From: an uncultured delta proteobacterium
GTDB taxonomy: Bacteria; Desulfobacterota; Binatia; UBA9968
Assembly: GCA_963760795.1 (NCBI GenBank)
Contig: CAVXEP010000004.1
Span: 32,001-96,000, forward strand
Direction of reading: 5' to 3'
DNA length: 64,000 nucleotides
Shown here: positions 1-64,000 of the stretch, in pieces
How positions within the stretch are numbered: the stretch's first letter is position 1
How the letters are laid out: each line of letters opens with the position of its first letter
Position numbers and translations under genes: made by a program
Notes under the pieces: model-generated
Databases searched by the model: none
What the model saw: the letters and a program-made list of their open reading frames with translations, nothing else
Told to the model about the DNA's origin: nothing

Positions 1-723
1 GTCGTCATCACCGGCGCCGGCGGAGCGTTCTCCGTGGGCGAAGACATCAGCGGCGACGACGGTGAAACCGCCTGGCCCTATGGCATCCCCGCCAACACAT
101 CGCTCAACGCGACCTACAATAAATTCCGCGACGCCGACCGCAAAGATATCCTGGGCCGCCAACTGCACCGCTGGCAGTATCCCAAGCCGATCGTCGGCGC
201 GGTCAGCGGCTGGTGCCTCGGCGCGGCCTCCTGGCTCGCCCTCACCTGCCATGTGACCATCGCCGCCGATGACGCCGTGTTCGGCCAGCCCCAGGTGCGC
301 CATGGCGCTAATACTGATTTTATTTGGATCGCGCTGGCCGGCTTCAAAAACGCCCTGCGCTACTCGCTCACCGGCGATCACGTCGATGCCCAGGAAGCGC
401 TGCGCATCGGCCTGGTCAATCAGGTCGTGGCCAAGGACGAGTTGCTCGATACCTGTTTCAAGTTCGTCGAGCGCGTCGCTCTGGTACCGCCCGAGACCGT
501 GAAAATCAACTTGCATATTTCGACCATGGGCCTGGAAATGATGGGTCTGCGCAAAGCCTGGACGTTGAATTCGGAATTGGCGGCGATGGCGCGCCTGACC
601 AAGCGCGAGGAGTTCAACAAGCGCTTGGATGACGCCAGGAAAAGCGGCGGCCTGGCGGCGTTCCTGGAAGCGCGCGACGGCCCGTTTCAACCCGAGCCGT
701 TCGGACCGAACGCGAAGAAATGA
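1..723 (+). CDS. Enoyl-CoA hydratase/isomerase (crotonase) family protein, 5' truncated by window
   Basis: Frame open from base 1 (VVITGAGGAFSVGEDIS), with KPIVGAVSGWCLG and ALRIGLVNQVV crotonase motifs. Confidence 0.9.
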   Translation, partial: VVITGAGGAFSVGEDISGDDGETAWPYGIPANTSLNATYNKFRDADRKDILGRQLHRWQYPKPIVGAVSGWCLGAASWLALTCHVTIAADDAVFGQPQVRHGANTDFIWIALAGFKNALRYSLTGDHVDAQEALRIGLVNQVVAKDELLDTCFKFVERVALVPPETVKINLHISTMGLEMMGLRKAWTLNSELAAMARLTKREEFNKRLDDARKSGGLAAFLEARDGPFQPEPFGPNAKK

Positions 724-840
724 AGAATTGGAGTGATGGAGTCACGAAAGATTGGAGTGATGGAGTAATGGAGTGGTGGAGTGATGGGCTCCGGACCAAC
801 CCAATACTCCATTACTCCACCGCTCCATTACTCCATTCTT
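723..840. repeat. TGGAGT(A/G)(A/G) 8-nt tandem array followed by its inverted arm
   Basis: ttggagtgatggagtaatggagtggtggagtgatgg ... ccaatactccattactccaccgctccattactcca between convergent genes. Confidence 0.85.
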
Positions 841-847
841 CTGCTCT

Positions 848-1891
848 TCACCGTTTCGTCAACGCCCGAGTCGCCTGCGTCCAGCGATCCTCGGCTTTCT
901 CGTACTCCGTGCTGGTCATGCCGCGTTCGGGATATTCGCGCTTGAATGCGTATTCTTTCCAGGCCACGCCGTAGCGAAACTGCTCCATCAGTTTTTGTCC
1001 TTCGGGACCGATGACGAAATCGGTAAACAGCAAGGCGGCATGGGGATGGGGCGCATTGGCAACGAGCGCCGATCCTCCGGCATTGGCGACCGCGACATCG
1101 AGCGGCACCCAATCCACCGGCGCGCCGCGCTCCTTCTTGACCGCCACTTGATTCTGAAACACCACCGGACCGCCACCCACTTCTCCGGCGGCGATGAGAT
1201 CGAGAAAGCCGGCGCTCGACGCTTTGAACAAGCGCACCTCCTGCGCGCGCAGGCGCTTGATGTATTCCTCGCCTTTGTATTTGACCATGGTGCCAATCAC
1301 GCGGCTGGTGGAGCTCTCGGTGGTGACGGCGATTTTCCCCTTCAGTTCCGGCCTTAAGAGATCTTGATAGTTTTTAGGAACTTCGCTTGGCGCGATCAGA
1401 CGGGTGTTATAACCGAAGCCCATGTACGCTTCACGGTCGGTCACCCAGAAAACCCGCCCACCGTCGGCTTTGCCTTTCGCTTCATCGGGAAACTTCGCCA
1501 GTTCCGGCGAGACATAGGCCTTGAGCAAGCCGCGATCGCGCAAGGCCATCAGCAGCCCCGGCGTGCTTTCCAGGGCATCGGCCACCGGGCGGCCGGCCTG
1601 CGCTTCGTTGATAATTCTTGGCGTCAGGTCATTGCTGCCGCCGCGAAACACATCCACCGCGATGTCCGGATATTTTCTTTTGAACGCGTCGACCATGTCT
1701 CGGTAGACACCGGAGAGCGAAGTGTACCAGACGACCTTGCCTTCGGCCTTGGCGCCGTCGAGGAGAATTTGCTGGCGGTCCGAACCCGTGTAAACCGCCA
1801 GCTCGTCCAACGTCCGCGGCTTTTTCGTCTGTCCATAACCTGACGAGACTGCCAAAACGGCTATTGTGAATCCGATGGCCAATATTTTCAT
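848..1891 (-). CDS. ABC substrate-binding protein (Fe3+/thiamine/polyamine-type)
   Basis: Signal peptide MKILAIG..., AKAEGKVVWYTS, KGAPVDW-like and APHPHAALLF motifs; GAGGAG RBS before ATG at 1891. Confidence 0.88.
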   Translation of the reverse strand: MKILAIGFTIAVLAVSSGYGQTKKPRTLDELAVYTGSDRQQILLDGAKAEGKVVWYTSLSGVYRDMVDAFKRKYPDIAVDVFRGGSNDLTPRIINEAQAGRPVADALESTPGLLMALRDRGLLKAYVSPELAKFPDEAKGKADGGRVFWVTDREAYMGFGYNTRLIAPSEVPKNYQDLLRPELKGKIAVTTESSTSRVIGTMVKYKGEEYIKRLRAQEVRLFKASSAGFLDLIAAGEVGGGPVVFQNQVAVKKERGAPVDWVPLDVAVANAGGSALVANAPHPHAALLFTDFVIGPEGQKLMEQFRYGVAWKEYAFKREYPERGMTSTEYEKAEDRWTQATRALTKR

Positions 1892-2253
1892 ATGGTTGCT
1901 CCTCTGCTCCAAGGAGAACAGACAAACCGTTCACCTTCGTTTTCCCTGCTTCGCAGTTACCACGTTGGCGACAATACTGGCAAGCGCCACGGACAATTCA
2001 GCTTGAGACTTGCATTGACAGCCACGCGCCAATCGGACTATACGGCAAGTAACATTTCGGCAGCAGCAACCAAGAAATCGTACCTTGAAGCGGATGCTTT
2101 CATCACGAAGGATAAGTCGGTTCGATTGCCGGGAGCGTAAGATAGTTCGCTCCTAGCTCGATTATCCGCAACCATCGACTGTGGTAGATCTTCGAGGTGA
2201 ACACAAACAAGCTGAACCTGGCAGATAACTCAACCTGAATAGGAGATCCCACC

Positions 2254-3909
2254 ATGCTTGGCGGCCATGCGGTAGCTCAATGTCTGCGCAACGAAGGCGT
2301 TAAACATATTTTCAGCGTGCCCGGCGAAAGTTACATCGCCGTCGTCGACGGACTGGTGAATTACCCCGAGATCAAACTGATCACCAACCGCCAGGAAGGC
2401 TGTGCGGCGTTTATGGCCGAAGGCTATGCCAAGGCCACGCGCACGCCCGGCGTCTGCATTGTCACCCGCGGTCCAGGCGCGACCAACGCGAGCATCGCCG
2501 TCCATAGCGCGAAATACGATTCGGCGCCGCTGGTGCTGTTGGTCGGCCAGGTCAGCCGCGCCGCGCGCGGACGCGAAGCCGGCCAAGAGATCGACTACGG
2601 ACGATTTTTCGGCAGCATCGCCAAGTGGGTCATCGAGATCAACGATCCCAAGCAGATCCCGCGCATCATGAGCCGGGCATTTCATATCGCGCGCACCGGC
2701 CGGCCCGGCCCGGTGGTGGTGGCGTTGCCGCGCGATGTAACGGAAACCGACACCGACATCGCCATGACCGAGCCGCTGCCGGCGATCAAGCCCAACGCCG
2801 ATCCGGCGGCCGTCGAAACTTTGATCGGGCGCATCAATGCGGCGCGTAAACCGGTGCTCCTGATCGGTTCGGGAACCCAGTATTCGCATGCGTGGCAAGA
2901 AGTCATCGACTTCGCCGAAAAGTTTCAGCTCCCCGTGCTGACATCCTACAAACGGCAGGACGCCTTCCCCAACAATCATCCGAACTACGCCGGCAATATG
3001 CTGACGTCGAACAAGTACGCGCAAAACCTCGCCTATGAAGAAAGCGATCTCTTGATCGTCCTCGGCAGCCGGCTCAGCCAGCAGAACACCGCCGGCTTTA
3101 CGTTTCCGCGGCCGGGCCGGCCGTTTGTTCACATCGACGCGGACGAAGAAAACATTGGCCAGAACTCACGCCCGGAGGTGGGCATCGTCGCCGATGCCAA
3201 ACAGCTGCTGCTCGCGGCATTGAAACATCCCGCGCCGCGCCCCAACGAGAGCCGCGCGTCGTGGATCGCCGAGCAGCACGCGGCGCAAAAGCAGTTCTGC
3301 ACGCCTAACGAGCGGCCGACAGCAAAAGTTTCCATGGAGCGGGTAATGATCGATTTAAAAGCCGCCATGCCCGCCGACGCGATCACCACCACCGATGCCG
3401 GCAGCTTCGGCCAATGGCAGCAGCGCTACCTCGAGTTCGATCATCCCGACTCCTACATCTCGCCCACCCTCGGCTGCATGGGACCGGGCGTGCCTTCAGC
3501 GGTGGCGGCCAAGCTGGCGCACCCTCAGCGCACGGTCATCGCCCATATCGGCGATGGCGGTTTTCTCATGACCGGCCAAGAGATGGCGACCGCCAAGCAA
3601 TATAACGCGCCGATCATCGCCATCGTCTACAACAACCAAGGTTACAACTCGATCCGCATGCACCAGGAAGCACAGTACCCCGGCCGCCAACATGGCGTCG
3701 CCCTGGAGAATCCCGACTTCGCCCTCATGGGCGAATCCTACGGCGCACTCGGATTGAAGGTGACGCGCGATGAAGAATTTTTGCCGGCATTCAAGAAAGC
3801 GCTGGCAGCCAATCGCTCGGCGCTAATCGAAGTGCAGACCGATTACGAATACGTGACGCCAAGTGCACGTTTGTCCGAGTTGGCTGGAAAGAAATTGGCG
3901 GGTGACTGA
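2254..3909 (+). CDS. Thiamine pyrophosphate-dependent enzyme (acetolactate synthase-like)
   Basis: FSVPGES, RQEG, TRGPGATN and GDGGF...NN TPP-binding motif; AGGAG RBS. Confidence 0.92.
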   Translation: MLGGHAVAQCLRNEGVKHIFSVPGESYIAVVDGLVNYPEIKLITNRQEGCAAFMAEGYAKATRTPGVCIVTRGPGATNASIAVHSAKYDSAPLVLLVGQVSRAARGREAGQEIDYGRFFGSIAKWVIEINDPKQIPRIMSRAFHIARTGRPGPVVVALPRDVTETDTDIAMTEPLPAIKPNADPAAVETLIGRINAARKPVLLIGSGTQYSHAWQEVIDFAEKFQLPVLTSYKRQDAFPNNHPNYAGNMLTSNKYAQNLAYEESDLLIVLGSRLSQQNTAGFTFPRPGRPFVHIDADEENIGQNSRPEVGIVADAKQLLLAALKHPAPRPNESRASWIAEQHAAQKQFCTPNERPTAKVSMERVMIDLKAAMPADAITTTDAGSFGQWQQRYLEFDHPDSYISPTLGCMGPGVPSAVAAKLAHPQRTVIAHIGDGGFLMTGQEMATAKQYNAPIIAIVYNNQGYNSIRMHQEAQYPGRQHGVALENPDFALMGESYGALGLKVTRDEEFLPAFKKALAANRSALIEVQTDYEYVTPSARLSELAGKKLAGD

Positions 3910-3917
3910 CAGAGGTC

Positions 3918-4038
3918 GTGAAGGGTGAGGCGTAAGGGGTGAGGCGTCAACATCCCCTCCCCCTCGCCATCCTCTTCAAACAAAAGAGAACTCTTGTGCC
4001 AACAACTTGTCTGTCATTCCGAACCTAGTGAGGGATCT
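3918..4038. repeat. GTGAGGC/GTAAGGG heptamer run plus a half TGTCAT-type REP
   Basis: gtgaagggtgaggcgtaaggggtgaggcg, and tgtcattccgaacctagtgagggatct similar to 22221 and 57195. Confidence 0.6.
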
Positions 4039-4070
4039 CGCCCCTCAGTTGACTAAGAAAGCTACACTCC

Positions 4071-5072
4071 ATGCGATTCGCTTTTCGAGCGACGATTGTA
4101 ATTTTGCTTTGCCTTTGGGGTCGCCAGGCGGTGCACGCCCAGGACGACCTTGTCGCCAAGGCACAAAGCGAGCGCGAGTTGGTCGTCTACGGCACCGCGC
4201 TGGCCGGCCAGTTCGACAAATTCATCGAGCCCTTCAGACGGCGCTATCCGTTCATCAAGGCGCAATATTCCCGCACCACGGGCGAAGCGTTAACGACAAA
4301 AATCTTGCAAGAAGTTTCCGCCCGCCAGTTGAGCGCCGACGCGATCCTGATCAACAACTATACCCAGCGCATCTTCATGAAGAGAAACATCATCACCGCG
4401 TACCTGCCGCCCACCGCCAAGAATTTCCCGGCGGGCTTCGCCGACCAACAGGGCTACTGGTATGGTTTTTACCTGGTGCCCTATGCGATCACTTACAATA
4501 CCTCCCTGGTTTCCAAAGCCAACGCGCCGAAATCTTTCGATGATTTATTACTATCAAGATGGAAAGGGCAGATATCCCTCGAGCGCGAAGAGTATCTGGT
4601 GACCCAAGCGCATACCCAGTTCCTCGGCCAGCAGAAAGCCATCGACTATTTCAAGAAGCTGGCGCGCCAGGATCTGATCATGGTCAACGGCCACAGCAAA
4701 CAGGCGGTGCTGCTCACCGCCGGCGAATTTCCCATCATCGTCTACAGCGACATCGCCAGAACCGAGGAGTTGAAGCGCAAAGGCGCGCCGGTGGAATGGG
4801 TGCGCGCCGAGCCCCATGTCACGGTGTTAGTCACCGCGTCGATCACCCGCGAAGCGAAGCACCCGGCCGCGGCGCGGCTGTTCATGAATTATCTGGCTAG
4901 CGATGAAGGACAGAAAGCCGTGCTCGCCATGGACAAACCGCCGGCGCTGCCGAAGTTTCAGCCGGAATATCTGCGCGGGGTCAATTTATTTCCAGCGGAC
5001 TGGACGTTGTCGGATACCTTTGAGGAATACAACAAAACCTATCGGGAGATTTTTTGGGGCGGTAAGCATTAG
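4071..5072 (+). CDS. ABC substrate-binding protein (Fe3+-type)
   Basis: Signal peptide; YNTSLV..APKSFDDLL, KGAPVEW, AKHPAAARLF. Confidence 0.88.
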   Translation: MRFAFRATIVILLCLWGRQAVHAQDDLVAKAQSERELVVYGTALAGQFDKFIEPFRRRYPFIKAQYSRTTGEALTTKILQEVSARQLSADAILINNYTQRIFMKRNIITAYLPPTAKNFPAGFADQQGYWYGFYLVPYAITYNTSLVSKANAPKSFDDLLLSRWKGQISLEREEYLVTQAHTQFLGQQKAIDYFKKLARQDLIMVNGHSKQAVLLTAGEFPIIVYSDIARTEELKRKGAPVEWVRAEPHVTVLVTASITREAKHPAAARLFMNYLASDEGQKAVLAMDKPPALPKFQPEYLRGVNLFPADWTLSDTFEEYNKTYREIFWGGKH

Positions 5073-5076
5073 ACCG

Positions 5077-5159
5077 TTCACCACGAAGGCACGAAGGACA
5101 CGAAGGTTTCGGAGGTATATTATTCCGAACTTCGTGATCTTCGTGTCCTTCGTGGTGAA
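5077..5159. repeat. CACGAAG-family palindrome (uninterrupted copy)
   Basis: ttcaccacgaaggcacgaaggacacgaag ... cttcgtgatcttcgtgtccttcgtggtgaa. Confidence 0.9.
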
Positions 5160-5204
5160 TCTAGCTTCGTACACTTGGCTTCCAGCGAAAAGGAGACTAA
5201 AACC

Positions 5205-6251
5205 ATGCAAGTTCTATACTTCATCCTCTTGGCTCTGTTACTTCTTCCATCCAGCGCCTGGGCGCAGGCGCGCAAGCCGTCGACCATCGCGGAACTGGTG
5301 ACCTACCGCGGCGCCGACCGCGAACAACTGCTTTACGCCGGCGCCAAGGCCGAAGGCAAAATCGTCTGGTACACTTCCCTCGCCGGCGATTCATACAAGG
5401 AATTGGTCAAGGCCTTTGAAACCAAATATGCCGGCGTCAAAGTCGATTCCTACCGCGCTCAGGGCGCGGACTTGGTGGTGCGCTTGGAAGAGGAAGGCAA
5501 AGCGCGGCGCAACATCGCCGACACCATCGAGACCACCGAGGGCAGCCTGATCTTCTTGCGCGACGGCAAACTGCTCCGCCCCTACGACTCGCCGCAGCTC
5601 GACCGCTATCCGGAAGACGGCAAGGAACGCGCCGATAAGAATCTCGTCTATTGGGCGCTCGCGCGCGAATCGTACATCGGCTTCACCTACAACAAGACGC
5701 TCGTGACAAAGGACGCGGTGCCAAAAAATTTCGACGGGCTGTTCCACCCGCAGCTCAAGGGCAAGTTGGGCATCAGCATCGGCCAGACCAGCGACAAGGT
5801 CATCGGCGCCATGATCAAAACCAAAGGCGAGGAGTTTGTCCGCAAACTCAAAGCCCAGGAGATGAAACTCTACTCCATCGACGCCCCCGCCCTGGTCAAT
5901 ACCATTACCACCGGCGAAATCGCCGGATCGCCGGCGATCTTTCAAACTCATACGCTGAGCGCCGCGTCGAAAGGCGCGCCGGTGGAATGGGTGCCCATGG
6001 ATCTGGTCCCGACCAACGTCGGCAGCGCCGCCATCGCCTTCAATCCGCCCCATCCGCACGGGGCGTTACTGATGGCTGACTTTCTTTTGAGCCCGGACGG
6101 TCAAGGCGTCTTGGAAAAACACTTTTACGGTAGCGGCGCCAAAGATCACGGTTTCAAGAAATGGCGTCCCGAGCATGGCCTGACGACGGATCAGTATGAA
6201 AAGGAGCTGCTCCGCTGGGACAAGCTGCTGCATTCGATTACGCGGAAATAA
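5205..6251 (+). CDS. ABC substrate-binding protein, paralog of 848..1891
   Basis: AGGAG RBS, signal peptide, ELVTYRGADREQLLYAGAKAEGKIVWYTSL. Confidence 0.88.
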   Translation: MQVLYFILLALLLLPSSAWAQARKPSTIAELVTYRGADREQLLYAGAKAEGKIVWYTSLAGDSYKELVKAFETKYAGVKVDSYRAQGADLVVRLEEEGKARRNIADTIETTEGSLIFLRDGKLLRPYDSPQLDRYPEDGKERADKNLVYWALARESYIGFTYNKTLVTKDAVPKNFDGLFHPQLKGKLGISIGQTSDKVIGAMIKTKGEEFVRKLKAQEMKLYSIDAPALVNTITTGEIAGSPAIFQTHTLSAASKGAPVEWVPMDLVPTNVGSAAIAFNPPHPHGALLMADFLLSPDGQGVLEKHFYGSGAKDHGFKKWRPEHGLTTDQYEKELLRWDKLLHSITRK

Positions 6252-6259
6252 AGAAACTG

Positions 6260-6558
6260 TTCACCACGAAGGAAACGAAGATCACGAAGCTCGGATTGTT
6301 AATTTTCCCAACCCTTCGTGTCCTTCGTGGCTCCTTCGAAAATACAGGTGAGCGGATGATATCCACAACGAAGAGCCTCCGGAGTTTCCGTCATACCCGC
6401 GAAGGCGGGTATCCAGGCTACATTCGGCGCAGGATACAATACCTGGATTCCCGCGTGCGCGGGAATGACGAATCGAGGAGGGAAGCATGTTCCGGGAATG
6501 CGAACCATTTTCATGCTCTGTAGGCGAGCGCAAGCTTATGGACACTTCGTGGTGAGAT
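6260..6558. repeat. CACGAAG palindrome interrupted by a mini-element
   Basis: Left arm 6260-6289; right arm split into 6314-6330 and 6545-6555. Confidence 0.85.
6331..6546. mobile_element. Putative non-autonomous CT-core (IS110-like) mini-element, copy 1, with nested CGTC-type REP (6389-6470)
   Basis: CT-ccttcgaaaatacagg...ttttcat...atggaca-CT; first ~57 nt differ by one base from copy at 54307; same insertion point in host repeat. Confidence 0.65.
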
Positions 6559-6586
6559 CTGAAATATTCAATTCTTAGGAGGTACA

Positions 6587-7672
6587 ATGAACAACCTGCG
6601 CATCATCGACGCCGACGGCCATGTCCAGGAACGCGATGCCAACTGGCAGGAGCTACTCGATCCGCCTTATCGCAAACATGCGCCGAGCATGGTGCAGTGC
6701 GCCGATGGCCGGACGCATTTATTGCTCGAAGGTAAGATCTGGGCCAAGCCGAGCGGCAAGGGCTGCGGCATCGGCACCGCGCCGATCACGCGCAAACCGC
6801 GCACAACCACCGGCATGTGGGATCCGCTGCAGCGCCTTAAAGACATGGACATGGAAGGCATCGACACTGCGGTCAACTTCGGCACGACGGTGTTTTTAAG
6901 TCTGCCGTTTCTCGAAGATCATGACTTCGCCTGCGCCATCGCCCATGGCTATAACACCTGGCTTGCTGAGTATTCCAAGACCAATCCGAAGCGCTTGAAG
7001 GGCGTTGCGCTGGTGGCCCAGCAGGAGCCGCTGGAGGCCGCCAAGGAACTCGAACGGTGCGTTAAGCAACTGGGCTTTGTCGCCGTCGCCGTTGCCGGCC
7101 ACTCCGCCGGCCGCAACCTCGATCATCCCGACCTCTATCCGTTCTACGCCAAAGCCGAGGAGCTCGGTGTGCCGGTCTGCGTTCATGTCGGTTCGGGCCG
7201 GCCGGCGGCGGCTGCCGAGCGCTTTGACAATCCCTATTTCGTGCATGCGACCACCCACGCCTTCGAGCAAATGATCGGCGTCATGTGCATCGTCGGCGGC
7301 GGCATTCTCGAACGCTATCCAAAGCTCAAAGTCGCGTTCCTCGAAGCCGGCGCCGGCTGGGTGCCCTACTGGATGGAGCGCTTGGACGAGCATTATGAAT
7401 ATATGTCGCCGGCGGTGCCGCTGATGAAAAAACCGCCCAGCGAATACATGAAGAGCGAGCAGGTTTATTATTCCTTCGAGCCGGACGAACAGACTTTGAA
7501 TTTCGTCATGGACTACATCGGCGACGACCGCCTGGTGTTCGCCTCGGACTACAATCACGGCGACAGCAAGTTTCCCCACACAGTGGCATCCGTGACCGGG
7601 CGGAAAAATATAACCGAGAGCCAGCTGAAAAAATTGATGTGCGACAATGCGGCGCGATTGTATAACATCTAA
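6587..7672 (+). CDS. Amidohydrolase family protein (Amidohydro_2)
   Basis: IIDADGH, CVH, FLEAGAGW, FASDYNH motifs. Confidence 0.9.
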   Translation: MNNLRIIDADGHVQERDANWQELLDPPYRKHAPSMVQCADGRTHLLLEGKIWAKPSGKGCGIGTAPITRKPRTTTGMWDPLQRLKDMDMEGIDTAVNFGTTVFLSLPFLEDHDFACAIAHGYNTWLAEYSKTNPKRLKGVALVAQQEPLEAAKELERCVKQLGFVAVAVAGHSAGRNLDHPDLYPFYAKAEELGVPVCVHVGSGRPAAAAERFDNPYFVHATTHAFEQMIGVMCIVGGGILERYPKLKVAFLEAGAGWVPYWMERLDEHYEYMSPAVPLMKKPPSEYMKSEQVYYSFEPDEQTLNFVMDYIGDDRLVFASDYNHGDSKFPHTVASVTGRKNITESQLKKLMCDNAARLYNI

Positions 7673-7718
7673 GAAACCTAAGCAGTAAAGGTGAGGCGTA
7701 AGGCGCGGGAGTCTATCT

Positions 7719-8726
7719 ATGAAGCGCACACAGATTGGCAAAGTTTTGTGCTTGACCTTCGGCATCTTGCTCCTTGTGGTTTGCAACGCCGGTGCCCAGG
7801 ACAAACCGCTGAAAAAATTTCGCTGGGGCGTCACCTCGCTGTCGGCATCCCAATGGATTCCGTGGATCGCTAAAGACGTCAAGCTTTATGAAAAGCATGG
7901 CATGGAAGCCGAGCTGGTGCTGCTGCGCGGCTCGGGACAATCGGCGCAGGCGATTATCGGCAATAGCATTCTCGGCGCCCCATGCACATTGACGACGGTG
8001 ATGAGCGCCGACTTGAGCGGCGCCGACCTGGTCACGGTGGCGCACACGGTGGCAGGCGTGCAAAGCAAACTGCTTGTCAGGCCGGAGATCAAGAAGCCGG
8101 AGGATCTGCGCGGCAAGCGCATTGCGGTTTCGGGTTTCGGTTCCTTGGGAGATTTTCTCGAGCGCTATATCTTAAAAAAATACGGCATCGATCCCGTCCG
8201 CGACGTCGTCATGCTTTCCATCGGCAACCAACCGGACCGGATTCAAGCTTTATTCACCGGGCTCGTCGATGCCGCCGACCTGTCTCATCCCGCCGATATC
8301 CAAGCCGAGCGCAAAGGATATCGCATTCTCTGGGACGCCAAACAGGAAGTTGCCTACCCTTCCATGTCGATCGTCACCAGGCGTAAGTGGGTTAACGAAG
8401 ACCGAGATTCCGTCATGCGCATGGTCAAAGCCCATGTCGAAGCGATTCACTATCTCAAGACCAACAAAGAGCCGAGCATGAAGATCCTCGGTAAGTATCT
8501 CAAAACCAACGACCGCGAACTGCTCGAAAGTTCCTACGAGATCTATCGCAAGGACTTCATCTCGGTGCCGTACCCGATCACCCAAGGCTTACAGCCGACC
8601 TATGAGTACGTCGCAGCGCAGCGTCCGGAGATTTGGCAGCACAAACCGGAAGCGTTCATGGACACGAGCTTCATCGCCGAGCTGGAAAAGAGCGGCTTTA
8701 TAAAAGGTCTATCGAGCCCGCGCTGA
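7719..8726 (+). CDS. ABC substrate-binding protein (NMT1/SsuA-like)
   Basis: Signal peptide; YEKHGMEAEL, DLRGKRIAVS. Confidence 0.88.
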   Translation: MKRTQIGKVLCLTFGILLLVVCNAGAQDKPLKKFRWGVTSLSASQWIPWIAKDVKLYEKHGMEAELVLLRGSGQSAQAIIGNSILGAPCTLTTVMSADLSGADLVTVAHTVAGVQSKLLVRPEIKKPEDLRGKRIAVSGFGSLGDFLERYILKKYGIDPVRDVVMLSIGNQPDRIQALFTGLVDAADLSHPADIQAERKGYRILWDAKQEVAYPSMSIVTRRKWVNEDRDSVMRMVKAHVEAIHYLKTNKEPSMKILGKYLKTNDRELLESSYEIYRKDFISVPYPITQGLQPTYEYVAAQRPEIWQHKPEAFMDTSFIAELEKSGFIKGLSSPR

Positions 8727-8830
8727 GCGGCGTCGCGCCTGGGTACTGCGAAGATAACCTGAACCGCTCCAATAGCCCCGGCGTCGCTCGCCGCAGCCGG
8801 CGGTGACGCTCCTGCGCATCGCTGTCAAAC

Positions 8831-9808
8831 TCACTGCCCGAGTGCTTTGCGAGCCTCATCGAGATAACCGGTCGCCATGATGTCCTCAACCTTGGGTAAC
8901 GGCTTTTTCAATACGCCGTCCTCGGCCATCAGGTTCAAAATAGTCTGCACGCCTTTGACGCTGACTTCGCCGTTACGCGGCCAAATCTGCGTCTTGGTAT
9001 AGACTTCCCACGAGGCTGGAATGTATTTGCGCTCCAATTTCGTGATCGGCCCAAGCAGCTTAATCGCTTCGTCGCGGTTGTCGTGCAGCCATTGATAGGT
9101 GGACAAGAGCGCTTTCAAGTAGCGCAGCACCAAGCTGCGGTTCTTTTGCGCCCAGCCTTCGCGCACACCGATCGCCGACAGCTGATACTCGGGCAACACT
9201 TTGTAGGCATCGATGAGATTGCTCAAGCCCTGCTCGATGGCGATCAAGCTCAACGGCTGCGCCAACAACGCGGCATCGATCTGACCCGCCTGCAGCGCTT
9301 GATAGAGGCCGGCGGAGCCGTTGCCAATGGAGATCAAACTGTAGTCGCGCGGATAAATCACGCCGCGCTCCTTGAGCAACTGCTTCATCATCATAGTGCC
9401 GGCCGAGGTAAAGCCGGACATGCCGAGGCGCGCGCCGCCTTTCAAGTCTTCCGTGCGCTTGTGCTTGGCCAGAGCGATCAACGAATACGTCGTGCCGTTG
9501 AACGAACCGGCGATCATCTTGATTTCGCTGAAGCCTTGTTGACGCATGGTGAGCAGCAGATTGGGCGGCACATTGCCGAATTGGATTGAGTCCGACACCA
9601 GCGCTTGAACGATGTTTTCATTGCGGCTGATGACGATGATCTCGGGATAGAGCCCCTCGCGCTTGAAGAAGCCCTTCTCCTTGGCGACATACACCGGGGC
9701 GTAACCGAAAACGGTGCTAATGATGCCGATGCGGATGGTGTCATCCGCGCGCCCCACACCGGCGTGCAACAGCAACGACAACATCAGCAGCCATGAGATC
9801 TGCTTCAT
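8831..9808 (-). CDS. ABC substrate-binding protein (NMT1/SsuA-like)
   Basis: Signal peptide MKQISW...; VAKEKGFFKREGL, ALQAGQIDAA. Confidence 0.88.
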   Translation of the reverse strand: MKQISWLLMLSLLLHAGVGRADDTIRIGIISTVFGYAPVYVAKEKGFFKREGLYPEIIVISRNENIVQALVSDSIQFGNVPPNLLLTMRQQGFSEIKMIAGSFNGTTYSLIALAKHKRTEDLKGGARLGMSGFTSAGTMMMKQLLKERGVIYPRDYSLISIGNGSAGLYQALQAGQIDAALLAQPLSLIAIEQGLSNLIDAYKVLPEYQLSAIGVREGWAQKNRSLVLRYLKALLSTYQWLHDNRDEAIKLLGPITKLERKYIPASWEVYTKTQIWPRNGEVSVKGVQTILNLMAEDGVLKKPLPKVEDIMATGYLDEARKALGQ

Positions 9809-9842
9809 GAAACCCCCAAAGTCTGGAGAAGAGTTAGATCCG

Positions 9843-11021
9843 CTATTTGATCGCTTCGGCTTTTTGCAGTTCGGCAATGCGCGCTTTGCTCAACCCGAGT
9901 ATCTCGCCAAACACCTGATCGTTATTGACGCCGATCCACGGCGCCGGCCGCGCCGCATCGGCTTGCGACAGCGATGGAATGCCGGGCAAGCCATGATGGG
10001 TAATTTTGCCCCAGGGTTGCGCCTCGGTTTCGACGATGTGTCCGCGCGCGCGCAGGTGAATGTCATGAAACAGATCTTCGCCGGAGGATGGAATCCCGGC
10101 CGCCACACCGGCTTCTTGCAGCAAACGAAAAGCTTGTTTTGCCGTATACTTGCGTGTCCACTCGGAAAGTTTTCGATCAAGCTCGACACGATGCTCCTTG
10201 CGGCCTGCTTTGCTGGCGAACTTGGCGTCGGCGGCCCAAGCAGATTTGCCGATTAAACTCGCCATGCTTTGCCATTCCTGCATCGCTGGCGCAAGCGATG
10301 ATGATCCAGTTGTCCTCGCCCGCGCATGGATAAACACCGTAAGGCGCGTAGGGTGCGCCGAGGATTTCTTCATAGCCCATGGCGTCCCACTCGTTGCCGT
10401 TGACCGTGTAGTCGAGAATCGCCGGCCCCATCATGGCGCCCTGGGCTTCGAGCATGCCGGCTTCGATGAACTGTCCTTTGCCGGTGCGCGCTTGGTATTC
10501 GAGCGCGGCGAGCACGCCGAGCGCCATGGTCACCGAGCCGACACGATCGGGCCAGGCGATCTTGCAGCGCGTCTCCATCGGCGAGTCGGGATAGCCCCAC
10601 AAGCCGCATGATGCCGGTGTAGGCCAAGCAGCTGCCAACCCCAAGCGACCCAGGTCTTGAGCGGCCCGGTCAAACCCCAACCCGGCATGACGGCTTGGAC
10701 GATGCCGGGATTGATCTGCTGCAAGACTTCGTAGGAAAACCCCAAACGCTCGACGACGCCGGAGCTAAAGTTATCGACGACGACATTTGATTTCGCGACC
10801 AGCTGTTTAAATAGTTCTTTGCCCTCGGCGTTACGCAGATTGAGCGTGGCGCCGAGCTTCGCCCGGTTCATGCAGGCGTGCACCGCCGCTTCGCGCTCCT
10901 TGCTCGGAATCGTGCCGGTCTCGATCTTGAGCACTTCCATGCCGTAGTACGCCAGCAACTCGGTACCCAAAGGCCCGGCATATTGCTGCGTCAGATCAGC
11001 CATACGCAAGCCCTTGAGCAT
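9843..11021 (-). CDS. CoA-transferase family III (CaiB/BaiF), frameshifted near 10625, 10600 and 10275
   Basis: Fragments join into one protein: LKGLRMADLTQQYAGP..., WGYPD...GKGQFIE..APYGVYPC, ...APWIG. Confidence 0.8.
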
Positions 11022-11034
11022 CGGCTCGCGGGCG

Positions 11035-12240
11035 TTATCTTTGCTCTATTTTCCCGCTGTTGGCAGGCAATTTCTCAAGTTCAAGTAAAATCTCGTTGCG
11101 ATGCTGATCGAGCGTCGGCGCCGGCCGGCGCACGCGCATCGGTGTCAGCGACAGACGCATGGGCGCGCCCGGTGCTTTATATTTGCCGATCACCGGATGA
11201 TCGAGCTCCTGGATCCAATGGCGCTCAACGTTTTGTTGACAATTGACAAATTGGCCGATGGTATTGAGCGGCGCGCCGGCGAGATGATGCGCCTGGGCCT
11301 GGTTGGCGAACTCTTCGGCGCCAAACTGGCCGATGAATTCGGCGAACGCCTGCGCCACTTGGTCGGAATGCTCGTCGCGATAGCGCGGGTTCTCCCACTC
11401 CGGCCCGGCCAGCGCTTTGCTGGTCATCCAATTCTGCGCGAACTCCTTCCACATATGCGGCATGTTGGTGGTGAAGTGGACGTAGCCGCCGTCTTTGCAG
11501 CGATAGATGTTGGTGCCGGCGCCGCCGTAAGCCTTGCCGCCGGGACGCCGCTCCAAGCGGTTCTCGCGCGAATAGCGCGCCACGCTGCCGCTGTTGCAAA
11601 AGGTCAGCGCCTCTTGCAGCGACATGTCGATGCGCTGCCCCGCTCCGGTAACGCGAGCATGGCGCACGGCGGCCAACCCGAGCAGCGCCGCCATCGTCCC
11701 CGCCACCTGATAGGCGAGATGGCTCGGTGCCGTGCATTGGCCTTTGGTGTTGTCGCCCTGGCCGTAGAGAAAGCCGCCGGTCGCGTTGGCGATGGCATCG
11801 CTGCCTTTGTAATGACGATAGGGCCCGGTGCGGCCAAACGGCGTGATCGAGACGATCGCCAACTGCGGCCAGCGCGCGTGCAACGAATCGTCGGTAAAGC
11901 CGAACTTTTCCAGGTATCCAAGCGGGGTGGCTTCGACTAAAAGATTCGCCGACGCCAGCAGCTTGGCGCATACTTCGCGATCCGCCTCGCGTTCGAGATC
12001 GAGCATGATGCTGCGCTTGTTGGCGTTGGCGTTGATGAACGTCAAGCTGCGCTCAGGATCTTCGATATTGCCGGCGAACGGCGGCAGCAGCCGATTCGGA
12101 TCGCCGCCGGTTGGCTCGATCTTAATCACGTCAGCGCCAAGATCGGCCAACTGCCGCGTCGCGTAGGATGCCGGAATATCGCCCAGCTCGATCACCCGCA
12201 GATGGCCGAGCGCGGTTTCGTCGTGATTCGTGTCTGCCAA
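11035..12240 (-). CDS. CoA-transferase family III (CaiB/BaiF)
   Basis: LRVIEL, LADLGADVIKIEP, NANKRS, FGRTGPY. Confidence 0.92.
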   Translation of the reverse strand: MADTNHDETALGHLRVIELGDIPASYATRQLADLGADVIKIEPTGGDPNRLLPPFAGNIEDPERSLTFINANANKRSIMLDLEREADREVCAKLLASANLLVEATPLGYLEKFGFTDDSLHARWPQLAIVSITPFGRTGPYRHYKGSDAIANATGGFLYGQGDNTKGQCTAPSHLAYQVAGTMAALLGLAAVRHARVTGAGQRIDMSLQEALTFCNSGSVARYSRENRLERRPGGKAYGGAGTNIYRCKDGGYVHFTTNMPHMWKEFAQNWMTSKALAGPEWENPRYRDEHSDQVAQAFAEFIGQFGAEEFANQAQAHHLAGAPLNTIGQFVNCQQNVERHWIQELDHPVIGKYKAPGAPMRLSLTPMRVRRPAPTLDQHRNEILLELEKLPANSGKIEQR

Positions 12241-12276
12241 AATTTTACCTCGCTGGTAGAAATGGGAAATACTTTC

Positions 12277-12357
12277 TCACCACGAAGGACACGAAGAGCA
12301 CGAAGTTCGGATTGCCAATCCTCCGAAACCTTCGTGTCCTTCGTGCCTTCGTGGTGA
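12277..12357. repeat. CACGAAG-family palindrome (uninterrupted, empty target site)
   Basis: tcaccacgaaggacacgaagagcacgaag ... cttcgtgtccttcgtgcCTtcgtggtga. Confidence 0.9.
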
Positions 12358-12371
12358 AAGATCCGATTGGT

Positions 12372-13382
12372 TTACTTATTCAAATCCACCACAACTCTAC
12401 CGCGCACGCCGCCTTTGAGAATCTTTTCGATCTCGCCCTCCAGCCCTTCGAGGGAAACTTCTTTGACAATGCTCGACAGATCGACGCTCCATTCACCGGC
12501 AAGTTTGCTCCAGGCCATCTGGCGCGCGCGCATCGGGATCTCGACGGAATCGACGCCGAGCAGGCTGACACCGCGGAGAATAAATGGAAACACGTTGACG
12601 TTGAGATCGGCGGACATGGCATTGCCGCAGGCCGCCACCAGGCCGCCGTACTTCGCCGTCTTGAGCGCGGTGGCGAGAATGTTGCCGCCGACCGTGTCGA
12701 CGACACCGGCCCAACGGCCTTTTTGCAGCGGCCGACCGGACGTATCGTTGGCTTCTTCGCGCGAGATGATCGTCTTGGCGCCCAACTGGGTGAGAAACTC
12801 CTTCTCCTCCGCTTTCCCGGTTGCCGCGACGACGTTGAAGCCGAGCTTGGCGAGAATCGCCACGGCGAGACAACCGACACCGCCGGTGGCGCCGGTGACC
12901 AATACTTCCCCCGACTCTTTGGTCAACCCGCTGGCCATCAGTCGAATCAGACACAGTGCCGCCGTCAGACCCGCCGTGCCGTAACCCATGCTGTCGCGCA
13001 GCGACAGCGATTGCGGCACTTTGACCGCCCACAGCGCCGGCACGCTGATGTACTGGCCGAAGCCTCCCGAAGTATTCATGCCGAAATCGAATCCCGTCAC
13101 CGTCACCTGATCGCCGGCGGAGAACATTTGCGTCGTCGAAGTAGCGACCACACCCGCCGCGTCGATGCCCGGCGTATGCGGATACTTGCGCGTCACGCCT
13201 TTGTTGCCGCTCGCCGACAGCGCGTCTTTGTAGTTGAGCGACGAGTACTTCACTTCGATAATCAACTCGCCGGCCGGCAGATCGCCGAGCGCCTTTTGTC
13301 GAATCTCACGGACAAAGGTTTTCTCAGCCGTTTCGGAAACCACCATCGCTTTAAATGTTTGCGGTAAAGCCATCGATTGCAT
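12372..13382 (-). CDS. acuI: Acryloyl-CoA reductase AcuI/YhdH family
   Basis: YSSLNYKDAL, TPGIDAAG, GTAGLTA, VTGATGGVG, PFILRGVSLLGVDS. Confidence 0.85.
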   Translation of the reverse strand: MQSMALPQTFKAMVVSETAEKTFVREIRQKALGDLPAGELIIEVKYSSLNYKDALSASGNKGVTRKYPHTPGIDAAGVVATSTTQMFSAGDQVTVTGFDFGMNTSGGFGQYISVPALWAVKVPQSLSLRDSMGYGTAGLTAALCLIRLMASGLTKESGEVLVTGATGGVGCLAVAILAKLGFNVVAATGKAEEKEFLTQLGAKTIISREEANDTSGRPLQKGRWAGVVDTVGGNILATALKTAKYGGLVAACGNAMSADLNVNVFPFILRGVSLLGVDSVEIPMRARQMAWSKLAGEWSVDLSSIVKEVSLEGLEGEIEKILKGGVRGRVVVDLNK

Positions 13383-13475
13383 TCGCTCCTTGGAAAATTG
13401 ATTACACCAGCGGTATCCAATCAACCGGCGAACTGTCAAGGGCTGGAAGCTCAATAGCCGCGCGCAGCCACTCCG

Positions 13476-13560
13476 AAACGGCTTGAGCGTTTTGAACTGT
13501 TGGCACGGCTTGAACCATTTCGTTCCATACGTTCCAAACGTTCAAGTGGTTCAAATCGTT
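13476..13560. repeat. TTGAAC/GTTCAA 9-nt tandem palindrome
   Basis: ttgagcgttttgaactgttggcacggcttgaac ... gttccatacgttccaaacgttcaagtggttcaaa. Confidence 0.75.
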
Positions 13561-13621
13561 GGATGACGCCGCTTGATTTGGTTATCGAATTCGTAGCATT
13601 GTCGGACTGGAGGATTGAACA

Positions 13622-14740
13622 ATGGCAGAGAAAAAAACTGGCGGTCTCGAAGGCGTCGTTGCCGGCAGCACCGCGATCTCGACAGTCGGCAAACAAGGTG
13701 TCGGTCTAACCTACCGCGGTTATTCCATCGAAGACTTGGCCGCCCATTCGACATTCGAAGATGTCGCTTACTTATTGATCTATGGCCAGCTGCCCACGGC
13801 GGACGAACTGGACGAATATAAAGCGCGCCTGCGCAATCTGCGCGGCCTGCCGGCGACGCTGAAAACCGTTTTGGAACAAATCCCCGCCAGCGCCCATCCG
13901 ATGGATGTCCTGCGCACCGGCTGTTCGATGCTGGGAACTCTGGAGCCGGAGAACGCCGGCCGCACCCAGGTCGCGGTGGCCAACCGGTTGACCGCCTGCT
14001 TCAGCGGCATGCTGCTCTACTGGCACCACTACGTCACCAGCGGCACGCGCATTCACACCGAAACCGACGACGCCGATACCGCCGGCCATTTTCTCAACCT
14101 GCTGCACGGCAAAAAGCCCAGCGATCTGCACCGCCGCGCCATCGATGCGTCGCTGATTCTCTACGCCGAGCATGAGTACAACGCGTCTACGTTTACCGCG
14201 CGGACCATCACCGCCACGCTGCCCGACTTCTATTCCGCCGTCGTCGGCGGCATCGGCGCCCTACGCGGCCCGCTGCATGGCGGCGCCAACGAAGCGGCCA
14301 TGGAGCTAATCGAGGAGTTCTCGTCGCCTGACAACGCCGAAAAGGGCATGATGCAAATGCTCGCGGCGAAGAAGTTGATCATGGGCTTCGGTCATCGCGT
14401 CTATAAGCACGCCGATCCGCGCTCGGACGTGATAAAGAACTGGTCAAAAAAGCTTGCCGAGGCCAACGGCGACATGACGCTCTACACCGTCTCCGAGCGC
14501 ATCGAACAGGTCATGCGGCGCGAAAAGAAGATGTTTCCCAATCTGGATTTCTACAGCGCCAGCGCCTATCGCTTTTGCGGCATCCCGACGGCGATGTTCA
14601 CGCCGCTTTTCGTGGTCTCGCGCATCACCGGCTGGGCGGCGCATATCATCGAGCAGCGCGCCGACAATCGCTTGATCCGCCCCAACGCCGATTACAACGG
14701 CCCCGCGCAGCGGCCCTTCGTGCCGGTCGAGAAAAGATAA
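13622..14740 (+). CDS. prpC: 2-methylcitrate synthase
   Basis: GLEGVVAG, LTYRGY, HPMDVLRTG, AEHEYNASTF, GPLHGGANE, IMGFGHRVY, FPNLDFY; next to prpD and prpB. Confidence 0.92.
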   Translation: MAEKKTGGLEGVVAGSTAISTVGKQGVGLTYRGYSIEDLAAHSTFEDVAYLLIYGQLPTADELDEYKARLRNLRGLPATLKTVLEQIPASAHPMDVLRTGCSMLGTLEPENAGRTQVAVANRLTACFSGMLLYWHHYVTSGTRIHTETDDADTAGHFLNLLHGKKPSDLHRRAIDASLILYAEHEYNASTFTARTITATLPDFYSAVVGGIGALRGPLHGGANEAAMELIEEFSSPDNAEKGMMQMLAAKKLIMGFGHRVYKHADPRSDVIKNWSKKLAEANGDMTLYTVSERIEQVMRREKKMFPNLDFYSASAYRFCGIPTAMFTPLFVVSRITGWAAHIIEQRADNRLIRPNADYNGPAQRPFVPVEKR

Positions 14741-14744
14741 CCGC

Positions 14745-14821
14745 CGTTCAAGGTTCAAAGGTTCAAAAGTTCAAGGCCCCAGCCCCAACGTTGAACCCTT
14801 GAACGGTTGAACTTTTGAACG
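14745..14821. repeat. GTTCAA-family tandem palindrome
   Basis: cgttcaaggttcaaaggttcaaaagttcaa ... ttgaacccttgaacggttgaacttttgaacg. Confidence 0.9.
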
Positions 14822-14836
14822 AAATTGAGTGAAACC

Positions 14837-16280
14837 ATGAGCGAAGCTGTTTCAAACATCCGTCCTGAACCGGACAAGATATTAACTGACCTTGCCGATT
14901 ACGCGACGAGTTACGTCGCCACCAGCCGCGAAGCCATCGACACGGCGCGTTATGATTTAATCGATACCTTGGGCTGCGGCTTGCTGGCGCTGCGCTTTCC
15001 CGAATGCGCCAAGCATCTCGGTCCGGTGGTTCCCGGCGCGACGTTGACCAACGGCGCCCGGGTGCCGGGCACCGATTGGCAGTTGGATCCCGTGCACGCG
15101 GCGTTTAACATCGGCGCGATGATCCGCTGGCTCGACTACAACGATACCTGGCTCGCCGCCGAGTGGGGCCATCCGTCGGACAACTTGGGCGGCATCCTCG
15201 CCCTCGCCGACTACCTCACCCGCGCCAAGCAAAAATCTTTCACCGTCGCCGACGTCTTGCAGGCGATGATCAAGGCCCATGAAATTCAAGGCATCCTGGC
15301 GTTGGAGAATAGCTACAACCGCGTCGGTCTCGATCACGTCCTGCTGGTCCGCGTCGCCACCAGCGCCATCGCCACGGCGATGCTCGGCGGCACGCACGGG
15401 ACAAATCGTCAGCGCGCTATCCAACGCCTGGACCGACGGCGGCGCCCTGCGCGTCTACCGCCATGCGCCCAACACCGGGCCAAGAAAATCCTGGGCCGCC
15501 GGCGACGCCACCAGCCGCGGCGTGCGCTTGGCGCTGATGGCGCGGCAAGGCGAGATGGGCTATCCGTCGGTGCTCACGGCCAAGAGCTGGGGCTACTATG
15601 ATGTCCTATTCAAAGGCAAGCCGTTCACCATGGGCCGGCCGCTGGGCTCCTACGTGATGGAAAATGTTTTGTTCAAAATTTCTTTCCCCGCCGAGTTTCA
15701 CGCCCAGACCGCCGTCGAGTGCGCCGTGCAGCTGCATGAGCAAGTGAAGCAGCGCCTCGACCAGATCGACAAAGTCATCATCACCACCCAAGAGTCGGCG
15801 ATCCGTATCATCGACAAGTCCGGACCATTGCACAATCCCGCCGACCGCGATCATTGCATCCAATACATGACCGCCATCGGCTTGATCTTCGGTGCACTCA
15901 CCGCCGATCACTACGAAGACAAGATCGCCCGCGATCCGCGCATCGATTCGTTACGCGAAAAGATGACCTGCGTCGAAGATCCGCGCTATACGAAGGAATA
16001 TCTCGACGCCGACAAGCGCTCCATCGCCAACGCCGTGCAAGTTTTCTTCAAAGACGGCAGCAGCACCGACAAAGTCGCCGTCGAATACCCCATCGGCCAC
16101 CGCCGCCGCCGCGCCGAAGGCATGCCGCTGTTGGTGAAAAAGTTCGAGGCTAATCTCGGCTCACGTTTCGCGCCAGAGCAGTGCCAAGCGATTATGAAAT
16201 TGTGCAACGATCCGAAATCACTCGATGCCACACCGGTAGACAAATTCACAGATATGTTCGCGACCGGATCAGCGAAATAA
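14837..16280 (+). CDS. prpD: 2-methylcitrate dehydratase, one frameshift near 15398
   Basis: [20 protein letters not shown]; second frame [34 protein letters not shown]. Confidence 0.9.
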
Positions 16281-16295
16281 ATGCCGACTTAATTA

Positions 16296-16376
16296 CCCTC
16301 GCCCTTTGGGAGAGGGAAGGGTGAGGGCAAATCCGATTCGGTCGCCCTCACCTCAATCCTCTCCCAGTGGGAGAGG
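16296..16376. repeat. CCCTC(T)CCC...GGGAGAGG REP-like doublet
   Basis: ccctcgccctttgggagagggaagggtgaggg ... ccctcacctcaatcctctcccagtgggagagg. Confidence 0.8.
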
Positions 16377-16405
16377 AGGTAAGATTCTGAAACCGGAGGA
16401 GACCC

Positions 16406-17287
16406 ATGAATCCAAGACAAACCCTCAAACAACTGCTAAAGCGCAACAAACTCCTCGTCGCTCCCGGCTGTTTCGACGGCCTATCCGCCCGGCTCGTCCA
16501 GGAAGCCGGCTTCGAAGCCGCCTACTTGAGCGGCGGCGCCGTCGCCCGCAGCATGGGGATTCCCGATATCGGCCTGGTGACGATGTCGGAATCGATCGAC
16601 CGCGCCGTGCAAGTCGTCGCCGCAATCAACATTCCGATCATCGCCGATGCCGACACCGGTTACGGCAATGCGGTCAATCTGGTGCGCAGCGTGCGCGAGT
16701 TCGAACGCGCCGGCGTCGCGGCGATCCATATCGAAGACCAGATCACGCCCAAACGCTGCGGCCACCTGGACGGCAAAGAAGTTATTTCGCTGTCCGAGAT
16801 GGCGAAAAAGCTCGAAGCGGCTCTGGCGACGCGCACCGATCCCGACTTCTGCATCATCGCCCGCACCGACGCCCGCGGCGTCAACGGCTTCGACGACGCG
16901 GTCAAACGCGCCAATGCGTTTGCCAAGTTGGGCGTCGACGCGATCTTTTTCGAAGCGCCACAGTCCGAAGATGAACTCGCCGAAATCCCCCAGCGGGTGC
17001 CAAACATCCCGCTCTTGGTCAACGTCTTCAAAGGCGGCAAGACGCCGATGCTGCCGATGGAACGGCTGGAACAAATGGGCTACCGCATCGCCATCTATCC
17101 GTCAGAAACCCAACGCGCCGCCATCCACGCCATGCGCACGGCGCTGAGCACGCTCAAACGCGAAGGCACGACGGAATCCATCGACGCAGCGCTGACGACA
17201 TTCAAAGACCGCGACAAAGTCGTCGGCCTGGACGATTGGAATAAGATCGAGCGGGACTATATGGCTGTGGAAACCGGCAAAGATTAA
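16406..17287 (+). CDS. prpB: 2-methylisocitrate lyase / ICL-PEP mutase family
   Basis: DADTGYG, IEDQITPKRCGH, IIARTDA; follows prpCD. Confidence 0.8.
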   Translation: MNPRQTLKQLLKRNKLLVAPGCFDGLSARLVQEAGFEAAYLSGGAVARSMGIPDIGLVTMSESIDRAVQVVAAINIPIIADADTGYGNAVNLVRSVREFERAGVAAIHIEDQITPKRCGHLDGKEVISLSEMAKKLEAALATRTDPDFCIIARTDARGVNGFDDAVKRANAFAKLGVDAIFFEAPQSEDELAEIPQRVPNIPLLVNVFKGGKTPMLPMERLEQMGYRIAIYPSETQRAAIHAMRTALSTLKREGTTESIDAALTTFKDRDKVVGLDDWNKIERDYMAVETGKD

Positions 17288-17291
17288 ACGA

Positions 17292-17567
17292 CCCTCGGCT
17301 CGAAGCCGAGGGAGTTTGTTGCGTTGACTCGAAGTCGACTTTCGCTTTTTCGTCTTTCCGCGAAAGCATGTCCTGAGCGATGCCGAAGGGCGGGAATCCA
17401 GGTGACCGACCGCGTCCGTCATCCGTTGAAAAACGGTATCCAGATTCTCGGGATGGGGATGGACCCCGGTTTTCACCGGGTGACGATAGCGCCGGCATGA
17501 CGGAACTCCCGTCGCCTTAAGCACGTCCTGAGCTTAGCCTGTGCTGAGCTTAACCGAAGGATCGAAG
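17292..17567. repeat. Cluster of nested REP-like elements
   Basis: ccctcggc-tcgaa-gccgaggg hairpin; CGTC-type REP interrupted by catgtcctgagcgatgccgaaggg; tggaccccggttttcaccgggtgacg...gccggcatgacgg shared with 48931 and 27925. Confidence 0.75.
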
Positions 17568-17659
17568 CAGCGAGGGATTTCAACCATCCCCGAGCGGGAG
17601 ATTAACAATCGTCACAGCCGAGCGACTTGCCGATACTCCCTCAAACTGTCGCCTGTTGC

Positions 17660-18623
17660 CTATTTGATTACTTTATCCGCCTTCATCAACGTCCACTGCG
17701 GAATCGTCAGGCCAATTTGCTTCGCGGTCTTGAGATTGATCACAAAGTCAAATTTCGTCGGTTGCTCGACCGGCAGGTCGGCGGGTTTGGTACCTTTGAG
17801 TATTTTATCGACGAATGTCGCGGCGCGGCGAAAAATCGCAAGGTCGTTGGCGGAGTAGGACATCAGTCCGCCATTCTCGACCCAGTGCTGCCTTCGAACA
17901 TCGACGGCAGGCGGTGCTTGATGGCAAGATCGGCGATCCGCTTGAGTTACGAAAGAGCGGACTGTTGGTAATCGTGATGACGGCGCGCGCGTTGCCTTTG
18001 CGCGCGGCTTGGAATGCCCCTTCCAGGTCCGGGTCGCCCGGCCTCGCGCACTAATCGAGATCGACCCATATTCTTGAAACCAGCCACCGACACCGCCTCT
18101 TCCGCGTCCGCAGGATGCCGACGCGCGCTAACCGCGGCACCACCTCGGCAAGCAACTCCAGACGCTTTCCACTCAGCTCTCGCTGAAGCGTAGTGAGCCC
18201 GGTAACATTTCCACCGGGGTGCGCCAAGCTGTCGACCAACCCGGTCGCAACTGGGTCCACTTGAGTCACCATGACAATCGGGATCGTTTTGGTCGCCTGC
18301 TTAGCGGCGCGGATCGCTGACGAAGTGGCAGGACCAGGACATCGACCTTGAGTTGGATGAGCTCGGCAACCAGGCTTGGCACCGGCTCCGCCTTTCCGGC
18401 AGCGCCACGAAATTCGATGGCAAAGTTTTTACCCTCGATGTATCCCAGATCGCGCAGCCCTTGGCGCAACGCCGCGACGTATGGCCCTTGATTCGAAGCA
18501 TCGCCGGTTCCTGACAAGTAGCCGATGCGTGGGATCTTTGCTCTGATGGCTGAGCCTGGGCAAAAGTAGATGGTTCCCAGAACGACAGTCGTCACGCAGC
18601 CACAAACCGATTCTTCCCTTCAA
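17660..18623 (-). pseudogene. Degraded PF04392/K01989-type ABC substrate-binding protein
   Basis: Fragments KIPRIGYL, DPVATGLVDSLAHPGGNVTG, KILKGTKPADLPVEQPTKF in different frames; many indels. Confidence 0.8.
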
Positions 18624-18669
18624 CCTTTGCCTCCGTTCATTTTGCCGTTTGCCCTTTTTACTTTTGCCT

Positions 18670-19734
18670 TTACCGAATTACCTTTTTCGCCCGCGCCAGC
18701 ACATTCGGTGGGATCGTCACGCCGAGCTGTTTGGCGGTGACGAGATTAAACGCCAGCTCAACGTCATCGACGGTGTCGATTCTCAGCTCGGCCGGCGGCG
18801 TGCCACTGAGCACGCGCTGGACGTACTTCGCCGAGCGCCGGCCGATCTCGAAATAGCTCTGGCCGTAGCTCGCCAGCGCACCGCGCGCCACCACCACCTG
18901 ATCGTGAAACATCGTCGGCAGTCGCTTCGCCCGCGCCACTTCGACGATGCGCGGCGCTTGGCTCACCACCATGGGATCGGGCATATACAAGTAGGCGTCG
19001 AACTCGCCGGCCTTGAGCGCGTCGAGGGCGCCGTTTATTTCGTCGATCGATTTCACCTGGCGTTCGGCCAGCTTGATGTTCATGCGTTGCGCTTCCGCGC
19101 GCCCCAACTTGAACCCTTCGACGGCGATCGTGTTGCTGGGATCGTAAAAGGCCACGACCTGGCGCAGCTTGGGCAGAAACTCTTTGAGAATCTCCAAACG
19201 TTTGCCGGTGAGATCGCGCGCCAAATACTGAATGCCGGTGAGCCGCCCCCCCGGTTGGCCAAAGGATTTGGCGAAACCACTGGCGACCGGATCGCTGCCC
19301 ACCGCAAAGACGATGGGAATATTCTTGGTCGCTTTGAACGCGTCACCGGTAATCGGTGTCGTGTTGGTAAATATCAGCTTGACCTTTTCGCGCTCCAAGG
19401 TCTCGGCGACGCCTTGCGCCGACTTCAAATCGCCCTTGAGATCATGGACATCGAGGATGAACTGTTTGCCATCTTGCAGGCCCAACTCTTTCAACCCAGC
19501 GCGCAGGCCATCCACCAGCGTCGCAAAGACTTCGCCCAAGTGGATGACCCCGATGCGCTCAGGCTTCGCCGGCTGAGCCTCGACCAACGCCCCACCGAAA
19601 GCTAATGTCAAAGCGAGAGTGACAATCCCCACCCATTTTGCTCCGCGGGGAAGCCTTTGGTCTGCGGGGCCGCTTTTAGATTTCCGATTAGCTGAGGAAT
19701 AAGTCAAAAAAGGATTCAGCGATATTTCGTACAT
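18670..19734 (-). CDS. PF04392/K01989-type ABC substrate-binding protein
   Basis: PIVF...DPVASG...PGGRLTG, KRLEILKE, NLVTAKQLGVTIPPNVLARA. Confidence 0.9.
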   Translation of the reverse strand: MYEISLNPFLTYSSANRKSKSGPADQRLPRGAKWVGIVTLALTLAFGGALVEAQPAKPERIGVIHLGEVFATLVDGLRAGLKELGLQDGKQFILDVHDLKGDLKSAQGVAETLEREKVKLIFTNTTPITGDAFKATKNIPIVFAVGSDPVASGFAKSFGQPGGRLTGIQYLARDLTGKRLEILKEFLPKLRQVVAFYDPSNTIAVEGFKLGRAEAQRMNIKLAERQVKSIDEINGALDALKAGEFDAYLYMPDPMVVSQAPRIVEVARAKRLPTMFHDQVVVARGALASYGQSYFEIGRRSAKYVQRVLSGTPPAELRIDTVDDVELAFNLVTAKQLGVTIPPNVLARAKKVIR

Positions 19735-19770
19735 GAGTTTTTCCTCAATCCCCAATCCAAAATCTAAAAT

Positions 19771-20754
19771 TTATCTGATGACCCGATCCGCCCGCACCAG
19801 CACATTGGGCGGGATCGTCAGGCCGATCTGCTTGGCGGCTTTCAGGTTGACGATGAACTCGAACTTGATCGGCTGTTCCACGGGGAGATCGGCGGGCTTT
19901 GTGCCTTTTAGAATCTTATCCACATAGGTGGCGGCACGGCGAAACAAATCGGGAGTGTTAGTGCCGTAGTATATGAGGCCGCCGGCTTCCATAAATTCCG
20001 ATTGTGGGTATATCGCCGGGAGCCGGCTCGTTACCGCGAAATCTACCAGCTGTTTTCGGTGCGAAGTGAGTACTGCGTTCTCCAGCACTAGGACAGCATC
20101 AGCGCGCTCCTTGTTTGCGGCGCGGTATGCAGTCTCGATATCCTTGACATCTCGTACGTCTGAGTATTGAAGCTGCACAGCCAGTGCCCCAGCGGCGAGT
20201 TGCATCTCTTTTAACGCTTGTGCGTTGCCCGGATGGGTCGAGTTGCCGAACACCGCCACACGCGCGAGTCTCGGAATGATCTCCTTCAGAAGCTCCAGTT
20301 GCTTGCCGCTTATCTCCGGGTAGAGGGTAGACAATCCAGTAATGTTGCTGCCAGGCCGCGCAAGGCTGGCGACGAACCCGTTGCCGACAGGATCGTTATC
20401 AAACGCCATGACGATGGGAATCGCAATAGTTGCTGCCTTGGCGGCACGGGTCGATTGCGGACCACCCGAGACGATGAGGTCTACCTTGAGGCGCACTAAT
20501 TCAGCCGCAAGCGCGGCGATGCGATCAAGTTTTCCCTCTGCCGAACGCCACTCGACAACAACGTTCTTCCCTTCCACGTACCCAAGTTCGCGCAGACCCT
20601 GCAAGAAGGCCTCGATGCGGGTCGCGTTAGCGGAAAGGGAGGGCGTAGTCAAGTATCCGATCCGAGGGATTTTCGTCGGCTGCTGCGCTTCGGCGGCAAA
20701 GCACGGAGCAAGGAGTAACGAGCATAGAGCAAGGCCAACAATTTTGTTAGTCAA
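19771..20754 (-). CDS. PF04392/K01989-type ABC substrate-binding protein
   Basis: KIPRIGYL, LRELGYVEGKN, SLARPGSNITG, KPADLPVEQP. Confidence 0.92.
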   Translation of the reverse strand: MTNKIVGLALCSLLLAPCFAAEAQQPTKIPRIGYLTTPSLSANATRIEAFLQGLRELGYVEGKNVVVEWRSAEGKLDRIAALAAELVRLKVDLIVSGGPQSTRAAKAATIAIPIVMAFDNDPVGNGFVASLARPGSNITGLSTLYPEISGKQLELLKEIIPRLARVAVFGNSTHPGNAQALKEMQLAAGALAVQLQYSDVRDVKDIETAYRAANKERADAVLVLENAVLTSHRKQLVDFAVTSRLPAIYPQSEFMEAGGLIYYGTNTPDLFRRAATYVDKILKGTKPADLPVEQPIKFEFIVNLKAAKQIGLTIPPNVLVRADRVIR

Positions 20755-20803
20755 GGCGTATTCCCTTCTTCGCTGACATCCGCCTGCTGATCTCTGACTT
20801 CTG

Positions 20804-21778
20804 TCATCGGATCACCCGATCCGCCCGCACCAGCACGTTGGGCGGGACCGTCAGGCCGATTTGTTTCGCCGCGTTAAGATTGATGACCAGCTCGAACTTT
20901 GTCGGCCGTTCCACGGGAATGTCCATCGGTTTGGTGCCTTTGAGAATCTTGTCGACGTGCACCGCAGCGCGGTGTGCCATCTCGGCCATGTTTGGACCGT
21001 AGGACATTAAACCGCCATCGGGAGCCCAGGAGCCCCAGTCGCCGACCAGCGGTATGCGACTCTTTGCCGCGTAATCCAAAATGCGTTGTCGTTGGAAATT
21101 AATAAGTCTTGACGAGACGACAATGAGGGCCTGAGATTTCGCCTTCGTGGCGGCATCGAATTGGCCGTCGAAGTCCTCGCCTCGCCGGACTTGCAGCGAT
21201 TGCAACCGTACTTTCATTGCCTGAGCCGCGCTTTGAATTTCACGAAACTCGGGATCGGCGTGATCGGGATTCCACAGCACCGCCACTCGAGAAATTCTCG
21301 GCGCGATTTCTTTTAATAGCTCCAATCTTTTCCCCGCCAATTCGTCGAGAATAAGCGTGATGCCGGTAATGTTGCCGCCAGGATGGGCCAGGCTGGCGAC
21401 AATCCCCGATTGCACCGGATCGTTGCTCACCCACATGACGATCGGAATCGTCTTGGTTGCTTTCTGCGCTGCCGGCACGACATCGCCGCCGAGGGCAAGA
21501 ATTACATCGGGATTGAGCCGCGCCAGTTCGGCGGCAACTTCCGTAAGCCGATCGGGTTTGCCGCCAGCGAAACGGTATTCCACCGATAGATTTTTCCCCT
21601 CAGTGTAACCGAGGTCGCGCATGTTTTGGCGAAAAGCTGCAACGTTCGGGTCGTTTTCCGGCGTGCTATAAAGGAGCACGCCTACGCGTGGTATTTTTGC
21701 CGGCTGTTGCGCCTGGGCAAATGAAACAGTTGTTAGAAATAAACCCGCCAGTAGCCTGATCGCCATTTTGTAATTCAT
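20804..21778 (-). CDS. PF04392/K01989-type ABC substrate-binding protein
   Basis: KIPRVGVL, SLAHPGGNITG, ERPTKFELVINL. Confidence 0.92.
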   Translation of the reverse strand: MNYKMAIRLLAGLFLTTVSFAQAQQPAKIPRVGVLLYSTPENDPNVAAFRQNMRDLGYTEGKNLSVEYRFAGGKPDRLTEVAAELARLNPDVILALGGDVVPAAQKATKTIPIVMWVSNDPVQSGIVASLAHPGGNITGITLILDELAGKRLELLKEIAPRISRVAVLWNPDHADPEFREIQSAAQAMKVRLQSLQVRRGEDFDGQFDAATKAKSQALIVVSSRLINFQRQRILDYAAKSRIPLVGDWGSWAPDGGLMSYGPNMAEMAHRAAVHVDKILKGTKPMDIPVERPTKFELVINLNAAKQIGLTVPPNVLVRADRVIR

Positions 21779-21822
21779 GTCATGTCTCCGTTCATTTTGC
21801 TTTTTTCATTTTTACTTTTACC

Positions 21823-21921
21823 TTATCGAATCACCCGATCCGCCCGCACCAGCACATTCGGCGGGATCGTCAGGCCGATCTGCTTGGCGGTTTTCAGATT
21901 AATTATGAACTCGAATTTCGT
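21823..21921 (-). pseudogene. Orphan 3' end (32 codons) of a PF04392 SBP gene
   Basis: Translates [32 protein letters not shown]; no upstream coding part. Confidence 0.88.
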
Positions 21922-22000
21922 CTGACGATTAAGCCGGCTCAGATCAACTCGTTATGCACTGAGGAGACTACACTTCCGCCGTCTCCTCGGCTGTTATAAC

Positions 22001-22015
22001 GCAGGAGCAATGCCA
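22001..22015 (-). promoter_or_regulatory. Candidate sigma54 (-24/-12) promoter facing the SBP array
   Basis: Minus strand TGGCATTGCTCCTGC with GG-N10-GC spacing. Confidence 0.55.
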
Positions 22016-22117
22016 CAAGCGACTCATCCATTAGTATTCCTAGTAAGCTGAATTCACAAAGAAATTCTTTCACGGGACGATAGCACCGGGCGAGCGGAAA
22101 AGAACGACGAGTAGTCG

Positions 22118-22148
22118 TTTTGCTACTCGGTGTAGCAAAAATGCGACA
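22118..22148. promoter_or_regulatory. Candidate enhancer-binding protein site (UAS)
   Basis: ttttgctac-N5-gtagcaaaa palindrome overlapping TGT-N12-ACA, ~105-135 bp upstream of the sigma54-like motif. Confidence 0.5.
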
Positions 22149-22177
22149 CCCAACTTGGTCGGGCTAAGAAGAAGTTA

Positions 22178-22360
22178 CTCCCGCCAAGGCGCAAAGACGC
22201 TAAGTGACAGGCCAGAGGCCTGTCATCCCGAGCGAATGCGAGGGATCTAATGCAGGATTTCTCTCTCCGTTCGAAATGACAACATTCACCCTTTGCGCCT
22301 TGCGCCTTTGCGAGAGATATTCCGATTTATTTTTGTGGCCTTTGCGTTCTTTGCGGCCAA
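22178..22360. repeat. CGCAAAG-family palindrome with TGTCAT-type REP (22221-22281) nested in its loop
   Basis: cgccaaggcgcaaagacgc ... tgtcatcccgagcgaatgcgagggatct...cgaaatgaca ... ctttgcgccttgcgcctttgcg; ctttgcgttctttgcggcc. Confidence 0.8.
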
Positions 22361-22380
22361 ATCTCCGAGTCCGATTCTCT

Positions 22381-24141
22381 TCATTGATTACGCCGCAACT
22401 CTGCGGTCGCCGCGCTGTCGAGCTCGAACCGCCGTCCGTCTTGCCGGATCGCCACGCCATAGTCGCGCCGCGCCGCTTCGACGGAAACGTAACCCGAACG
22501 GACATCGACCAGCACTTTCTCCGCCGGGCGCTCGAACGCGCTCCAGAATCCGCCGCCACCACCGGTTTCGATCGTGAAGCTGTCGCCGTTGTCGATTTCG
22601 CTGGGCTTGATTTTGCCCGTCGGAAAGGTCTCCACCGCGCCGTTGTTATGGCTGACGAAGATTTGATTCGCCAGCGCGTCTTTGCCGCCGTGCAAGCCCC
22701 AGGGCGCGCAGATCGTCCGCTCGACATGAGCGTGGATGGTCGCCGGGCGGCGCATGCGCACTTCGTTTGACACTCCCAGGCCGCCGCGAAACTTGCCTGC
22801 GCCGCCGGAGTCTTGGCGCAGCTCGCGATGCTCGACGATGATGGGATTTTTCGCTTCGGTGGCTTCCACCGGCGCGTTATGGGTGTCGCCGTCGTTGAGA
22901 CACACCGTCGCGTTCATGCCGTCTTCATCGTGCTTGGCGCCCCAGCCGCCGCCGGGATGGCCGATGTGGGACCAGAAAAAACGCCCGGTCTCGGCATCGA
23001 AGCCATGGGGATTGACCGTGCATAGATCGGCGTAGTGGCCGGCGATGGTGCGCTCGGGACAGGCCGGCGCGAGGGCGCGAAAAAGCGTATCGCACACGGT
23101 CATCGGCACGGTCATCCAGACCCGCACCGGCGCCGGCTTGACGGCGCTGATGACCCGGCCAAGGGGCAGTATAATTTTTAACGGCCGAAACGAACCATCG
23201 TTGATCGGCAGCAACATGGGCGTGGTAATGCACTTGAAAACCACTTCGGCAGCGGAGCGGCCCGCCGTGATACCCGAATTATAGTATCCCGCCACCTGCG
23301 GGCTCACATTGCTCAAGTCGATGGTCATCTCATCGTCTTTGACCTCGACGCGCACGCGGATCGGGATATGTTTGCCGAGATTGACGCCGTCGTCGTCCAT
23401 GAACGACTCGGCCTCATAGACGCCGTCGGGGATCTGGCGCACAGCCGCGCGGGCGAGTTTCTCGCTTTGTTGGTAAATCGACTGAATGCTGTCTTTGAAA
23501 ACCTTATTGCCGTAGCGCCGTAAGATATTCAGGACACGCCGCTCGCCGGTGCGGATCGATGCGAGCTGGGCGCGCATATCGCCCATGGCGCTTGCGGGCA
23601 CGCGCACGTTGGCCTTGATAATTGCGGTGATCTCGGGATTTTCCACGCCCTGGCGAAAATGCTTCACGAAAGGCATCTGCAACCCTTCGGAGAAAATATC
23701 CCGGGTCACCCCGCCTAGCTGCCCGCCGATATCCTGCCAGTGCGCCATCGACGAGGAGTACGCCACCAATTCGCCGTCGTGAAAAATCGGCAGCGTGTAG
23801 ATCATGTGGTTGAGATGGCTGCCCATGATGTAGCTGTCGTTGGTGAGCAAGATATCTCCGGGATGAATATTGTCTTTGCCCCAGTGAGCGATCTTCGCCT
23901 TGATCGCATCCGACAACCCACGGACAAACATCGGCAAGCCAAGGCCGATGGAAATGGTATTGCCATCAGCATCGAACAGTCCGACGGTGAAATCCTCAGC
24001 TTCGTAGATGATCGTGTGATACGCCGTGCGCATCAGGTTGGTTTTCATCTCGCCGGTGATCGCGACCAGCGCGCTACGGATCACCTCGGTCGTAAAAGCA
24101 TCAACCTCGCTACGCGAGGTATTCAAAATTAAAGATTCCAT
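22381..24141 (-). CDS. Hydantoinase B/oxoprolinase family protein
   Basis: GDILLTND..GSHLNH, AHWQDIGG, DSGGAGKFRGG. Confidence 0.92.
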   Translation of the reverse strand: MESLILNTSRSEVDAFTTEVIRSALVAITGEMKTNLMRTAYHTIIYEAEDFTVGLFDADGNTISIGLGLPMFVRGLSDAIKAKIAHWGKDNIHPGDILLTNDSYIMGSHLNHMIYTLPIFHDGELVAYSSSMAHWQDIGGQLGGVTRDIFSEGLQMPFVKHFRQGVENPEITAIIKANVRVPASAMGDMRAQLASIRTGERRVLNILRRYGNKVFKDSIQSIYQQSEKLARAAVRQIPDGVYEAESFMDDDGVNLGKHIPIRVRVEVKDDEMTIDLSNVSPQVAGYYNSGITAGRSAAEVVFKCITTPMLLPINDGSFRPLKIILPLGRVISAVKPAPVRVWMTVPMTVCDTLFRALAPACPERTIAGHYADLCTVNPHGFDAETGRFFWSHIGHPGGGWGAKHDEDGMNATVCLNDGDTHNAPVEATEAKNPIIVEHRELRQDSGGAGKFRGGLGVSNEVRMRRPATIHAHVERTICAPWGLHGGKDALANQIFVSHNNGAVETFPTGKIKPSEIDNGDSFTIETGGGGGFWSAFERPAEKVLVDVRSGYVSVEAARRDYGVAIRQDGRRFELDSAATAELRRNQ

Positions 24142-24224
24142 ATTCCAAACTCGATTTGCGAAGTTGATCCTGCTCCGGCATGCGTAATCCGATAATTTGG
24201 AATCTGAAATTTGGAATCTGAAAT
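24134..24224. repeat. GGAAT-family heptamer palindrome
   Basis: attccatattccaaa ... aatttggaatctgaaatttggaatctgaaat. Confidence 0.75.
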
Positions 24225-26282
24225 CATTCAGCCCCTCCCAGTTCCATCACCAGATGGCCATACTCATTCACCGTCACCCGATCCCCCGGCTCGACCACCG
24301 TCGTCGACGCCACCTCTTCGATGATCGCCGGGCCGTGGATGACGTTGCCTTGGAGTAATTGGTCGCGATCGAACACCGGCGCCGACATGGCACCGGCGGC
24401 ATCGAAGTTCACCGTGCGCTCGCCGCGTCGCGCCACGGCCGGCGGTGCTGCCTCTCCTTTGGCGATCTGCGGAAACACCGGCTTATTCAACCGGCCGATC
24501 GCCGACACGCGCAGGCTGACGATATCGGCGGACTCTTCCGGCGCGCTGTGGCTATAGCGCAAATCATGGGCTTCGTCGAAGCGCCGCTTCACTTCGGCGC
24601 GGGCGCGCTTCATCGCCGACGGCGGCGGGCATGCCGACGGCCACCGCATGTTCCTGGCCGACATAGCGCATGTCGGCGGCGCGTTCGAAGGCGATGCGAT
24701 CCAGGGCGATGCCGGAGTCGAGCAATGCCTTGCGGCCTTCGTCTTCCAATGCTTTGAACTGCGCTTCCAACTCGCTCATCGCCAAATCATCCAAGCGCTC
24801 GAACAGCGTCTGGACATAATCGCGGCGCAGGTCGGCCATGAGCATGCCGAGAGCTGAGAAATGACCCGGCGCTTGGGGAATGATGATCTTGCTGATGGAC
24901 AATTCCTTGGCAACCGAAGCCGAATGCAGCGGCCCGCCGCCGCCGTAGGCGACCAGTGTGAAGTCGCGCGGATCGAGACCGCGCTCCAGTGTCACATGGC
25001 GCACGGCGTTGGCCATCGCCGAGGTCGCCACTTGCAACATGCCGGCGGCGGCACGCTCCAGCGTGACGTTGAGCGGCTGGGCAAGTTTTTCGTTCAACGC
25101 CGCTTCCGCCGCGCCGCGATCGAGACGCATCTCGCCGCCAAGAAAGTTTTCCGGCGATAACCGCCCGAGAATCACGTTGGCGTCGGTCACCGTCGGTTCG
25201 CTGCCGCCGCGGCCATAGCTTGCCGGTCCCGGCTCGGCGCCGGCGCTCTTCGGCCCGACATGCAACCCGCCGCCTTCGTCGAGAAAAGCGATGCTGCCGC
25301 CGCCGGTGCCGACCTCGACGATGTCGAGGACTGGAATACGAATCGCCAAACCTTCGTTGTAGCCGCCGATAAAATAATCCGGCGACAGGCTCGGCTCGCC
25401 GCGCCGAATCACGCAGGCCTTGGCCGTCGTGCCGCCCATGTCGAAGGCGATGGCCGCTGCGAGATCGAGGGTCTCGCACAGCGCCATGGTGCCGACCACA
25501 CCGCCGGCCGGTCCCGACTCCATCATTTGAATGCATTGGCGGCGCGCCATCTCGACATCCGACAGGCCGCCGTTGGACTGCATGATCATCAAATTGCCGG
25601 CGAACTTGTTTTGCTTTAAGCGGCGCTCGAGATCGCCGAGATACTGGCTAACTATTGGGCCGACGTAGGCATTGGCCGCCACGGTGGAAGTGCGCTCGTA
25701 CTCGCGATACTCGCGCGACAGTTCATGCGACACGCTGACAAAGAGATTGGGCTCGGTTTCGAGCAGGATATCGCGCATGCGGATCTCATGCTCCGGCGCC
25801 CGATAGGAGTGTAAAAACAGCACCGCGACCGCTGCGAAACCTTCGTCCTTGATAATGCGCGCCACCGCGCGCGCCTCTTTTTCATCGAAGGGCGTGCGCA
25901 CCGAGCCGTCGGCGAGCATGCGCTCGGTCACTTCGAAAATATCTTCCCGCGCCACCAGCGGCCGGTGCTTGCGAAAGCGCGGGTTGAACGACTCCGGCCG
26001 GTTGATCCGGCCGATCTCGTACACATCGCGAAACCCTTTAGTCGTCACCAGCGCAGTCTTCGCGCCCTGGCGCTCGATGATCGCGTTGACGACCACGGTG
26101 GAGCCATGAATCAACGTCGTCATCTCGTCAAAGCGCACCGCCGCTTTGACCAAGCCATCGAGCACGCCCCGCGCCAGCTCCGCCGGCGTCGACAACGTCT
26201 TCGCCAACGACAGATCGCTTTTAGCCTCGTCGAATACCACCACGTCGGTAAACGTCCCGCCGATATCAACTGCTACGCGCAT
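24224..26282 (-). CDS. Hydantoinase A/oxoprolinase family protein, frameshift near 24605
   Basis: VDIGGTFTD, SGPAGG, DMGGTT, GTGGGS, YGGGGPLH; C-terminus GPAIIEE...TTVV in another frame. Confidence 0.9.
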
Positions 26283-26296
26283 TTCTTCGCTCCGCT

Positions 26297-26422
26297 CAGA
26301 ATTCCAAATTACACATTTCAAATTACAGAATTAAGTACTCAATCAGCATCCACAGATCGATCTACGCATCAGTCCCATTCACCACTCTGATAATCTGCAA
26401 TGTGGAATTTGGAATCTGTAAT
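26297..26422. repeat. GGAAT-family palindrome
   Basis: attccaaattacacatt pairs with aatgtggaatttggaat. Confidence 0.75.
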
Positions 26423-26432
26423 CGCGCATGTA

Positions 26433-26787
26433 CTACCCGCACCGATGATTCGCCAGATATTCGCCCAGCCACTTGTTCCAGGCGAGATCGATCTGTTGCA
26501 ACGCCGCGGCATGAGCTTCGTCACCGCGGCTAATGTCGACCAGATGCGATGACCCGGAGATCGACCTCGGCGAGATGCGGATCGGCGCAAAAGTTATCGC
26601 GCACCACCACCGTACCTTCAGCTTCCAACTCGGCCAATGCCCGATCCATCTCCTCCTTACCGACGTTGAATCGCCGTAGCCCAGCCACCAGCTCGGTCGC
26701 AAAGCGCGCCTTCTTGCCACCAACCTTGAGAACATCGACGACGGCACTCTTCGCACTGGCTGTATCTACATTTGTCCGCGGGTTCAT
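26433..26787 (-). CDS. Hypothetical protein (~117 aa), frameshift near 26545
   Basis: Protein-like text continues across frames (...FCADPHLAEVDLRVI / LVDISRG...WLGEYLANHRCG); co-oriented in hydantoinase operon. Confidence 0.65.
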
Positions 26788-26792
26788 AGTTT

Positions 26793-26895
26793 AATTCCAG
26801 ATGGCAAATTCCATATTCCAAATTACCGGTCGAAGCAGAAACTCCGTGCAGCCAATTTGGAATCTGGAATATGGAATTTGTAATTCACGGAATCT
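26793..26895. repeat. GGAAT-family palindrome
   Basis: aattccatattccaaatt ... aatttggaatctggaatatggaatttg. Confidence 0.8.
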
Positions 26896-27864
26896 TATAC
26901 CCAAGCTCCTTCGCCACTTCCCTGGCGATCCGGTCGTCGGCAATCTCTTCGAAGGCGACCTTGCGGTCGGTGAACTGGCCGGCTGCTTGCAGAGATTTAA
27001 TAATAAGATCCATACCGTCGCGGGTCGGCACGCCGCTGCCGCTGACGGTCCTTTTCAGCGCCTCGAAGGTGTCATCGGCGGCCTCCTTGTCGACTTGCAA
27101 GTACTTCAAAATCATCGCCGTGGCTTTTTCCTTGGAGCGCAACACTTCTTGCTTGGCCAGCTGCATTGAACGCAGCACTCGCCGCACTTCATCGGGTCGG
27201 TTGCGAATCGTCGAGAGCATCGTCGTCAAACCGCCCAGCGGCATTTTCACTTTGGCGCCGACGTCGAGCACTTCACGGAATTTTTTGCGCTTGGCATAGA
27301 AATCGAACGGCGGGTTGAATATCCCCGCGTCGACCGTGCCGGTCTCCAGCGCCGGCAACTGCTGCGGCGCACCCAAGAACGACGTAGGCAAAATTTTTGG
27401 GATTCTCACCTGCCGCTTCAAGGGCAATCTGCAGCGCCACATGAGAAGTGCCGCCCAGACCGGTAATGCCAATCTTCTTGCCGCGCAGATCACGCAGACG
27501 ATTGAATCTCCGGCCGCGCCATTAAAGAATAAATCAGCTGATCCGACGCGAACCAGACGCCGCGCGACGGCATGCCGCGCAAGGTTGCGCTCACCGACGC
27601 CGGACCGACGCCGGAAAAGTATTGAATCTCATTGGCCATCAACGCCATGTTGCCGATCTGCGAGCGGATCTGGACGATCTCGACGTGCAGGCCATTCTCC
27701 TCGAAGATCTTCCACTGAATGCCGCCATACAGCGCCAGACAGCAAATGCCGCCGCTCGGATAGGCAATGCGCACGCGGGTCAGCTTTTCCTGCGCCGAGG
27801 CTGGTGTAACCAACCATGCGACGAAAATCACGGCGAGAGCAATGCGTTCGATAGCGATCTTCAT
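26885..27864 (-). CDS. NMT1/SsuA-like ABC substrate-binding protein, frameshifts near 27495 and 27378
   Basis: Signal peptide MKIAIER..., IFEENGLHVE, DLRGKKIG, ALETGTVDAG. Confidence 0.8.
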
Positions 27865-27924
27865 GTTTGAGTTCCTCGTAAATCCCAACCTACACCTATC
27901 TCAGCACGAATGAAGCCGTCCCCA

Positions 27925-27977
27925 CCGTCATGCCGGCATCCAGACTTTATCGTCACCCCGGTGAAAACCGGGGTCCA
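27925..27977. repeat. CGTC-type REP
   Basis: ccgtcatgccggc...cgtcaccccggtgaaaaccggggtcca, inverse of 48931-48975. Confidence 0.8.
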
Positions 27978-28029
27978 TCTCTCCATCGGCTATATCATCT
28001 GAATGAGACATGGATTGTACTAATCATCT

Positions 28030-29026
28030 CTACCGGTACCGCTTGGCCATCTCGTCGAAAAACTTCTCGTTCTCTAATTCCTGCAACAAGCTCAAGTCGA
28101 CGAACTGTTCCGGCTTGGCGCGTTTTCGCCTGCGCCATCTGCGGTCCGGACATGTCGACAAGATTTTGAATGCCTTTCATGGTCGGATAAGGTTTCTTCG
28201 GCGTGCGCTTCAAATAATGCTGGTAGGAATAGTCGAGCACCTCGGCATCGTTGGTGCGCATGTACTTGGCCAAAGTTTTCACCGTCGCTGCTTTGTTGGC
28301 GAAAACAAAATAAATCCCTTCGACATACGCTTTGAGCGCCGACTTGACGCTGTTGCGATGGCTCTTGATGTAGCTGCGCGAGGTCGCCAAGCCGCTGCCC
28401 TGAACTTCGAAATCGAGATCCGCCATTTGAATGATTTCAACAAAGCCCGCCTTTAGAGCTTGCGGCACTTCTGATGGGTTGAAGAATGTCGCTTCGATTC
28501 TTCCGGCGCTCATCGCGGCGAGCCGTTCCGGCCCGGTGCCGGTCGGGACGAAGGTCACGTCCTTGTTGGGTTCCAGATTGAATTTCTTAAACAGAATCAG
28601 CGCGGCGTTATGCGTCGCCGAGCCGAAGCCGCTGATGCCAAAGCGTTTGCCCTTGAGCTGCTCCATGCGCGCCATCGTTCCCGGACGAGCCATCACGCTC
28701 TGATCGTAGGAGTTTTCCACCGCGCCGACGAGCACGATGTCGTGGCCCTGAAGATTAGCGACGATGACATTGCCGACGGTCATGAGCGGCGGATCGCCGC
28801 CGGTCAACGCCTGGATCGCCACCTGCCCGCCGCGCAGAAAGATCAGCTCGACATCGAGACCATATTTTTTAAACAACCCCTCATCCTTGGCGACCCAAAG
28901 CTGCGCCTGGCGCGAGCTGATCGAGGGATAGCCGACCCGGATCTTTTGCAGCGGCTGCGCCGAGGCAGGCATGACAAACCAACCCGTAAGCAAAAAAACG
29001 ATCGGCAGCGCCAAGTAAGGTTTCAT
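28030..29026 (-). CDS. NMT1/SsuA-like ABC substrate-binding protein, frameshift near 28120
   Basis: Signal peptide MKPYLAL..., GLFKKYGLDVEL; true C-terminus KPEQFVDLSLLQELENEKFF in another frame. Confidence 0.85.
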
Positions 29027-29070
29027 AAGGTTATCCTCTGATGTATGCCATCGTTGCCGAACCGTCAAAT

Positions 29071-29224
29071 GAGCGCAGCCTGGTACGCCACAGCTGCAAC
29101 CAAAAAAGAAGAATGGCCGCAAAGAACGCAAAGGGAGCAAAAAAGAAACGGGATTCGTAGGACGGGTTTGAAACCCGTCCTCCCCTCCGACCCTTTCGTG
29201 AGTTTCGTGCCTTTCGTGGTTAAA
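29071..29224. repeat. Composite CGCAAAG arm + GTAG-type REP + CTTTCGTG arm
   Basis: aaagaagaatggccgcaaagaacgcaaaggg...gattcgtaggacgggtttgaaacccgtcc; near inverse of 30254-30330. Confidence 0.85.
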
Positions 29225-29254
29225 CCTCCGAGAAAGTCCTAGTCGCGTCGTTAG

Positions 29255-29283
29255 TTGACAGCCTCACGCCACCCATGTTTACT
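29255..29283 (+). promoter_or_regulatory. Candidate sigma70 promoter, probably giving leaderless mRNA
   Basis: TTGACA-N17-TTTACT, ATG 7 nt downstream, no RBS. Confidence 0.45.
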
Positions 29284-29290
29284 GCCGCTC

Positions 29291-30242
29291 ATGTGGATCA
29301 AACTATCGATTCTCACACTCGTCCTGCTAGGTTACACCGACGCCGGCGTTTAGCCAATTGAAAAAGGTTCGCTTCTCGGTGGCGGCGCCGTCCATCGCTG
29401 AGATGCCGTTCCGCATCGCCCAGACCAAAGGCTTCTATCGCGACGAAGGACTCGATGTCGAGGTGATCTTCATTCGCGGCGCGGTGGGCATGCAGGCATT
29501 GCTCGGCGGTTCGGTGGATTTCACATCCGCTTCGGGCTCGACCATCGCCGCGGCGGTGCGCGGCATACCGGTCAAGCTGGTATTCACGGCGTCAGCCAAA
29601 CCGCAATTCGACATGGTCGCGCTGAAAGATATTCGCTCCATCGCCGACTTGAAAGGCAAATACGTCGGCATCTCGTCGCGCGGCGGCGCCATCGATCTGT
29701 TGACGCAATTGATGGTGCAAAAGCATGGCTTGGTGCCGAATAAAGATGTCACCAGCCTGGTCATCGGCGGCCAGGAAGACACTGTGCTGGCGCTGCGCAC
29801 CGGCCGCATCGCCGCGGCATTGTTGACGCCGCCGCGCCCGCTCATGTTGGCACGTGAAGGCTTCAACCGCATCGGCTACTCCGGCGACTACATGCCCACC
29901 TACCCGAGCGGCGGCATCGGCGTCACCGACGACACCATCAAGAACAAGCCCAATGAGCTGTACGCCTTCGTCAAAGGCAGCGTGCGCGGTTTGCAGTTTG
30001 CCCGCCAAAACCGCGCCGAGGGGAAAAAGATTCTAACCGACTACTTCGCCATCAAAGACCCGGCGCTCGCCGATCAGTTTTTCGAACTGTACCTGAGCCG
30101 CCTGCCGGTGAACGGTTCGGCCGACGAGGCCTGGATGAAGGGCGCCATCGAATTTACCCAGAAGAGCTTGGGCGACGCCGCCAAGGAGGCGGCGCCGCAT
30201 CAGGTTTTCGATTTTAGTTTCGTCAACAAAGCAGCTAGGTAG
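29291..30242 (+). CDS. NMT1/SsuA-like ABC substrate-binding protein, frameshift in signal peptide near 29330
   Basis: MWIKLSILTLVLL then PAFSQLKKVRF; GFYRDEGLDVE, DLKGKYVG. Confidence 0.85.
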
Positions 30243-30253
30243 GCAAGTTAAGC

Positions 30254-30353
30254 GGGCGGGTTTGAAACTCGCCCCTACGAATCCCAATTCCTTTTTGCGC
30301 CCTTTGCGTTCTTTGCGGCCATTCTTCTTTCCACTTGCGGCTCCGCTGCGCTC
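30254..30353. repeat. Composite GTAG-type REP + CGCAAAG arm (inverted partner of 29071-29180)
   Basis: gggcgggtttgaaactcgcccctacgaatccc...ctttgcgttctttgcggccattcttcttt. Confidence 0.85.
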
Positions 30354-30362
30354 GCATCGCTG

Positions 30363-31985
30363 CTAATGCAGGATCTGCTTGAAAAAGTCGTTGCCCTTAT
30401 CGTCGACTAAGATAAACGCCGGGAAGTCTTCCACTTCGATCTTGTAGACCGCTTCCATGCCGAGCTCGGGATACTCCAGCAACTCGACCTTCTTGATGTT
30501 CTCCTTGGCCAGGATCGCCGCCGGGCCGCCGATGGAGCCCAAATAAAATCCGCCATACTTCTTGCACGCGTCGGTGACCTGCTGGCTGCGGTTGCCTTTG
30601 GCGAGGGTGATCAGCGCCGCGCCGTTGGCCTGGAACAATTCAACGTAGGAATCCATGCGCCCGGCGGTGGTTGGGCCGAAGGAACCGGACGGCAAACCCG
30701 CCGGGGTCTTCGCCGGGCCGGCGTAGTAGATCGGATGATCTTTCAAATACTGCGGCAGCCCTTCGCCCTTGTCCAAACGTTCTTTCAGTTTGGCGTGGGC
30801 GATATCGCGGGCGACGATCATCGTGCCGTTCAGCGACAGTTGGGTGGTGACGGGATATTTCGACAGTTGCGCGATGATTTCTGGCATCGGCCGGTTGAGA
30901 TCGACCTTGACGACGTTGGCGACAAACTTGCCGCGATACTCTTCGGGAATCAGACGACCCGGCTCCTTTTCCAACTCCTCGAGCCAGATGCCATCCTTGT
31001 TGATCTTGGCTTTGACATTGCGGTCGGCGGAGCAGGACACGCCCATCCCCACCGGGCAGGACGCGCCATGGCGCGGCAAACGAATCACGCGCAAGTCGAG
31101 AGCAAAATATTTTCCACCGAACTGCGCGCCGTAGCCGGACTTGTACGCCTGCTGCAGCATGCGATCTTCGAACTCGGTATCGCGAAAGGCACGCCCATGG
31201 GCGTTGCCGGTGGTCGGCAGATGATCGAGATATCCGGTGGACGCCAGCTTGACGGTCTTCAAACAAGCTTCGGCCGAAGTGCCGCCGATGACGAAAACCA
31301 AATGATACGGCGGGCAGCCGGCAGTGCCCAAGGTCTGCATTTTTTCAGTGAGAAACTTCTCCAGGCTCGCCGGATTGAGCAGTGCTTTGGTCTCTTGATA
31401 CAGCATGGTCTTATTCGCCGAGCCGCCGCCCTTGGTGACGAAGAGAAAATTATACTCCATGCCGTCGGTGGCCATGAGATCGATTTGCGCCGGCAAGTTA
31501 GTGCCGGTGTCGACCTCATCCCACATATTGAGCGGCGCCGTCTGCGAGTAACGGAGATTCTCTTCGGTGTAGGTTTTATAAATCCCCTTGGCGATGTGCT
31601 CTTCGTCTTTCACGCCGGTCCACACCTGCTGGCCTTTTTTGCCGACGACAGTGGCCGTGCCGGTATCCTGGCAAAACGGCAGGATGCCCTTGGACGAAGT
31701 GTCGGCGTTGCGCAGCATCGCCAGCGCGACATAGCGGTCGTTTTGCGAGGCATCGGGATCTTTCAGGATCGCCGCGACTTTTTCCAGGTGCGCCGTGCGC
31801 AAGAGGAACGACACATCGCGGATCGCCACGTTGGCGAGATGGGTCAGCCCTTCGGGCGCGACTTTGAGAATATCCTTGCCCTCGAACTGGGTCACCGAGA
31901 CATGCTCTTTGGTGAGCAGACGGTATTTGGTGGTGTCTTTCCCCAGCGGCAACGGATCTTGGTACACGAATTCAGGAGTGGCCAT
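30363..31985 (-). CDS. fumA: Fumarate hydratase class I (Fe-S)
   Basis: [38 protein letters not shown]. Confidence 0.93.
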
Positions 31986-32115
31986 GACGTTTTCTACCTC
32001 GTAGGATTTGTCACAATCCTAATGGAAAAAATCGCGGTTGTCGACGCGCTCCAGGGCCGGCACGTGTTGACACTACCGGGCCGTCTCATTTACCGTGCCG
32101 AACATCGGAGGAATC

Positions 32116-33099
32116 ATGAAATTCTGGCTCGCATCATTGCTCGCAACCTTAATTCTAGCATCGTCCGCACAGGCACAAACCCTCGATCAACTGATCGCCG
32201 GCGCCAAGAACGAAGGCAAGCTGGTAATCTACGCCTCCGCCGCGGCCCAGCAGCTGCAGATGTACATGGCCGCCTTCGGCAAACGCTACCCATTTATCAA
32301 GACCGAATACTTCCGCACCGACAAACAGAAACTGGTCACCCGCGTTCTCCTGGAAGAGCAAGCCAAGCAGCGCCTGGCCGACGTGGTTCACACCAGCGTC
32401 ATCGAAACCCATATCTTGAAAAAGCGCGGCGCGCTGAGCCGCTACCTGCCGATGGAAGCGGCGTCCTACCCGAGCCAATACAAAGACCCCGAAGGTTACT
32501 GGACTTCGGTTTACGCCAGCGGCACGCTGATGGGCTTCAACACCCGCCAGGTCAAGCGCGCCGAAGCGCCGAAGAGCTACGACGACCTCTTGAACCCGCG
32601 CTGGAAGAACGCCATCGCCGTCGACAACACCAAGATCGAATGGTTCTCCATGCTGCTCAAGCTCAAGGGCCGCGGATTTATGGAAAAACTCGCGGCGCAA
32701 AACGGACCGGTGATGGCCGGTAATACCAATTTGCTTAATCTGCTCGCCGCCGGCGAGTTCGCCATCATGGCCGGAGTGTACGAGTACTCCGTCGATAATT
32801 TGAAGAACAAAGGCGCGCCGGTGGACTGGATCGGCCTCGAACCGGTGATCGTCTACACCGTCGCCGCTTCGTTGCCATCGCAACCGGCCCATCCTTTCGC
32901 CGCCAAGCTGTTCATCGAATGGCTGCTCACCAAGGAAGGCCAGGACGTGATCAATCAATACGGCCGCGTTCCCATCCGTGACGACATCGACTCGAAATAC
33001 GGCAGGCTTTTAAAGCAACACAAACTACTCATGACCGACGTCGACCTGAGCCAACGCGAAGTCGAAGTCAACGAGATGATCCGGAAGTTGTTCCGGTGA
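32116..33099 (+). CDS. ABC substrate-binding protein (Fe3+-type)
   Basis: GGAGG RBS, signal peptide, AKNEGKLVIY, KGAPVDW, AHPFAAKLF. Confidence 0.88.
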   Translation: MKFWLASLLATLILASSAQAQTLDQLIAGAKNEGKLVIYASAAAQQLQMYMAAFGKRYPFIKTEYFRTDKQKLVTRVLLEEQAKQRLADVVHTSVIETHILKKRGALSRYLPMEAASYPSQYKDPEGYWTSVYASGTLMGFNTRQVKRAEAPKSYDDLLNPRWKNAIAVDNTKIEWFSMLLKLKGRGFMEKLAAQNGPVMAGNTNLLNLLAAGEFAIMAGVYEYSVDNLKNKGAPVDWIGLEPVIVYTVAASLPSQPAHPFAAKLFIEWLLTKEGQDVINQYGRVPIRDDIDSKYGRLLKQHKLLMTDVDLSQREVEVNEMIRKLFR

Positions 33100-33102
33100 A
33101 TT

Positions 33103-33201
33103 CTTTTGTGCCCTTTGCGTTCTTTGCGGCCAAACTCCCCATTCCGAACCAGGCCGGTCCCGACCGACCTACTTTGTGAACTTTGTGCTCTTTGTGGTGA
33201 A
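33103..33201. repeat. CTTTGCG/CTTTGTG repeat arms
   Basis: ctttgcgttctttgcggcc; ctttgtgaactttgtgctctttgtggtgaa. Confidence 0.75.
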
Positions 33202-33218
33202 TTCCCTGTCTTTCTGAA

Positions 33219-35636
33219 TTGAGGCTCGTCATCGCCACCGAACAACTTCACACCTACTGCGCCATGTGCACGTCGCGTTGCGGTGTCATCGCGACGGTCG
33301 ACGACGGCCGGCTCACGCAGGTCAATGCCGATCCCGATCATCCCAACGGCTGTATTTGCGTCAAAGGCACCGCCGCGCCGGAGATCGTCTACTCGCCGGA
33401 CCGTCTGCTTCGGCCTCTGCTGCGCACCCGCGCCAAAGGCGACCCCAACCCCGGCTGGGTGGAGATCACTTGGAATCAAGCGCTCAGTCTTGCCGCGCTG
33501 CGCCTCAGTGACATCAAAGACAACTACGGCGCCGAAGCCGTGGTGTTTTCGCGCGCAACGACCGCCGGCACCGCTGCCATCGACTTCGACGGCTGGGTGC
33601 AGCGCTTGGCCAATGCTTTCGGCAGTCCGAATTTACTCACGTCGAATCACATCTGCACCTGGAACCGCCGCGTCGGCTCCAAATACACCTATGGCAGCGG
33701 CATACCGCTGCCCGACCTCGACAACACTCAGTGCATGCTCATCTGGGGCATCAATCCACCGGCAACTTCGCCGGCCCAAGCCATGCGCATCACTCGCGCG
33801 CGCAATCGCGGCGCCAAGCTGATCGTCATCGACCCGCGCAAAACAACTCTCGCGGCCAAGGCCGACTGCTGGCTGCGCATTCGTCCCGGCAAAGACGGCG
33901 AGCTGGCGATGGCGATGATCCACGTATTGCTGGAAGAAAATCTGTTCGACGCCGATTTCGCGCGCGCCTGGACCAACGGCCCATTCTTAATTCGCTCCGA
34001 CAACAATCAACTGCTGACGGAACTGGACCTCATTGCCGGTGGCGATTCTCGCACTCATTACGTCAGCGATGAAGGAAGCGGCCGTCTAATCCCGCTTCGA
34101 GCCCAGAGGAGCGCGGGTTTTCCAACCCGCGACAAAAACGCGGACAAGAATGTCCGCGCTCCTATCGAACCAGTAAAGCGCAACGCTGCTCTGTTCGGTG
34201 CATACGAAGTAACGCTCGCCGGCGGCAAGACCGTTACTTGCCGACCTGCTCTTGAAGTCTTGAAAGAAGCTGCCGCCCATTTCGCACCGGAGCGAAGCGA
34301 ACAGATCACCACAGTACCAGCAGCGGAAGTTCGCAGAGCTGTCCGGCTATTCGCCAAAGAAAAGCCGTCAAGCTACTGCACCTGGGTCGGCCTCGAACAA
34401 GACAACGACGCCATGCAAACCAACCGCGCCGTTTCTATCTTCTACGCGCTCACCGGACAATTCGACCAGCGCGGCAGCAATGTGCTATTCGCCACAACAC
34501 CGACGAATCCAATTAACGGCCGCGAGCTACTAGCGAAAGAGCAGGGAAGATTACGCCTCGGCCTCGACAGCCACCCACTCGGGCCACCGGCAGATCCAGG
34601 CTTAGTCCAAGCCGCCGAAGTCTACGACGCGATCCTCACCGGCAAACCGTATCCGGTAAAAGCGGCAGTCTTGTTCGGCACCGATCCTCTCTTAGGCCAC
34701 GGCGACCCGCTGCGCGGCAAAGCCGCCCTCGAAGCGCTCGACTTCTACGTGCACGTCGACACAACGCTAAATCCCAGCGCCCACTTCGCCGACTTGATAT
34801 TGCCGGCAACCACCTGCTGGGAGCGCGAAGCGTTGCTGCCCTTCTCCGAAATCGCCGAGGATACGATGAACTGGGCACAGCTGCGCCCGGCAGTCGCCAA
34901 AGCCGTTGGCGAGTCGCGCTCCGAAGCGGAGATCGTCTTCGACTTGGCCAAGCGTTTGGACCTGACCGAACATTTCTTCGGCGGCAATATCGAAGCCGCC
35001 CTCGCCTATCAACTCGCGCCGTCTGGATTAACGACCGAGCAGCTGCGAGCCAACCCAATCGGCATGCGCGCTTCAGTCTCAACGCGACACAGAAAATATG
35101 CCGAGATCGATACCGTCACAGGGCAGGCCAAAGGGTTCAACACACCGACAGGCAAGATCGAAATCTATTCGACAGCGTTCGCCAACGCCGGCTATCCGCC
35201 CATCCCCCACTTCGAATCGAACGAACCAGAAAACGCCAACTATCCGCTCACGCTGACATTCTACCGCGACATCCACTTCTGCGACCAACAACACCGCAAC
35301 ATCCCACGCCTGCGCCGCGCCTTGCCCGAACCATTCGTCGAAATACATCCGAGCACAGCGGAGGCCAATGGAATTGCCGAAGGTGAATGGATGATTGTGG
35401 AAACCGCGACCGGCAAAGTAAAACTGAAAGCGAAATTCAACGACTCATTACACCCGCATGTCGTCGCCACCGTCTACGGTTGGTGGCAGGGCTGCCAAGA
35501 ACTGAAGCTCAACGGCCACGATCCGTTCAGTGCGAACGGCGCGAATGCAAATCTTTTGATTCCGAACAGGGACAACGATCGGATCAGTGCATCGGTCGCA
35601 CATCGTGGCCAGCGATGTCGAGTGATCAAGCAATAG
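33219..35636 (+). CDS. Molybdopterin-dependent oxidoreductase (DMSO reductase family), cytoplasmic
   Basis: CAMCTSRC...CVKG [4Fe-4S] motif, LIVIDPR, ADLILPA, C-terminal binding domain; no TAT signal. Confidence 0.92.
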   Translation: MRLVIATEQLHTYCAMCTSRCGVIATVDDGRLTQVNADPDHPNGCICVKGTAAPEIVYSPDRLLRPLLRTRAKGDPNPGWVEITWNQALSLAALRLSDIKDNYGAEAVVFSRATTAGTAAIDFDGWVQRLANAFGSPNLLTSNHICTWNRRVGSKYTYGSGIPLPDLDNTQCMLIWGINPPATSPAQAMRITRARNRGAKLIVIDPRKTTLAAKADCWLRIRPGKDGELAMAMIHVLLEENLFDADFARAWTNGPFLIRSDNNQLLTELDLIAGGDSRTHYVSDEGSGRLIPLRAQRSAGFPTRDKNADKNVRAPIEPVKRNAALFGAYEVTLAGGKTVTCRPALEVLKEAAAHFAPERSEQITTVPAAEVRRAVRLFAKEKPSSYCTWVGLEQDNDAMQTNRAVSIFYALTGQFDQRGSNVLFATTPTNPINGRELLAKEQGRLRLGLDSHPLGPPADPGLVQAAEVYDAILTGKPYPVKAAVLFGTDPLLGHGDPLRGKAALEALDFYVHVDTTLNPSAHFADLILPATTCWEREALLPFSEIAEDTMNWAQLRPAVAKAVGESRSEAEIVFDLAKRLDLTEHFFGGNIEAALAYQLAPSGLTTEQLRANPIGMRASVSTRHRKYAEIDTVTGQAKGFNTPTGKIEIYSTAFANAGYPPIPHFESNEPENANYPLTLTFYRDIHFCDQQHRNIPRLRRALPEPFVEIHPSTAEANGIAEGEWMIVETATGKVKLKAKFNDSLHPHVVATVYGWWQGCQELKLNGHDPFSANGANANLLIPNRDNDRISASVAHRGQRCRVIKQ
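34107..34163. repeat. REP-like doublet in frame within the oxidoreductase CDS
   Basis: aggagcgc + gcgggtt-ttcc-aacccgc + gcggaca-agaa-tgtccgc + gcgctcct; 57 nt = 19 codons. Confidence 0.8.
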
Positions 35637-35854
35637 CGGACAGCGTCGAGAGAATGTTAGGCAAGGCGGCGCGGGAACTTGGCGAGCGTGTCGACGCGTT
35701 CGATCTTGCTGCGAAGATCCTAGCTTTCTGGAAAATATCACATTAACTCAAGCGAGACTGATAGCAGCTACCCTGATGCTTAGCCGAGGGCGAGCCTTAT
35801 TATTCAACGATTCCATTCCTGTTGGGGCTCAGCAGCAACTCGTTACCCCATTAA

Positions 35855-36820
35855 TCAGTTTAAGGCCAGAAACAACTCCTCCACCGCCATCTTCTTCGCC
35901 ATCAATCCCTGATCGAGCGAATAGCCGACGAAACGTTCCAGATTGGCGCGGTTGTTTTCCAAACCCAACGGCCAGGGATCACCCAGCAACTTTTCTTCTT
36001 CCTCGAAAGCTTGTCTGCCCCATGCGAGCCACGACCAGTTCGGATCGGCGTAGAACTCGCGGCAGATCTTTTTGGCTTCGCCAAATGCTTTGAACAGGCT
36101 AGAGGCGGCTTCGGGATACTTCTTCAGAACGTCATCTTTGAACGCGACCACATGCATGATCGGAAAGAAGCCGTTCTTTTTGTAGTAGCGCAGGTCGGCG
36201 GCTTTGGGATCGTCGAACAGCCGCTTGATTTTCTTCGAGCCGCGCAGCACCGGCTTGGGCGGGTGCGGCGTCATCATCGCGCTGATCTCGCCCTTCTCCA
36301 GCATGTCGCCGGCGTTGGCGCTCTCCGCCAGCTGCTCGATCTTCACGCCCTTTTCCGGCTCGAATTCGATATTGTCTTTTTTGCTGAGCAGCCAGTGGAT
36401 CTTGCGCCAGGGCACGTCGAATTCACTCTGCAAGTCGCCCTTGGACAGAGTCGCCAGGGTATTTTGAAAACTGTGCAGGCCGACTTTTTTGCCAATCAAG
36501 TCTTTCGGCTCGTTGATGCCGGCGTCGACATTGATCCACATCTGCGAGTGGCTGAACAGCCGGCGCGGGAATACCGGGATCGCCGTGAACGGCATGCCGC
36601 GGCTCTTGGCCATCAAGTACGACGACAGCGACAACTCGGCAACATCGAACTCGGCTTTTTGCAGCATGCGCTCGTGGCGCTCTTCGCCGTCGCGCTGGCG
36701 GTCCGACTGACCGACGATCAGGACATTCAGATCGATGCCTTCCGCCTGCACCGTGCCGTCGAAGAACGGCACATGCCGGTCGTAGTGCGATAAGGCGATA
36801 GTGATTTTCGGATTTGCCAT
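35855..36820 (-). CDS. 4,5-dihydroxyphthalate decarboxylase-like protein (PBP fold)
   Basis: YDRH..DGTV, FDVAELSLSSY, AIPVFPRRLF, GFFPIMHVV, DPWPLGL; no signal peptide. Confidence 0.8.
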   Translation of the reverse strand: MANPKITIALSHYDRHVPFFDGTVQAEGIDLNVLIVGQSDRQRDGEERHERMLQKAEFDVAELSLSSYLMAKSRGMPFTAIPVFPRRLFSHSQMWINVDAGINEPKDLIGKKVGLHSFQNTLATLSKGDLQSEFDVPWRKIHWLLSKKDNIEFEPEKGVKIEQLAESANAGDMLEKGEISAMMTPHPPKPVLRGSKKIKRLFDDPKAADLRYYKKNGFFPIMHVVAFKDDVLKKYPEAASSLFKAFGEAKKICREFYADPNWSWLAWGRQAFEEEEKLLGDPWPLGLENNRANLERFVGYSLDQGLMAKKMAVEELFLALN

Positions 36821-37171
36821 GCGTTTCCTCCAGGATGAACTACATCAGACCATGACCTTCATCGCTTCAATCCGCTAGCAATGCCTCAAGAACAAATAAA
36901 CGTAGCTCGTTTCTGGGGAAGCCTCCAACTGTTCCAGCAACGACGAATCTGGGCACATCGTTCCGAAATAGCAGCTTCAAGAACGGCGCTTGCTCGACTA
37001 GCGTAACGGCTATCGCCGAATGGCCGGCGTAGTTGAAATGATGATCGTTGGTTCTCTTCTAACCTAAGCGGGCATACCGCGGCCGTTGCACAGCCGAGAT
37101 AGAAGTCGGATTGCAATGCGGCTTGGGTTCGAGCTTGCGAAGCGCAGTCTTGACCAGTTGGCCGCTTCGTC

Positions 37172-37348
37172 TCACTTCGATTTGGTCGCTTCCTTAACAG
37201 AATCCACCGCTTTCTCCATCGCTTGACCCGCCTCTTTAGCCGCTTTGTCAATTTCTTTACCGGCCTTCTCCCCAGGACCTTCTTTTTGGCAAGCCGAAAG
37301 AGTCAATCCCAAAAGCACCACGGTAACTAGCAAGTTTAATTTTGACAT
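37172..37348 (-). CDS. Small lipoprotein (58 aa), absent from ORF track
   Basis: MSKLNLLVTVVLLGLTLSAC-QKEGPGEKAGKEIDK...; lipobox LSAC; AGGAGG RBS. Confidence 0.85.
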   Translation of the reverse strand: MSKLNLLVTVVLLGLTLSACQKEGPGEKAGKEIDKAAKEAGQAMEKAVDSVKEATKSK

Positions 37349-37417
37349 ATCTGCGCGCCTCCTGTTTATTTTATGGTCATACTACCCATCTCAGAATCCT
37401 GCAATGATCAATTGCCG

Positions 37418-38741
37418 TCAGGCTACTACCAGTAGCTTGGTGAGATCTCGAACGCTGCTTATCGACTCGATGCGACGAACCGAATCGATAATCTGATCGA
37501 CATTATTTTTCCCCAGCACCGGCTCCATCAACCACGCCGCTTTCTTTTCGACTTCTTCCGGGTTCATGGGATTTTCCGGACGGCCGCGGCAGTCGATCAC
37601 ATGCTCGCGCACCATTCCGACCGTCTTTCAGCGTGACTTCGACCAGACCCTGGAATCGATGGCCGGATTTTTCCATCTCGTCGTCGGCAATCAGTTGAAC
37701 TTTTTCCTTGAGCGCCAGTACCCGCGGGTTTTGAAATCGCGCGTAATCATGGGCCATGTCGAAGGTCAGCTTCCCTTCGATCAAGATTGCCGCCACCATG
37801 AACTGCACGTTGACATCAGGCATATGGCGGTTGTTGACCGTGCGCGCGCCGCTCTCGGGAATGCGCACGACCACCTTGCTGATCTCATCGGCATTAACCG
37901 ATTGCTTGGCGAGCATCGCCAAGGTCGCGTCGACAGTCTCCATCATCGGCGAACCGACCGGATATTTCTTGATCAGACAACTGGTGATGGTGAAGCGCTG
38001 GCCGAGCTCGGCGAGAATTTTCGCCGGATCGCAGGGAGCGTAAGTCTTGATGATTCCCTGATCGCCTTCAAGCACGTCACGATTGCCGGTGAAGCCCGAC
38101 TTGATCAAAAGCGCCGCCGTGACACCGTTGCGCGCGGGCATGGCCGCATAGTCGAAGGCTTTTTCGATATGATCGTCATCGCCGACCCAGGCGCGCGATC
38201 CCGACGCTTGTTGCGCCGCATAGGAAATTAAATAACGCATTTGCATGGCATCCAAGGCAGCCAGCGTGCCGGCAGCGGTGGCGCAGCCGAACGTCGCGCC
38301 AAACGTCGTCGATCGCGGCTCGAAAGCTTGATGGAAGCGAAAGCCGATGTCGTACCCGAGTATAACCGCGCGCAGCAAAGCTTCGCCGCCGCGGTTTTGC
38401 GACTCTGCCAGCGCCAGCGCGGCAGGCACGATCGCACAGCCGGGATGAAGCTGACTGTTGGAATCGTCGGTCTCGTCGGCATGCCCCGACATGCCGTTGG
38501 CGAAAGCCGCCATGATCGGCGTCGTTTTGAAATTCGTACCCAGGACGCTGCACTCTTCCCGGCCACCCTGCTCGCGCGCGTGTTGCAGGCCAAGCTTGCC
38601 GGGCTTCAACGTCGATCCGGAGACCACCGCTGCCAGCGAATCCAAAAGATGGCTTTTGCCCTTTTGCACGACATGCGCCGGCAATAGAACCTGTCGCGCC
38701 GCCAACATGTATTCGACTAAGGAATCGATAATTTTCGCCAT
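37418..38741 (-). CDS. MmgE/PrpD family protein, frameshift near 37612
   Basis: ANGMSGHADETDD, HPG, IKKYP; C-terminus RGRPENPM in another frame. Confidence 0.88.
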
Positions 38742-38903
38742 GGCGCCTCCAAGAGGGAACCCATACTGGACTACTGAAGTGTCGCCCGCCTGTCAACATA
38801 AAGTTGACAGCGATCCATCCTGTGGGTTAGCGTGGCCGCACATTCAGTGGAATAAGCAGCCGTCGAACTAGCACTGCAGTCATCGTTGCAAACGGAGGTT
38901 TCG

Positions 38904-40439
38904 ATGCACATAAGCTCCTGGTGCTCTAGGCGCGGAAAGTTTTTCCATCGTATCCTCATCGTCACCGCGGTTTTTCTCGCGATCGGCACGTCTGCACGCC
39001 TCTCATCCGCCCAGTCGCGCAGCCGAGTCATCGTCGCCCATGGCGTCGGCATTTATTCCTTGAATCCTTATGCGGTCAACACCTCACCGCTGGTAGCAGC
39101 TTGGGGTTCGCTCATGGAATCACTCATCGAGCCGGACTACGAGAAGCGCAGCTACCGCGGCGTGTTGGCCGAATCTTGGCAGTTAAAAGGAACCCGGCTT
39201 GAATTCAAATTGCGCAAGGGAGTGCGCTTTCACGACGGCTCGCCGTTCACCGCCGCCGATGTCATCGCTTCGTTCAAACGCATCCTCACCGACAAGAACA
39301 GTTTGCAAGCGCCCAATCTTGAGAATGTCAAAGACATGGAGGCGCCGGACCCCCATACGGTCATCATTAACTTGAAAAGGCTCGATGCCAACATCCTCGA
39401 GGACATCAACAACCGGGTCATCATGAAGAAAGCGGCAGCGGAAAAAATGGGCGAGGCTGACGATCGGCCCGTCGGCACCGGCCCCTTTAAATTCACCAGT
39501 TGGGAACGCAGCGGCCAATTCGTGATCCGCCGCAATGAGAGCTATTGGGGGCAGCCGGCAAAAATCGACGAAGTGGTTTATAAGTCTATACAAGAAGACG
39601 CGGCGCGCATCGCCGCCCTAGAAGCCGGCCAGGTCGATGTCATCAGCAACATCCCGCCGCACGAAGTCGGCCGTTTGAAAGCCAATCCGCGGCTGCGAGT
39701 TCAACAGGTGCAAGGACTGCGGCCGCTCTTTCTCGTGCTCAGCCCGCACTACAAACCGCTCGATAACCCCAAACTGCGGCGCGCCATGAGTCATGCGATC
39801 GATCGCGAGCGGATTATCAAACATATACTGGAAGGCAACGCCTATCCGTTGACCGGTCTGCTCAGTCCTCAGGTGTTCGGCTACGACTCGGGCGCCAAGG
39901 CCTATGCGTACGATCCGGAAAAAGCCAAGCAACTGCTTGTCGAAGCCGGCTTTCCCAACGGTTTTGAGATCGACTACTTCAGTCCAACCGGCAGATATCC
40001 CAAGGACAAGGAAGTCGCTCTGGTGATTGTCGAACAGCTTTCCCGCGTCGGCATTAAAGCCAATCTCAAGACGCCGGAATGGGCGATTTTCAACACCGAT
40101 TATAAGAAAGGCAAATATCCCATGTACCTGACCGGCCGCGGCAGCCTGGTCGACGCCGACGCGCTATTTCAACAATACTTCAGAACCGGTGTCACTCCCC
40201 GCGTGCTCGGCTACAGCAACCCCAAGCTCGATGAAATCCTCGATCTCGAGCAACAAACCTTCGACAGCAAGAAGCGCGAGAAACTGTTGCAAGACGCGCA
40301 TCGAATAATTCTCGAGGACGCGCCAGCGATTCCGTTATGGAACGCCATGGATATTTACGCCCACCGCGCCGATCTTGTCTGGACCGCGCCGCCGGACGAG
40401 AAGGTTCAATTAAAGCAAGCGAGCTTCAAGACGAAATAG
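38904..40439 (+). CDS. ABC peptide/nickel substrate-binding protein (family 5)
   Basis: LAESW, FKLRKGVRFHDGSPFTAADV, GTGPFK, YDPEKAKQLL. Confidence 0.92.
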   Translation: MHISSWCSRRGKFFHRILIVTAVFLAIGTSARLSSAQSRSRVIVAHGVGIYSLNPYAVNTSPLVAAWGSLMESLIEPDYEKRSYRGVLAESWQLKGTRLEFKLRKGVRFHDGSPFTAADVIASFKRILTDKNSLQAPNLENVKDMEAPDPHTVIINLKRLDANILEDINNRVIMKKAAAEKMGEADDRPVGTGPFKFTSWERSGQFVIRRNESYWGQPAKIDEVVYKSIQEDAARIAALEAGQVDVISNIPPHEVGRLKANPRLRVQQVQGLRPLFLVLSPHYKPLDNPKLRRAMSHAIDRERIIKHILEGNAYPLTGLLSPQVFGYDSGAKAYAYDPEKAKQLLVEAGFPNGFEIDYFSPTGRYPKDKEVALVIVEQLSRVGIKANLKTPEWAIFNTDYKKGKYPMYLTGRGSLVDADALFQQYFRTGVTPRVLGYSNPKLDEILDLEQQTFDSKKREKLLQDAHRIILEDAPAIPLWNAMDIYAHRADLVWTAPPDEKVQLKQASFKTK

Positions 40440-40461
40440 CCCGCGCCGCGTTCAAACTGAT

Positions 40462-41004
40462 TCACGGCTCACGCCGAATGGGATCGATCGCCATGAGCAA
40501 CCGCGCCACCCCCGGCCGGTCGGCTGGATTTTGGCTGCGATGGGCGAAGAGAATATTGCCTTCGCGATCGAGTAAGAAGTCGCCACCGGACTGATAGATA
40601 TCATCACCCCTGTAAGCCTCCTGCCTCATGCCGCCGCGCAAAAGTTTCCAGTACAACTTCAACGCGGCGGGCGAGAATACTTGGAACCACGACAACCGCT
40701 TTAAAGCGAAAGCGTTATACGCCTGGCGCTCGGGGTCGGCGAGCATGATGAACGGCCACCGATGGCGCTGTTGGTATTGCGCCAGCTGCGCCGGCTTAGC
40801 AAACGACACCACCGCAACGACGACGCCGCGCCGGCCGAACTCACCATGTCGTTGCCGCACCTCGCCGAGATGCGCTTGGCAAGGCAGTCAAGCCAGGTGA
40901 CGCAGAAAAATCAGCAGGAGATATTTGTCGAATTGTCCGGCGAGACTGGCCGGCTGGCCGTCGAGGGTCAGCAGCGGCAATTGTGCGAGGTCAATCTTTT
41001 CCAC
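40462..41004 (-). CDS. AhpC/TSA-like thioredoxin-fold selenoprotein (UxxC)
   Basis: In-frame TGA at 40888-40890 in FLRHLA-U-LPC; coding text on both sides; DPER..Y, QSGGDF motifs. Confidence 0.85.
40852..40882 (-). promoter_or_regulatory. Candidate bacterial SECIS element
   Basis: 5 nt after UGA: UUGCC-aagc-GCAUCUC-ggc-GAGGUGC-GGCAA stem-loop with G-led apical loop. Confidence 0.7.
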
Positions 41005-41047
41005 GTCGTACGACAAAATTTGCCTGGCTTATCCATGTGGTGATACC

Positions 41048-41120
41048 GGAGGGCGACCACAGGGGCGACCCCCTACAGTTCGGATTCCCTTTTGTGAACT
41101 TTGCGTTCTTTGCGGCCAAT
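41048..41120. repeat. Composite GTAG-type REP + CTTTGCG arm
   Basis: gggcgaccacaggggcgaccccctac...ctttgcgttctttgcggcc. Confidence 0.75.
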
Positions 41121-41152
41121 CATCCGAATCCGTTTCATCTTGGTACAAAAAC

Positions 41153-41183
41153 AAAAGGGGCGCTCCGACCTAGCGCCCCTTTT
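41153..41183. terminator. Rho-independent terminator (bidirectional type) of the RRM gene
   Basis: aaaaggggcgct-ccgacct-agcgcccctttt. Confidence 0.8.
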
Positions 41184-41209
41184 CGTTATAGGGAAATAGT
41201 CACTGAAGA

Positions 41210-41563
41210 CTACCAACGATTGCGGCCACCGCCGCCACCACCACCCCCACCACCGCCACCGCGGCGCTCGCCGCCGCGATCGCCGAAACCACCGCCGCCA
41301 CCGCCGGGACGTCTTTCCTGGGGCCGCGCTTCGTTGACCGTCAAGTTGCGACCTTCGAAGTCGGTGCCGTTGAGGGCTTGGATCGCCTTCTGCGCTTCGT
41401 CCGAGTTGGCCATCTCGACGAATCCGAAACCACGCGAACGACCGGTGAACTTATCCGTGATCACCCGGGCCGACTCCACCGCGCCGTGGGTCGAGAACAG
41501 GTCCTGTAGTTGTGCATCCGTGGTCGCGTACGGCAAACCACCCACGTAAATTTTACTGCTCAT
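41210..41563 (-). CDS. RRM (RNP-1) RNA-binding protein with Gly-rich tail
   Basis: IYVGGL (RNP2), RGFGFVEM (RNP1), LTVNEARP; AAGGAG RBS. Confidence 0.95.
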   Translation of the reverse strand: MSSKIYVGGLPYATTDAQLQDLFSTHGAVESARVITDKFTGRSRGFGFVEMANSDEAQKAIQALNGTDFEGRNLTVNEARPQERRPGGGGGGFGDRGGERRGGGGGGGGGGGGRNRW

Positions 41564-41899
41564 GCTCTCTCCTTTTAAACATCGGTTATGGTCTTTGCCC
41601 TGAGCACTGATCACCGCTGGCAGCAGAACATGGAGGATAGACACGCTCTGGTCGGATTGTCCGCGTGGCACCGAACTGCAAGGTAAGACGCCCTAGACCT
41701 TCAACTTTACTTTTATTTGTCACTATCAGAAGGCCCCATACTGATGTGTAAAAAAAGCTTAACTTAATCGGCCCGCCGCGTGCAAGCCTAAAAAGGGTGA
41801 AATTTTCGCCCCTAAAACCACGGCCAACGGTTGCAGCAGCGGTGATTTTCGTATTAATGAGTTCTAATCTTAAGCGAATTTTACAAGGAGGAGTAGACG

Positions 41900-42655
41900 A
41901 TGTATCAAACCAATGAGTACGAAGGCATGATCGCAGAAACCGTGACCATGCAAGGACATAAAGGCGAAACCATCAATGCTTACATGGCCCGCCCGCTGGG
42001 GTCCGGACCGTTTCCCGGGATGGTCTTGATCCACCATGCGCCCGGCTGGGACGAGTGGTATCGCGAATGCACCCGCCGCTTCGCCCATCATGGCTATGCG
42101 ACGATCTCGCCCAACCTGTACTTCCGCGACGGCCATGGCACGGCGGAAGACGTCGGCGCCAAGGTGCGCGCCGCCGGCGGCATCCCCGACGAGCAGGTGC
42201 TCGGCGATCTCGATGGCGCCAACAAATTGCTGCGCTCCATGCCCTATCTAAACGGCAAGGTCGGCATCTTCGGCACCTGCTCCGGCGGACGCCATGGCTT
42301 TCTCGCCGCATGCCGGACCAAGGGCATCGACGCGCTGGTCGAATGCTGGGGCGGCGGCGTGGTCATGAAGCAAGAAGAACTGACGCCGAAAAAACCCGTG
42401 GCGCCGATCGACTATACCAAAGACCTTTCCTGTCCGATGATCGGCATATTCGGTAACGACGATAAATCGCCGTCGCCGGAACAAGTCAACGCGCACGAGG
42501 CCGAACTGAAGAAACAGGGCAAAAAATACGAGTTCCACCGCTATGACGGCGCCGGCCACGGCTTTTTCTATTACGATCGTCCGGCTTATCGTCAGGAACA
42601 GGCGGTCGATGGTTGGAAAAAGGTTATGGCCTTCTGCGAGAAAAACTTGAAGTAG
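41900..42655 (+). CDS. Dienelactone hydrolase family protein
   Basis: GTCSGG nucleophile elbow, GNDD, AGHGF. Confidence 0.9.
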   Translation: MYQTNEYEGMIAETVTMQGHKGETINAYMARPLGSGPFPGMVLIHHAPGWDEWYRECTRRFAHHGYATISPNLYFRDGHGTAEDVGAKVRAAGGIPDEQVLGDLDGANKLLRSMPYLNGKVGIFGTCSGGRHGFLAACRTKGIDALVECWGGGVVMKQEELTPKKPVAPIDYTKDLSCPMIGIFGNDDKSPSPEQVNAHEAELKKQGKKYEFHRYDGAGHGFFYYDRPAYRQEQAVDGWKKVMAFCEKNLK

Positions 42656-42672
42656 GCAGCGGAGGATCCATC

Positions 42673-42963
42673 ATGTGTACAAGCATTACCCATCAAGCAA
42701 AAATCTATGGCCGCGGCAAAAGCGGCCAAGAGTGGATTGAGCTCAAAGAGGCCAATGTCTCCTACGATCATCCCTATGGCATGCCGCTCGAACATGCGCT
42801 GAACATCGATTTCGTCGATGAGTCCAAAGGACCCGGGGCGCGTGTCGCCGTCGAGTTGAGCGTCGACGCGGCGCGTCAACTGGTTCAGACCATCCAAGCC
42901 GTGCTCGCTCAAGCCGAGCATCAAGGCGTCTTGGAAGACAAGCACCAAGCGGCCGTCGGTTAG
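42673..42963 (+). CDS. DUF6295-like small protein
   Basis: MCT...G.GK..W...YDHP...EHALNIDF...RVAVEL; GGAGG RBS. Confidence 0.7.
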   Translation: MCTSITHQAKIYGRGKSGQEWIELKEANVSYDHPYGMPLEHALNIDFVDESKGPGARVAVELSVDAARQLVQTIQAVLAQAEHQGVLEDKHQAAVG

Positions 42964-42979
42964 TTTGACAAACAAATTG

Positions 42980-43011
42980 GGGCGGCGAAGCTAAAAACGA
43001 CTTCGCCGCCC
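42980..43011 (+). terminator. GC-rich hairpin after operon
   Basis: gggcggcgaag-N10-cttcgccgccc, lacking a U-tract. Confidence 0.5.
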
Positions 43012-43086
43012 TCGTCACCCTTCGCAATCCTTCTCCACTCGCGCTATAGCTGTCGGTAACTTTTCAAATTCATCGATCTCGTCCCA

Positions 43087-44337
43087 TTGGCTGATTCAGA
43101 AGAAATAAATAACCGCGCCGAGGCCGCGCCGACGCGCCCCTGGGCTTCGCTGGCGATCCGCGATTACCGCTTGATGTGGATCGCCAGCGTCTGTAACGCC
43201 GTGGCGATCCAGGTGCGCAACGTCGCCGGGCTCTATCAGGTCTACGAGATTTCCGGGTCGGCATTACAGTTGGGTCTCACCGGCTTTTTCCAAGCGTTCC
43301 CCTTCGTCATATTCGGACTTTTCGCCGGCGCGGTGGCTGACGCTTTCGACCGTAAGAAGCTTCTTGTCGTCACCGTGGCGATCCAGCTGATTCCGAGTCT
43401 TCTGCTCGGCTTCTTGACCATGACCGGGACGATTCAGGTCTGGCATATTTTCACTCTGGGATTTGTCGGCGCGCTGGTCGAAGTCTTCAACTGGCCGGCC
43501 CGTTCGGCGTTGATCCCGCGGTTGGTGCCGCCGTCTTACATGATGAACGCGGTGACGCTGAATACGATCATCATCCAAACCAGCTTTCTCTTGGGCCCGG
43601 CGCTGGGCGGCGTGCTCATCGATCACAGCGGCTTGGTCTTCACCTATTTTCTCACCATCGCCATGTTCATCCCCTCCGGCATCGCGATCTTTTGCATGCG
43701 CACTTCCGGCGTTCCTGAAGGCGAACGGCGCCGGGTCAATCTGAAAAGCATTTTCGAAGGCATCGAGTTTATCTGGGTGCAGCGAATCGTCTTGTCGCTG
43801 TTCCTGCTCGACTTCGGCGTCACCTTGGTGGGATTTTATAAACCAATCCTGCCGATCTTCGCCGCCGATGTTTTCAAGACCGGCGCATCCGGGTTAGGCA
43901 TTCTCTACGGCGCGCCGTCGCTCGGCGCCATCGTCGGCTCGGTCGTCCTATTGATGATCGGCAACGTCAATCGGATGGGAGTCTTGGTCGTGTGCGCCGC
44001 GCTGATCTTTGCCGGCAGTCTGACGCTGCTGGGACTGTCCGATTCGTTTTGGCTGGCGGTGGGCGCGACCTTGATCTTGGGCTTCACCGATTCGGTGAGC
44101 GTGGCGATCCGCCGCACCGTCGTGCAAATGCTCGCCCCCGACGGCATGTTGGGCCGCGCGTCGAGTTTGATCACCGCCTTCGCTCAAGCGACTAATGGAC
44201 TAGGCGCCGTCCTCGCCGGCGTCGCCGCTCAGCAAGTCGGCGCGCCCAACGCGCTGCTGCTCGGCAGCGCGCTCTGCTTCGTCATGATCCTGGGAATCTG
44301 CCTGGCGATCCCGCAACTGTGGCGCTACCGGTCGTAA
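43087..44337 (+). CDS. MFS transporter (EntS/DHA3-like)
   Basis: Many hydrophobic segments; GAVADAFDRKK motif A; GPALGG. Confidence 0.9.
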   Translation: MADSEEINNRAEAAPTRPWASLAIRDYRLMWIASVCNAVAIQVRNVAGLYQVYEISGSALQLGLTGFFQAFPFVIFGLFAGAVADAFDRKKLLVVTVAIQLIPSLLLGFLTMTGTIQVWHIFTLGFVGALVEVFNWPARSALIPRLVPPSYMMNAVTLNTIIIQTSFLLGPALGGVLIDHSGLVFTYFLTIAMFIPSGIAIFCMRTSGVPEGERRRVNLKSIFEGIEFIWVQRIVLSLFLLDFGVTLVGFYKPILPIFAADVFKTGASGLGILYGAPSLGAIVGSVVLLMIGNVNRMGVLVVCAALIFAGSLTLLGLSDSFWLAVGATLILGFTDSVSVAIRRTVVQMLAPDGMLGRASSLITAFAQATNGLGAVLAGVAAQQVGAPNALLLGSALCFVMILGICLAIPQLWRYRS

Positions 44338-44344
44338 AAAGAAA

Positions 44345-44464
44345 TTGGCCGCAAAGAACACATAGAACTCAAAGAATGATTGCCGGATTGTCGGGGCCGG
44401 TTTTAAACCCGCCCCCGACGATTCTGCATTTCTTTATTGTGAACTTTGCGTCCTTTGCGGCTAA
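44345..44464. repeat. CGCAAAG palindrome with GTAG-like REP nested in loop
   Basis: ggccgcaaagaac...gtcggggccggttttaaacccgcccccgac...ctttgcgtcctttgcggc. Confidence 0.8.
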
Positions 44465-45705
44465 ACGATCCCCGCGTCTTTGAGCTCTCTCAGCCTCTGC
44501 TTCGACAGCCCCAACTCACCACAGAGAATCTCGTCGTTGTCTTCGCCCAACTTGTGGCCAAGAAAGTCCACCGAGCCGGGGGTAGCGGAGAACTTGGGCA
44601 CGACGTTTTGCACGATCGCTTCGCCCAAGTCCGGATCGGGCACGCGCACCATCGCTTCGCGGGCGCGATACTGGAGATCGCGGAAGGCATCTTCCATGTC
44701 GAAGACGGCGGAATAGGCCACGCCATGCTTGTCGAAATGCTCGATCACCTCGTCGCGGGTATGCTGCTCGATCCAGGCGCCGACGACACCGTTACACTCG
44801 ACGGTATTTTCCACCCGCGCCGAATTGTCGATGAACTTGGGATCGGTGGTCATATCTATGCGGCCGATCGCCTCGGCGAGCCTCAACCAGACGCTCTGCG
44901 TGCTCGCCGCAAGGGTCAAATACTTGCCGTCCTTGGTTTTGAACATCGAACTCGGCGCCACGTAGGCGACGCGATTGCCGGTGCGCTTATGCACGATCTT
45001 CATCTGATCGTACTGGATCGGGTCGAAGTCGAGGAAACGGAAGACCGCTTCATAGAGCGCCAGATCGATCATCTGGCCTTCGCCGCCGCGCAGATCTCGG
45101 TGATAGAGCGCCATCATCACCGACAGCGAACCAAAGATACCGGCAATCAAATCGCCCAGCGGATAACCCGGCGACATCGGCGGGCCGTCCGGTTCGCCGA
45201 TCAGATTGGTCAAGCCGCTCATCGCCTCGGCGACCCGGCCAAAGCCGGCGCGATTTTTATACGGCCCGGTCTGGCCGAAACCGGAAATGCGCAGCATGAT
45301 GATGCGCGGATCGATGGCGCGGATGGCGTCGTAGCCGATGCCCCATTTTTCGAAAGTGCCGGGACGGTAGTTCTCGACGATGACATCGGTGCCTTTGACA
45401 AGTTTTCTAAAGATGTCCGCGCCTTCCGGCTTGCCGAGATCGAGGGTGATGCAGCGCTTGTTGCGCGACACCGACTTCCACCACAGCGGGATGCCGTCCA
45501 TGATCGGTTCGAGCTTGCGCTGGCCGTCGCCGTATTTCGGATGCTCGATTTTAATCACATCGGCGCCAAAGTCGGCGAGCAACACCGTCGCGAAGGGCGC
45601 CGCCACCATGTTGCCGGCGTCGATCACGCGCACGCCTTTGAGGGGTTTGTGTTCGCTCTTTTTGGTCAGAGGAAAATCATAATGTTCTTTCGCGTAATCA
45701 GCCAT
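44461..45705 (-). CDS. CoA-transferase family III (CaiB/BaiF)
   Basis: PLKGVRVID, ADFGADVIKIEHP, RNKR, ENYRPG, GFGQTGPY. Confidence 0.93.
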   Translation of the reverse strand: MADYAKEHYDFPLTKKSEHKPLKGVRVIDAGNMVAAPFATVLLADFGADVIKIEHPKYGDGQRKLEPIMDGIPLWWKSVSRNKRCITLDLGKPEGADIFRKLVKGTDVIVENYRPGTFEKWGIGYDAIRAIDPRIIMLRISGFGQTGPYKNRAGFGRVAEAMSGLTNLIGEPDGPPMSPGYPLGDLIAGIFGSLSVMMALYHRDLRGGEGQMIDLALYEAVFRFLDFDPIQYDQMKIVHKRTGNRVAYVAPSSMFKTKDGKYLTLAASTQSVWLRLAEAIGRIDMTTDPKFIDNSARVENTVECNGVVGAWIEQHTRDEVIEHFDKHGVAYSAVFDMEDAFRDLQYRAREAMVRVPDPDLGEAIVQNVVPKFSATPGSVDFLGHKLGEDNDEILCGELGLSKQRLRELKDAGIV

Positions 45706-45839
45706 TTTTTGCTTTGTCCCTCGTTCAGTCGGCCATTTTACGCATAAAAAACCGCGGAAATAAACCAGGCTCGTTTGACGATGCTATCCCGCCTGGCCTA
45801 TATCCAAACGAGCAAAATCTATCGATGGAGGAATAGGCA

Positions 45840-46619
45840 ATGGCAGAACCCGCAAAGGTAGTTACAGGCATCGGCAAAGCCGAATTACATCGCATCCTGG
45901 TGCGCGGCTACGATTTGAATAAGGAGTTGGTCGGCCACATCACATTCACCGGCATGACCTCGCTGATCTTGCGCGGCCGGCTGCCCACCGAGAACGAAGC
46001 GAAAATGTTGGACGCCCTGATGATCATCCTGGTCGAGCATGGCATGGTCTCCCACGTCATCGCGGCGCGCTTGATCTATCACTGCGCTCCGGAAGCGATG
46101 CAGGCGGCCGTGGCCGCGGCGCTGTGCGGCGCCGGCAGCGTCCATTTGGGCTCGTCGGAATGGTCGGCGAAAATGCTCGCCGACGCCCTGCCCGCCGACA
46201 CCAAGAACCCCGAATACGACGAAATCGCCACCAAGATCATCGACGACTACACGGCGCGCAAACAGCGCATGCCCGGCATCGGCCACCGGACTCATGCGGA
46301 AGGCGATCCCCGAGCCGAGACGCTTTTTAACATCGCCCGCAGCACGGAAGTCTACGGCAAATATTGCGAGCTGATTCAGCGGCTCTCGAAACTCTCCAGC
46401 GACCGGCGCAAGCGCTTGATCCCGGTCAACGTCACCGGCGCCATCGCTGCCATCGCCCTCGACATGGGTTATCCCTGGCAGATCTCCAAAGCCTTCGCGC
46501 TGATCGGTCGAACTTTAGGCGCCATCGGTCATATCGCCGAGGAGATCCAAAACCCCATGGCGCCGCAGATCGACCTGGCGATCAAGCAAGCGCTGGTCTA
46601 CGAACCGGTGCGAACTTAG
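45840..46619 (+). CDS. Citryl-CoA lyase / citrate synthase-like protein
   Basis: VRGYDL, EHG, HLG, PGIGHR.H..DPR, VNVTGAIAA. Confidence 0.8.
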   Translation: MAEPAKVVTGIGKAELHRILVRGYDLNKELVGHITFTGMTSLILRGRLPTENEAKMLDALMIILVEHGMVSHVIAARLIYHCAPEAMQAAVAAALCGAGSVHLGSSEWSAKMLADALPADTKNPEYDEIATKIIDDYTARKQRMPGIGHRTHAEGDPRAETLFNIARSTEVYGKYCELIQRLSKLSSDRRKRLIPVNVTGAIAAIALDMGYPWQISKAFALIGRTLGAIGHIAEEIQNPMAPQIDLAIKQALVYEPVRT

Positions 46620-46658
46620 AAGATTTCTTTCGCGATCCATCTTTCGGGACTCGGCTAT

Positions 46659-46740
46659 TGTAGAGGCGGACCTATGTGTCCGCCCGCTGCTCATTTCAAT
46701 CGACCCATGAACGGGCAACCACATAGGGTCTGCCTCTACA
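46659..46740. repeat. GTAG-tagged REP inverted doublet (REPIN-like)
   Basis: tgtagaggcggacctatgtgtccgcccg ... cgggcaaccacatagggtctgcctctaca. Confidence 0.88.
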
Positions 46741-46807
46741 AGTCATCACTTTGTTTGCTCCAGTTCCCGGCTTTTTGTTCTAATGCGCCCAGCAAAAGGA
46801 GAAGCGA

Positions 46808-47570
46808 ATGAGTCTACCAAAACATTCTGAGCGCGCGCGTCGATAGGGTCGCCGTGATCACCTTGAATCGTCCGGAGAAATTAAACGCCATGAGCTACGA
46901 GCTCGCCGCCGATCTCGATGAAGAGCTCGGTAATATCGAAGGCGACGACGAAGTCCGCTGCGTCGTGCTCACCGGCGCCGGACCGCGGGCGTTTTCCTCT
47001 GGCGGCGACATTCACCAGATGGTCAAATCGACACCCGAAGAAATGGCTGCGCGCACCGACAAGCGCCGCGAAATGAACTGGCACCTGGCGACCTTCACCA
47101 AGCCGATCGTCGGCGCCATCAACGGCATCGCCTACGGCGCCGGCGCCCAGCTGACGACCATGCTCGACATCCGCATCGGTTGCGAAAACACCGAGATCCA
47201 GTTCCTCGCCGCCAAATACGGCCGAGCCAACTCGACCTGGTCGCTGCCGTTAGTAGTGGGCATGGCAAAAGCCAAAGAACTACTCTTTACCGGCCGGCCG
47301 ATCCGCGCCGAAGAAGCCGAGCGCATCGGCCTGCTCAATCAAGTCGTTGCCAGCTCGCAGCTGCTCGACAGCGCCATCGCCATGGCCAAACAGATCGGCG
47401 ACAACGATCCGCGCATGGTCCAAGGCATCAAGAAGCTACTTGACGACGGCGTCGGCGCCCCCTGGCGCGAGCGTTTCGACGCCGAGCAGAACGCCAGAAA
47501 GAACAAGCTCAAGGCCAACTCGCCGCGCGAAGGCTTCAAAGCATTTCTCGAGCGCAAGGGAATTAGCTAA
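46808..47570 (+). CDS. Enoyl-CoA hydratase/isomerase, frameshift just after start
   Basis: AGGAG RBS + ATG 46808; YQNIL...ITLNRPEKLNAM, AFSSGGD, KPIVGAING. Confidence 0.88.
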
Positions 47571-47587
47571 ATGTCACGGTTCGTTTT

Positions 47588-47671
47588 CGTCATTCCGGCG
47601 TAGGCCGGAATCCAGGTTTTATACCAGCGAACCGAGGACGAAGATGGATACCGGCCTGCGCCGGTATGACG
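47588..47671. repeat. CGTC-type REP inverted doublet
   Basis: cgtcattccggcgtaggccggaatccag ... tggataccggcctgcgccggtatgacg. Confidence 0.88.
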
Positions 47672-47695
47672 GAGTAAAGATTCAGGAGTAATCCC

Positions 47696-48850
47696 ATGTC
47701 CCTCAGCGTCGCTGAAAACCAACTGATCACCCATATCGGCCCCGGCACGCCCGGCGGCGAAATGATGCGTCGCTACTGGCACCCCATCGGCTTCGCCGGC
47801 GAGCTCAAAGGCCGGCCGCTGCGGCGCCGCTTGCTTGGCGAGGACTTAGTGCTATTTCGCGACGATCAAGGCAAGCTCGGCATTCTCACCCTGCGCTGTC
47901 CGCACCGCGGCACGTCGCTGGAATTCGGTCACATCGAGGACGGCGGCTTGCGCTGCTGCTACCATGGCTGGCTGTTCAGCACCGAAGGCAAGATCTTACA
48001 GATGCCGGGCGAGCCGCCCGACAGCACCTACAAAGACCGGATCAAGCAAAAAGCTTACAAGCTCGAAGAGCTCGCCGGCATGTTGTTCGCCTATCTCGGC
48101 CCGGAGCCGGCGCCGCTCTTGCCGCGCTGGGATGTGCTGGTGCGTGAAGATGGCGTGCGCGCCATGGCCGGACGCGTGATGCATTGCAACTTCCTCCAAG
48201 CGGTGGAGAACAGCGTCGACCAGCATCATTTCAAATGGCTGCACCGCACGCCCAAGACGAGCTTGTGGTCCGGTGAAACGCTGACATCCGATCCGTTCGA
48301 ATTCGGCATCAAAGCGACCTTCACGCGCACCGTCAGCGCAGGCTCGTTCATGACCAAAAGCTTTTTCCTGTTTCCCAACATGAACAAGGTCGGCTATCAC
48401 CTGAACGAAGATCATCCCGCCGCCTTCGCCGCCACCCACGAAGGCTACGAAGCGCTGCGCTGGCGCGTGCCGGTGGACGACACCAACACCATGCACTTCA
48501 CGCTCTACTTCGCGCCGATCGTGAATGGCAAAGTCACGGCGAAAATTCCCAAGGACCAATCCGCCGAAGGCTTGGGCGATAGCGTGCTCGGCAAATACCG
48601 TTGGGACGAAGAGACCGGTTGGATCGCCCGCGGCGATCAAGACCGCTGCGCTCAAGAAAGCCAGGGACCGATCTTCGACCGCAGCGGCGAGCATCTCGGC
48701 GTCTCCGACGAAGGCGTGATTCAACTGCGCCGCATGTTCAGAGAATGCATCGAGGCGGTGCAGAGCGGCAAAGATCCGGTCGGTGTGGTGCGCGATCCGG
48801 TAATGAACAGAATGATCACCATCGTGCCTGGAGAAATCCAGGTCGCATGA
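47696..48850 (+). CDS. Rieske oxygenase subunit (phthalate 4,5-dioxygenase/LigXa-like)
   Basis: CPHRG...CCYHGW Rieske motif; ENSVDQHH..WLH; QD...QESQG. Confidence 0.9.
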   Translation: MSLSVAENQLITHIGPGTPGGEMMRRYWHPIGFAGELKGRPLRRRLLGEDLVLFRDDQGKLGILTLRCPHRGTSLEFGHIEDGGLRCCYHGWLFSTEGKILQMPGEPPDSTYKDRIKQKAYKLEELAGMLFAYLGPEPAPLLPRWDVLVREDGVRAMAGRVMHCNFLQAVENSVDQHHFKWLHRTPKTSLWSGETLTSDPFEFGIKATFTRTVSAGSFMTKSFFLFPNMNKVGYHLNEDHPAAFAATHEGYEALRWRVPVDDTNTMHFTLYFAPIVNGKVTAKIPKDQSAEGLGDSVLGKYRWDEETGWIARGDQDRCAQESQGPIFDRSGEHLGVSDEGVIQLRRMFRECIEAVQSGKDPVGVVRDPVMNRMITIVPGEIQVA

Positions 48851-48884
48851 TACTTGGGTCATGAATGGCGCAATGCTCTTGGAT

Positions 48885-48975
48885 CGTCATACCGGCGCAG
48901 GCCGGTATCCAGGTTGAGGGGTATGGCGGATGGACCCCGGTTTTCACCGGGGTGACGACAAAGCCGGCATGACGG
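48885..48975. repeat. CGTC-type REP doublet with nested copy
   Basis: cgtcataccggcgcaggccggtatccag ... tggaccccggttttcaccggggtgacg..gccggcatgacgg. Confidence 0.85.
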
Positions 48976-49057
48976 AATGGGACGCGGGCGAATTGAGGTT
49001 TAGATTTTTGAAACCCTCGGCATAGCGGTCAAAACAAATCAAGTCGGAGGAATACTA

Positions 49058-50157
49058 TGAAATCAAAGGTTCATCACAGAGTTTTTCGCGTTAAGCTCTT
49101 ATGTTATTCGCGTTGACCTTGACAAGCGATCCCAAAAAACTCAATCGCGCAAGAAACCTTGGACTCGCTCATCGCCGCGGCCAAGAAGGAAGACGAGCTC
49201 GTGTTTATCGCCGGGACATCGACCTTCGGCGGCCGCAAGGGTCTGGCCGATCTCGAAGCGGCGTTCAATAAACGCTTCGGCACCAAGATGAAGATCAGCT
49301 TCGCCGCCGGCCCGGACATGAACGCCCGCGCGGCGCGCCACATCACTGAGATCAAAGCTGGGCGTAAAGTTTCTTCCGATATATTTCTCGGCTCGCAGTC
49401 GCATCAAGCGCTGCTGCACAAAGAAAACGCCCTTGAGAAAGTGAATTACGCGGGGCTTTTTTCTTGGGTGACCAAAGAGATGGAAATTTTTCCCGGCGAA
49501 ACCGTACTGACTTATACCTCGCCCAACGGCATCGTCTACAACAAAGACTTGATTCCCAAAGACAAAGCGCCGAAAAACTATGCCGACTTGATCGATCCAA
49601 AACTTAGCCCGGCCTGGGCCGGCAAGATCGCCATCCCACCCTATGTCGCCTGGCTCGCCGAGCTTTCGCTGGTTTGGGGTCCGGAGAAAGTGAAGGACTT
49701 CACGCGCAAACTCGTCGGCATCAGCGCCGGGCGCCTGCGTTACAGCGAAGAAGAGCGGGTCGTCAGCGGCGAATTTCCGATCATGGCGAACTTTGGCGAC
49801 GCGTTAAGCGCCATGTGGACCTGGCAGCCCAAAGGGGCGCCGCTAGTCGCCGTCCCCGGGGTCACACCGATCAACACCGATTACTTTCAACTGAGCGCGC
49901 CAAAGAACGCGCTCCATCCCAACTTGGCCAAGCTCTTCGTCGCCTTCATGGCGACCCGAGAGGCCCAGGCGATTCTGCAAAAATATGAATCGCGCAGCTC
50001 CCATCTGGTCGAGGGCACGATCATGCAAAAGTATCTCAAAGAAAACAAAATTGCCGTCCAAGAGCCCAAGCTGTCCATCGGCTATTATCTCAAGGGCGAG
50101 ACTGACGAAGGTCTACAGTTCAAAGAAGAGCTGGCAAAAATCCTCAAAGGCTCATGA
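49058..50157 (+). CDS. ABC substrate-binding protein, frameshifted signal peptide
   Basis: GGAGG RBS + ATG; AQETLDSLIAAAKKE, KGAPL, HPNLAKLF. Confidence 0.8.
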
Positions 50158-50160
50158 CGT

Positions 50161-50281
50161 GGTCGGAAGTCAGAGATCAGAAGTCAGAGATCAGAGGTCG
50201 GAAACTCAGAGGTCCGATCTCGGTGAACGTTGAACTTTTGAACCTTGAACCTTTGAACGAACTTTTCGGAACGTTTTGAAC
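50161..50281. repeat. TCAGA heptamer run plus TTGAAC run
   Basis: agtcagagatcagaagtcagagatcagagg; tgaacgttgaacttttgaaccttgaacctttgaac. Confidence 0.8.
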
Positions 50282-50303
50282 GCAGGTAATCAGGAGATCA
50301 GCG

Positions 50304-51437
50304 ATGTTATCGACGGAAGAAAATGAAACCTTAACCCGAGTCGGCCCCGCCACCCCCGCCGGCGCCATGCTGCGGCGCTACTGGTGGCCGGTGGGTTTTA
50401 CCGAGCATGTGCAGATCAAAGGCAGCCCGGTTAGAACTCAACTCCTGGGCGAAGAGTTCGTATTATTTCGCGACGGCGGCGGCCAGCTCGGCATGGTCGA
50501 TCTGCACTGCTCACACCGCGGCACGTCGTTAGAGTACGGCCGGGTCGAAGATCGTGGCATCCGCTGCTGCTACCATGGCTGGCTCTATGACACCAAAGGT
50601 AACTGTTTGGAACAACCGGCCGAACCGGCCGACAGCACGTTCAAAGATCGGATCAAACATCCGGCCTACAAAGTTCAAGAACTGGGCGGCTTCATCTTTG
50701 CCTACATCGGTCCCGATCCCGCGCCGCTCTTGCCGCGCTACGATTTACTGCTTGAAGAAAACGGCGAGCGCGTCATCGGCGCCGGCACGGAATATTGCAA
50801 CTGGCTGCAGCGCGCCGAAAATTCCGTTGACCAGACGCACCTGGTGGCGCTGCACGCGCCCGAGTATCCGCAGATGGCGTTGAAGCGGCCCGAGATCGCG
50901 TGGCAGCAAACCGACTACGGCGCCAAGATCACCATGCATGTGCCGGGTGTATCCAAGCCCAAGCATTCCCACTGGGTATTTCCCTCGCACACGCGCCACA
51001 CCACCGCGCGCAAGGGACGCATCCCCGATCATGCGATCCGTTTTCGCGTGCCCATCGACGACACCAAAACGAGGACGTTCTGGCTGCGCTTCACGCCCCA
51101 CACCGAAGCCGAGCGCGGCCAGCCCTTCGTGCAAAAAACCATCGGCTTCGAGGACGACAAGCCCGGCGCTTATACCAGGGTCGACGACGGCTGGTGGGGT
51201 ATCGCTTCCCATGATCAAGACCGCGTCGCCCAAGAAAGCCAAGGACCGATCTACCAGCGCAGCAAAGAACACCTGGGCGCGTCCGACCAGGGCGTGATTC
51301 TGTTACGCGACGTGATCCGCCAATCGATAGACGCCGTGCAGCAAGGCAAAGACCCCTTCTGGACACTGCGCCAACCCGAGCACAACCAGCGCATCACTTT
51401 CGACGCCAGCATGGCCGAGATCGGCACGCTGGGGTAG
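50304..51437 (+). CDS. Rieske oxygenase subunit (phthalate 4,5-dioxygenase/LigXa-like)
   Basis: CSHRG...CCYHGW; ENSVDQTH..LH; QDRVAQESQG. Confidence 0.9.
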   Translation: MLSTEENETLTRVGPATPAGAMLRRYWWPVGFTEHVQIKGSPVRTQLLGEEFVLFRDGGGQLGMVDLHCSHRGTSLEYGRVEDRGIRCCYHGWLYDTKGNCLEQPAEPADSTFKDRIKHPAYKVQELGGFIFAYIGPDPAPLLPRYDLLLEENGERVIGAGTEYCNWLQRAENSVDQTHLVALHAPEYPQMALKRPEIAWQQTDYGAKITMHVPGVSKPKHSHWVFPSHTRHTTARKGRIPDHAIRFRVPIDDTKTRTFWLRFTPHTEAERGQPFVQKTIGFEDDKPGAYTRVDDGWWGIASHDQDRVAQESQGPIYQRSKEHLGASDQGVILLRDVIRQSIDAVQQGKDPFWTLRQPEHNQRITFDASMAEIGTLG

Positions 51438-51530
51438 GTGGATTAAGCGCCGGCAAAGCGCTAGGTTCTCGACTCCACACCGCGGTGAGACGACAATTCC
51501 CGGCAAGTTAAATAAACAAAGGAATTACCA

Positions 51531-51719
51531 ATGAACGAACAAGACGCCATCGAGCGTGCCTACGGCGCAGCCGTCGAAAGTCTGTGCAAGGCATTTTACG
51601 ACGACTTCACCGCGGCGAACGGCAGCCCCAATGCCGAAGCGGGAGCCAAGGAACGCTTTCGCAACGGCATCATACACGCCCGCCAAGCCCACAAGATCGC
51701 CCTAGAACTGTTGCCCTAA
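51531..51719 (+). CDS. Hypothetical protein (62 aa)
   Basis: AAGGA RBS, ATG, protein-like helical composition, intergenic position. Confidence 0.6.
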   Translation: MNEQDAIERAYGAAVESLCKAFYDDFTAANGSPNAEAGAKERFRNGIIHARQAHKIALELLP

Positions 51720-51783
51720 CAGATCTCGCAGAGCGAGCCTTTTCGTTCTCTCAACATCAACGAATAAGTGGGGCACCCGCCGA

Positions 51784-51893
51784 CCGTCATTTCCGCGAAC
51801 GCGGAAATCCAGGTGCGGACCATGTCCGTCATACAGTGAAAACGGTATCCAGATGATGATCGGTCTGGATTCCCGTTTGCACGGGAATGACGG
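51784..51893. repeat. CGTC-type REP cluster
   Basis: ccgtcatttccgcgaacgcggaaatccag ... ctggattcccgtttgcacgggaatgacgg. Confidence 0.85.
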
Positions 51894-51959
51894 AGAAAGA
51901 AGGATGTGCGGTGTTTGTCGATCTTGAGGCAGGAAATCTACCATCGAATAGTCGATCAA

Positions 51960-52923
51960 CTACTTTCTTTCCGGCGAGAAAAAACTATCCAGCAGCCGTT
52001 TGCGCAGCGCCGCCTCGCCGCCCGGCAGCACATCGAACTTGGTGGTTTGATCGGTCTTTTTCAGAATGCGCTGGCCTTCGGCATCGTCGTGCATGGCGAC
52101 CAACACGTCATTGAGCTGGCCGACAAGCTGCGGCGCAAGATCGCTGCGCACCGAAAGCAGATGGCGCGGTAGTTTGTCGGTGTGCGCCAGAATCACGATC
52201 GCGGATTTTCTTTTTTCATCCAGGCCATTGTAATCATCGTCGCTGATCGCCCCCGCGGCCACTTGTTGGGTCAGCACCGCCTCGATCAGCTTGCTGCGCA
52301 GGTAAGCGAATGAATATTGGATATCCGTCGCTTCCTACGTTCGGATCGTAGCCTTTCTTCTCCACCAATTTGTAACCGTTGCGCGATAGAAACAATTTTG
52401 GCATGAGATAGCCGGAGCTCGAGCCGGGATCTTCAAAGATCATCGTCTTGCCGCGCAAATCGGCAAGCTGCTTGATGGCGCCATCGCGTTTGGTGAAAAT
52501 CAGGCTTTGATACTCCGCCTGGCCGCCCTTCCAGCGCCGCAAAAGCGTCCTACCGGCGCCGTGAACATAGTTGATCGTGTAGGTCGGGTAGACGCTTTCC
52601 ATATAGTAATCCACCCGCCGCTGCTCCAGCAGCCTGGCCAACTCGAATGGCGTCGGCGCGATGACGACCTTGGCGCCGGCTTCCGCACCCGGCGCGATGC
52701 GCCGCGACACATAACGGACAAAGTCGCCGAAATGCTCTTCGATGGCCGACTTGTTGATCTCGGAGACCAAGCCAAGCTGCAGCGCTTTGACTTCATTGTT
52801 CTTTGAACTCTGGCCAATGGCTGCGCCACCGGTCGGGCTCGTCAACGCCAGTGCCAAAGCGAAACCGCAGCGCCACGCTTTCCGGCGAAACATCCCACGC
52901 CGCGCGCCGTCAATCACTGCCAT
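51960..52923 (-). CDS. Phosphate/phosphonate (PhnD-like) substrate-binding protein, frameshift near 52333
   Basis: YQSLIFTKRD..I..LADLRGK..FEDPGSSSGYLMP; C-terminus LPRH in another frame. Confidence 0.82.
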
Positions 52924-52960
52924 CGGCGCATCGCGCTTGGATGGCGCGATAAATAGATCC

Positions 52961-54147
52961 CTAACTGACATAAACGATATTCGGCACATGTTCGCGTAAC
53001 TCCCCGGCATTGACCAATCGCTCAACCACGTCGACATGAACCAGACGATTGTGCGCCCGATCACGCATCAGGTTGGGCGGATCTTCGCCACGTAAAGCGG
53101 TTTCAATCGCGTTCTTCCATAACTTTCGCACCAGGATCACCCCCCGGTCCGAATGGCCGAGATGCTCGCGGCTGCGATCGACCAGCGAACCTTGACCGAC
53201 CTGGGCGGCATTGTCCTGGCCGTTGATCGACGCCATGTCCCATTGCCGGCGCGTGCCGCGCATCAGCGGCGCCGGTTTGGGCCGCGCCTGTTTCTCTTGG
53301 TTGCCGCGTTTACCATTGGCGTCGGGAAAAAATTTCAGCGTGAAGGTGCGCGTGTTATGGTCGTCGATGGGCATGCGCCAAGCGACGTCAACCATCTCGG
53401 CCAACGGATCGCCGGGCAACGTGCCGCCGTGATGCACCACCATGATCGGCGGGACGTAGGCGACTTCGCGATGCCACTCGGTGCCGGCTTGCGGTCCTTT
53501 GCGCCGGGCGACGTAGTAGGCCATGGTCTCGGTCATCGTCACATTGAAATCCGGCGTCTCCATCCATTCCGGCGCCGCGGGGAAACCATGCACCGCCCGG
53601 CCATGCAGGATCGTCGCATGCACCGGATCGAGGGCGTTCTCGACCTGCTGCATGTAGTTGCACTCACGAACGTAACTGGGAAAGTTCGCTCGCCGTCGTC
53701 ACGCACGAGAAAATGGTAGTTGGGCAACTCCGGCGGCTCGCCTTGTCCCATAAACGCCCAGATCATGCCGCCCAACTCGCGCACTGAATAAGCCTTGAGA
53801 CGAATCTTGTCTTTGAAATTGCTTCCGCCGGCTCGCCGGGCTGCTCCAAACAACGTCCAGTGCACATCGAAAACCCAGCCATGGTAGCAGCAGCGAATGC
53901 CGCCAGCTTCGATCCAGCCATAATCGAGAGACGTGCCGCGATGCGGACAGTTGGGCTCGGTCAAACCGACGCGGCCGAACTCGTCGCGAAACAGCAACAG
54001 CTCTTCACCCAACCAGCGCACCAGTTTGGGCGCGTCGGAACTAATCTCGCTCGACAACCCAACCGGCAACCAATATTTTCTCAAGGTATCGCCCGCCGGC
54101 GTGCCTGGGCCGACTCGGGCGATGAGTTCGTTTTCAGAGGATTCCAT
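52961..54147 (-). CDS. Rieske oxygenase subunit, frameshifts near 53860, 53828 and 53680
   Basis: CPHRG...CCYHGW; ENALDPVHATILH; QDNAAQ. Confidence 0.85.
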
Positions 54148-54237
54148 CTTCGCGACCTCGTACCGTTCGCATAACCTGTTTACCCCAGCCTGTCAAAACA
54201 TCGTGGCACAAGCCGCCTAAAGAACTCAATGACTTAG

Positions 54238-54515
54238 TCAGCACGAAGGCACGAAGAGCACGAAGTACGAAACCATTTTTGTCCGAAACCTTCGTGCCCT
54301 TCGTGCCTCCTTCGAAAATACAGGTGAGGGGATGATATCCACAACGAAGAGCCTCCGGAGTTTCGTCATACCCGCGAAAGCGGTATCCAGGCTAATTGGG
54401 CACAGACCAAACCTGGCTTCCCGCGTGCGCGGGAATGACGAGTCGAGGAGGGAGTTCCCTCGATTTTCATTCTCCGTGGGCGTGCGTGAGATCATGATTA
54501 ACTTCGTGGTGAGAT
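54238..54515. repeat. CACGAAG palindrome interrupted by a mini-element
   Basis: cacgaaggcacgaagagcacgaag ... cttcgtgcccttcgtgc | insert | cttcgtggtgaga. Confidence 0.85.
54307..54503. mobile_element. Putative non-autonomous CT-core (IS110-like) mini-element, copy 2, with nested CGTC REP (54364-54440)
   Basis: CT-ccttcgaaaatacagg...ttttcat...atgattaa-CT; homologous to 6331-6546. Confidence 0.65.
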
Positions 54516-54539
54516 GGAATTTTCTCCTAAACGACGATG

Positions 54540-55778
54540 CTACTTATCCAGGGTTTCTTTACTGACAAAAGCGAGAAGCAGCGCCGACAACAAGAGCAGC
54601 GGCGCGTAAACCAAAAACGGCATACCGGGATTGAACGTGTTCGCCAGATAGCCGGCAAAGAGCGGCGCCGCGCCGCTGCCCATCTCAGCGATGGTACGGC
54701 GCAGCGCTTGCAGCCGCCCGCGCACATGGGCCGGCGCGACATCGTAAGTGGACGTCGCCAGCGAGCCGAGGGATAATCCCTGGGCCACACCGACGATGCC
54801 GACAAGCATCGCCAGCTGCATGAAACTCGTGGTCATGGGGATCAAGAAGAAAATCAGCGCCGGGATGGCTGTGCTCGGCACCGTGCACCACTTACGGCCG
54901 ACCCGGTCCATCAAGAAGCCGCCGGGAATCATCACGGCAAAAATCACCATGCCGGATATCGAAAACAGCATGCCGATCTCGCTCGGCGACAGATGCAAGT
55001 AGCGCACCGCGTATAACGGCAGCATGCTTTGAACGATGATACGTTGCGATTGATTGACCAAGGTCGCGAACACGATGGAACAATAGGTCGAACGCAGATC
55101 GACGCGAATTTCCCGATAGAGCAGCGCCAGCGCGCCGATTCTCTGTTTGACGCCGGCGACACTCCAACCGGTCAACCCACCAGCCGCCGGCGCGCGGCCA
55201 TGGGCTTCACCTGGCGAGTCGGTGACCAACAGCCCCAAGAACACCGAGGCCGCACTGACAACCGCGTAACCGACAAATGCCGCCCGGTAATTGAACAGTT
55301 CAGTCAACCAGCCGCCGATAAGCGGGCAGACCGCCGCGCCGATGGTATGGGCGCCATGCAGACTGCTGACAATCCGACCGCGCTGGCCGCGTTGCGCCTG
55401 GTCGATGGCGGCGATTTCCCGGGCCACCGCGCCGAGGGTATCGGTCGCCCCTAAGACAAAAGCGAAAAATACCAGCAACCAAAACCACGCCACCCAAGCG
55501 GCGCAAAACGAAGCCAGCGCAGCAACTAGCGCCGAGCCCACCAAGGCGAAGCGCGTGCCTTTGCGGTCGAGCAACACTCCGCCCAGCACCGTGCCGGCCA
55601 TCTTGCCGAAGGCGAAACCAGTGATCACCTGCGCCGCCCCGCCCGCCGACACGCCAAATTCCCCCGCCAGCACCGGGATCGTCGGAATGATCATCGCCCA
55701 AGCGCCGGAAAAAAAAGTGCTGACGTAGAGTGCGATCAGGCTGCGCAAGCTGGAAGTTTTTTGCGTGACATTAGCCAT
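54540..55778 (-). CDS. MFS transporter
   Basis: GVLLDRKGTR and GFLMDRVGRK motifs; hydrophobic segments. Confidence 0.9.
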   Translation of the reverse strand: MANVTQKTSSLRSLIALYVSTFFSGAWAMIIPTIPVLAGEFGVSAGGAAQVITGFAFGKMAGTVLGGVLLDRKGTRFALVGSALVAALASFCAAWVAWFWLLVFFAFVLGATDTLGAVAREIAAIDQAQRGQRGRIVSSLHGAHTIGAAVCPLIGGWLTELFNYRAAFVGYAVVSAASVFLGLLVTDSPGEAHGRAPAAGGLTGWSVAGVKQRIGALALLYREIRVDLRSTYCSIVFATLVNQSQRIIVQSMLPLYAVRYLHLSPSEIGMLFSISGMVIFAVMIPGGFLMDRVGRKWCTVPSTAIPALIFFLIPMTTSFMQLAMLVGIVGVAQGLSLGSLATSTYDVAPAHVRGRLQALRRTIAEMGSGAAPLFAGYLANTFNPGMPFLVYAPLLLLSALLLAFVSKETLDK

Positions 55779-55820
55779 GATGAAATTTCTTTAGCGTGAC
55801 ATTTTTCGACGCGAATCTAC

Positions 55821-55886
55821 GTAAGGAGTCAGGAGTGAACAGCTGCCCGACGGAGATCGGACACTCACCCCTTACCCTTCACGCCT
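55821..55886. repeat. GTAAGG/GTGAGG heptamer palindrome
   Basis: gtaaggagtcaggagtgaa ... ctcaccccttacccttcacgcct. Confidence 0.6.
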
Positions 55887-55895
55887 AACTCTCTT

Positions 55896-57131
55896 CTATC
55901 TTTCCAACGTTTCCCGCCCGGCCAGCGCCAAATAGACCGCGGCGAATAGTAGAATCGGCACGTAAACCAAAAACGGCACGCCGGGATTGAAGCGCGTCGC
56001 CAAATAACCGCCGACCAGCGGCGCGAGAGTCCCGCCCATTTCGGCGATCATGCGCCGGGCCGCTTGCAAACGGCCGCGGGCGTGGGCCGGCACGACGTCG
56101 AACGTCGACACCGACATGGAGCCTAGCGATAGACCGTTGCAAATCCCGGTGAGCGCCAGCATCGCCGCCAACTGCGTGAAACTATCGGTAAACGGGATCA
56201 GCAAAAATGCCAGCGCCGGCAAACCCGTGCTCGGCACGGTGGCCCACTTGCGGCCGACTTTGTCCATGATAATGCCCGACGGAATGATCATGACAAAGAC
56301 GAAGGCGCCGGCGATCGAAAATAGTAAACCCACCTGCGACGGCGAGAAATTGAGATGCGCGCCGGCATAGAGCGGCAACATGCTCTGCAGCGTGATCCGG
56401 TAGGAATGGCTCGCCCAGGTCGCCACCACTAACGCGATATAGGTAGAGCGCAGCCCAGGACGAATTTCCAAGAACAGCGCGCCCAAGCCGCGCACCCGTT
56501 CACCTATGGCAGCGAGCGACCAACCGGTGCGGCCAATAGTTTTCGGCGCGGCGTAATGCTCCGCTTTGGCAACCGGCGCTCCGAACCCAAGCAGCACCGA
56601 CAGCGCGGCAAAAATCCCGTAGGCGAAAAACGCCGCGTGAAAATCGTACTGCTCGGTGAGCACGCCGCCGAGCCATGGGCAGAGCGCCGTACCGGCATTG
56701 TGCGTGCCGTGCAACGTCGACAAGACCCGGCCGCGCTGGTTCTGGCGCGCCAGGTCGACGCCGGCAACTTCACGTCCCAATGCCCAAATGCTGTCACCCA
56801 TGCCCATGACGAAGCAGAAGAATAAGAGCGCCGGCAGCCACGGTAACAGCGCGGCGATGAACGCCGCGGCGCTCACCAGCGCTGCGCCGCCAACCACCAC
56901 CGCGCGCACACCCATCTTATCCAACAGCACACCGCTGATCGGCGTGCCGGTGAAGCGGCCCAGCGCCATCGCCGTGACAATCTGCGCCGCCGCGCCGGGA
57001 GTGACATTAAAATGGCTGGCGAGCACCGGAATGGTCGGAATCACCATGGTCCAGGCCCCGGAGAGCAAACTACCGCCGTACAACGCGCCCAGACCGCGCA
57101 CCGTCGTGTTTGATCGCAAGGCGTCAAACAT
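55896..57131 (-). CDS. MFS transporter, tandem paralog of 54540..55778
   Basis: Shared SGAW.M.IPTIPVLA, GRKW.TVPST, FNPG.PFLVY. Confidence 0.9.
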   Translation of the reverse strand: MFDALRSNTTVRGLGALYGGSLLSGAWTMVIPTIPVLASHFNVTPGAAAQIVTAMALGRFTGTPISGVLLDKMGVRAVVVGGAALVSAAAFIAALLPWLPALLFFCFVMGMGDSIWALGREVAGVDLARQNQRGRVLSTLHGTHNAGTALCPWLGGVLTEQYDFHAAFFAYGIFAALSVLLGFGAPVAKAEHYAAPKTIGRTGWSLAAIGERVRGLGALFLEIRPGLRSTYIALVVATWASHSYRITLQSMLPLYAGAHLNFSPSQVGLLFSIAGAFVFVMIIPSGIIMDKVGRKWATVPSTGLPALAFLLIPFTDSFTQLAAMLALTGICNGLSLGSMSVSTFDVVPAHARGRLQAARRMIAEMGGTLAPLVGGYLATRFNPGVPFLVYVPILLFAAVYLALAGRETLER

Positions 57132-57194
57132 GGGCCAAATGATTTAGCCCTTGAAGCAGTTTTTGTATCATCGCACTTGGAGTTAAATCAGCAG

Positions 57195-57221
57195 TGTCAT
57201 CCCGAGCAAAGCGAGGGATCT
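57195..57221. repeat. Half TGTCAT-type REP
   Basis: tgtcatcccgagcaaagcgagggatct, close to 22221-22248. Confidence 0.7.
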
Positions 57222-57241
57222 CGTCTTAAAAGCGCCGAACT

Positions 57242-58192
57242 CTATCTTGTCGCAGTCGCATACTTGGAATGTAACTCGCGCAGGAGCAAATCCAGCACCG
57301 GATGGCTGGTATCCTTCGGCAGCTTTTTCAAATCTTCGATCAGCGTACGCAGGCCCGGCGCCTTCTCAGCCAGCGCGGCGATGGCGTCGAAGTAACGGTA
57401 GTAGGCCAGATCATGACTGAGCTTGGCTTCCAACACCGTGCCGCTATGTTGCCCGCGCGTCTGGCGTTCGAACTGGCGCTGATAAGCTGGATAGTTCGCC
57501 AGCCTATTTAAAATTTGCTGCTTGGCGTCGTCGACCTTCGCCGTGGCGAAAATCCGCTGCGCTTCCTCGACCAGCGCGACAAGTTCGCGCGACACTTTGC
57601 GTTCTTCGGCCAGCGACACCAGGGCGTTTTGCAAATCTTTCTCGTCGCCCTTGTGGCGCAAGTACTCGATCACCGCCAAAGAACCGAGTGGCGTGACGAT
57701 CGCCTCCTCGATCTCCCAAGGCAATGCGAAATTGACATCGCCATGCAGGTCTTCATGCAAAATTACTTTCGCCCGCCGCACCAACGCCTCCTCGGCGAAC
57801 CCAGCGGTCGCCACCGAGCGCGGATCGGCGAACTCACTACCTTGGCGGTGATACACGCTGTAGCCGTCGACCAGGTAGACTTGCTCCACCTTGGGCGCTT
57901 CTTTCTCGACATTGAGACCGATGGCCATGCGTATATCCACCGGCCCGCGCAGCGCCAAGGTCCCTTCACGCTGCATCCACAACCACAGCATGGACAGCGA
58001 CGCGCCGCCCTGGGAGGTTCGTCGCAGAGCCTCCGTCGGTTCGATGCCGAGAGTCTTGCCAAAAGCTTTGACATCTTCGATCAGACCGGCGGTCTCGCGC
58101 AGGCGAACAGAGTCGACGGTAGGGGCAATGGTGGAGCAAGACGATAACATCACGATAAAAAGCATCGCAACCGCAAGCCGGCTCAGAATCAT
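57242..58192 (-). CDS. Putative lipoprotein zinc metallopeptidase-like protein
   Basis: Lipobox-like LSSC; VILHEDLH (HExxH) followed by EE. Confidence 0.65.
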   Translation of the reverse strand: MILSRLAVAMLFIVMLSSCSTIAPTVDSVRLRETAGLIEDVKAFGKTLGIEPTEALRRTSQGGASLSMLWLWMQREGTLALRGPVDIRMAIGLNVEKEAPKVEQVYLVDGYSVYHRQGSEFADPRSVATAGFAEEALVRRAKVILHEDLHGDVNFALPWEIEEAIVTPLGSLAVIEYLRHKGDEKDLQNALVSLAEERKVSRELVALVEEAQRIFATAKVDDAKQQILNRLANYPAYQRQFERQTRGQHSGTVLEAKLSHDLAYYRYFDAIAALAEKAPGLRTLIEDLKKLPKDTSHPVLDLLLRELHSKYATATR

Positions 58193-58224
58193 GAGATCAT
58201 CGCGCCGGTGCATTGGAAACGGAA

Positions 58225-58306
58225 CATGCTTCGACACGCTCAGCATGAACGGAATAATTACTACCATTTCAAACCCCTCTCCGTCCGTCCTGAGCTTGTC
58301 GAAGGA
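58225..58306. repeat. CTTCGAC..GCTCAG-family inverted doublet
   Basis: catgcttcgacacgctcagcatgaacgg ... ccgtccgtcctgagcttgtcgaagg. Confidence 0.8.
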
Positions 58307-58342
58307 CTCCGAGAAGGTATTTCACCCGCTTATTGCGAATTT

Positions 58343-59224
58343 CTACGACGCAAATAGCGATGCGATCGGCGCCGTGTGCGGGATCTGCCCGACGTCGACG
58401 AGCAGCTGCATTTCCGCTTGAGCGAGCTTTTGTTCTTTCTCCGTGAAGGTGAACTCGATGCGCGGATAGCGCGCCGAGGCGAGCAGCGCTTCGCGGTCGC
58501 CTTCATAGCGCGTAAGAAATACGTCGGCGACCTCTTCGAGATGCGCTTCACTATAAGCGAAGGACTCGCGGAAAGCTCGCAGCAAAACATCTTTGATGCC
58601 GGGATTGTCGCGCAGCAGATCTTCCCGCGCGGCCACCATATGCTTGATCATCTCGTCGAAACCGGTGAGTTTTTGCCAGGCCTCGCCGTCGGTATACAGA
58701 CAGCGCACACCGGACGCGACCTCGCCGCGAAAAAAGAACTGGTCGAGCAGCACCACCGCGTCCGCCTTGCCGCCCTGCAACACACCAAGGAGCTTTTCCT
58801 GCGGATAACCTTCCCAGCGCAGCTTGTCGTCGTCGAGACCGTAAGCCCGGCGCAAGAGATATTTGTGAATCGCGTGCATGCCTTGATGGGTAGCGATAAG
58901 CCTCCCTTCGAGATCCTTCGGCGTTTGCACCGGGCCATCGGCAAGCACGAAAACGCCATTGCCCTTCAACGTCGACTTCCACTCGGTGGCGAGACCGAGA
59001 ATCGGCGCGCCCTGCAACTTGCGCCGGAGAAAATTCGGCAAATAAAGATTCGCCGCCTCAACGTCGCCATTAATCAGCGCGTCCTCCTGCTCTTTGCTCG
59101 GCGGATCGGGCAGCTCGATGACTTTCATGTTGATGCCGTCCGCCTTCACCTTGCCGATAGCCAAGGCGTAGTAGGTGCGGAACATGCAGAAGCGGTTACG
59201 GTAGTGGGCGAAGGTCAAGTCCAT
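58343..59224 (-). CDS. PBP-fold protein without signal peptide (SsuA/MqnD-like)
   Basis: PKDLEGRLIA, GGKADAVV; ATG at 59224. Confidence 0.7.
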   Translation of the reverse strand: MDLTFAHYRNRFCMFRTYYALAIGKVKADGINMKVIELPDPPSKEQEDALINGDVEAANLYLPNFLRRKLQGAPILGLATEWKSTLKGNGVFVLADGPVQTPKDLEGRLIATHQGMHAIHKYLLRRAYGLDDDKLRWEGYPQEKLLGVLQGGKADAVVLLDQFFFRGEVASGVRCLYTDGEAWQKLTGFDEMIKHMVAAREDLLRDNPGIKDVLLRAFRESFAYSEAHLEEVADVFLTRYEGDREALLASARYPRIEFTFTEKEQKLAQAEMQLLVDVGQIPHTAPIASLFAS

Positions 59225-59283
59225 GAAAATGCCTTGTGCGAGTCTTTTCGCGGTGCGAAGGTGGTCGAGAGCAATATACTTTT

Positions 59284-59358
59284 CGTTCAACGGTTCAAGG
59301 TTCAAAGGTTCAATGTCAGAGAAGACCGGGCCGAACGTTGAACTTTTGAACATTGAAC
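59284..59358. repeat. GTTCAA-family tandem palindrome
   Basis: cgttcaacggttcaaggttcaaaggttcaa ... gaacgttgaacttttgaacattgaac. Confidence 0.88.
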
Positions 59359-59364
59359 AGCAGT

Positions 59365-60603
59365 TTATGTTTTTGCTACTTCTTCCTTTTTCCGGTTACA
59401 AATATCCAGCGCCGCCATGGCGTAGACTTTCGTGCAGTTCACCATGTTCGAGATGCCGACGCCGCGGCGCACGCCGGTGGGCGAATCCCACTCCTCGCCC
59501 GCCTTGGTCTCGGTCGGATCGACCAGATGGGTGCCGAAACCGGGACCGTAGGTGATCGCCGGCACGCCGTATTGGGCGATGCGCGAGCCGTCGCTGGTGA
59601 TACCGTAACGAATCGGCTTGGCGTAGGGCACCGGTCCTTTGAATACCGTGCGATGGGCGCTCTCCATCACTTTCACCAACGGTTCGCTCTTGGAGATCTC
59701 ATAGCCGGGGGTGGTGAGATAGAGTTCGACGCGAATGTCCAGGATATCGCTCTCGCGTTTGCGCACTCGCTCACAGACCGCTTCGATGTCGCGCTTGATC
59801 GCCAACGGCACGGCGCCGGGGAGCATCTTGACGATGACGAAGATGTCAGTCGTCGGCCGCGTGCCAGGCTTGAATGCATTGCCGCCGTCGATGGCGCCGA
59901 TCTGCACGGTGGGCAGCATGAACTTGTGGGGATTTTTGCGCTGGTATTCTTTCTCCCAGTCTTGAATCGCTTGGGCAACTTTGCACGCGGCGAGCACGAA
60001 CTTGGTCGCCTTGCCGTCGACGCTCACCCGCGCCCAGAGCAGACCGGAGTTGCCGATTTGCAGTTGCAAGCCGGTGGGCTCGCCGATGATGCACATGTCC
60101 GCCATCACGCCATGGTCCATCAAGTAGCGCGCGCCGACGCCGGCGCCGCGATACTCTTTGCCATGGAAGCGGCCGATTTGCGCCTTTTCGATTTCGCCGA
60201 CAACACCGGAGATAATCAAATCGCCCTTGAGTTTCGCGCCGGCTTTTTGCAGCGCCGACACTGCTTCGATGTAGCAGGGAAACGCCGCTTTCATGTTGAC
60301 CAAACCGCGGCCGTAGATGCGGTCCTCGTCGACCACGGTCTCCTGCGGCGCGTCGAAGTGATCCATATGCGCGTTGAACATCAAGGTCGCGCCGCCGCCC
60401 GTGCCTTTGAGCGTGCCGATGACATTGGGCCGGCCGTCTTCGACATATTGATACTCGACTTTCATGCCGAGTGTTTCGAACTCGCTGCCGAGATACTTGG
60501 CGACGTTCTCCTCGCCGCCGGTGATGCTGACGATGTTGGCGAGATTGCTCGCCATCTCGACTATGCGCTCGCGGTCGACCTGGTCCAAAACTTCTTGCTG
60601 CAT
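59365..60603 (-). CDS. M20 family metallo-hydrolase (ArgE/DapE-like)
   Basis: FNAHMD, IYGRG..NMK, IIGEPT, YGPG. Confidence 0.88.
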   Translation of the reverse strand: MQQEVLDQVDRERIVEMASNLANIVSITGGEENVAKYLGSEFETLGMKVEYQYVEDGRPNVIGTLKGTGGGATLMFNAHMDHFDAPQETVVDEDRIYGRGLVNMKAAFPCYIEAVSALQKAGAKLKGDLIISGVVGEIEKAQIGRFHGKEYRGAGVGARYLMDHGVMADMCIIGEPTGLQLQIGNSGLLWARVSVDGKATKFVLAACKVAQAIQDWEKEYQRKNPHKFMLPTVQIGAIDGGNAFKPGTRPTTDIFVIVKMLPGAVPLAIKRDIEAVCERVRKRESDILDIRVELYLTTPGYEISKSEPLVKVMESAHRTVFKGPVPYAKPIRYGITSDGSRIAQYGVPAITYGPGFGTHLVDPTETKAGEEWDSPTGVRRGVGISNMVNCTKVYAMAALDICNRKKEEVAKT

Positions 60604-60712
60604 GGGAAGCTCCTATTAATTGTTGGAAATTGTTAGGTCGTGAAACAATTTTTGTATCACAGCCGTTCGGCGAGTGACAACAAAGCCGATAAAATTCTCG
60701 CGAGCCATTCGA

Positions 60713-60748
60713 AAATCTCCCTTTTTAAAGGGAGATTTAGAGGGATTT
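60713..60748. repeat. CTCCCTT..AAGGGAG palindrome
   Basis: aaatctccctttttaaagggagatttagagggattt. Confidence 0.6.
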
Positions 60749-60831
60749 TTCCTGCCTAGCGCGATTTGAACCAAGCGCCGACGAAATGGCCGCGAAACTA
60801 ACGAGCCCGACTCAAGAATCAGGACTCTATA

Positions 60832-61845
60832 TCACGGCAGCGGGCAAGGCCGCGTCAGCCGATTGATCTGCGGAATCACCTCAGCGCCGAAACGCTCGAT
60901 GGTTTCTAAAGTAAAGCGCGGGTCCATGCCCGGCCAGTCGACCATGAACCACATCACCTCGGTGTTGAACTCCTCGTAATAGGACATCACTTGGTCGACT
61001 ACTTCCGCCGGGCTGCCAAGAATCAAGCGGTCGCGTTTCAATTCGTCGAACTTGAGATCGTAGCGTTCGCCCGGCTGGCCCCATTGCTGGTAACGCAAGT
61101 AGCGCCGCTCGTAACCTTCGCGGATACGATCTTCAGCTTCCCGCGTGCTGTCGGCGATGCACAGATCGCGAAAAATAAACAAGCCTTTGTACGGCCGACC
61201 CTGCTTCTCCAGCGCCGCTTTGTAGACCGGCAACGCTTCGCGCAAGAAGCCCTTGGAGTGGCGCCGGCTGGCGATCCAGTGGTCCGCCACCTCCGGCACT
61301 TTGGCGACGGTCCTGACCGAATCGGCGCCGAGCAAGATCGGCGGACCGGGAACCTGAACCGGCCTGGGCGCCATCGTCACTTTGTCGAGATGGAAATACT
61401 TGCCATGAAAGGTCACGGCGTCGCCGGTCCAAAGCCGGCGGATAATCTCGACACTCTCGACTAACCGGCCGCGCCGCTCGCGGAGATCGATGCCGAAGGA
61501 TTTGAACTCGCTTTCGCGATAACCCTGGCCGACGCCGAAGAGAAGTTTGCCGCCGGATAGATTGTCCAGCGTAGACATATATTCGGCGACCATCACCGGA
61601 TGATGCAACGGCAACAAGAAAATCGAAGTGCCGACGTACATGCCCGGCACCCGGCCGGCCAGATAAGACAGCAACGGTAGCGACTGCAAGATCGCCGCAT
61701 CCGGCCCGGTGAGAAAATGCTGGGCGACGAACAGCGCCTCGAAATTATTTCGCTGCGCCACCTGCGCCCGCTCGACAACCTGCTCACACACCTTCGCCGC
61801 CGGCAAATCCGACGGGTAACTGCCAAACTCAAGTCCGAATCGCAT
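60832..61845 (-). CDS. LLM-class flavin-dependent oxidoreductase
   Basis: QHF, LLPLHHPVMVAE, LDNLSGG...GVGQGYR..EF. Confidence 0.92.
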   Translation of the reverse strand: MRFGLEFGSYPSDLPAAKVCEQVVERAQVAQRNNFEALFVAQHFLTGPDAAILQSLPLLSYLAGRVPGMYVGTSIFLLPLHHPVMVAEYMSTLDNLSGGKLLFGVGQGYRESEFKSFGIDLRERRGRLVESVEIIRRLWTGDAVTFHGKYFHLDKVTMAPRPVQVPGPPILLGADSVRTVAKVPEVADHWIASRRHSKGFLREALPVYKAALEKQGRPYKGLFIFRDLCIADSTREAEDRIREGYERRYLRYQQWGQPGERYDLKFDELKRDRLILGSPAEVVDQVMSYYEEFNTEVMWFMVDWPGMDPRFTLETIERFGAEVIPQINRLTRPCPLP

Positions 61846-62252
61846 AGTTAACTATCTCCTCACGATAATCTTTGCCCACGTAAGGACCATGCTGCGCGCC
61901 GCGCGACAAGTCAAACCAGGTAATGGCGCGCAGAAATATTTCACGGCCGCCGCGATTAGCGCGTTCGATCATCCTTCCTGAATTACGCTCTCGATAGGAA
62001 TTGGCATGGATTGCGAAGGTGTACTGTCGGGTGTCCCCACGCCGTCCTTACAGTTGCGTGAACCGCGCGAGCAGACAAAACTAGGGGTGTTCAGACTTTT
62101 ATGTTACGACGAACCTATAAGATTAAAGTCCGCCCCTTATCCCTAATGACCCGATCCCTTGACGTGGTACACGTCTTTGAACGTGCACTGCCTGGAAAGC
62201 CTGCGCACGGCCAAGAGCTGACCGTGGCAAGAGTTCTCCGATCGCCGGCTTT

Positions 62253-63242
62253 CTAACTGCGTAGGTTCGCGCTTTCCAGCGCCTTTGGATTCACGACATT
62301 GATTGGTTTGCCGGCCGCGTAAGCGACGATCTGGTCGAAGATGTCTGAGAATTGAACTTCGTACTCGTCCCGAGTGACATAGCCAATGTGCGGCGTGCAC
62401 ACGACGTTATCCATCGCGAACAACTGATAACTCGTGTCGTGTACCGGTTCTTCTTCATAGACATCGATGGCGGCCATGCCTGGATGCCCGCTTTTCAGAG
62501 CGGCAATCAATGCGCCGGGCTCGACCAGCGGGGCGCGGCTGGTATTGACCAGCAAGGCCGTCGGTTTCATTCGCGCAAGGTCTTCTGCGCTCACAATGCC
62601 GCGCGTGCCTTCGACCAGGCGCATGTGGAGCGAAATTACGTCGCACCCCGAAAAGAATGACTCCTTACTGGGCGCTACGGCATAGCCGTCGCTTTGCGCC
62701 CGCTTAAGCGAGGCCTCGCGCGCCCACACCAATACGTTCATCCCAAACGCCTTGCCGTAACCCGCGACGGCGCTGCCGATCCTGCCGTAGCCGTAGATTC
62801 CCAGTGTCTTGCCGTGCAGGCTGTTGCCGACGCCAATCTGCCACTTTCCCGCCTTCAGGGCGGATATCTGCTGCGGCAGCTGGCGCATCGCCGCAAGCAC
62901 CAGCGCCCATGTAAGTTCCGCGGCGGCATACGACGGCGTGCCCGGATGCTGGCTCGAGGAAACTATGACGCCGAGCCGCGTGCAAGCCTCGATGTCGATG
63001 TGCGGATAGACGCTGCGCTGACTGATGAGCCTGAGCTTGTCCAGTCGATGCAGCAGCGGCGCGCGAATCTCGGTTCGCTCGCGTATCAGCACCAGCACTT
63101 CGGTATCCCGTAATCGTTCGGCCAGCGCATCGACATCCTGGACGTGATCGTTCCAGATTTTGATTTCGTGGCCTGACAATTTTTTGAAGCAGTCGAGCGT
63201 GCGAAGCGTGTCGTGATAGTCGTCAAGAATGGAGATCTTCAT
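62253..63242 (-). CDS. D-2-hydroxyacid dehydrogenase family protein
   Basis: ILDDY, RERT, GYGRIG, VNTSRA, TPHIGY. Confidence 0.93.
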
Positions 63243-63497
63243 AGCTTCTGGTGCTCCCGACGTGCAGGATAATATTAGAAAAAACTAGCCCTTCAAACTT
63301 ATATTTCATGTCCATCTTATAGGAACATGTTGAAGTAAAAGTTTGACCCTAAGGTCGGTCGAAAATGTGCTACGAAGACACGACATTAGCACAGGACCAA
63401 CTACTGGCGGTGCCCGACGGCCCAAGCCGATACGCGGCCACAACTCGGTCGTCGTGTTTGCGTTGCCGTCGTGGTTGCTGAAAAAATAATATCCGAA

Positions 63498-63525
63498 CAT
63501 GCTTCGACGAGCTCAGCATGACCGG
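63498..63525. repeat. Half CTTCGAC..GCTCAG repeat
   Basis: catgcttcgacgagctcagcatgaccgg, matches 58225-58252. Confidence 0.7.
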
Positions 63526-63671
63526 AAATTTCTCGTCGATTTAGAATGTTATTGACTGACTCGATGGACAAACTGTCAGACCGTCGCGTTCACAGGAAGA
63601 ATTTCAGCGCCTGACAGCCTTTTGTCCACTTAGGCAAAACCAGTCCCTTACTCCCTCTAGTGAATTCTCGA

Positions 63672-63983
63672 TCACGCTAACCAACACCGCTTTAGGCAAA
63701 CGCCGACTTCGACCTCGCGCACTTCCATCTTGGCGACGTTACCGCCGAGTTTCACTCCGGCGGCGGCCACTGCGGCTTGGAACTCCTTGCCCTTGGCTTC
63801 CATCTCCGCCTTGTCTTTGTAGTTGCGCACCCAGATGAATTCGTTCTGCGGCCGGTTCACCCAGCTACCGACGATGGGCACGCCGATCTTTTGGTGCAGC
63901 GTGATGATGTCATCCTTGAAGTGCTTGAGGAAATTGTCCATCTCGCCTTTGTTGATCGTGTATATGCGAATCTGCGATATCAT
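63672..63983 (-). CDS. NIPSNAP family protein
   Basis: QIRIYTI..G.M..F, G.W, F.W.R.Y; GGAGG RBS; last codons may be frameshifted. Confidence 0.8.
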   Translation of the reverse strand: MISQIRIYTINKGEMDNFLKHFKDDIITLHQKIGVPIVGSWVNRPQNEFIWVRNYKDKAEMEAKGKEFQAAVAAAGVKLGGNVAKMEVREVEVGVCLKRCWLA

Positions 63984-64000
63984 TTTGCGTTCCTCCAATT

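Follow-up and report, generated by a model that had tools for sequence, protein, structure and literature searches.

The window analysed here is a stretch of 64,000 nucleotides from the genome of an uncultured bacterium (G000:C4:32001-96000; the G000 assembly comprises 6.58 Mb in 35 contigs and is 89% complete). Two of its intergenic regions, one flanked by genes for a solute-binding protein and an amidohydrolase, the other by a Rieske-domain ORF on one side and the end of a gene for an MFS transporter on the other, contain a palindromic repeat whose right arm is split by an insert, here named mini-element copy A and copy B, respectively (Table 1). The palindrome comprises three CACGAAG heptads at intervals of 9 nt, separated by a loop from three CTTCGTG heptads and the GTGA that comes after them. 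The CACGAAG motif is found 29 times in the window versus 10.35 +/- 3.09 expected (100 shuffles, none of which reached 29). The insertion point lies in the right arm between CTTCGTG heptads 2 and 3, with a CT bounding the insert on both sides, while the empty arm at 12339-12357 reads CTTCGTGC-CT-TCGTGGTGA.

Table 1. Coordinates of the palindromes and of the two mini-element copies in the window.
Feature	Position	Strand	Remarks
Empty host palindrome	5078..5158	.	Intact target site, both strands
Host palindrome, left part	6260..6330	+	Three CACGAAG-type heptads, loop, right-arm CTTCGTG heptads 1-2
Mini-element copy A, 214 nt	6331..6544	+	Orthologous site empty in G013
Short-end-derived end of copy A, CTCCTTCGAAAAT	6331..6343	+	From the short (right) end of the parent
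Nested REPIN-like inverted REP pair, copy A	6389..6470	.	CGTCAT-hairpin-ATCCAGG
Long-end-derived end, copy A	6500..6544	-	LE positions 1-46; nhmmer LE profile and pairwise alignment
Heptad 3 and palindrome terminus, CT-TCGTGGTGA	6545..6555	+	Side matched by the guide-like CCACGAAG of the parent
Empty host palindrome	12277..12357	.	Intact target site, both strands
Host palindrome, left part, second filled site	54238..54306	+	
Mini-element copy B, 195 nt	54307..54501	+	Left module as in copy A, different right-module variant
Nested REPIN-like pair, copy B	54364..54440	.	CGTCAT-hairpin-ATCCAGG REPs, inverted
LE-derived end, copy B	54457..54501	-	LE profile match
Third heptad at copy B, CT-TCGTGGTGA	54502..54512	+	

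Both copies start with CT-CCTTCGAAAATACAGGTGAG, end in ...ATGGACA or ...ATGATTAA and are followed by CT-TCGTGGTGA. They align over their full length (E 2.8e-52) and their first 57 nt differ at a single position (C/G at position 23). No terminal inverted repeats were found in copies A and B, the two ends being unrelated to each other, and CT is the only sequence shared between the target and both junctions, with no longer duplication. The initial annotation of the window had described inserts of about 200 nt splitting the palindrome arm at the same CT, one base apart over their first 57 nt or so, devoid of terminal inverted repeats and of any credible ORF, and each carrying a nested CGTC-type REP; all these features were recovered.

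Searching the whole assembly, we counted 19 mini-element copies of 160-240 nt in G000, 18 as paired end modules detected by nhmmer and one divergent copy (C9:88518-88678). A fuzzy search with the first 22 nt returned 19 matches, 17 of which had the palindrome terminus 161-241 nt downstream, one lacked it and one was spurious; the profiles of the end modules gave 19 left and 24 right matches, forming 18 pairs at distances of 75-118 nt. As this profile search revealed no pair at a greater distance, G000 is devoid of a long copy. CT is present at the start of 17 of the 19 copies and directly after 18 of them, and all 19 are immediately followed by an 11-mer similar to CTTCGTGGTGA (at most 2 mismatches). 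CACGAAG-type heptads are found within 90 nt leftward of 16 copies, and the left palindrome arm is missing at C5:39443, C16:94756 and C27:11629. The comparison of filled and empty sites suggested in the initial annotation could thus be made: the 19 filled sites stand against 130 exact empty targets in G000 (CTTCGTG, 0-3 nt, CTTCGTGGTGA; both strands), and a strict parse identified 111 paired palindromes. The best within-genome match of each copy ranges from 56 to 96.6% identity, the upper value being that of the closest pair; no two mini-elements of G000 are identical, so that nothing points to very recent activity.

Four orthologous comparisons between species provided precise presence/absence pairs. 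At the locus of copy A, G013 possesses an intact empty palindrome between the same two genes, and G022 and G003 carry different hairpin repeats. The reverse case was encountered at three loci, filled in G019 (L006), G022 (L007) and G023 (L011) and empty in G000. The clearest pair opposes CACCACGA-AG-GACACGAAG on contig C32 of G000 to CACCACGA-AG-element-AG-GACACGAA in G022. The filled allele is the empty allele plus the element and one CT dinucleotide. For copy B, no orthologue of the upstream flank was found in the five congeners searched. Among public runs available as assembled contigs (24 runs, the best containing 0.33 of the sampled words), the contigs of the four runs examined break at the repeats and present neither a back-joint nor a skip of 6331-6544.

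These pairs bear on the possibility that palindrome and insert are a single composite repeat, the insert-bearing form being a long variant of the palindrome that spreads as a unit or by gene conversion, and the short form resulting from a deletion between CTTCG repeats. The occurrence of the same CTTCGTGGTGA-like 11-mer after every copy of G000 is in line with such an origin, as are the first bases of the mini-element, CTCCTTCG, which resemble a heptad. However, the orthologous palindrome pre-exists in an empty state from which the filled one differs by exactly the element and CT, the same element is present at the matching point of a second family of palindromes (CTCTGTG type), and a recombinase-bearing IS with the same ends occupies the same point. 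In addition, two to three of the G000 copies lack the remainder of the palindrome. We consider this explanation very improbable. An insert invariably found with the same flanks, named at the outset as the case that would speak against insertion, is contradicted by the orthologous empty sites and by the palindromes of the CTCTGTG type.

The recombinase-bearing element was identified in related genomes as a 1.5-kb IS110-family element encoding a 421-amino-acid DEDD recombinase and located at the same point of the same palindrome. Out of 30 IS110 loci from the genus scanned for the mini-element, three (L019, L020 and L036) carry its right end (37-40 nt, 89-92%) beside CTTCGTG. At L019/L046 of G008, the flank ...CTTCGTGctCTTCGTGtc is followed by CTCCTTCGAAAAT..., the oppositely oriented 421-aa ORF, a non-coding stretch of about 245 nt, ...CCATTTTCATCTTCTGTGGACGAGCGTAAGCTCATGACACA and the flank CTTCGTGGTGA, the element being inserted between CTTCGTGtc and CTTCGTGGTGA. 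The plus strand of copy A corresponds to the strand antisense to this recombinase gene. The encoded protein (P0001) matches the Pfam domains DEDD_Tnp_IS110 (PF01548, 1.3e-32) and Transposase_20 (PF02371, 2.7e-18) as well as the NCBIfam model NF033542 "IS110 family RNA-guided transposase" (289.5 bits for a cut-off of 140). Its best solved relative is IS621 (PDB 8wt6, E 4.5e-11), and its plasmid-borne relatives share up to about 50% identity with it. The element has a left end (LE) of about 245 nt and a right end (RE) of about 30 nt; this combination of a long left end and a short right end, together with a two-module predicted fold, is a trait of the IS110 group. With both recombinase domains present in the related genomes, the parent belongs to the IS110 family, IS110 group. 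The mini-element, which has no recombinase, is thus a derivative of the family and not a member in its own right.

At its short end, the mini-element is identical to this parent over 13 out of 13 nt (compared with the RE plus core of the full-length IS in reverse complement), and about 36-49 nt of the long end are shared as well. Pairwise alignment detected no similarity between its interior and the sampled parent, and some bases adjoining the shared blocks resemble a 51%-identical cousin rather than the main lineage, both observations indicating that the exact parent lineage has not been sampled. No cognate recombinase was found in the whole G000 assembly. Its one IS110-family gene (C32, L001) was rejected as a helper on account of its different ends, the lack of a CACGAAG heptad, its association with another REP type and the absence of tblastn similarity to P0001 at E<=10. 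Longer copies bearing a recombinase between the same ends, expected from the initial annotation, therefore exist in related genomes (L019/L046) and are missing from the present assembly, which contains no circle junction or guide RNA either.

Between their ends, the mini-elements are mosaics of a left module with three variants, a middle part made of an inverted pair of CGTCAT-hairpin-ATCCAGG REPs with two variants, occasionally tripled, and a right module with two to three variants. One copy of G003 lacks the nested REPIN-like pair. REP heads number about 163 genome-wide in G000, and none was found beside its Y1_Tnp genes. This common architecture argues against in-situ decay, according to which each mini-element would be the remnant of a full-length IS that lost its interior and never moved as such. 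It is true that the ends are those of an IS110 element and that truncated or disrupted full-length copies exist (L061, L062). Yet the mini-elements have interior modules in common that are absent from the IS (the three left-module variants, the REPIN at the same place, the right-module variants) and must thus descend from mini-element ancestors. Furthermore, copies about 90% identical to copy A are found at non-orthologous sites in G019 and G022. Very little credit can, in our opinion, be given to such a decay.

We also considered a single-strand miniature of the IS200/IS605 type (Y1 HUH) or a REP/RAYT-type element, which would insert 3' of a short target and carry sub-terminal hairpins. The lack of inverted repeats and of duplication, the hairpin potential near both ends and three Y1_Tnp matches in G000 are compatible with it. 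The Y1_Tnp loci, however, have neither element ends nor REPs within 1.5 kb, apart from a lone CACGAAG heptad in L003, the sole gene found between the same ends is the IS110 recombinase, and the end modules have no consensus hairpin (RNAalifold returned no structure). As an IS110 parent was found and the Y1_Tnp loci share no ends with the element, an IS200/IS605 (PATE) or RAYT origin was rejected as extremely improbable.

The coding capacity of the mini-element is limited to stop-free frames of 45-73 codons whose strand and frame vary among the 17 copies examined, none of which revealed a conserved ORF, and the lengths of the copies cover all three classes modulo 3. On the minus strand of copy A a 101-codon frame runs across the element; a small protein starting at the ATG of ...CATGAGC... 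on this strand was rejected because the frames are not conserved among copies. Rfam gave no match in the window at the gathering threshold and none at E<=1 on L046, L059 and L005, and a known RNA family was accordingly discarded. Apparent compensatory hairpins of the mini-element lie in different registers and were thus not counted as covariation. A structured non-coding RNA gene or a small-protein gene merely favouring intergenic positions, which the 101-codon frame and the hairpin-forming left-module variants could evoke, is hardly credible given the non-conserved frames, the empty Rfam searches and the lack of a consensus structure in the end modules.

To describe the ends and leader of the parent, the main IS lineage was read in 12 copies from 8 genomes (76-100% amino acid identity, one copy from the unpublished G004). 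In the orientation of the recombinase, the left flank ends with CCACGAAG in 10 of the 12 copies, and the IS starts with TG(A/T)(T/G)(T)TCATGA and ends with ATTTTC(G/T/A)AAGG-AG. On the right flank, read in 10 copies, a CACGAAG heptad follows after 0-2 nt in six and a CACAGAG or CGCAGAG heptad in two (L050, L052); in L048 the flank is another left end, and in L055 it consists of unrelated DNA. The leader of about 245 nt is predicted to fold into an outer stem enclosing two modules, each made of a stem, an internal loop and a hairpin. Among the 50 predicted consensus pairs of this model, 8 have compensatory changes, a modest covariation support that results from the low diversity of the leader sequences.

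The 3' side of module 1 carries (C/A)CACGAAG-UGUGA, corresponding to the flank, the core and the first bases of the element, and that of module 2 carries CGAAGGAG, corresponding to the right end and the core. Read on the strand of the CT core, the module 1 string is the reverse complement of CT-TCGTGG preceded by the element-terminal CA, and the module 2 string that of CT-CCTTCG. According to the available text on IS621, the 3'-side guide of each loop pairs with the core and the right half, and is followed by a 2-nt handshake guide (PMC11208160). These matches suggest for the module 1 string the role of a long right-target guide with handshake, and for the module 2 string that of a right-donor guide. 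L052, inserted in a CACAGAG/CGCAGAG palindrome, has CACAGAG as its leader string. The cousins L056 and L060 (51% amino acid identity) sit at CGCGCAAAG / (A/G)CGCAAA (the slash marking the insertion point), possess the leader strings GGGCAAAG-UA and CAUAAGAG, and have TTTTCATAAG-AG as their own end. The putative guides thus covary with what they would recognize in three lineages, CACGAAG, CACAGAG and GCAAAG tracking the flank and CGAAGGAG and CAUAAGAG tracking the end of the element.

A left-half guide is clear only in the cousins, where the 5' side of module 1 reads UUUGCGUCU, 9/9 identical to the left half plus CT of the L060 site. No left-target or left-donor guide could be identified in the main lineage, for which the candidates UAAGUGA-CU and CUUCGGCGCCU match partly. 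A loose left context of insertion would fit several arrangements: a complete mini-element directly after the end of another one (L087), an IS directly adjoined by a second left end (L048), and the copies on contigs C5 and C27 of G000, correct on their right side and foreign on their left. L048 and L087 are head-to-tail chromosomal junctions and not circles. Palindromes of the CTCTGTG type also harbour mini-elements (L086, L090 and L104), inserted after heptad 2 and before heptad 3 and bounded by CT at each junction, as in L104, which reads ...CTCTGTGc/CT-CCTTCG...CATGAACA/CT-CTGTGGTGA, the slashes marking the limits of the insert.

The internal ACGAAG and TCGAGGAG of the mini-element had been put forward as possible guide segments, a proposal that did not stand. 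Both are absent from other sub-types of the element: one left-module type has no ACGAAG, and the position of TCGAGGAG varies among copies (TCTAAGGA, TCAAGCAG). The guide-like strings are located in the leader of the parent, in a part that the mini-element does not have. Consistently, the leader profile run on G000 matched leader positions 1 to about 45 alone, always within mini-elements.

Parent and mini-element differ in their distribution. The recombinase was detected in 9 of the 90 genomes of the family at E <= 1e-40 and in 8 of them at 76% amino acid identity or more. Of the 30 other genomes of the genus, 3 contained it, namely G008, G024 (where it is cut by a contig end) and the unpublished G004; it was not found in five mini-element-bearing genomes reached through their mini-element loci. 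Full-length mini-elements (query position 1 to at least 200) were listed for nine genomes of the genus (G000, G003, G008, G013, G017, G019, G021, G022 and G023); the 35 out of 41 genomes counted in a broader tally owe their matches mostly to the nested REP on its own and should not be taken as bearing the mini-element. Of five IS-bearing genomes from outside the genus, G055 alone has a full-length mini-element, in one copy. An exact 20-mer scan over one genome per prokaryotic species produced 27 matches in 26 stretches. All but one of these matches belong to five MAGs labelled delta proteobacterium, Thermodesulfobacteriota or Syntrophobacter, and the remaining one was attributed to chance, as the Bacillota MAG that contains it shows none of the other features of the element. 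An order-wide search for further IS lineages added two relatives at 39-40% whose ends could not be defined.

Taken together, our results make it very likely that the insert is a miniature, non-autonomous derivative of an IS110-group IS, mobilised at a CT core by a full-length relative acting in trans. The mini-element would have retained only the two ends at which recombination takes place (long left end, about 45 nt; short right end, about 13 nt), and would have lost the DEDD recombinase gene as well as both guide loops of the bridge RNA, thus depending on a full-length relative for both enzyme and guide. The leader of this relative would be transcribed as a bridge RNA and, in complex with the recombinase, would act in trans on the mini-element, one guide loop (CGAAGGAG, equal to the right end plus core) recognizing its ends and the other (CCACGAAG, the complement of CT-TCGTGG) recognizing the terminal heptad of the palindrome. 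Recombination at the CT core would then place the element between heptads 2 and 3 and add one CT, probably through a circular intermediate in which the joined ends would read ...CATGNNNCA-CT-CCTTCGAAAAT.... We infer the trans-mobilisation itself, as well as its time and the IS copy that would have been responsible, from these comparisons of sequences.

The initial annotation had already read the insert as a non-autonomous, repeat-targeting element mobilised in trans, a reading that gains support from the CT core, the REP-like palindrome used as target, the empty orthologues, and the absence of a recombinase and of guide loops. The proposed dependence is mechanistically plausible, as a 22-bp donor of IS621 was sufficient with a bridge RNA provided in trans in the laboratory, according to the available text (PMC11208160). 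Several observations go against this reading, among them the unrelated interior of the mini-element, the modest covariation in the leader, the main-lineage left guides that could not be identified and the three G000 copies without a left palindrome arm. In addition, no cognate full-length IS is assembled in G000, at a completeness of 89%, and the helper is absent where mini-elements are most numerous. The latter holds for the well-assembled, mini-element-rich congeners G003 (10 contigs) and G013 (30 contigs), which, together with the lack of identical copies in G000, points to past or sporadic mobilisation. ISs are frequently absent from assemblies.

A broader scenario can be sketched as a tentative proposal that we hold to be possible and somewhat doubtful. 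The mini-elements would be hyper-parasites of RNA-guided recombinases, a single cargo family that two or more IS110 lineages have mobilised in trans after natural re-programming of their bridge RNAs to different heptad palindromes (CACGAAG, CACAGAG); the choice of site would rely almost entirely on the extended right-target guide of 7-8 nt, leaving the left context free, with a core mirrored relative to IS621; and palindromes, guides and mini-elements would co-evolve, the REPINs being nested in them as a fourth layer.

Efforts are under way to engineer bridge recombinases into tools for programmable DNA insertion. In this respect, the family would offer gene-less and guide-less cargos, dozens per genome, that retain end sequences of about 13 nt on one side and about 45 nt on the other, together with natural cases of guide re-programming following the target repeat. 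It also suggests that an extended right-target guide may be enough when the left side is permissive. The three-heptad palindromes would in turn be landing pads shaping the intergenic regions of little-studied soil bacteria.

Compared with IS621 of Escherichia coli as described in the available text (PMC11208160, PMC11208158), the parent has a similar DEDD recombinase with a Transposase_20 domain, a long left end with two stem/internal-loop/hairpin modules (predicted here) and guide strings in which the core is included. The CT core and the REP-like targets are likewise common to both, as is a handshake-like extension of 2 nt, with UG facing the element-terminal CA. The parent differs by a distantly related protein (8wt6, E 4.5e-11), by a right-target guide of 7-8 nt instead of the 4 nt given there for IS621, and by the left guide halves, not identified in its main lineage. 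In addition, the strand that carries the CT core is antisense to the recombinase gene, and the polarity of this core may be the mirror image of that of IS621 if the left donor of IS621 is on the RE side, a convention that we deduced from the available text.

ISPpu10 and ISPa11 (PMC11208160; 10.64898/2026.03.19.712850) are likewise described as inserting into repeated extragenic palindromes with specificity of orientation and position. They are autonomous, unlike the mini-element, and the palindrome reported here differs from their described targets in having three 7-nt repeats per arm. The accessible part of a recent preprint (bioRxiv 10.64898/2026.08.14.744561) reports tandem non-coding units beside IS110 recombinases, to be compared with L048 and L087, and small elements implying a trans-acting bridge RNA; dispersed mini-elements lacking both recombinase and guides are not described in that part. 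Our search of the main-text literature on IS110, bridge RNA and non-autonomous elements found no other description of dispersed IS110-derived mini-elements.

The closest precedent is the MITEPpu9/ISPpu9 pair of Pseudomonas putida KT2440, for which we refer to the available text of its description (PMC12288879). MITEPpu9 has no recombinase and consists of an sRNA gene, ssr9, with a near-copy of an ISPpu9 end on either side. The formation of minicircles is described for it, and it is registered as a MITE-like element. ISPpu9 inserts into REP sequences, and MITEPpu9 occurs both beside the IS and alone (8 copies in one strain, 5 of which are attached to the IS), with use of the IS recombinase in trans proposed by the authors. 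The tandem arrangement of an IS followed by a mini-end is common to MITEPpu9/ISPpu9 and to L048. In contrast with MITEPpu9, the mini-element has 19 copies, no assembled parent, no recognisable RNA gene and a nested REPIN. It is distributed across a genus of uncultured MAGs labelled Thermodesulfobacteriota. Having neither inverted repeats nor a target-site duplication, it is not a strict MITE, and "MITE-like" is the accurate term for a small, multi-copy element without ORF that carries the ends of a known IS. The mini-element functions in the manner of an IS110 donor and, having no recombinase, is not itself a member of IS110. The family would be a natural counterpart of the 22-bp donor of IS621 used with a guide RNA in trans, as presented in the available text (PMC11208160).

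Three sequence families of three-heptad palindromes, CACGAAG, CACAGAG/CGCAGAG and CGCAAAG, were recognized at loci L052 (genome G064), L050 (G057), L056/L060/L057 (G055 and G008) and L090/L104. Each family serves as a landing site for an IS110 lineage, and a matching string is present in the leader of that lineage. The palindromes themselves turn over at orthologous sites, as seen when the intergenic spacer hosting mini-element copy A (window 6331-6544) was compared across four genomes. The CACGAAG palindrome occurs in the source genome G000 (window 6250-6590) and in G013 (L066); the spacer of G022 (L064) also holds a heptad-type palindrome, worded differently with GGAGTA/TACTCC words, and that of G003 (L065) a simple GC hairpin. 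At the edge of copy A, a sigma-70-like match (window 6539-6568, plus strand) is formed by its final six bases, TGGACA, and by AATATT 18 nt downstream; this is a consensus match only, directed toward the amidohydrolase gene with its ATG at 6587.

The interiors of the mini-elements vary. Copies A and B of the window each enclose an inverted REP pair, a type whose heads number about 163 in G000. One copy in G003 (L070, G003:C6:452110-452254) is devoid of it, and in one G023 copy (L071, contig C30) the REP pair is itself split by further hairpin repeats, with a nesting depth of up to four layers. A 161-nt mini-element of G000 (C9:88518-88678) is typical in its ends and insertion point and differs in its interior, which contains an 11-bp stem (GGATGTGGTGA/TCACCACATCC) and no REP pair.

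The sole assembled IS110-family gene in G000, a 408-aa ORF (L001, C32:23160-26630), bears no relation to the ends of the mini-element and is surrounded by a repeat of a different type (ccctctccc...gggagagg). The studied repeat families are absent within 1.5 kb of the three Y1_Tnp matches of this genome, save one lone CACGAAG heptad (L003).

REP pairs nested in the mini-elements of the window and Y1_Tnp matches in G000
Feature	Location
REP pair, inverted, within copy A	window 6389-6470
REP pair, inverted, within copy B	window 54364-54440
Y1_Tnp (IS200/RAYT-type) match 1	G000:C9:1600-1926
Y1_Tnp (IS200/RAYT-type) match 2	G000:C25:48409-48738
Y1_Tnp (IS200/RAYT-type) match 3	G000:C25:43983-44156

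Two mini-elements are joined head-to-tail in L087 (CAWJZV010000018.1), reading ...CATGAAGCA-CT-CCTTCGAAAAT..., and in L048 (G058:C779) a second left end is fused via the core to the right end of an IS. Lying in the chromosome, such junctions resemble those of a donor (circle) and would mislead any search of reads for circles.

Some full-length IS copies are damaged (L061 in G062:C17, L062/L063 in G055:C26 and L049 in G062:C3): one contains repeat DNA and is truncated after residue ~259 or so, another is broken into two frames, the second piece with a stop (TAA), and a third carries an in-frame TAG. In all full-length copies, the recombinase-coding strand reads the shared dinucleotide as AG, CT lying on the antisense strand. 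In the cousin lineage L056/L060 the guide geometry agrees with this assignment: relative to the CT strand, the 5' string is identical and the 3' string complementary. The core polarity of the full-length copies would be the mirror of that of IS621, whose convention we infer from text passages.

Follow-up and report, generated by a model that had tools for sequence, protein, structure and literature searches.

An orphan 3' gene end at the head of a tandem PF04392 substrate-binding-protein array as the probable relic of a lost paralog

Introduction

Contact-dependent inhibition (CDI) and Rhs loci contain orphan toxin C-terminal modules, which are 5'-truncated ends beside a full-length gene with homology kept for recombination, the variable functional domain and an immunity gene being located downstream of that homology. 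The locus described here, found in a 64,000-nt stretch of DNA (the window), resembles them in having a truncated gene end (the stub) near a full-length gene with recombinable homology, but this stub is the conserved segment alone, so recombination through it would alter no protein sequence of note. Tandem paralog families subject to unequal crossing-over, segmental conversion and birth-and-death or concerted evolution likewise have same-strand copies, differences in copy number and order, chimeras and dead copies, with exchange restricted to the most conserved segments. Here, however, only the two gene ends appear to be exchanged, the body being inherited vertically with a step-like switch, and stubs seem to persist after the remainder of a dead gene has gone.

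Integrative elements that target 3' ends and leave attL and attR are comparable in that the loci related to this one show a full gene, an inserted module and a displaced 3' fragment. They differ in that the fragment here is no repeat of the upstream end, its length varies between loci, no integrase was seen, and the stub in the window has no upstream gene. Sedentary chromosomal integrons (IntI, attI, attC) are alike in their long one-directional arrays of short units, their interspersed toxin-antitoxin (TA) modules and boundary elements that equal the genes plus one. Unlike them, the present locus showed no integrase in the ORFs scanned, no attC-like palindrome or fold and no fixed crossover point; its repeated segment is protein-conserved coding sequence, and where integrons string together unrelated genes, its units are all paralogs within a single family. 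Promoter-containing TA cassettes are reported to be key to controlling cassette excision in sedentary chromosomal integrons (PMC13108822). In the available parts of the literature on PF04392/ABC_sub_bind, on Binatia/Binatota and on TA modules with tandem paralogs, arrays or stubs of this kind were undescribed among the matches listed.

Results

The array and its orphan 3' end

Secreted PF04392 substrate-binding proteins are encoded at this locus by a tandem array of four paralogs (g1 to g4), all on the minus strand and the last of these degraded. The host is a soil bacterium whose relatives include MAGs labelled as Binatia or delta proteobacterium. Features are presented in Table 1. Pfam PF04392 scores of 167.4, 187.9 and 187.5 bits for g1, g2 and g3 (cut-off 25.9) identified these as full-length family members, for which solved relatives are 3lkv, 3lft and 6hni. 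The Pfam match of g3 covers 18670-19755, while its family-profile alignment begins only at 19638. Three frame pieces make up g4, at profile positions 5-95, 95-171 and 246-324, with a degenerate stretch between pieces. By tblastn, no family copies were found in the 64 kb beyond the four genes and a fragment at 21826-21933.

Table 1. Positions of the array features within the window
Feature	Position	Strand	Description
g1	20804..21778	-	intact PF04392 substrate-binding protein, 324 aa; body orthologous to L020 gene F, head not
g2	19771..20754	-	intact PF04392 protein, 327 aa; body resembles L020 gene E; last 120 nt nearer L020 gene A and the stub
g3	18670..19638 (open frame on to 19755)	-	intact, divergent PF04392 protein; 34% identical to g1 and g2
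g3 relation to L020	18670..19638	-	body orthologous to gene H; head resembles that of F
g4	17660..18598	-	PF04392 pseudogene with frameshifts and internal loss; L020 counterpart broken too
Stub	21823..21921	-	orphan 3' end of lost PF04392 paralog, 32 codons and stop; no start codon, no 5' part
Stub-g1 linker	21779..21822	-	A-rich, GGAG ahead of g1 start; homologous to post-g3 linker
g2-g3 linker	19639..19770	-	long; two inverted arms of short intergenic repeat
Hairpin	22108..22129	-	terminator-like, then T-rich run; between hyuB and stub; conserved in L020
Intergenic region upstream of stub	21922..22380	-	78% identical to L020; holds dispersed short repeat copy (22320-22377)

The stub matched only the last 36 positions of the 324-position family profile and is thus a fragment rather than a member gene. 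Its open frame is bounded by a stop codon 10 codons upstream and contains no ATG, GTG or TTG, and no family similarity was found upstream of it. When aligned in register from the stop, its 99 nt were identical to g2 at 87 positions, to g1 at 80, to g3 at 71 and to g4 at 69. The best 58-nt window against g2 matched at 57 positions (21833-21890), and the longest exact run shared with g1 was 26 nt (21830-21855). The sequence-only reading, made before the present analysis, had described four tandem paralogs with a degraded distal copy, headed by a fifth 3' end that lacks a 5' part and carries these same likenesses to g2 and g1; Pfam, the family profile, tblastn and alignment bore out this description.

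Of 676 same-assembly gene pairs, 0.15% had at most one mismatch in the 58-nt tract, as did 0 of 12,044 different-assembly pairs (median 14 mismatches). Among 160 intact genes, g2, in the stub's own array, was the closest to the stub. The excess of likeness between stub and g2 is modest, since genes from other MAGs approach the stub to 3-4 mismatches. This best match may be read as a hint of gene conversion, and given those other genes the 57/58 tract could alternatively reflect shared subtype ancestry instead of recent conversion.

Array linkers were 44-132 nt long and made of short degenerate tandem oligo-repeats, and the linker after the stub was homologous to that after g3 (81% over 31 nt, or 81% over 122 nt with the 3' end included). 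A one-arm repeat linker had been claimed after each stop. This stood for four of the five junction linkers, in which inverted repeats were absent, but not for the g2-g3 linker, the only one with an inverted second arm (19674-19689 / 19754-19769). A 14-nt direct repeat around the array (17482-17495 / 22076-22089) was considered as a target duplication and dropped, because its copy at 17.5 kb belongs to a dispersed intergenic repeat (another copy lies at 48936-48977) and a degenerate pattern gave one site only. Nor was an exceptional hairpin in the last 20 codons upheld, mean fold energy there being -17.2 to -17.4 kcal/mol versus -15.1 ± 2.0 kcal/mol for all gene windows, with others reaching -20. 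No Rfam match was obtained for the whole window at the gathering score or for 21700-22400 at E up to 1, and a tRNA/tmRNA scan found none.

Comparison with a syntenic locus

A MAG locus, L020, was syntenic with the window (amino acid identities of 96% for HyuA, 81% for HyuB and 96% for PrpB). It carries a stub at 6858-6968 with the same breakpoint and upstream junction sequence, and this common breakpoint demonstrates that the stub was inherited. The body of the parent gene was lost before the window genome and the L020 genome split. The two stubs (6870-6968 in L020) were identical at 82 of 99 positions without gaps. The intergenic DNA on their flank was 78% identical between the two loci, and functional 3' ends were 85-98% identical. 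Decay was visible only in the L020 stub, which carries non-conservative changes; the window stub still had the consensus peptide, an intact stop and no indel.

A plain neutral relic, that is, a short leftover of a deleted paralog wedged against the start of the next gene and resembling g2 through shared ancestry with no conversion, would account for the common breakpoint, for a rate of change near that of intergenic DNA (83% vs 78%) and for the genes of other MAGs only 3-4 nt away, and random internal deletions would be expected to spare short terminal fragments last. We consider this explanation possible but unlikely. The window copy has stayed intact while the intergenic DNA beside it has come to differ by 22%, with 46 gap columns, all visible decay is on the L020 side, the closest of the 160 genes sits in the stub's own array, and the 3' ends of live genes demonstrably switch partners, as presented below.

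The array comprises four genes in the window versus nine in L020. The bodies of g1, g2 and g3 matched L020 genes F, E and H respectively at 48-59 of 60 nt per window, while the linker and first 60 nt of the genes were not orthologous between the two loci. The end of g2 was nearer to L020 gene A (58/60) than to E (54/60). As would be expected of an array undergoing crossing-over and conversion, related genomes thus differed in copy number and order and contained chimeric genes. Gene order, which the sequence-only reading had singled out for comparison, was therefore not collinear between relatives, and bodies and heads were of different origin.

Exchange of gene ends

Among paralogs, synonymous identity was raised at the 3' end (0.55 vs 0.40), a signal the earlier reading had proposed to look for. 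Local homogenisation as its cause was rejected, as different-assembly pairs were nearly as high as same-locus pairs (0.533 vs 0.553). Since same-locus paralogs are barely more alike, conversion does not homogenise the copies of one genome, which we assume to be due to the large number of paralogs.

For orthologs, a close-pair test replaced an earlier paralog-versus-ortholog test that was confounded by synonymous saturation in distant pairs. Codon identity at identical residues was measured in 18 reciprocal-best pairs with a body identity of at least 0.82. Of the 14 bins that cover columns 19-270, 13 lay at 0.78-0.83 and the remaining one (127-144) at 0.70; the last 54 codons (columns 271-324) gave 0.58-0.61. 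The end lay below the body in all 18 pairs (Wilcoxon p = 7.6e-6; pooled, 2867/3636 for the body vs 514/867 for the end, Fisher p = 1e-30), a comparison with a slight bias towards the body because pairs were picked on columns 31-270. For 19 of 35 genes the end matched a same-assembly paralog better than it matched the ortholog; in three control segments this held for 1-3 of 35. The synonymous drop in 18/18 pairs therefore shows that conserved ends recombine among paralogs. Exchange was seen at the 5' motif as well as at the 3' end, and orthologous signal was lost only in segments conserved among paralogs. From these sequence comparisons, exchange appears confined to the linker and the two gene ends (roughly 18 codons at the start and 54 at the finish), with a step-like switch to a vertically inherited ligand-binding body.

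One such step was seen between loci L002 and L009, where identity, counted from the alignment, was 94% over 256 nt and then 72% over the last 167 nt, followed by unrelated linkers. These lie on contigs of 58,101 and 1,058,753 nt, and the window's stub and junction recur in an independently assembled record (a 1,009,144-nt contig). A mis-join at a repeated segment, by which stub or mosaic would be an assembly artefact, is for these reasons extremely improbable, even though the material is metagenome-assembled and conserved blocks of 26-31 nt are present. The proposed shuffling through the 3' end accordingly survives in part: the 3' end is a zone of paralog recombination and arrays are rearranged between relatives, but the dedicated recombinase or att site fell away.

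Census of related loci

Across 73 related loci and the window, 170 intact copies were counted together with 40 full-length but broken ones, some perhaps broken by sequencing errors since many loci come from metagenome assemblies, and 35 cut by locus ends. Fragments comprised 24 short (strong) 3' stubs, 10 weak ones, 6 5' fragments and 1 internal fragment. Orphan ends were thus common beside the 210 full-length copies and not rare, which agrees with the sequence-only reading. They recurred at array heads, as it had suggested should be checked, but without enrichment there (6 strong and 2 weak of 50 heads; 15 and 7 of 161 internal units). The excess of 3' over 5' stubs is partly a detection effect, because the profile misses most short 5' stubs (it picked up 0% of those up to 20 aa long and 45% at 30 aa, versus 98% of 3' pieces of 20 aa); this too is in keeping with a plain relic.

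Differences between 23 stubs and their nearest intact genes fell at codon positions 1/2/3 in the numbers 136/100/280 (54% at position 3), versus 435/211/1395 (68%) for intact genes (chi-square p = 2e-10). This pattern, which the plain relic also predicts, indicates relaxed constraint on the stubs.

Related arrays were packed with TA modules. The predicted type II pairs, in related loci and not in the window, were PIN/PIN_3 with AF2212-like or PhdYeFM, PemK with MazE or RHH, DUF433/DUF5615, DUF4160/DUF2442, DUF4258/DUF2283 and Gp49/HTH_37. Their enrichment in arrays over flanks was roughly six-to-seven-fold, a rough figure, as all frames were scanned in the arrays but the flank scan covered 150 of 355 small ORFs and probably missed ORFs under longer antisense frames; phmmer with the in-array TA proteins, subject to self-hit bias, gave a lower bound only. 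ORFs of about 200-265 aa in array gaps, considered as a further family, were actually antisense frames over TA genes. Of 17 insert-associated stubs, 13 lay directly downstream of a TA module. No TA module or other insert adjoins the stub in the window.

Could the stub serve a function at its position? With its linker it would be part of the 5' untranslated leader of the array and might supply transcript start, stability or translation signals that normally come from an upstream neighbour. The terminator-like hairpin closes the hyu operon, so that the array needs its own start within 21780-22107; 16 of the 24 short stubs lie at normal linker distance (53-170 nt) ahead of a family gene; and across the family the last 34 codons vary unusually little in codon choice (excess homozygosity 0.18 vs 0.09, p = 0.005), which is compatible with a role at the nucleotide level. 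Such a functional leader is nevertheless very unlikely in our judgement, as 21922..22380 contained no family similarity, Rfam match or consensus promoter, the RNA fold was no better than shuffled (z = -0.41), and for 7 of 24 stubs the first kb downstream is free of family genes. In addition, the L020 copy has decayed, and between orthologs the synonymous sites of this segment change more quickly, not more slowly.

Site-specific recombination

In the sequence-only reading, the N+1 ends were taken as the trace that integration or excision at a site leaves behind, with the 3' end possibly acting as an integron-like att site. Gene and 3' segment would then form a mobile cassette, cut at the segment by a recombinase encoded elsewhere, with the head stub as primary site. 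The N+1 arrangement, single orientation and short linkers are consistent with this, as are the variable array content of relatives and the interspersed TA modules, which are also reported from chromosomal integrons (PMC13108822). The absence of a recombinase, already noted in that reading, held for the ORFs scanned, 53 in the window with at least 150 aa: none was a tyrosine recombinase, and no adjacent intI-type gene was found among them. Ten single-strand DNA folds (five junctions, both strands) were no more stable than shuffles (z -1.07 to +0.49), and no attC-like folding palindrome followed each unit, four of the five linkers being free of inverted repeats. Instead of one fixed crossover point, the starts of 34 stubs scattered over profile columns 247-313, about 65 codons. 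The stub junction is inherited, being the same in L020, array heads are not enriched for stubs, and a 3' att site leaves exchange at the 5' motif unexplained. Nor was the displaced 3' fragment a direct repeat of the upstream gene end, as attL/attR would require: among 25 stubs with an upstream gene, its end ranked first or second of 238 candidate ends in 4, and mostly near the median. Neither such a footprint nor the att function is supported by these data, and an integron-like origin is highly improbable.

Discussion

Taken together, the stub is probably a pseudogene relic of a lost paralog, in an array whose gene ends are swapped among copies by homologous recombination and by which the stub itself has probably been refreshed through gene conversion. 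The evidence points to crossing-over and gene conversion that homology drives at the conserved start and end of the genes, without a dedicated recombinase or att site. According to this explanation the 99-nt head element would be the last piece left of a further paralog whose body went by illegitimate deletion. Paralogs are destroyed often, in many cases by TA modules landing inside them, as related loci show. The last ~54 codons are the sole part of the gene similar enough across diverged paralogs for homologous recombination, and the synonymous sites show repeated exchange there. The 3' end of a dead gene may be overwritten from live copies and so remain identifiable as the other parts of the gene erode. 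Crossovers of this kind, both in the conserved 3' segment and in a conserved motif just past the signal peptide, would alter copy number and re-pair bodies with junction segments (3' end, linker and signal-peptide head), yielding the pattern of four genes here versus nine in L020 through an inferred order of events.

A bolder proposal, which we put forward as quite unlikely, is that of a recombinase-free cassette system. The body (about codons 19-270) would be the cassette and the junction segment (last 54 codons, RBS linker and signal-peptide head) a portable adaptor, its conservation partly kept because RecA-type recombination can use it to insert, remove and re-pair bodies, and even non-family inserts such as TA modules, inside one array or from array to array. 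Stubs at heads and inside arrays would be free adaptors able to capture a body, and nested TA modules would guard arrays from collapse as in chromosomal integrons.

If the step-like loss of orthology holds, family phylogenies and ortholog calls should leave out the gene ends, annotation pipelines should allow for 3' stubs that recur, and the strong TA nesting would offer, in nature and without an integrase, a counterpart of the stabilising role that these modules are proposed to play in chromosomal integrons. The unsupported idea of a new integron is replaced by a testable picture of how very large families of orphan substrate-binding proteins may grow and rearrange in uncultured soil bacteria: the bodies pass down by inheritance, the ends are traded between copies, and stubs remain as remnants.

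Organization of the window array

The minus-strand PF04392 array is flanked by hyuA/hyuB on one side and by a convergent PEP-mutase/isocitrate-lyase-family gene on the other; coordinates are collected in the table. The stub, the orphan 3' end that heads the array, comprises the C-terminal 32 residues of the family and a stop codon. Its open frame has no start codon, a stop codon is present 10 codons upstream, and no family similarity was observed upstream beyond 21918-21922. Further PF04392 copies, besides the array members and the stub, were not detected by tblastn in the 64 kb. Identity was 50% between g1 and g2 and 34% between g3 and either of them. The matches of the stub described in the sequence-only reading, 57/58 nt with g2 and a perfect run of 26 nt with g1, were both exact. 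Linkers following the stop codons, in the window and at 123 junctions in related loci, are degenerate tandem oligo-repeats (e.g., GATTTTNGATTTT, AGGCAAYAG, CAGNGAGCAG), and long linkers carry an extra inverted repeat copy.

Coordinates of features of the window and of example modules in related loci
Feature	Position	Strand	Remark
hyuA	24564-26321		hydantoinase A
hyuB	22381-24141		hydantoinase B
PEP-mutase/isocitrate-lyase-family gene	16406-17287		named PrpB by context; convergent to array
Terminator-like hairpin	22129-22108	minus	first element in transcription direction
Stub	21921-21823	minus	99 nt
Stub-g1 linker	21779-21822	minus	44 nt, A-rich; oligo-repeats
g1	21778-20804	minus	PF04392 protein
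g1-g2 linker	20755-20803		oligo-repeats
g2	20754-19771	minus	PF04392 protein
g2-g3 linker	19639-19770	minus	132 nt; oligo-repeats
g3	19638-18670	minus	PF04392 protein
g3-g4 linker	18599-18669		oligo-repeats
g4	18598-17660	minus	degraded; three frame pieces, middle degenerate
Dispersed repeat family	22320-22377, 30282-30339, 33093-33150, 41079-41136, 44424-44481
Dispersed repeat family	6261-6332, 12277-12348, 54237-54308
Dispersed repeat family	6436-6483, 51858-51905, 54406-54453
Dispersed repeat family	17464-17505, 48936-48977
Toxin-antitoxin examples, related loci	L033 8438-9323, L045 760-1343, L047 8499-8995, L034 3210-3897, L024 14173-14867, L040 13065-13448

The ~190 nt between hairpin and stub (21922-22107) are ~78% conserved with L020, a syntenic locus, and gave no family match, promoter consensus match or Rfam model match; transcription of the array presumably starts within them. 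Short intergenic repeats of 30-70 nt, belonging to several families, are dispersed in the window, with one family represented a short way upstream of the stub region. The window encodes at least 14 substrate-binding proteins from five Pfam groups (SBP_bac_1/6/8/11, NMT1, SBP_bac_5, Phosphonate-bd, PF04392), but the 53 ORFs scanned include no ABC permease or ATPase. Relatives of g2 number in the thousands in soil metagenomes, with identity up to 95% and one named match, a Candidatus Binatia MAG; solved structures among relatives are 3lkv, 3lft and 6hni. Literature searches found no published description of PF04392 arrays or stubs.

Several other window genes are broken or duplicated. Two pieces of a family III CoA-transferase gene (9843-11021) remain, covering profile positions 247-364 and 1-135; the middle is missing, and an intact paralog (11035-12240) adjoins them. 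An MmgE/PrpD-family gene (14825-16280) reads in two frames that overlap, 14825-15601 and 15279-16280, owing to either a frameshift or a sequencing error. The hyuA frame is 585 aa in the window versus 685 aa in L020 (2497-4554), and since a 146-aa frame (24224-24664) also overlaps its end (region 24224-26321), a frameshift near 24600 is suggested. Two Rieske/LigXa-type oxygenase paralogs (47696-48850 and 50304-51437) lie 2.6 kb apart and share 71-73% nucleotide identity over ~160-nt blocks.

Comparison with a syntenic locus

The stub is an inherited fragment. L020, on a contig of 1,009,144 nt, is syntenic with the window (amino acid identity: HyuA 96%, HyuB 81%, PrpB 96%, g1 91%, g3 88%) and carries a stub at the equivalent position with the same 5'-side junction sequence. 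As place and junction are common to both, the stub is older than the split of the two genomes. The two stubs were identical at 82/99 positions without gaps; identity was 78% with 46 gap columns for neighbouring intergenic DNA and 85-98% for functional 3' ends. In the L020 stub, residues that are conserved elsewhere have changed (P to L, VIR to ETR), and the window stub retains the family consensus reading.

Downstream of the stub there are nine genes in L020 (A-I) versus four in the window. When compared window by window, the bodies of g1, g2 and g3 corresponded to F, E and H, respectively, at 48-59 of 60 nt. This correspondence did not extend to the linkers and first 60 nt, where g1 resembled A/B, g3 resembled F and g2 resembled none, and the last 120 nt of g2 were nearer to A than to E. 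Rearrangement joints fall at the conserved head and end. In the window the F-like body comes first and the E-like body second, the reverse of the order in L020 (E, then F), so the arrays are not collinear, nor is one simply nested in the other; comparing gene order had been proposed in the sequence-only reading.

History of the conserved ends

For residues shared by diverged paralogs, the fraction with the same codon rose from ~0.40 in the body to 0.55 over the last 34 codons, the raised 3' synonymous identity that had been anticipated. The rise was present to the same degree in pairs from different assemblies (0.533) and in pairs from one locus (0.553), and codon choice in this segment was uniform position by position (excess homozygosity 0.18 versus 0.09, p = 0.005). 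Close orthologs showed the opposite trend. For 18 reciprocal-best pairs whose bodies were at least 0.82 identical, picked on body columns and limited in number by the use of one genome per species, synonymous identity was 0.78-0.83 over profile columns 19-270 (single dip to 0.70) and fell to 0.58-0.61 between column 271 and the stop, where residue identity was still 0.87-0.93; over the first 18 columns it was 0.54. The end lay below the body in 18/18 pairs. A same-assembly paralog was closer than the ortholog at the end in 19/35 genes and at the head in 19/34, versus 1-3 of 35 for three control segments. Between L002 and L009, as counted from the alignment, identity switched from 94% over 256 nt to 72% over the last 167 nt, followed by unrelated linkers. 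Taken together, the synonymous drop, the paralog counts and this switch indicate that ends do not track bodies and have another history. This is most simply explained by recombination or conversion between paralogs at the ends, the only segments similar enough for pairing.

Census of stubs in related loci

A 324-column family profile was built from 172 full-length copies and used in a six-frame search, with matches chained, of the window and 73 loci, which came from scanning a single genome per species and were chiefly from MAGs with titles such as Binatia, delta proteobacterium or Syntrophobacteraceae. This gave 170 intact copies, 40 broken but full-length (which may include sequencing errors, the loci being mostly metagenome assemblies) and 35 cut by a locus end, together with 34 3' fragments (24 with a start no earlier than column 247), 6 5' fragments, 1 internal fragment and 10 weak matches to the last 12-22 columns. 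Orphan 3' ends recurred at array heads (6 + 2 weak of 50) but without enrichment there: they were about equally common inside arrays (15 + 7 weak of 161) and rarer at tails (2 + 1 weak of 35). The next family gene began 53-170 nt downstream for 16/24 short stubs.

The excess of 3' over 5' fragments is partly a detection effect, as short 5' pieces escape the profile: 20-aa pieces cut from real genes were detected in 98% of cases for the 3' end versus 0% for the 5' end, with parity only at ~60 aa, and among pieces of at least 60 aa the two kinds were about equal in number. Short 3' stubs outnumber long ones, and this surplus is real. Stub length reached a maximum of ~78 codons, in agreement with how far the exchanging segment extends. 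Stubs had a lower share of differences at codon position 3 than intact genes (54% versus 68%, p = 2e-10). Tiny copies of the last ~16 codons were seen in L047 (5901-5948), L013 (19463-19510) and L021 (9832-9882), each placed 32-35 nt after the stop of a complete gene and 73-106 nt ahead of the following one, as though deletion had spared only the tip of an entire paralog.

Toxin-antitoxin modules and likeness to integrons

Predicted toxin-antitoxin modules occupied 27 of the 51 in-array gaps of 0.5-2.6 kb in related loci; the window array has none. They were of type II (PIN, PemK, DUF433/DUF5615, DUF4160/DUF2442, DUF4258/DUF2283, Gp49/HTH and others). A stub followed 17/51 gaps, and toxin-antitoxin-type ORFs in either orientation were found in 13/17 of these versus 14/34 others. 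In L008, L012 and L047 a 5' relic of the disrupted gene was also detectable, so that here the module took the place of the gene's middle part. Certain modules (e.g., the PemK modules of L022, L023 and L030) have flanking orthologs in common, so events are fewer than the counts. Arrays contained 41 such ORFs in 298 kb and flanks 5 among a random 150 of 355 small ORFs in 607 kb, a roughly six-to-seven-fold enrichment in arrays; the figure is approximate, since ORFs hidden under antisense frames may have escaped the scan of the flanks. AAA_14/DUF4143 ATPase genes were observed inside arrays at three loci (L038 4415-5566, L057 1594-2778, L069 1486-2544).

Toxin-antitoxin modules are given a controlling role in integrons in one account (PMC13108822). 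The likeness to chromosomal integrons is in outline only, namely long one-way arrays with nested modules in the related loci, and the locus lacks every integron feature that could be tested. The proposal that the conserved 3' end acts as an attachment site in an integron-like system was not borne out. Stub breakpoints were scattered over columns 247-313, and stubs did not as a rule repeat the end of the gene upstream. The stub and linker folded as RNA no better than shuffled sequence (z = -0.41), none of the five junctions folded as DNA on either strand beat shuffles (z -1.07 to +0.49), and fold energy along the gene was unremarkable at the 3' end. No recombinase domain was detected among the 53 ORFs scanned in the window; a distant recombinase could be encoded elsewhere in the genome.

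An illegitimate deletion would have removed the parent gene of the stub, and live copies may since have overwritten the remnant and kept it recognisable, the 57/58 tract with g2 being one possible trace. Crossovers would be of RecA type. The relaxed codon-position pattern of stubs fits decay between overwriting events. In its behaviour the locus resembles a family of tandem paralogs that evolves by unequal crossing-over and segmental conversion.
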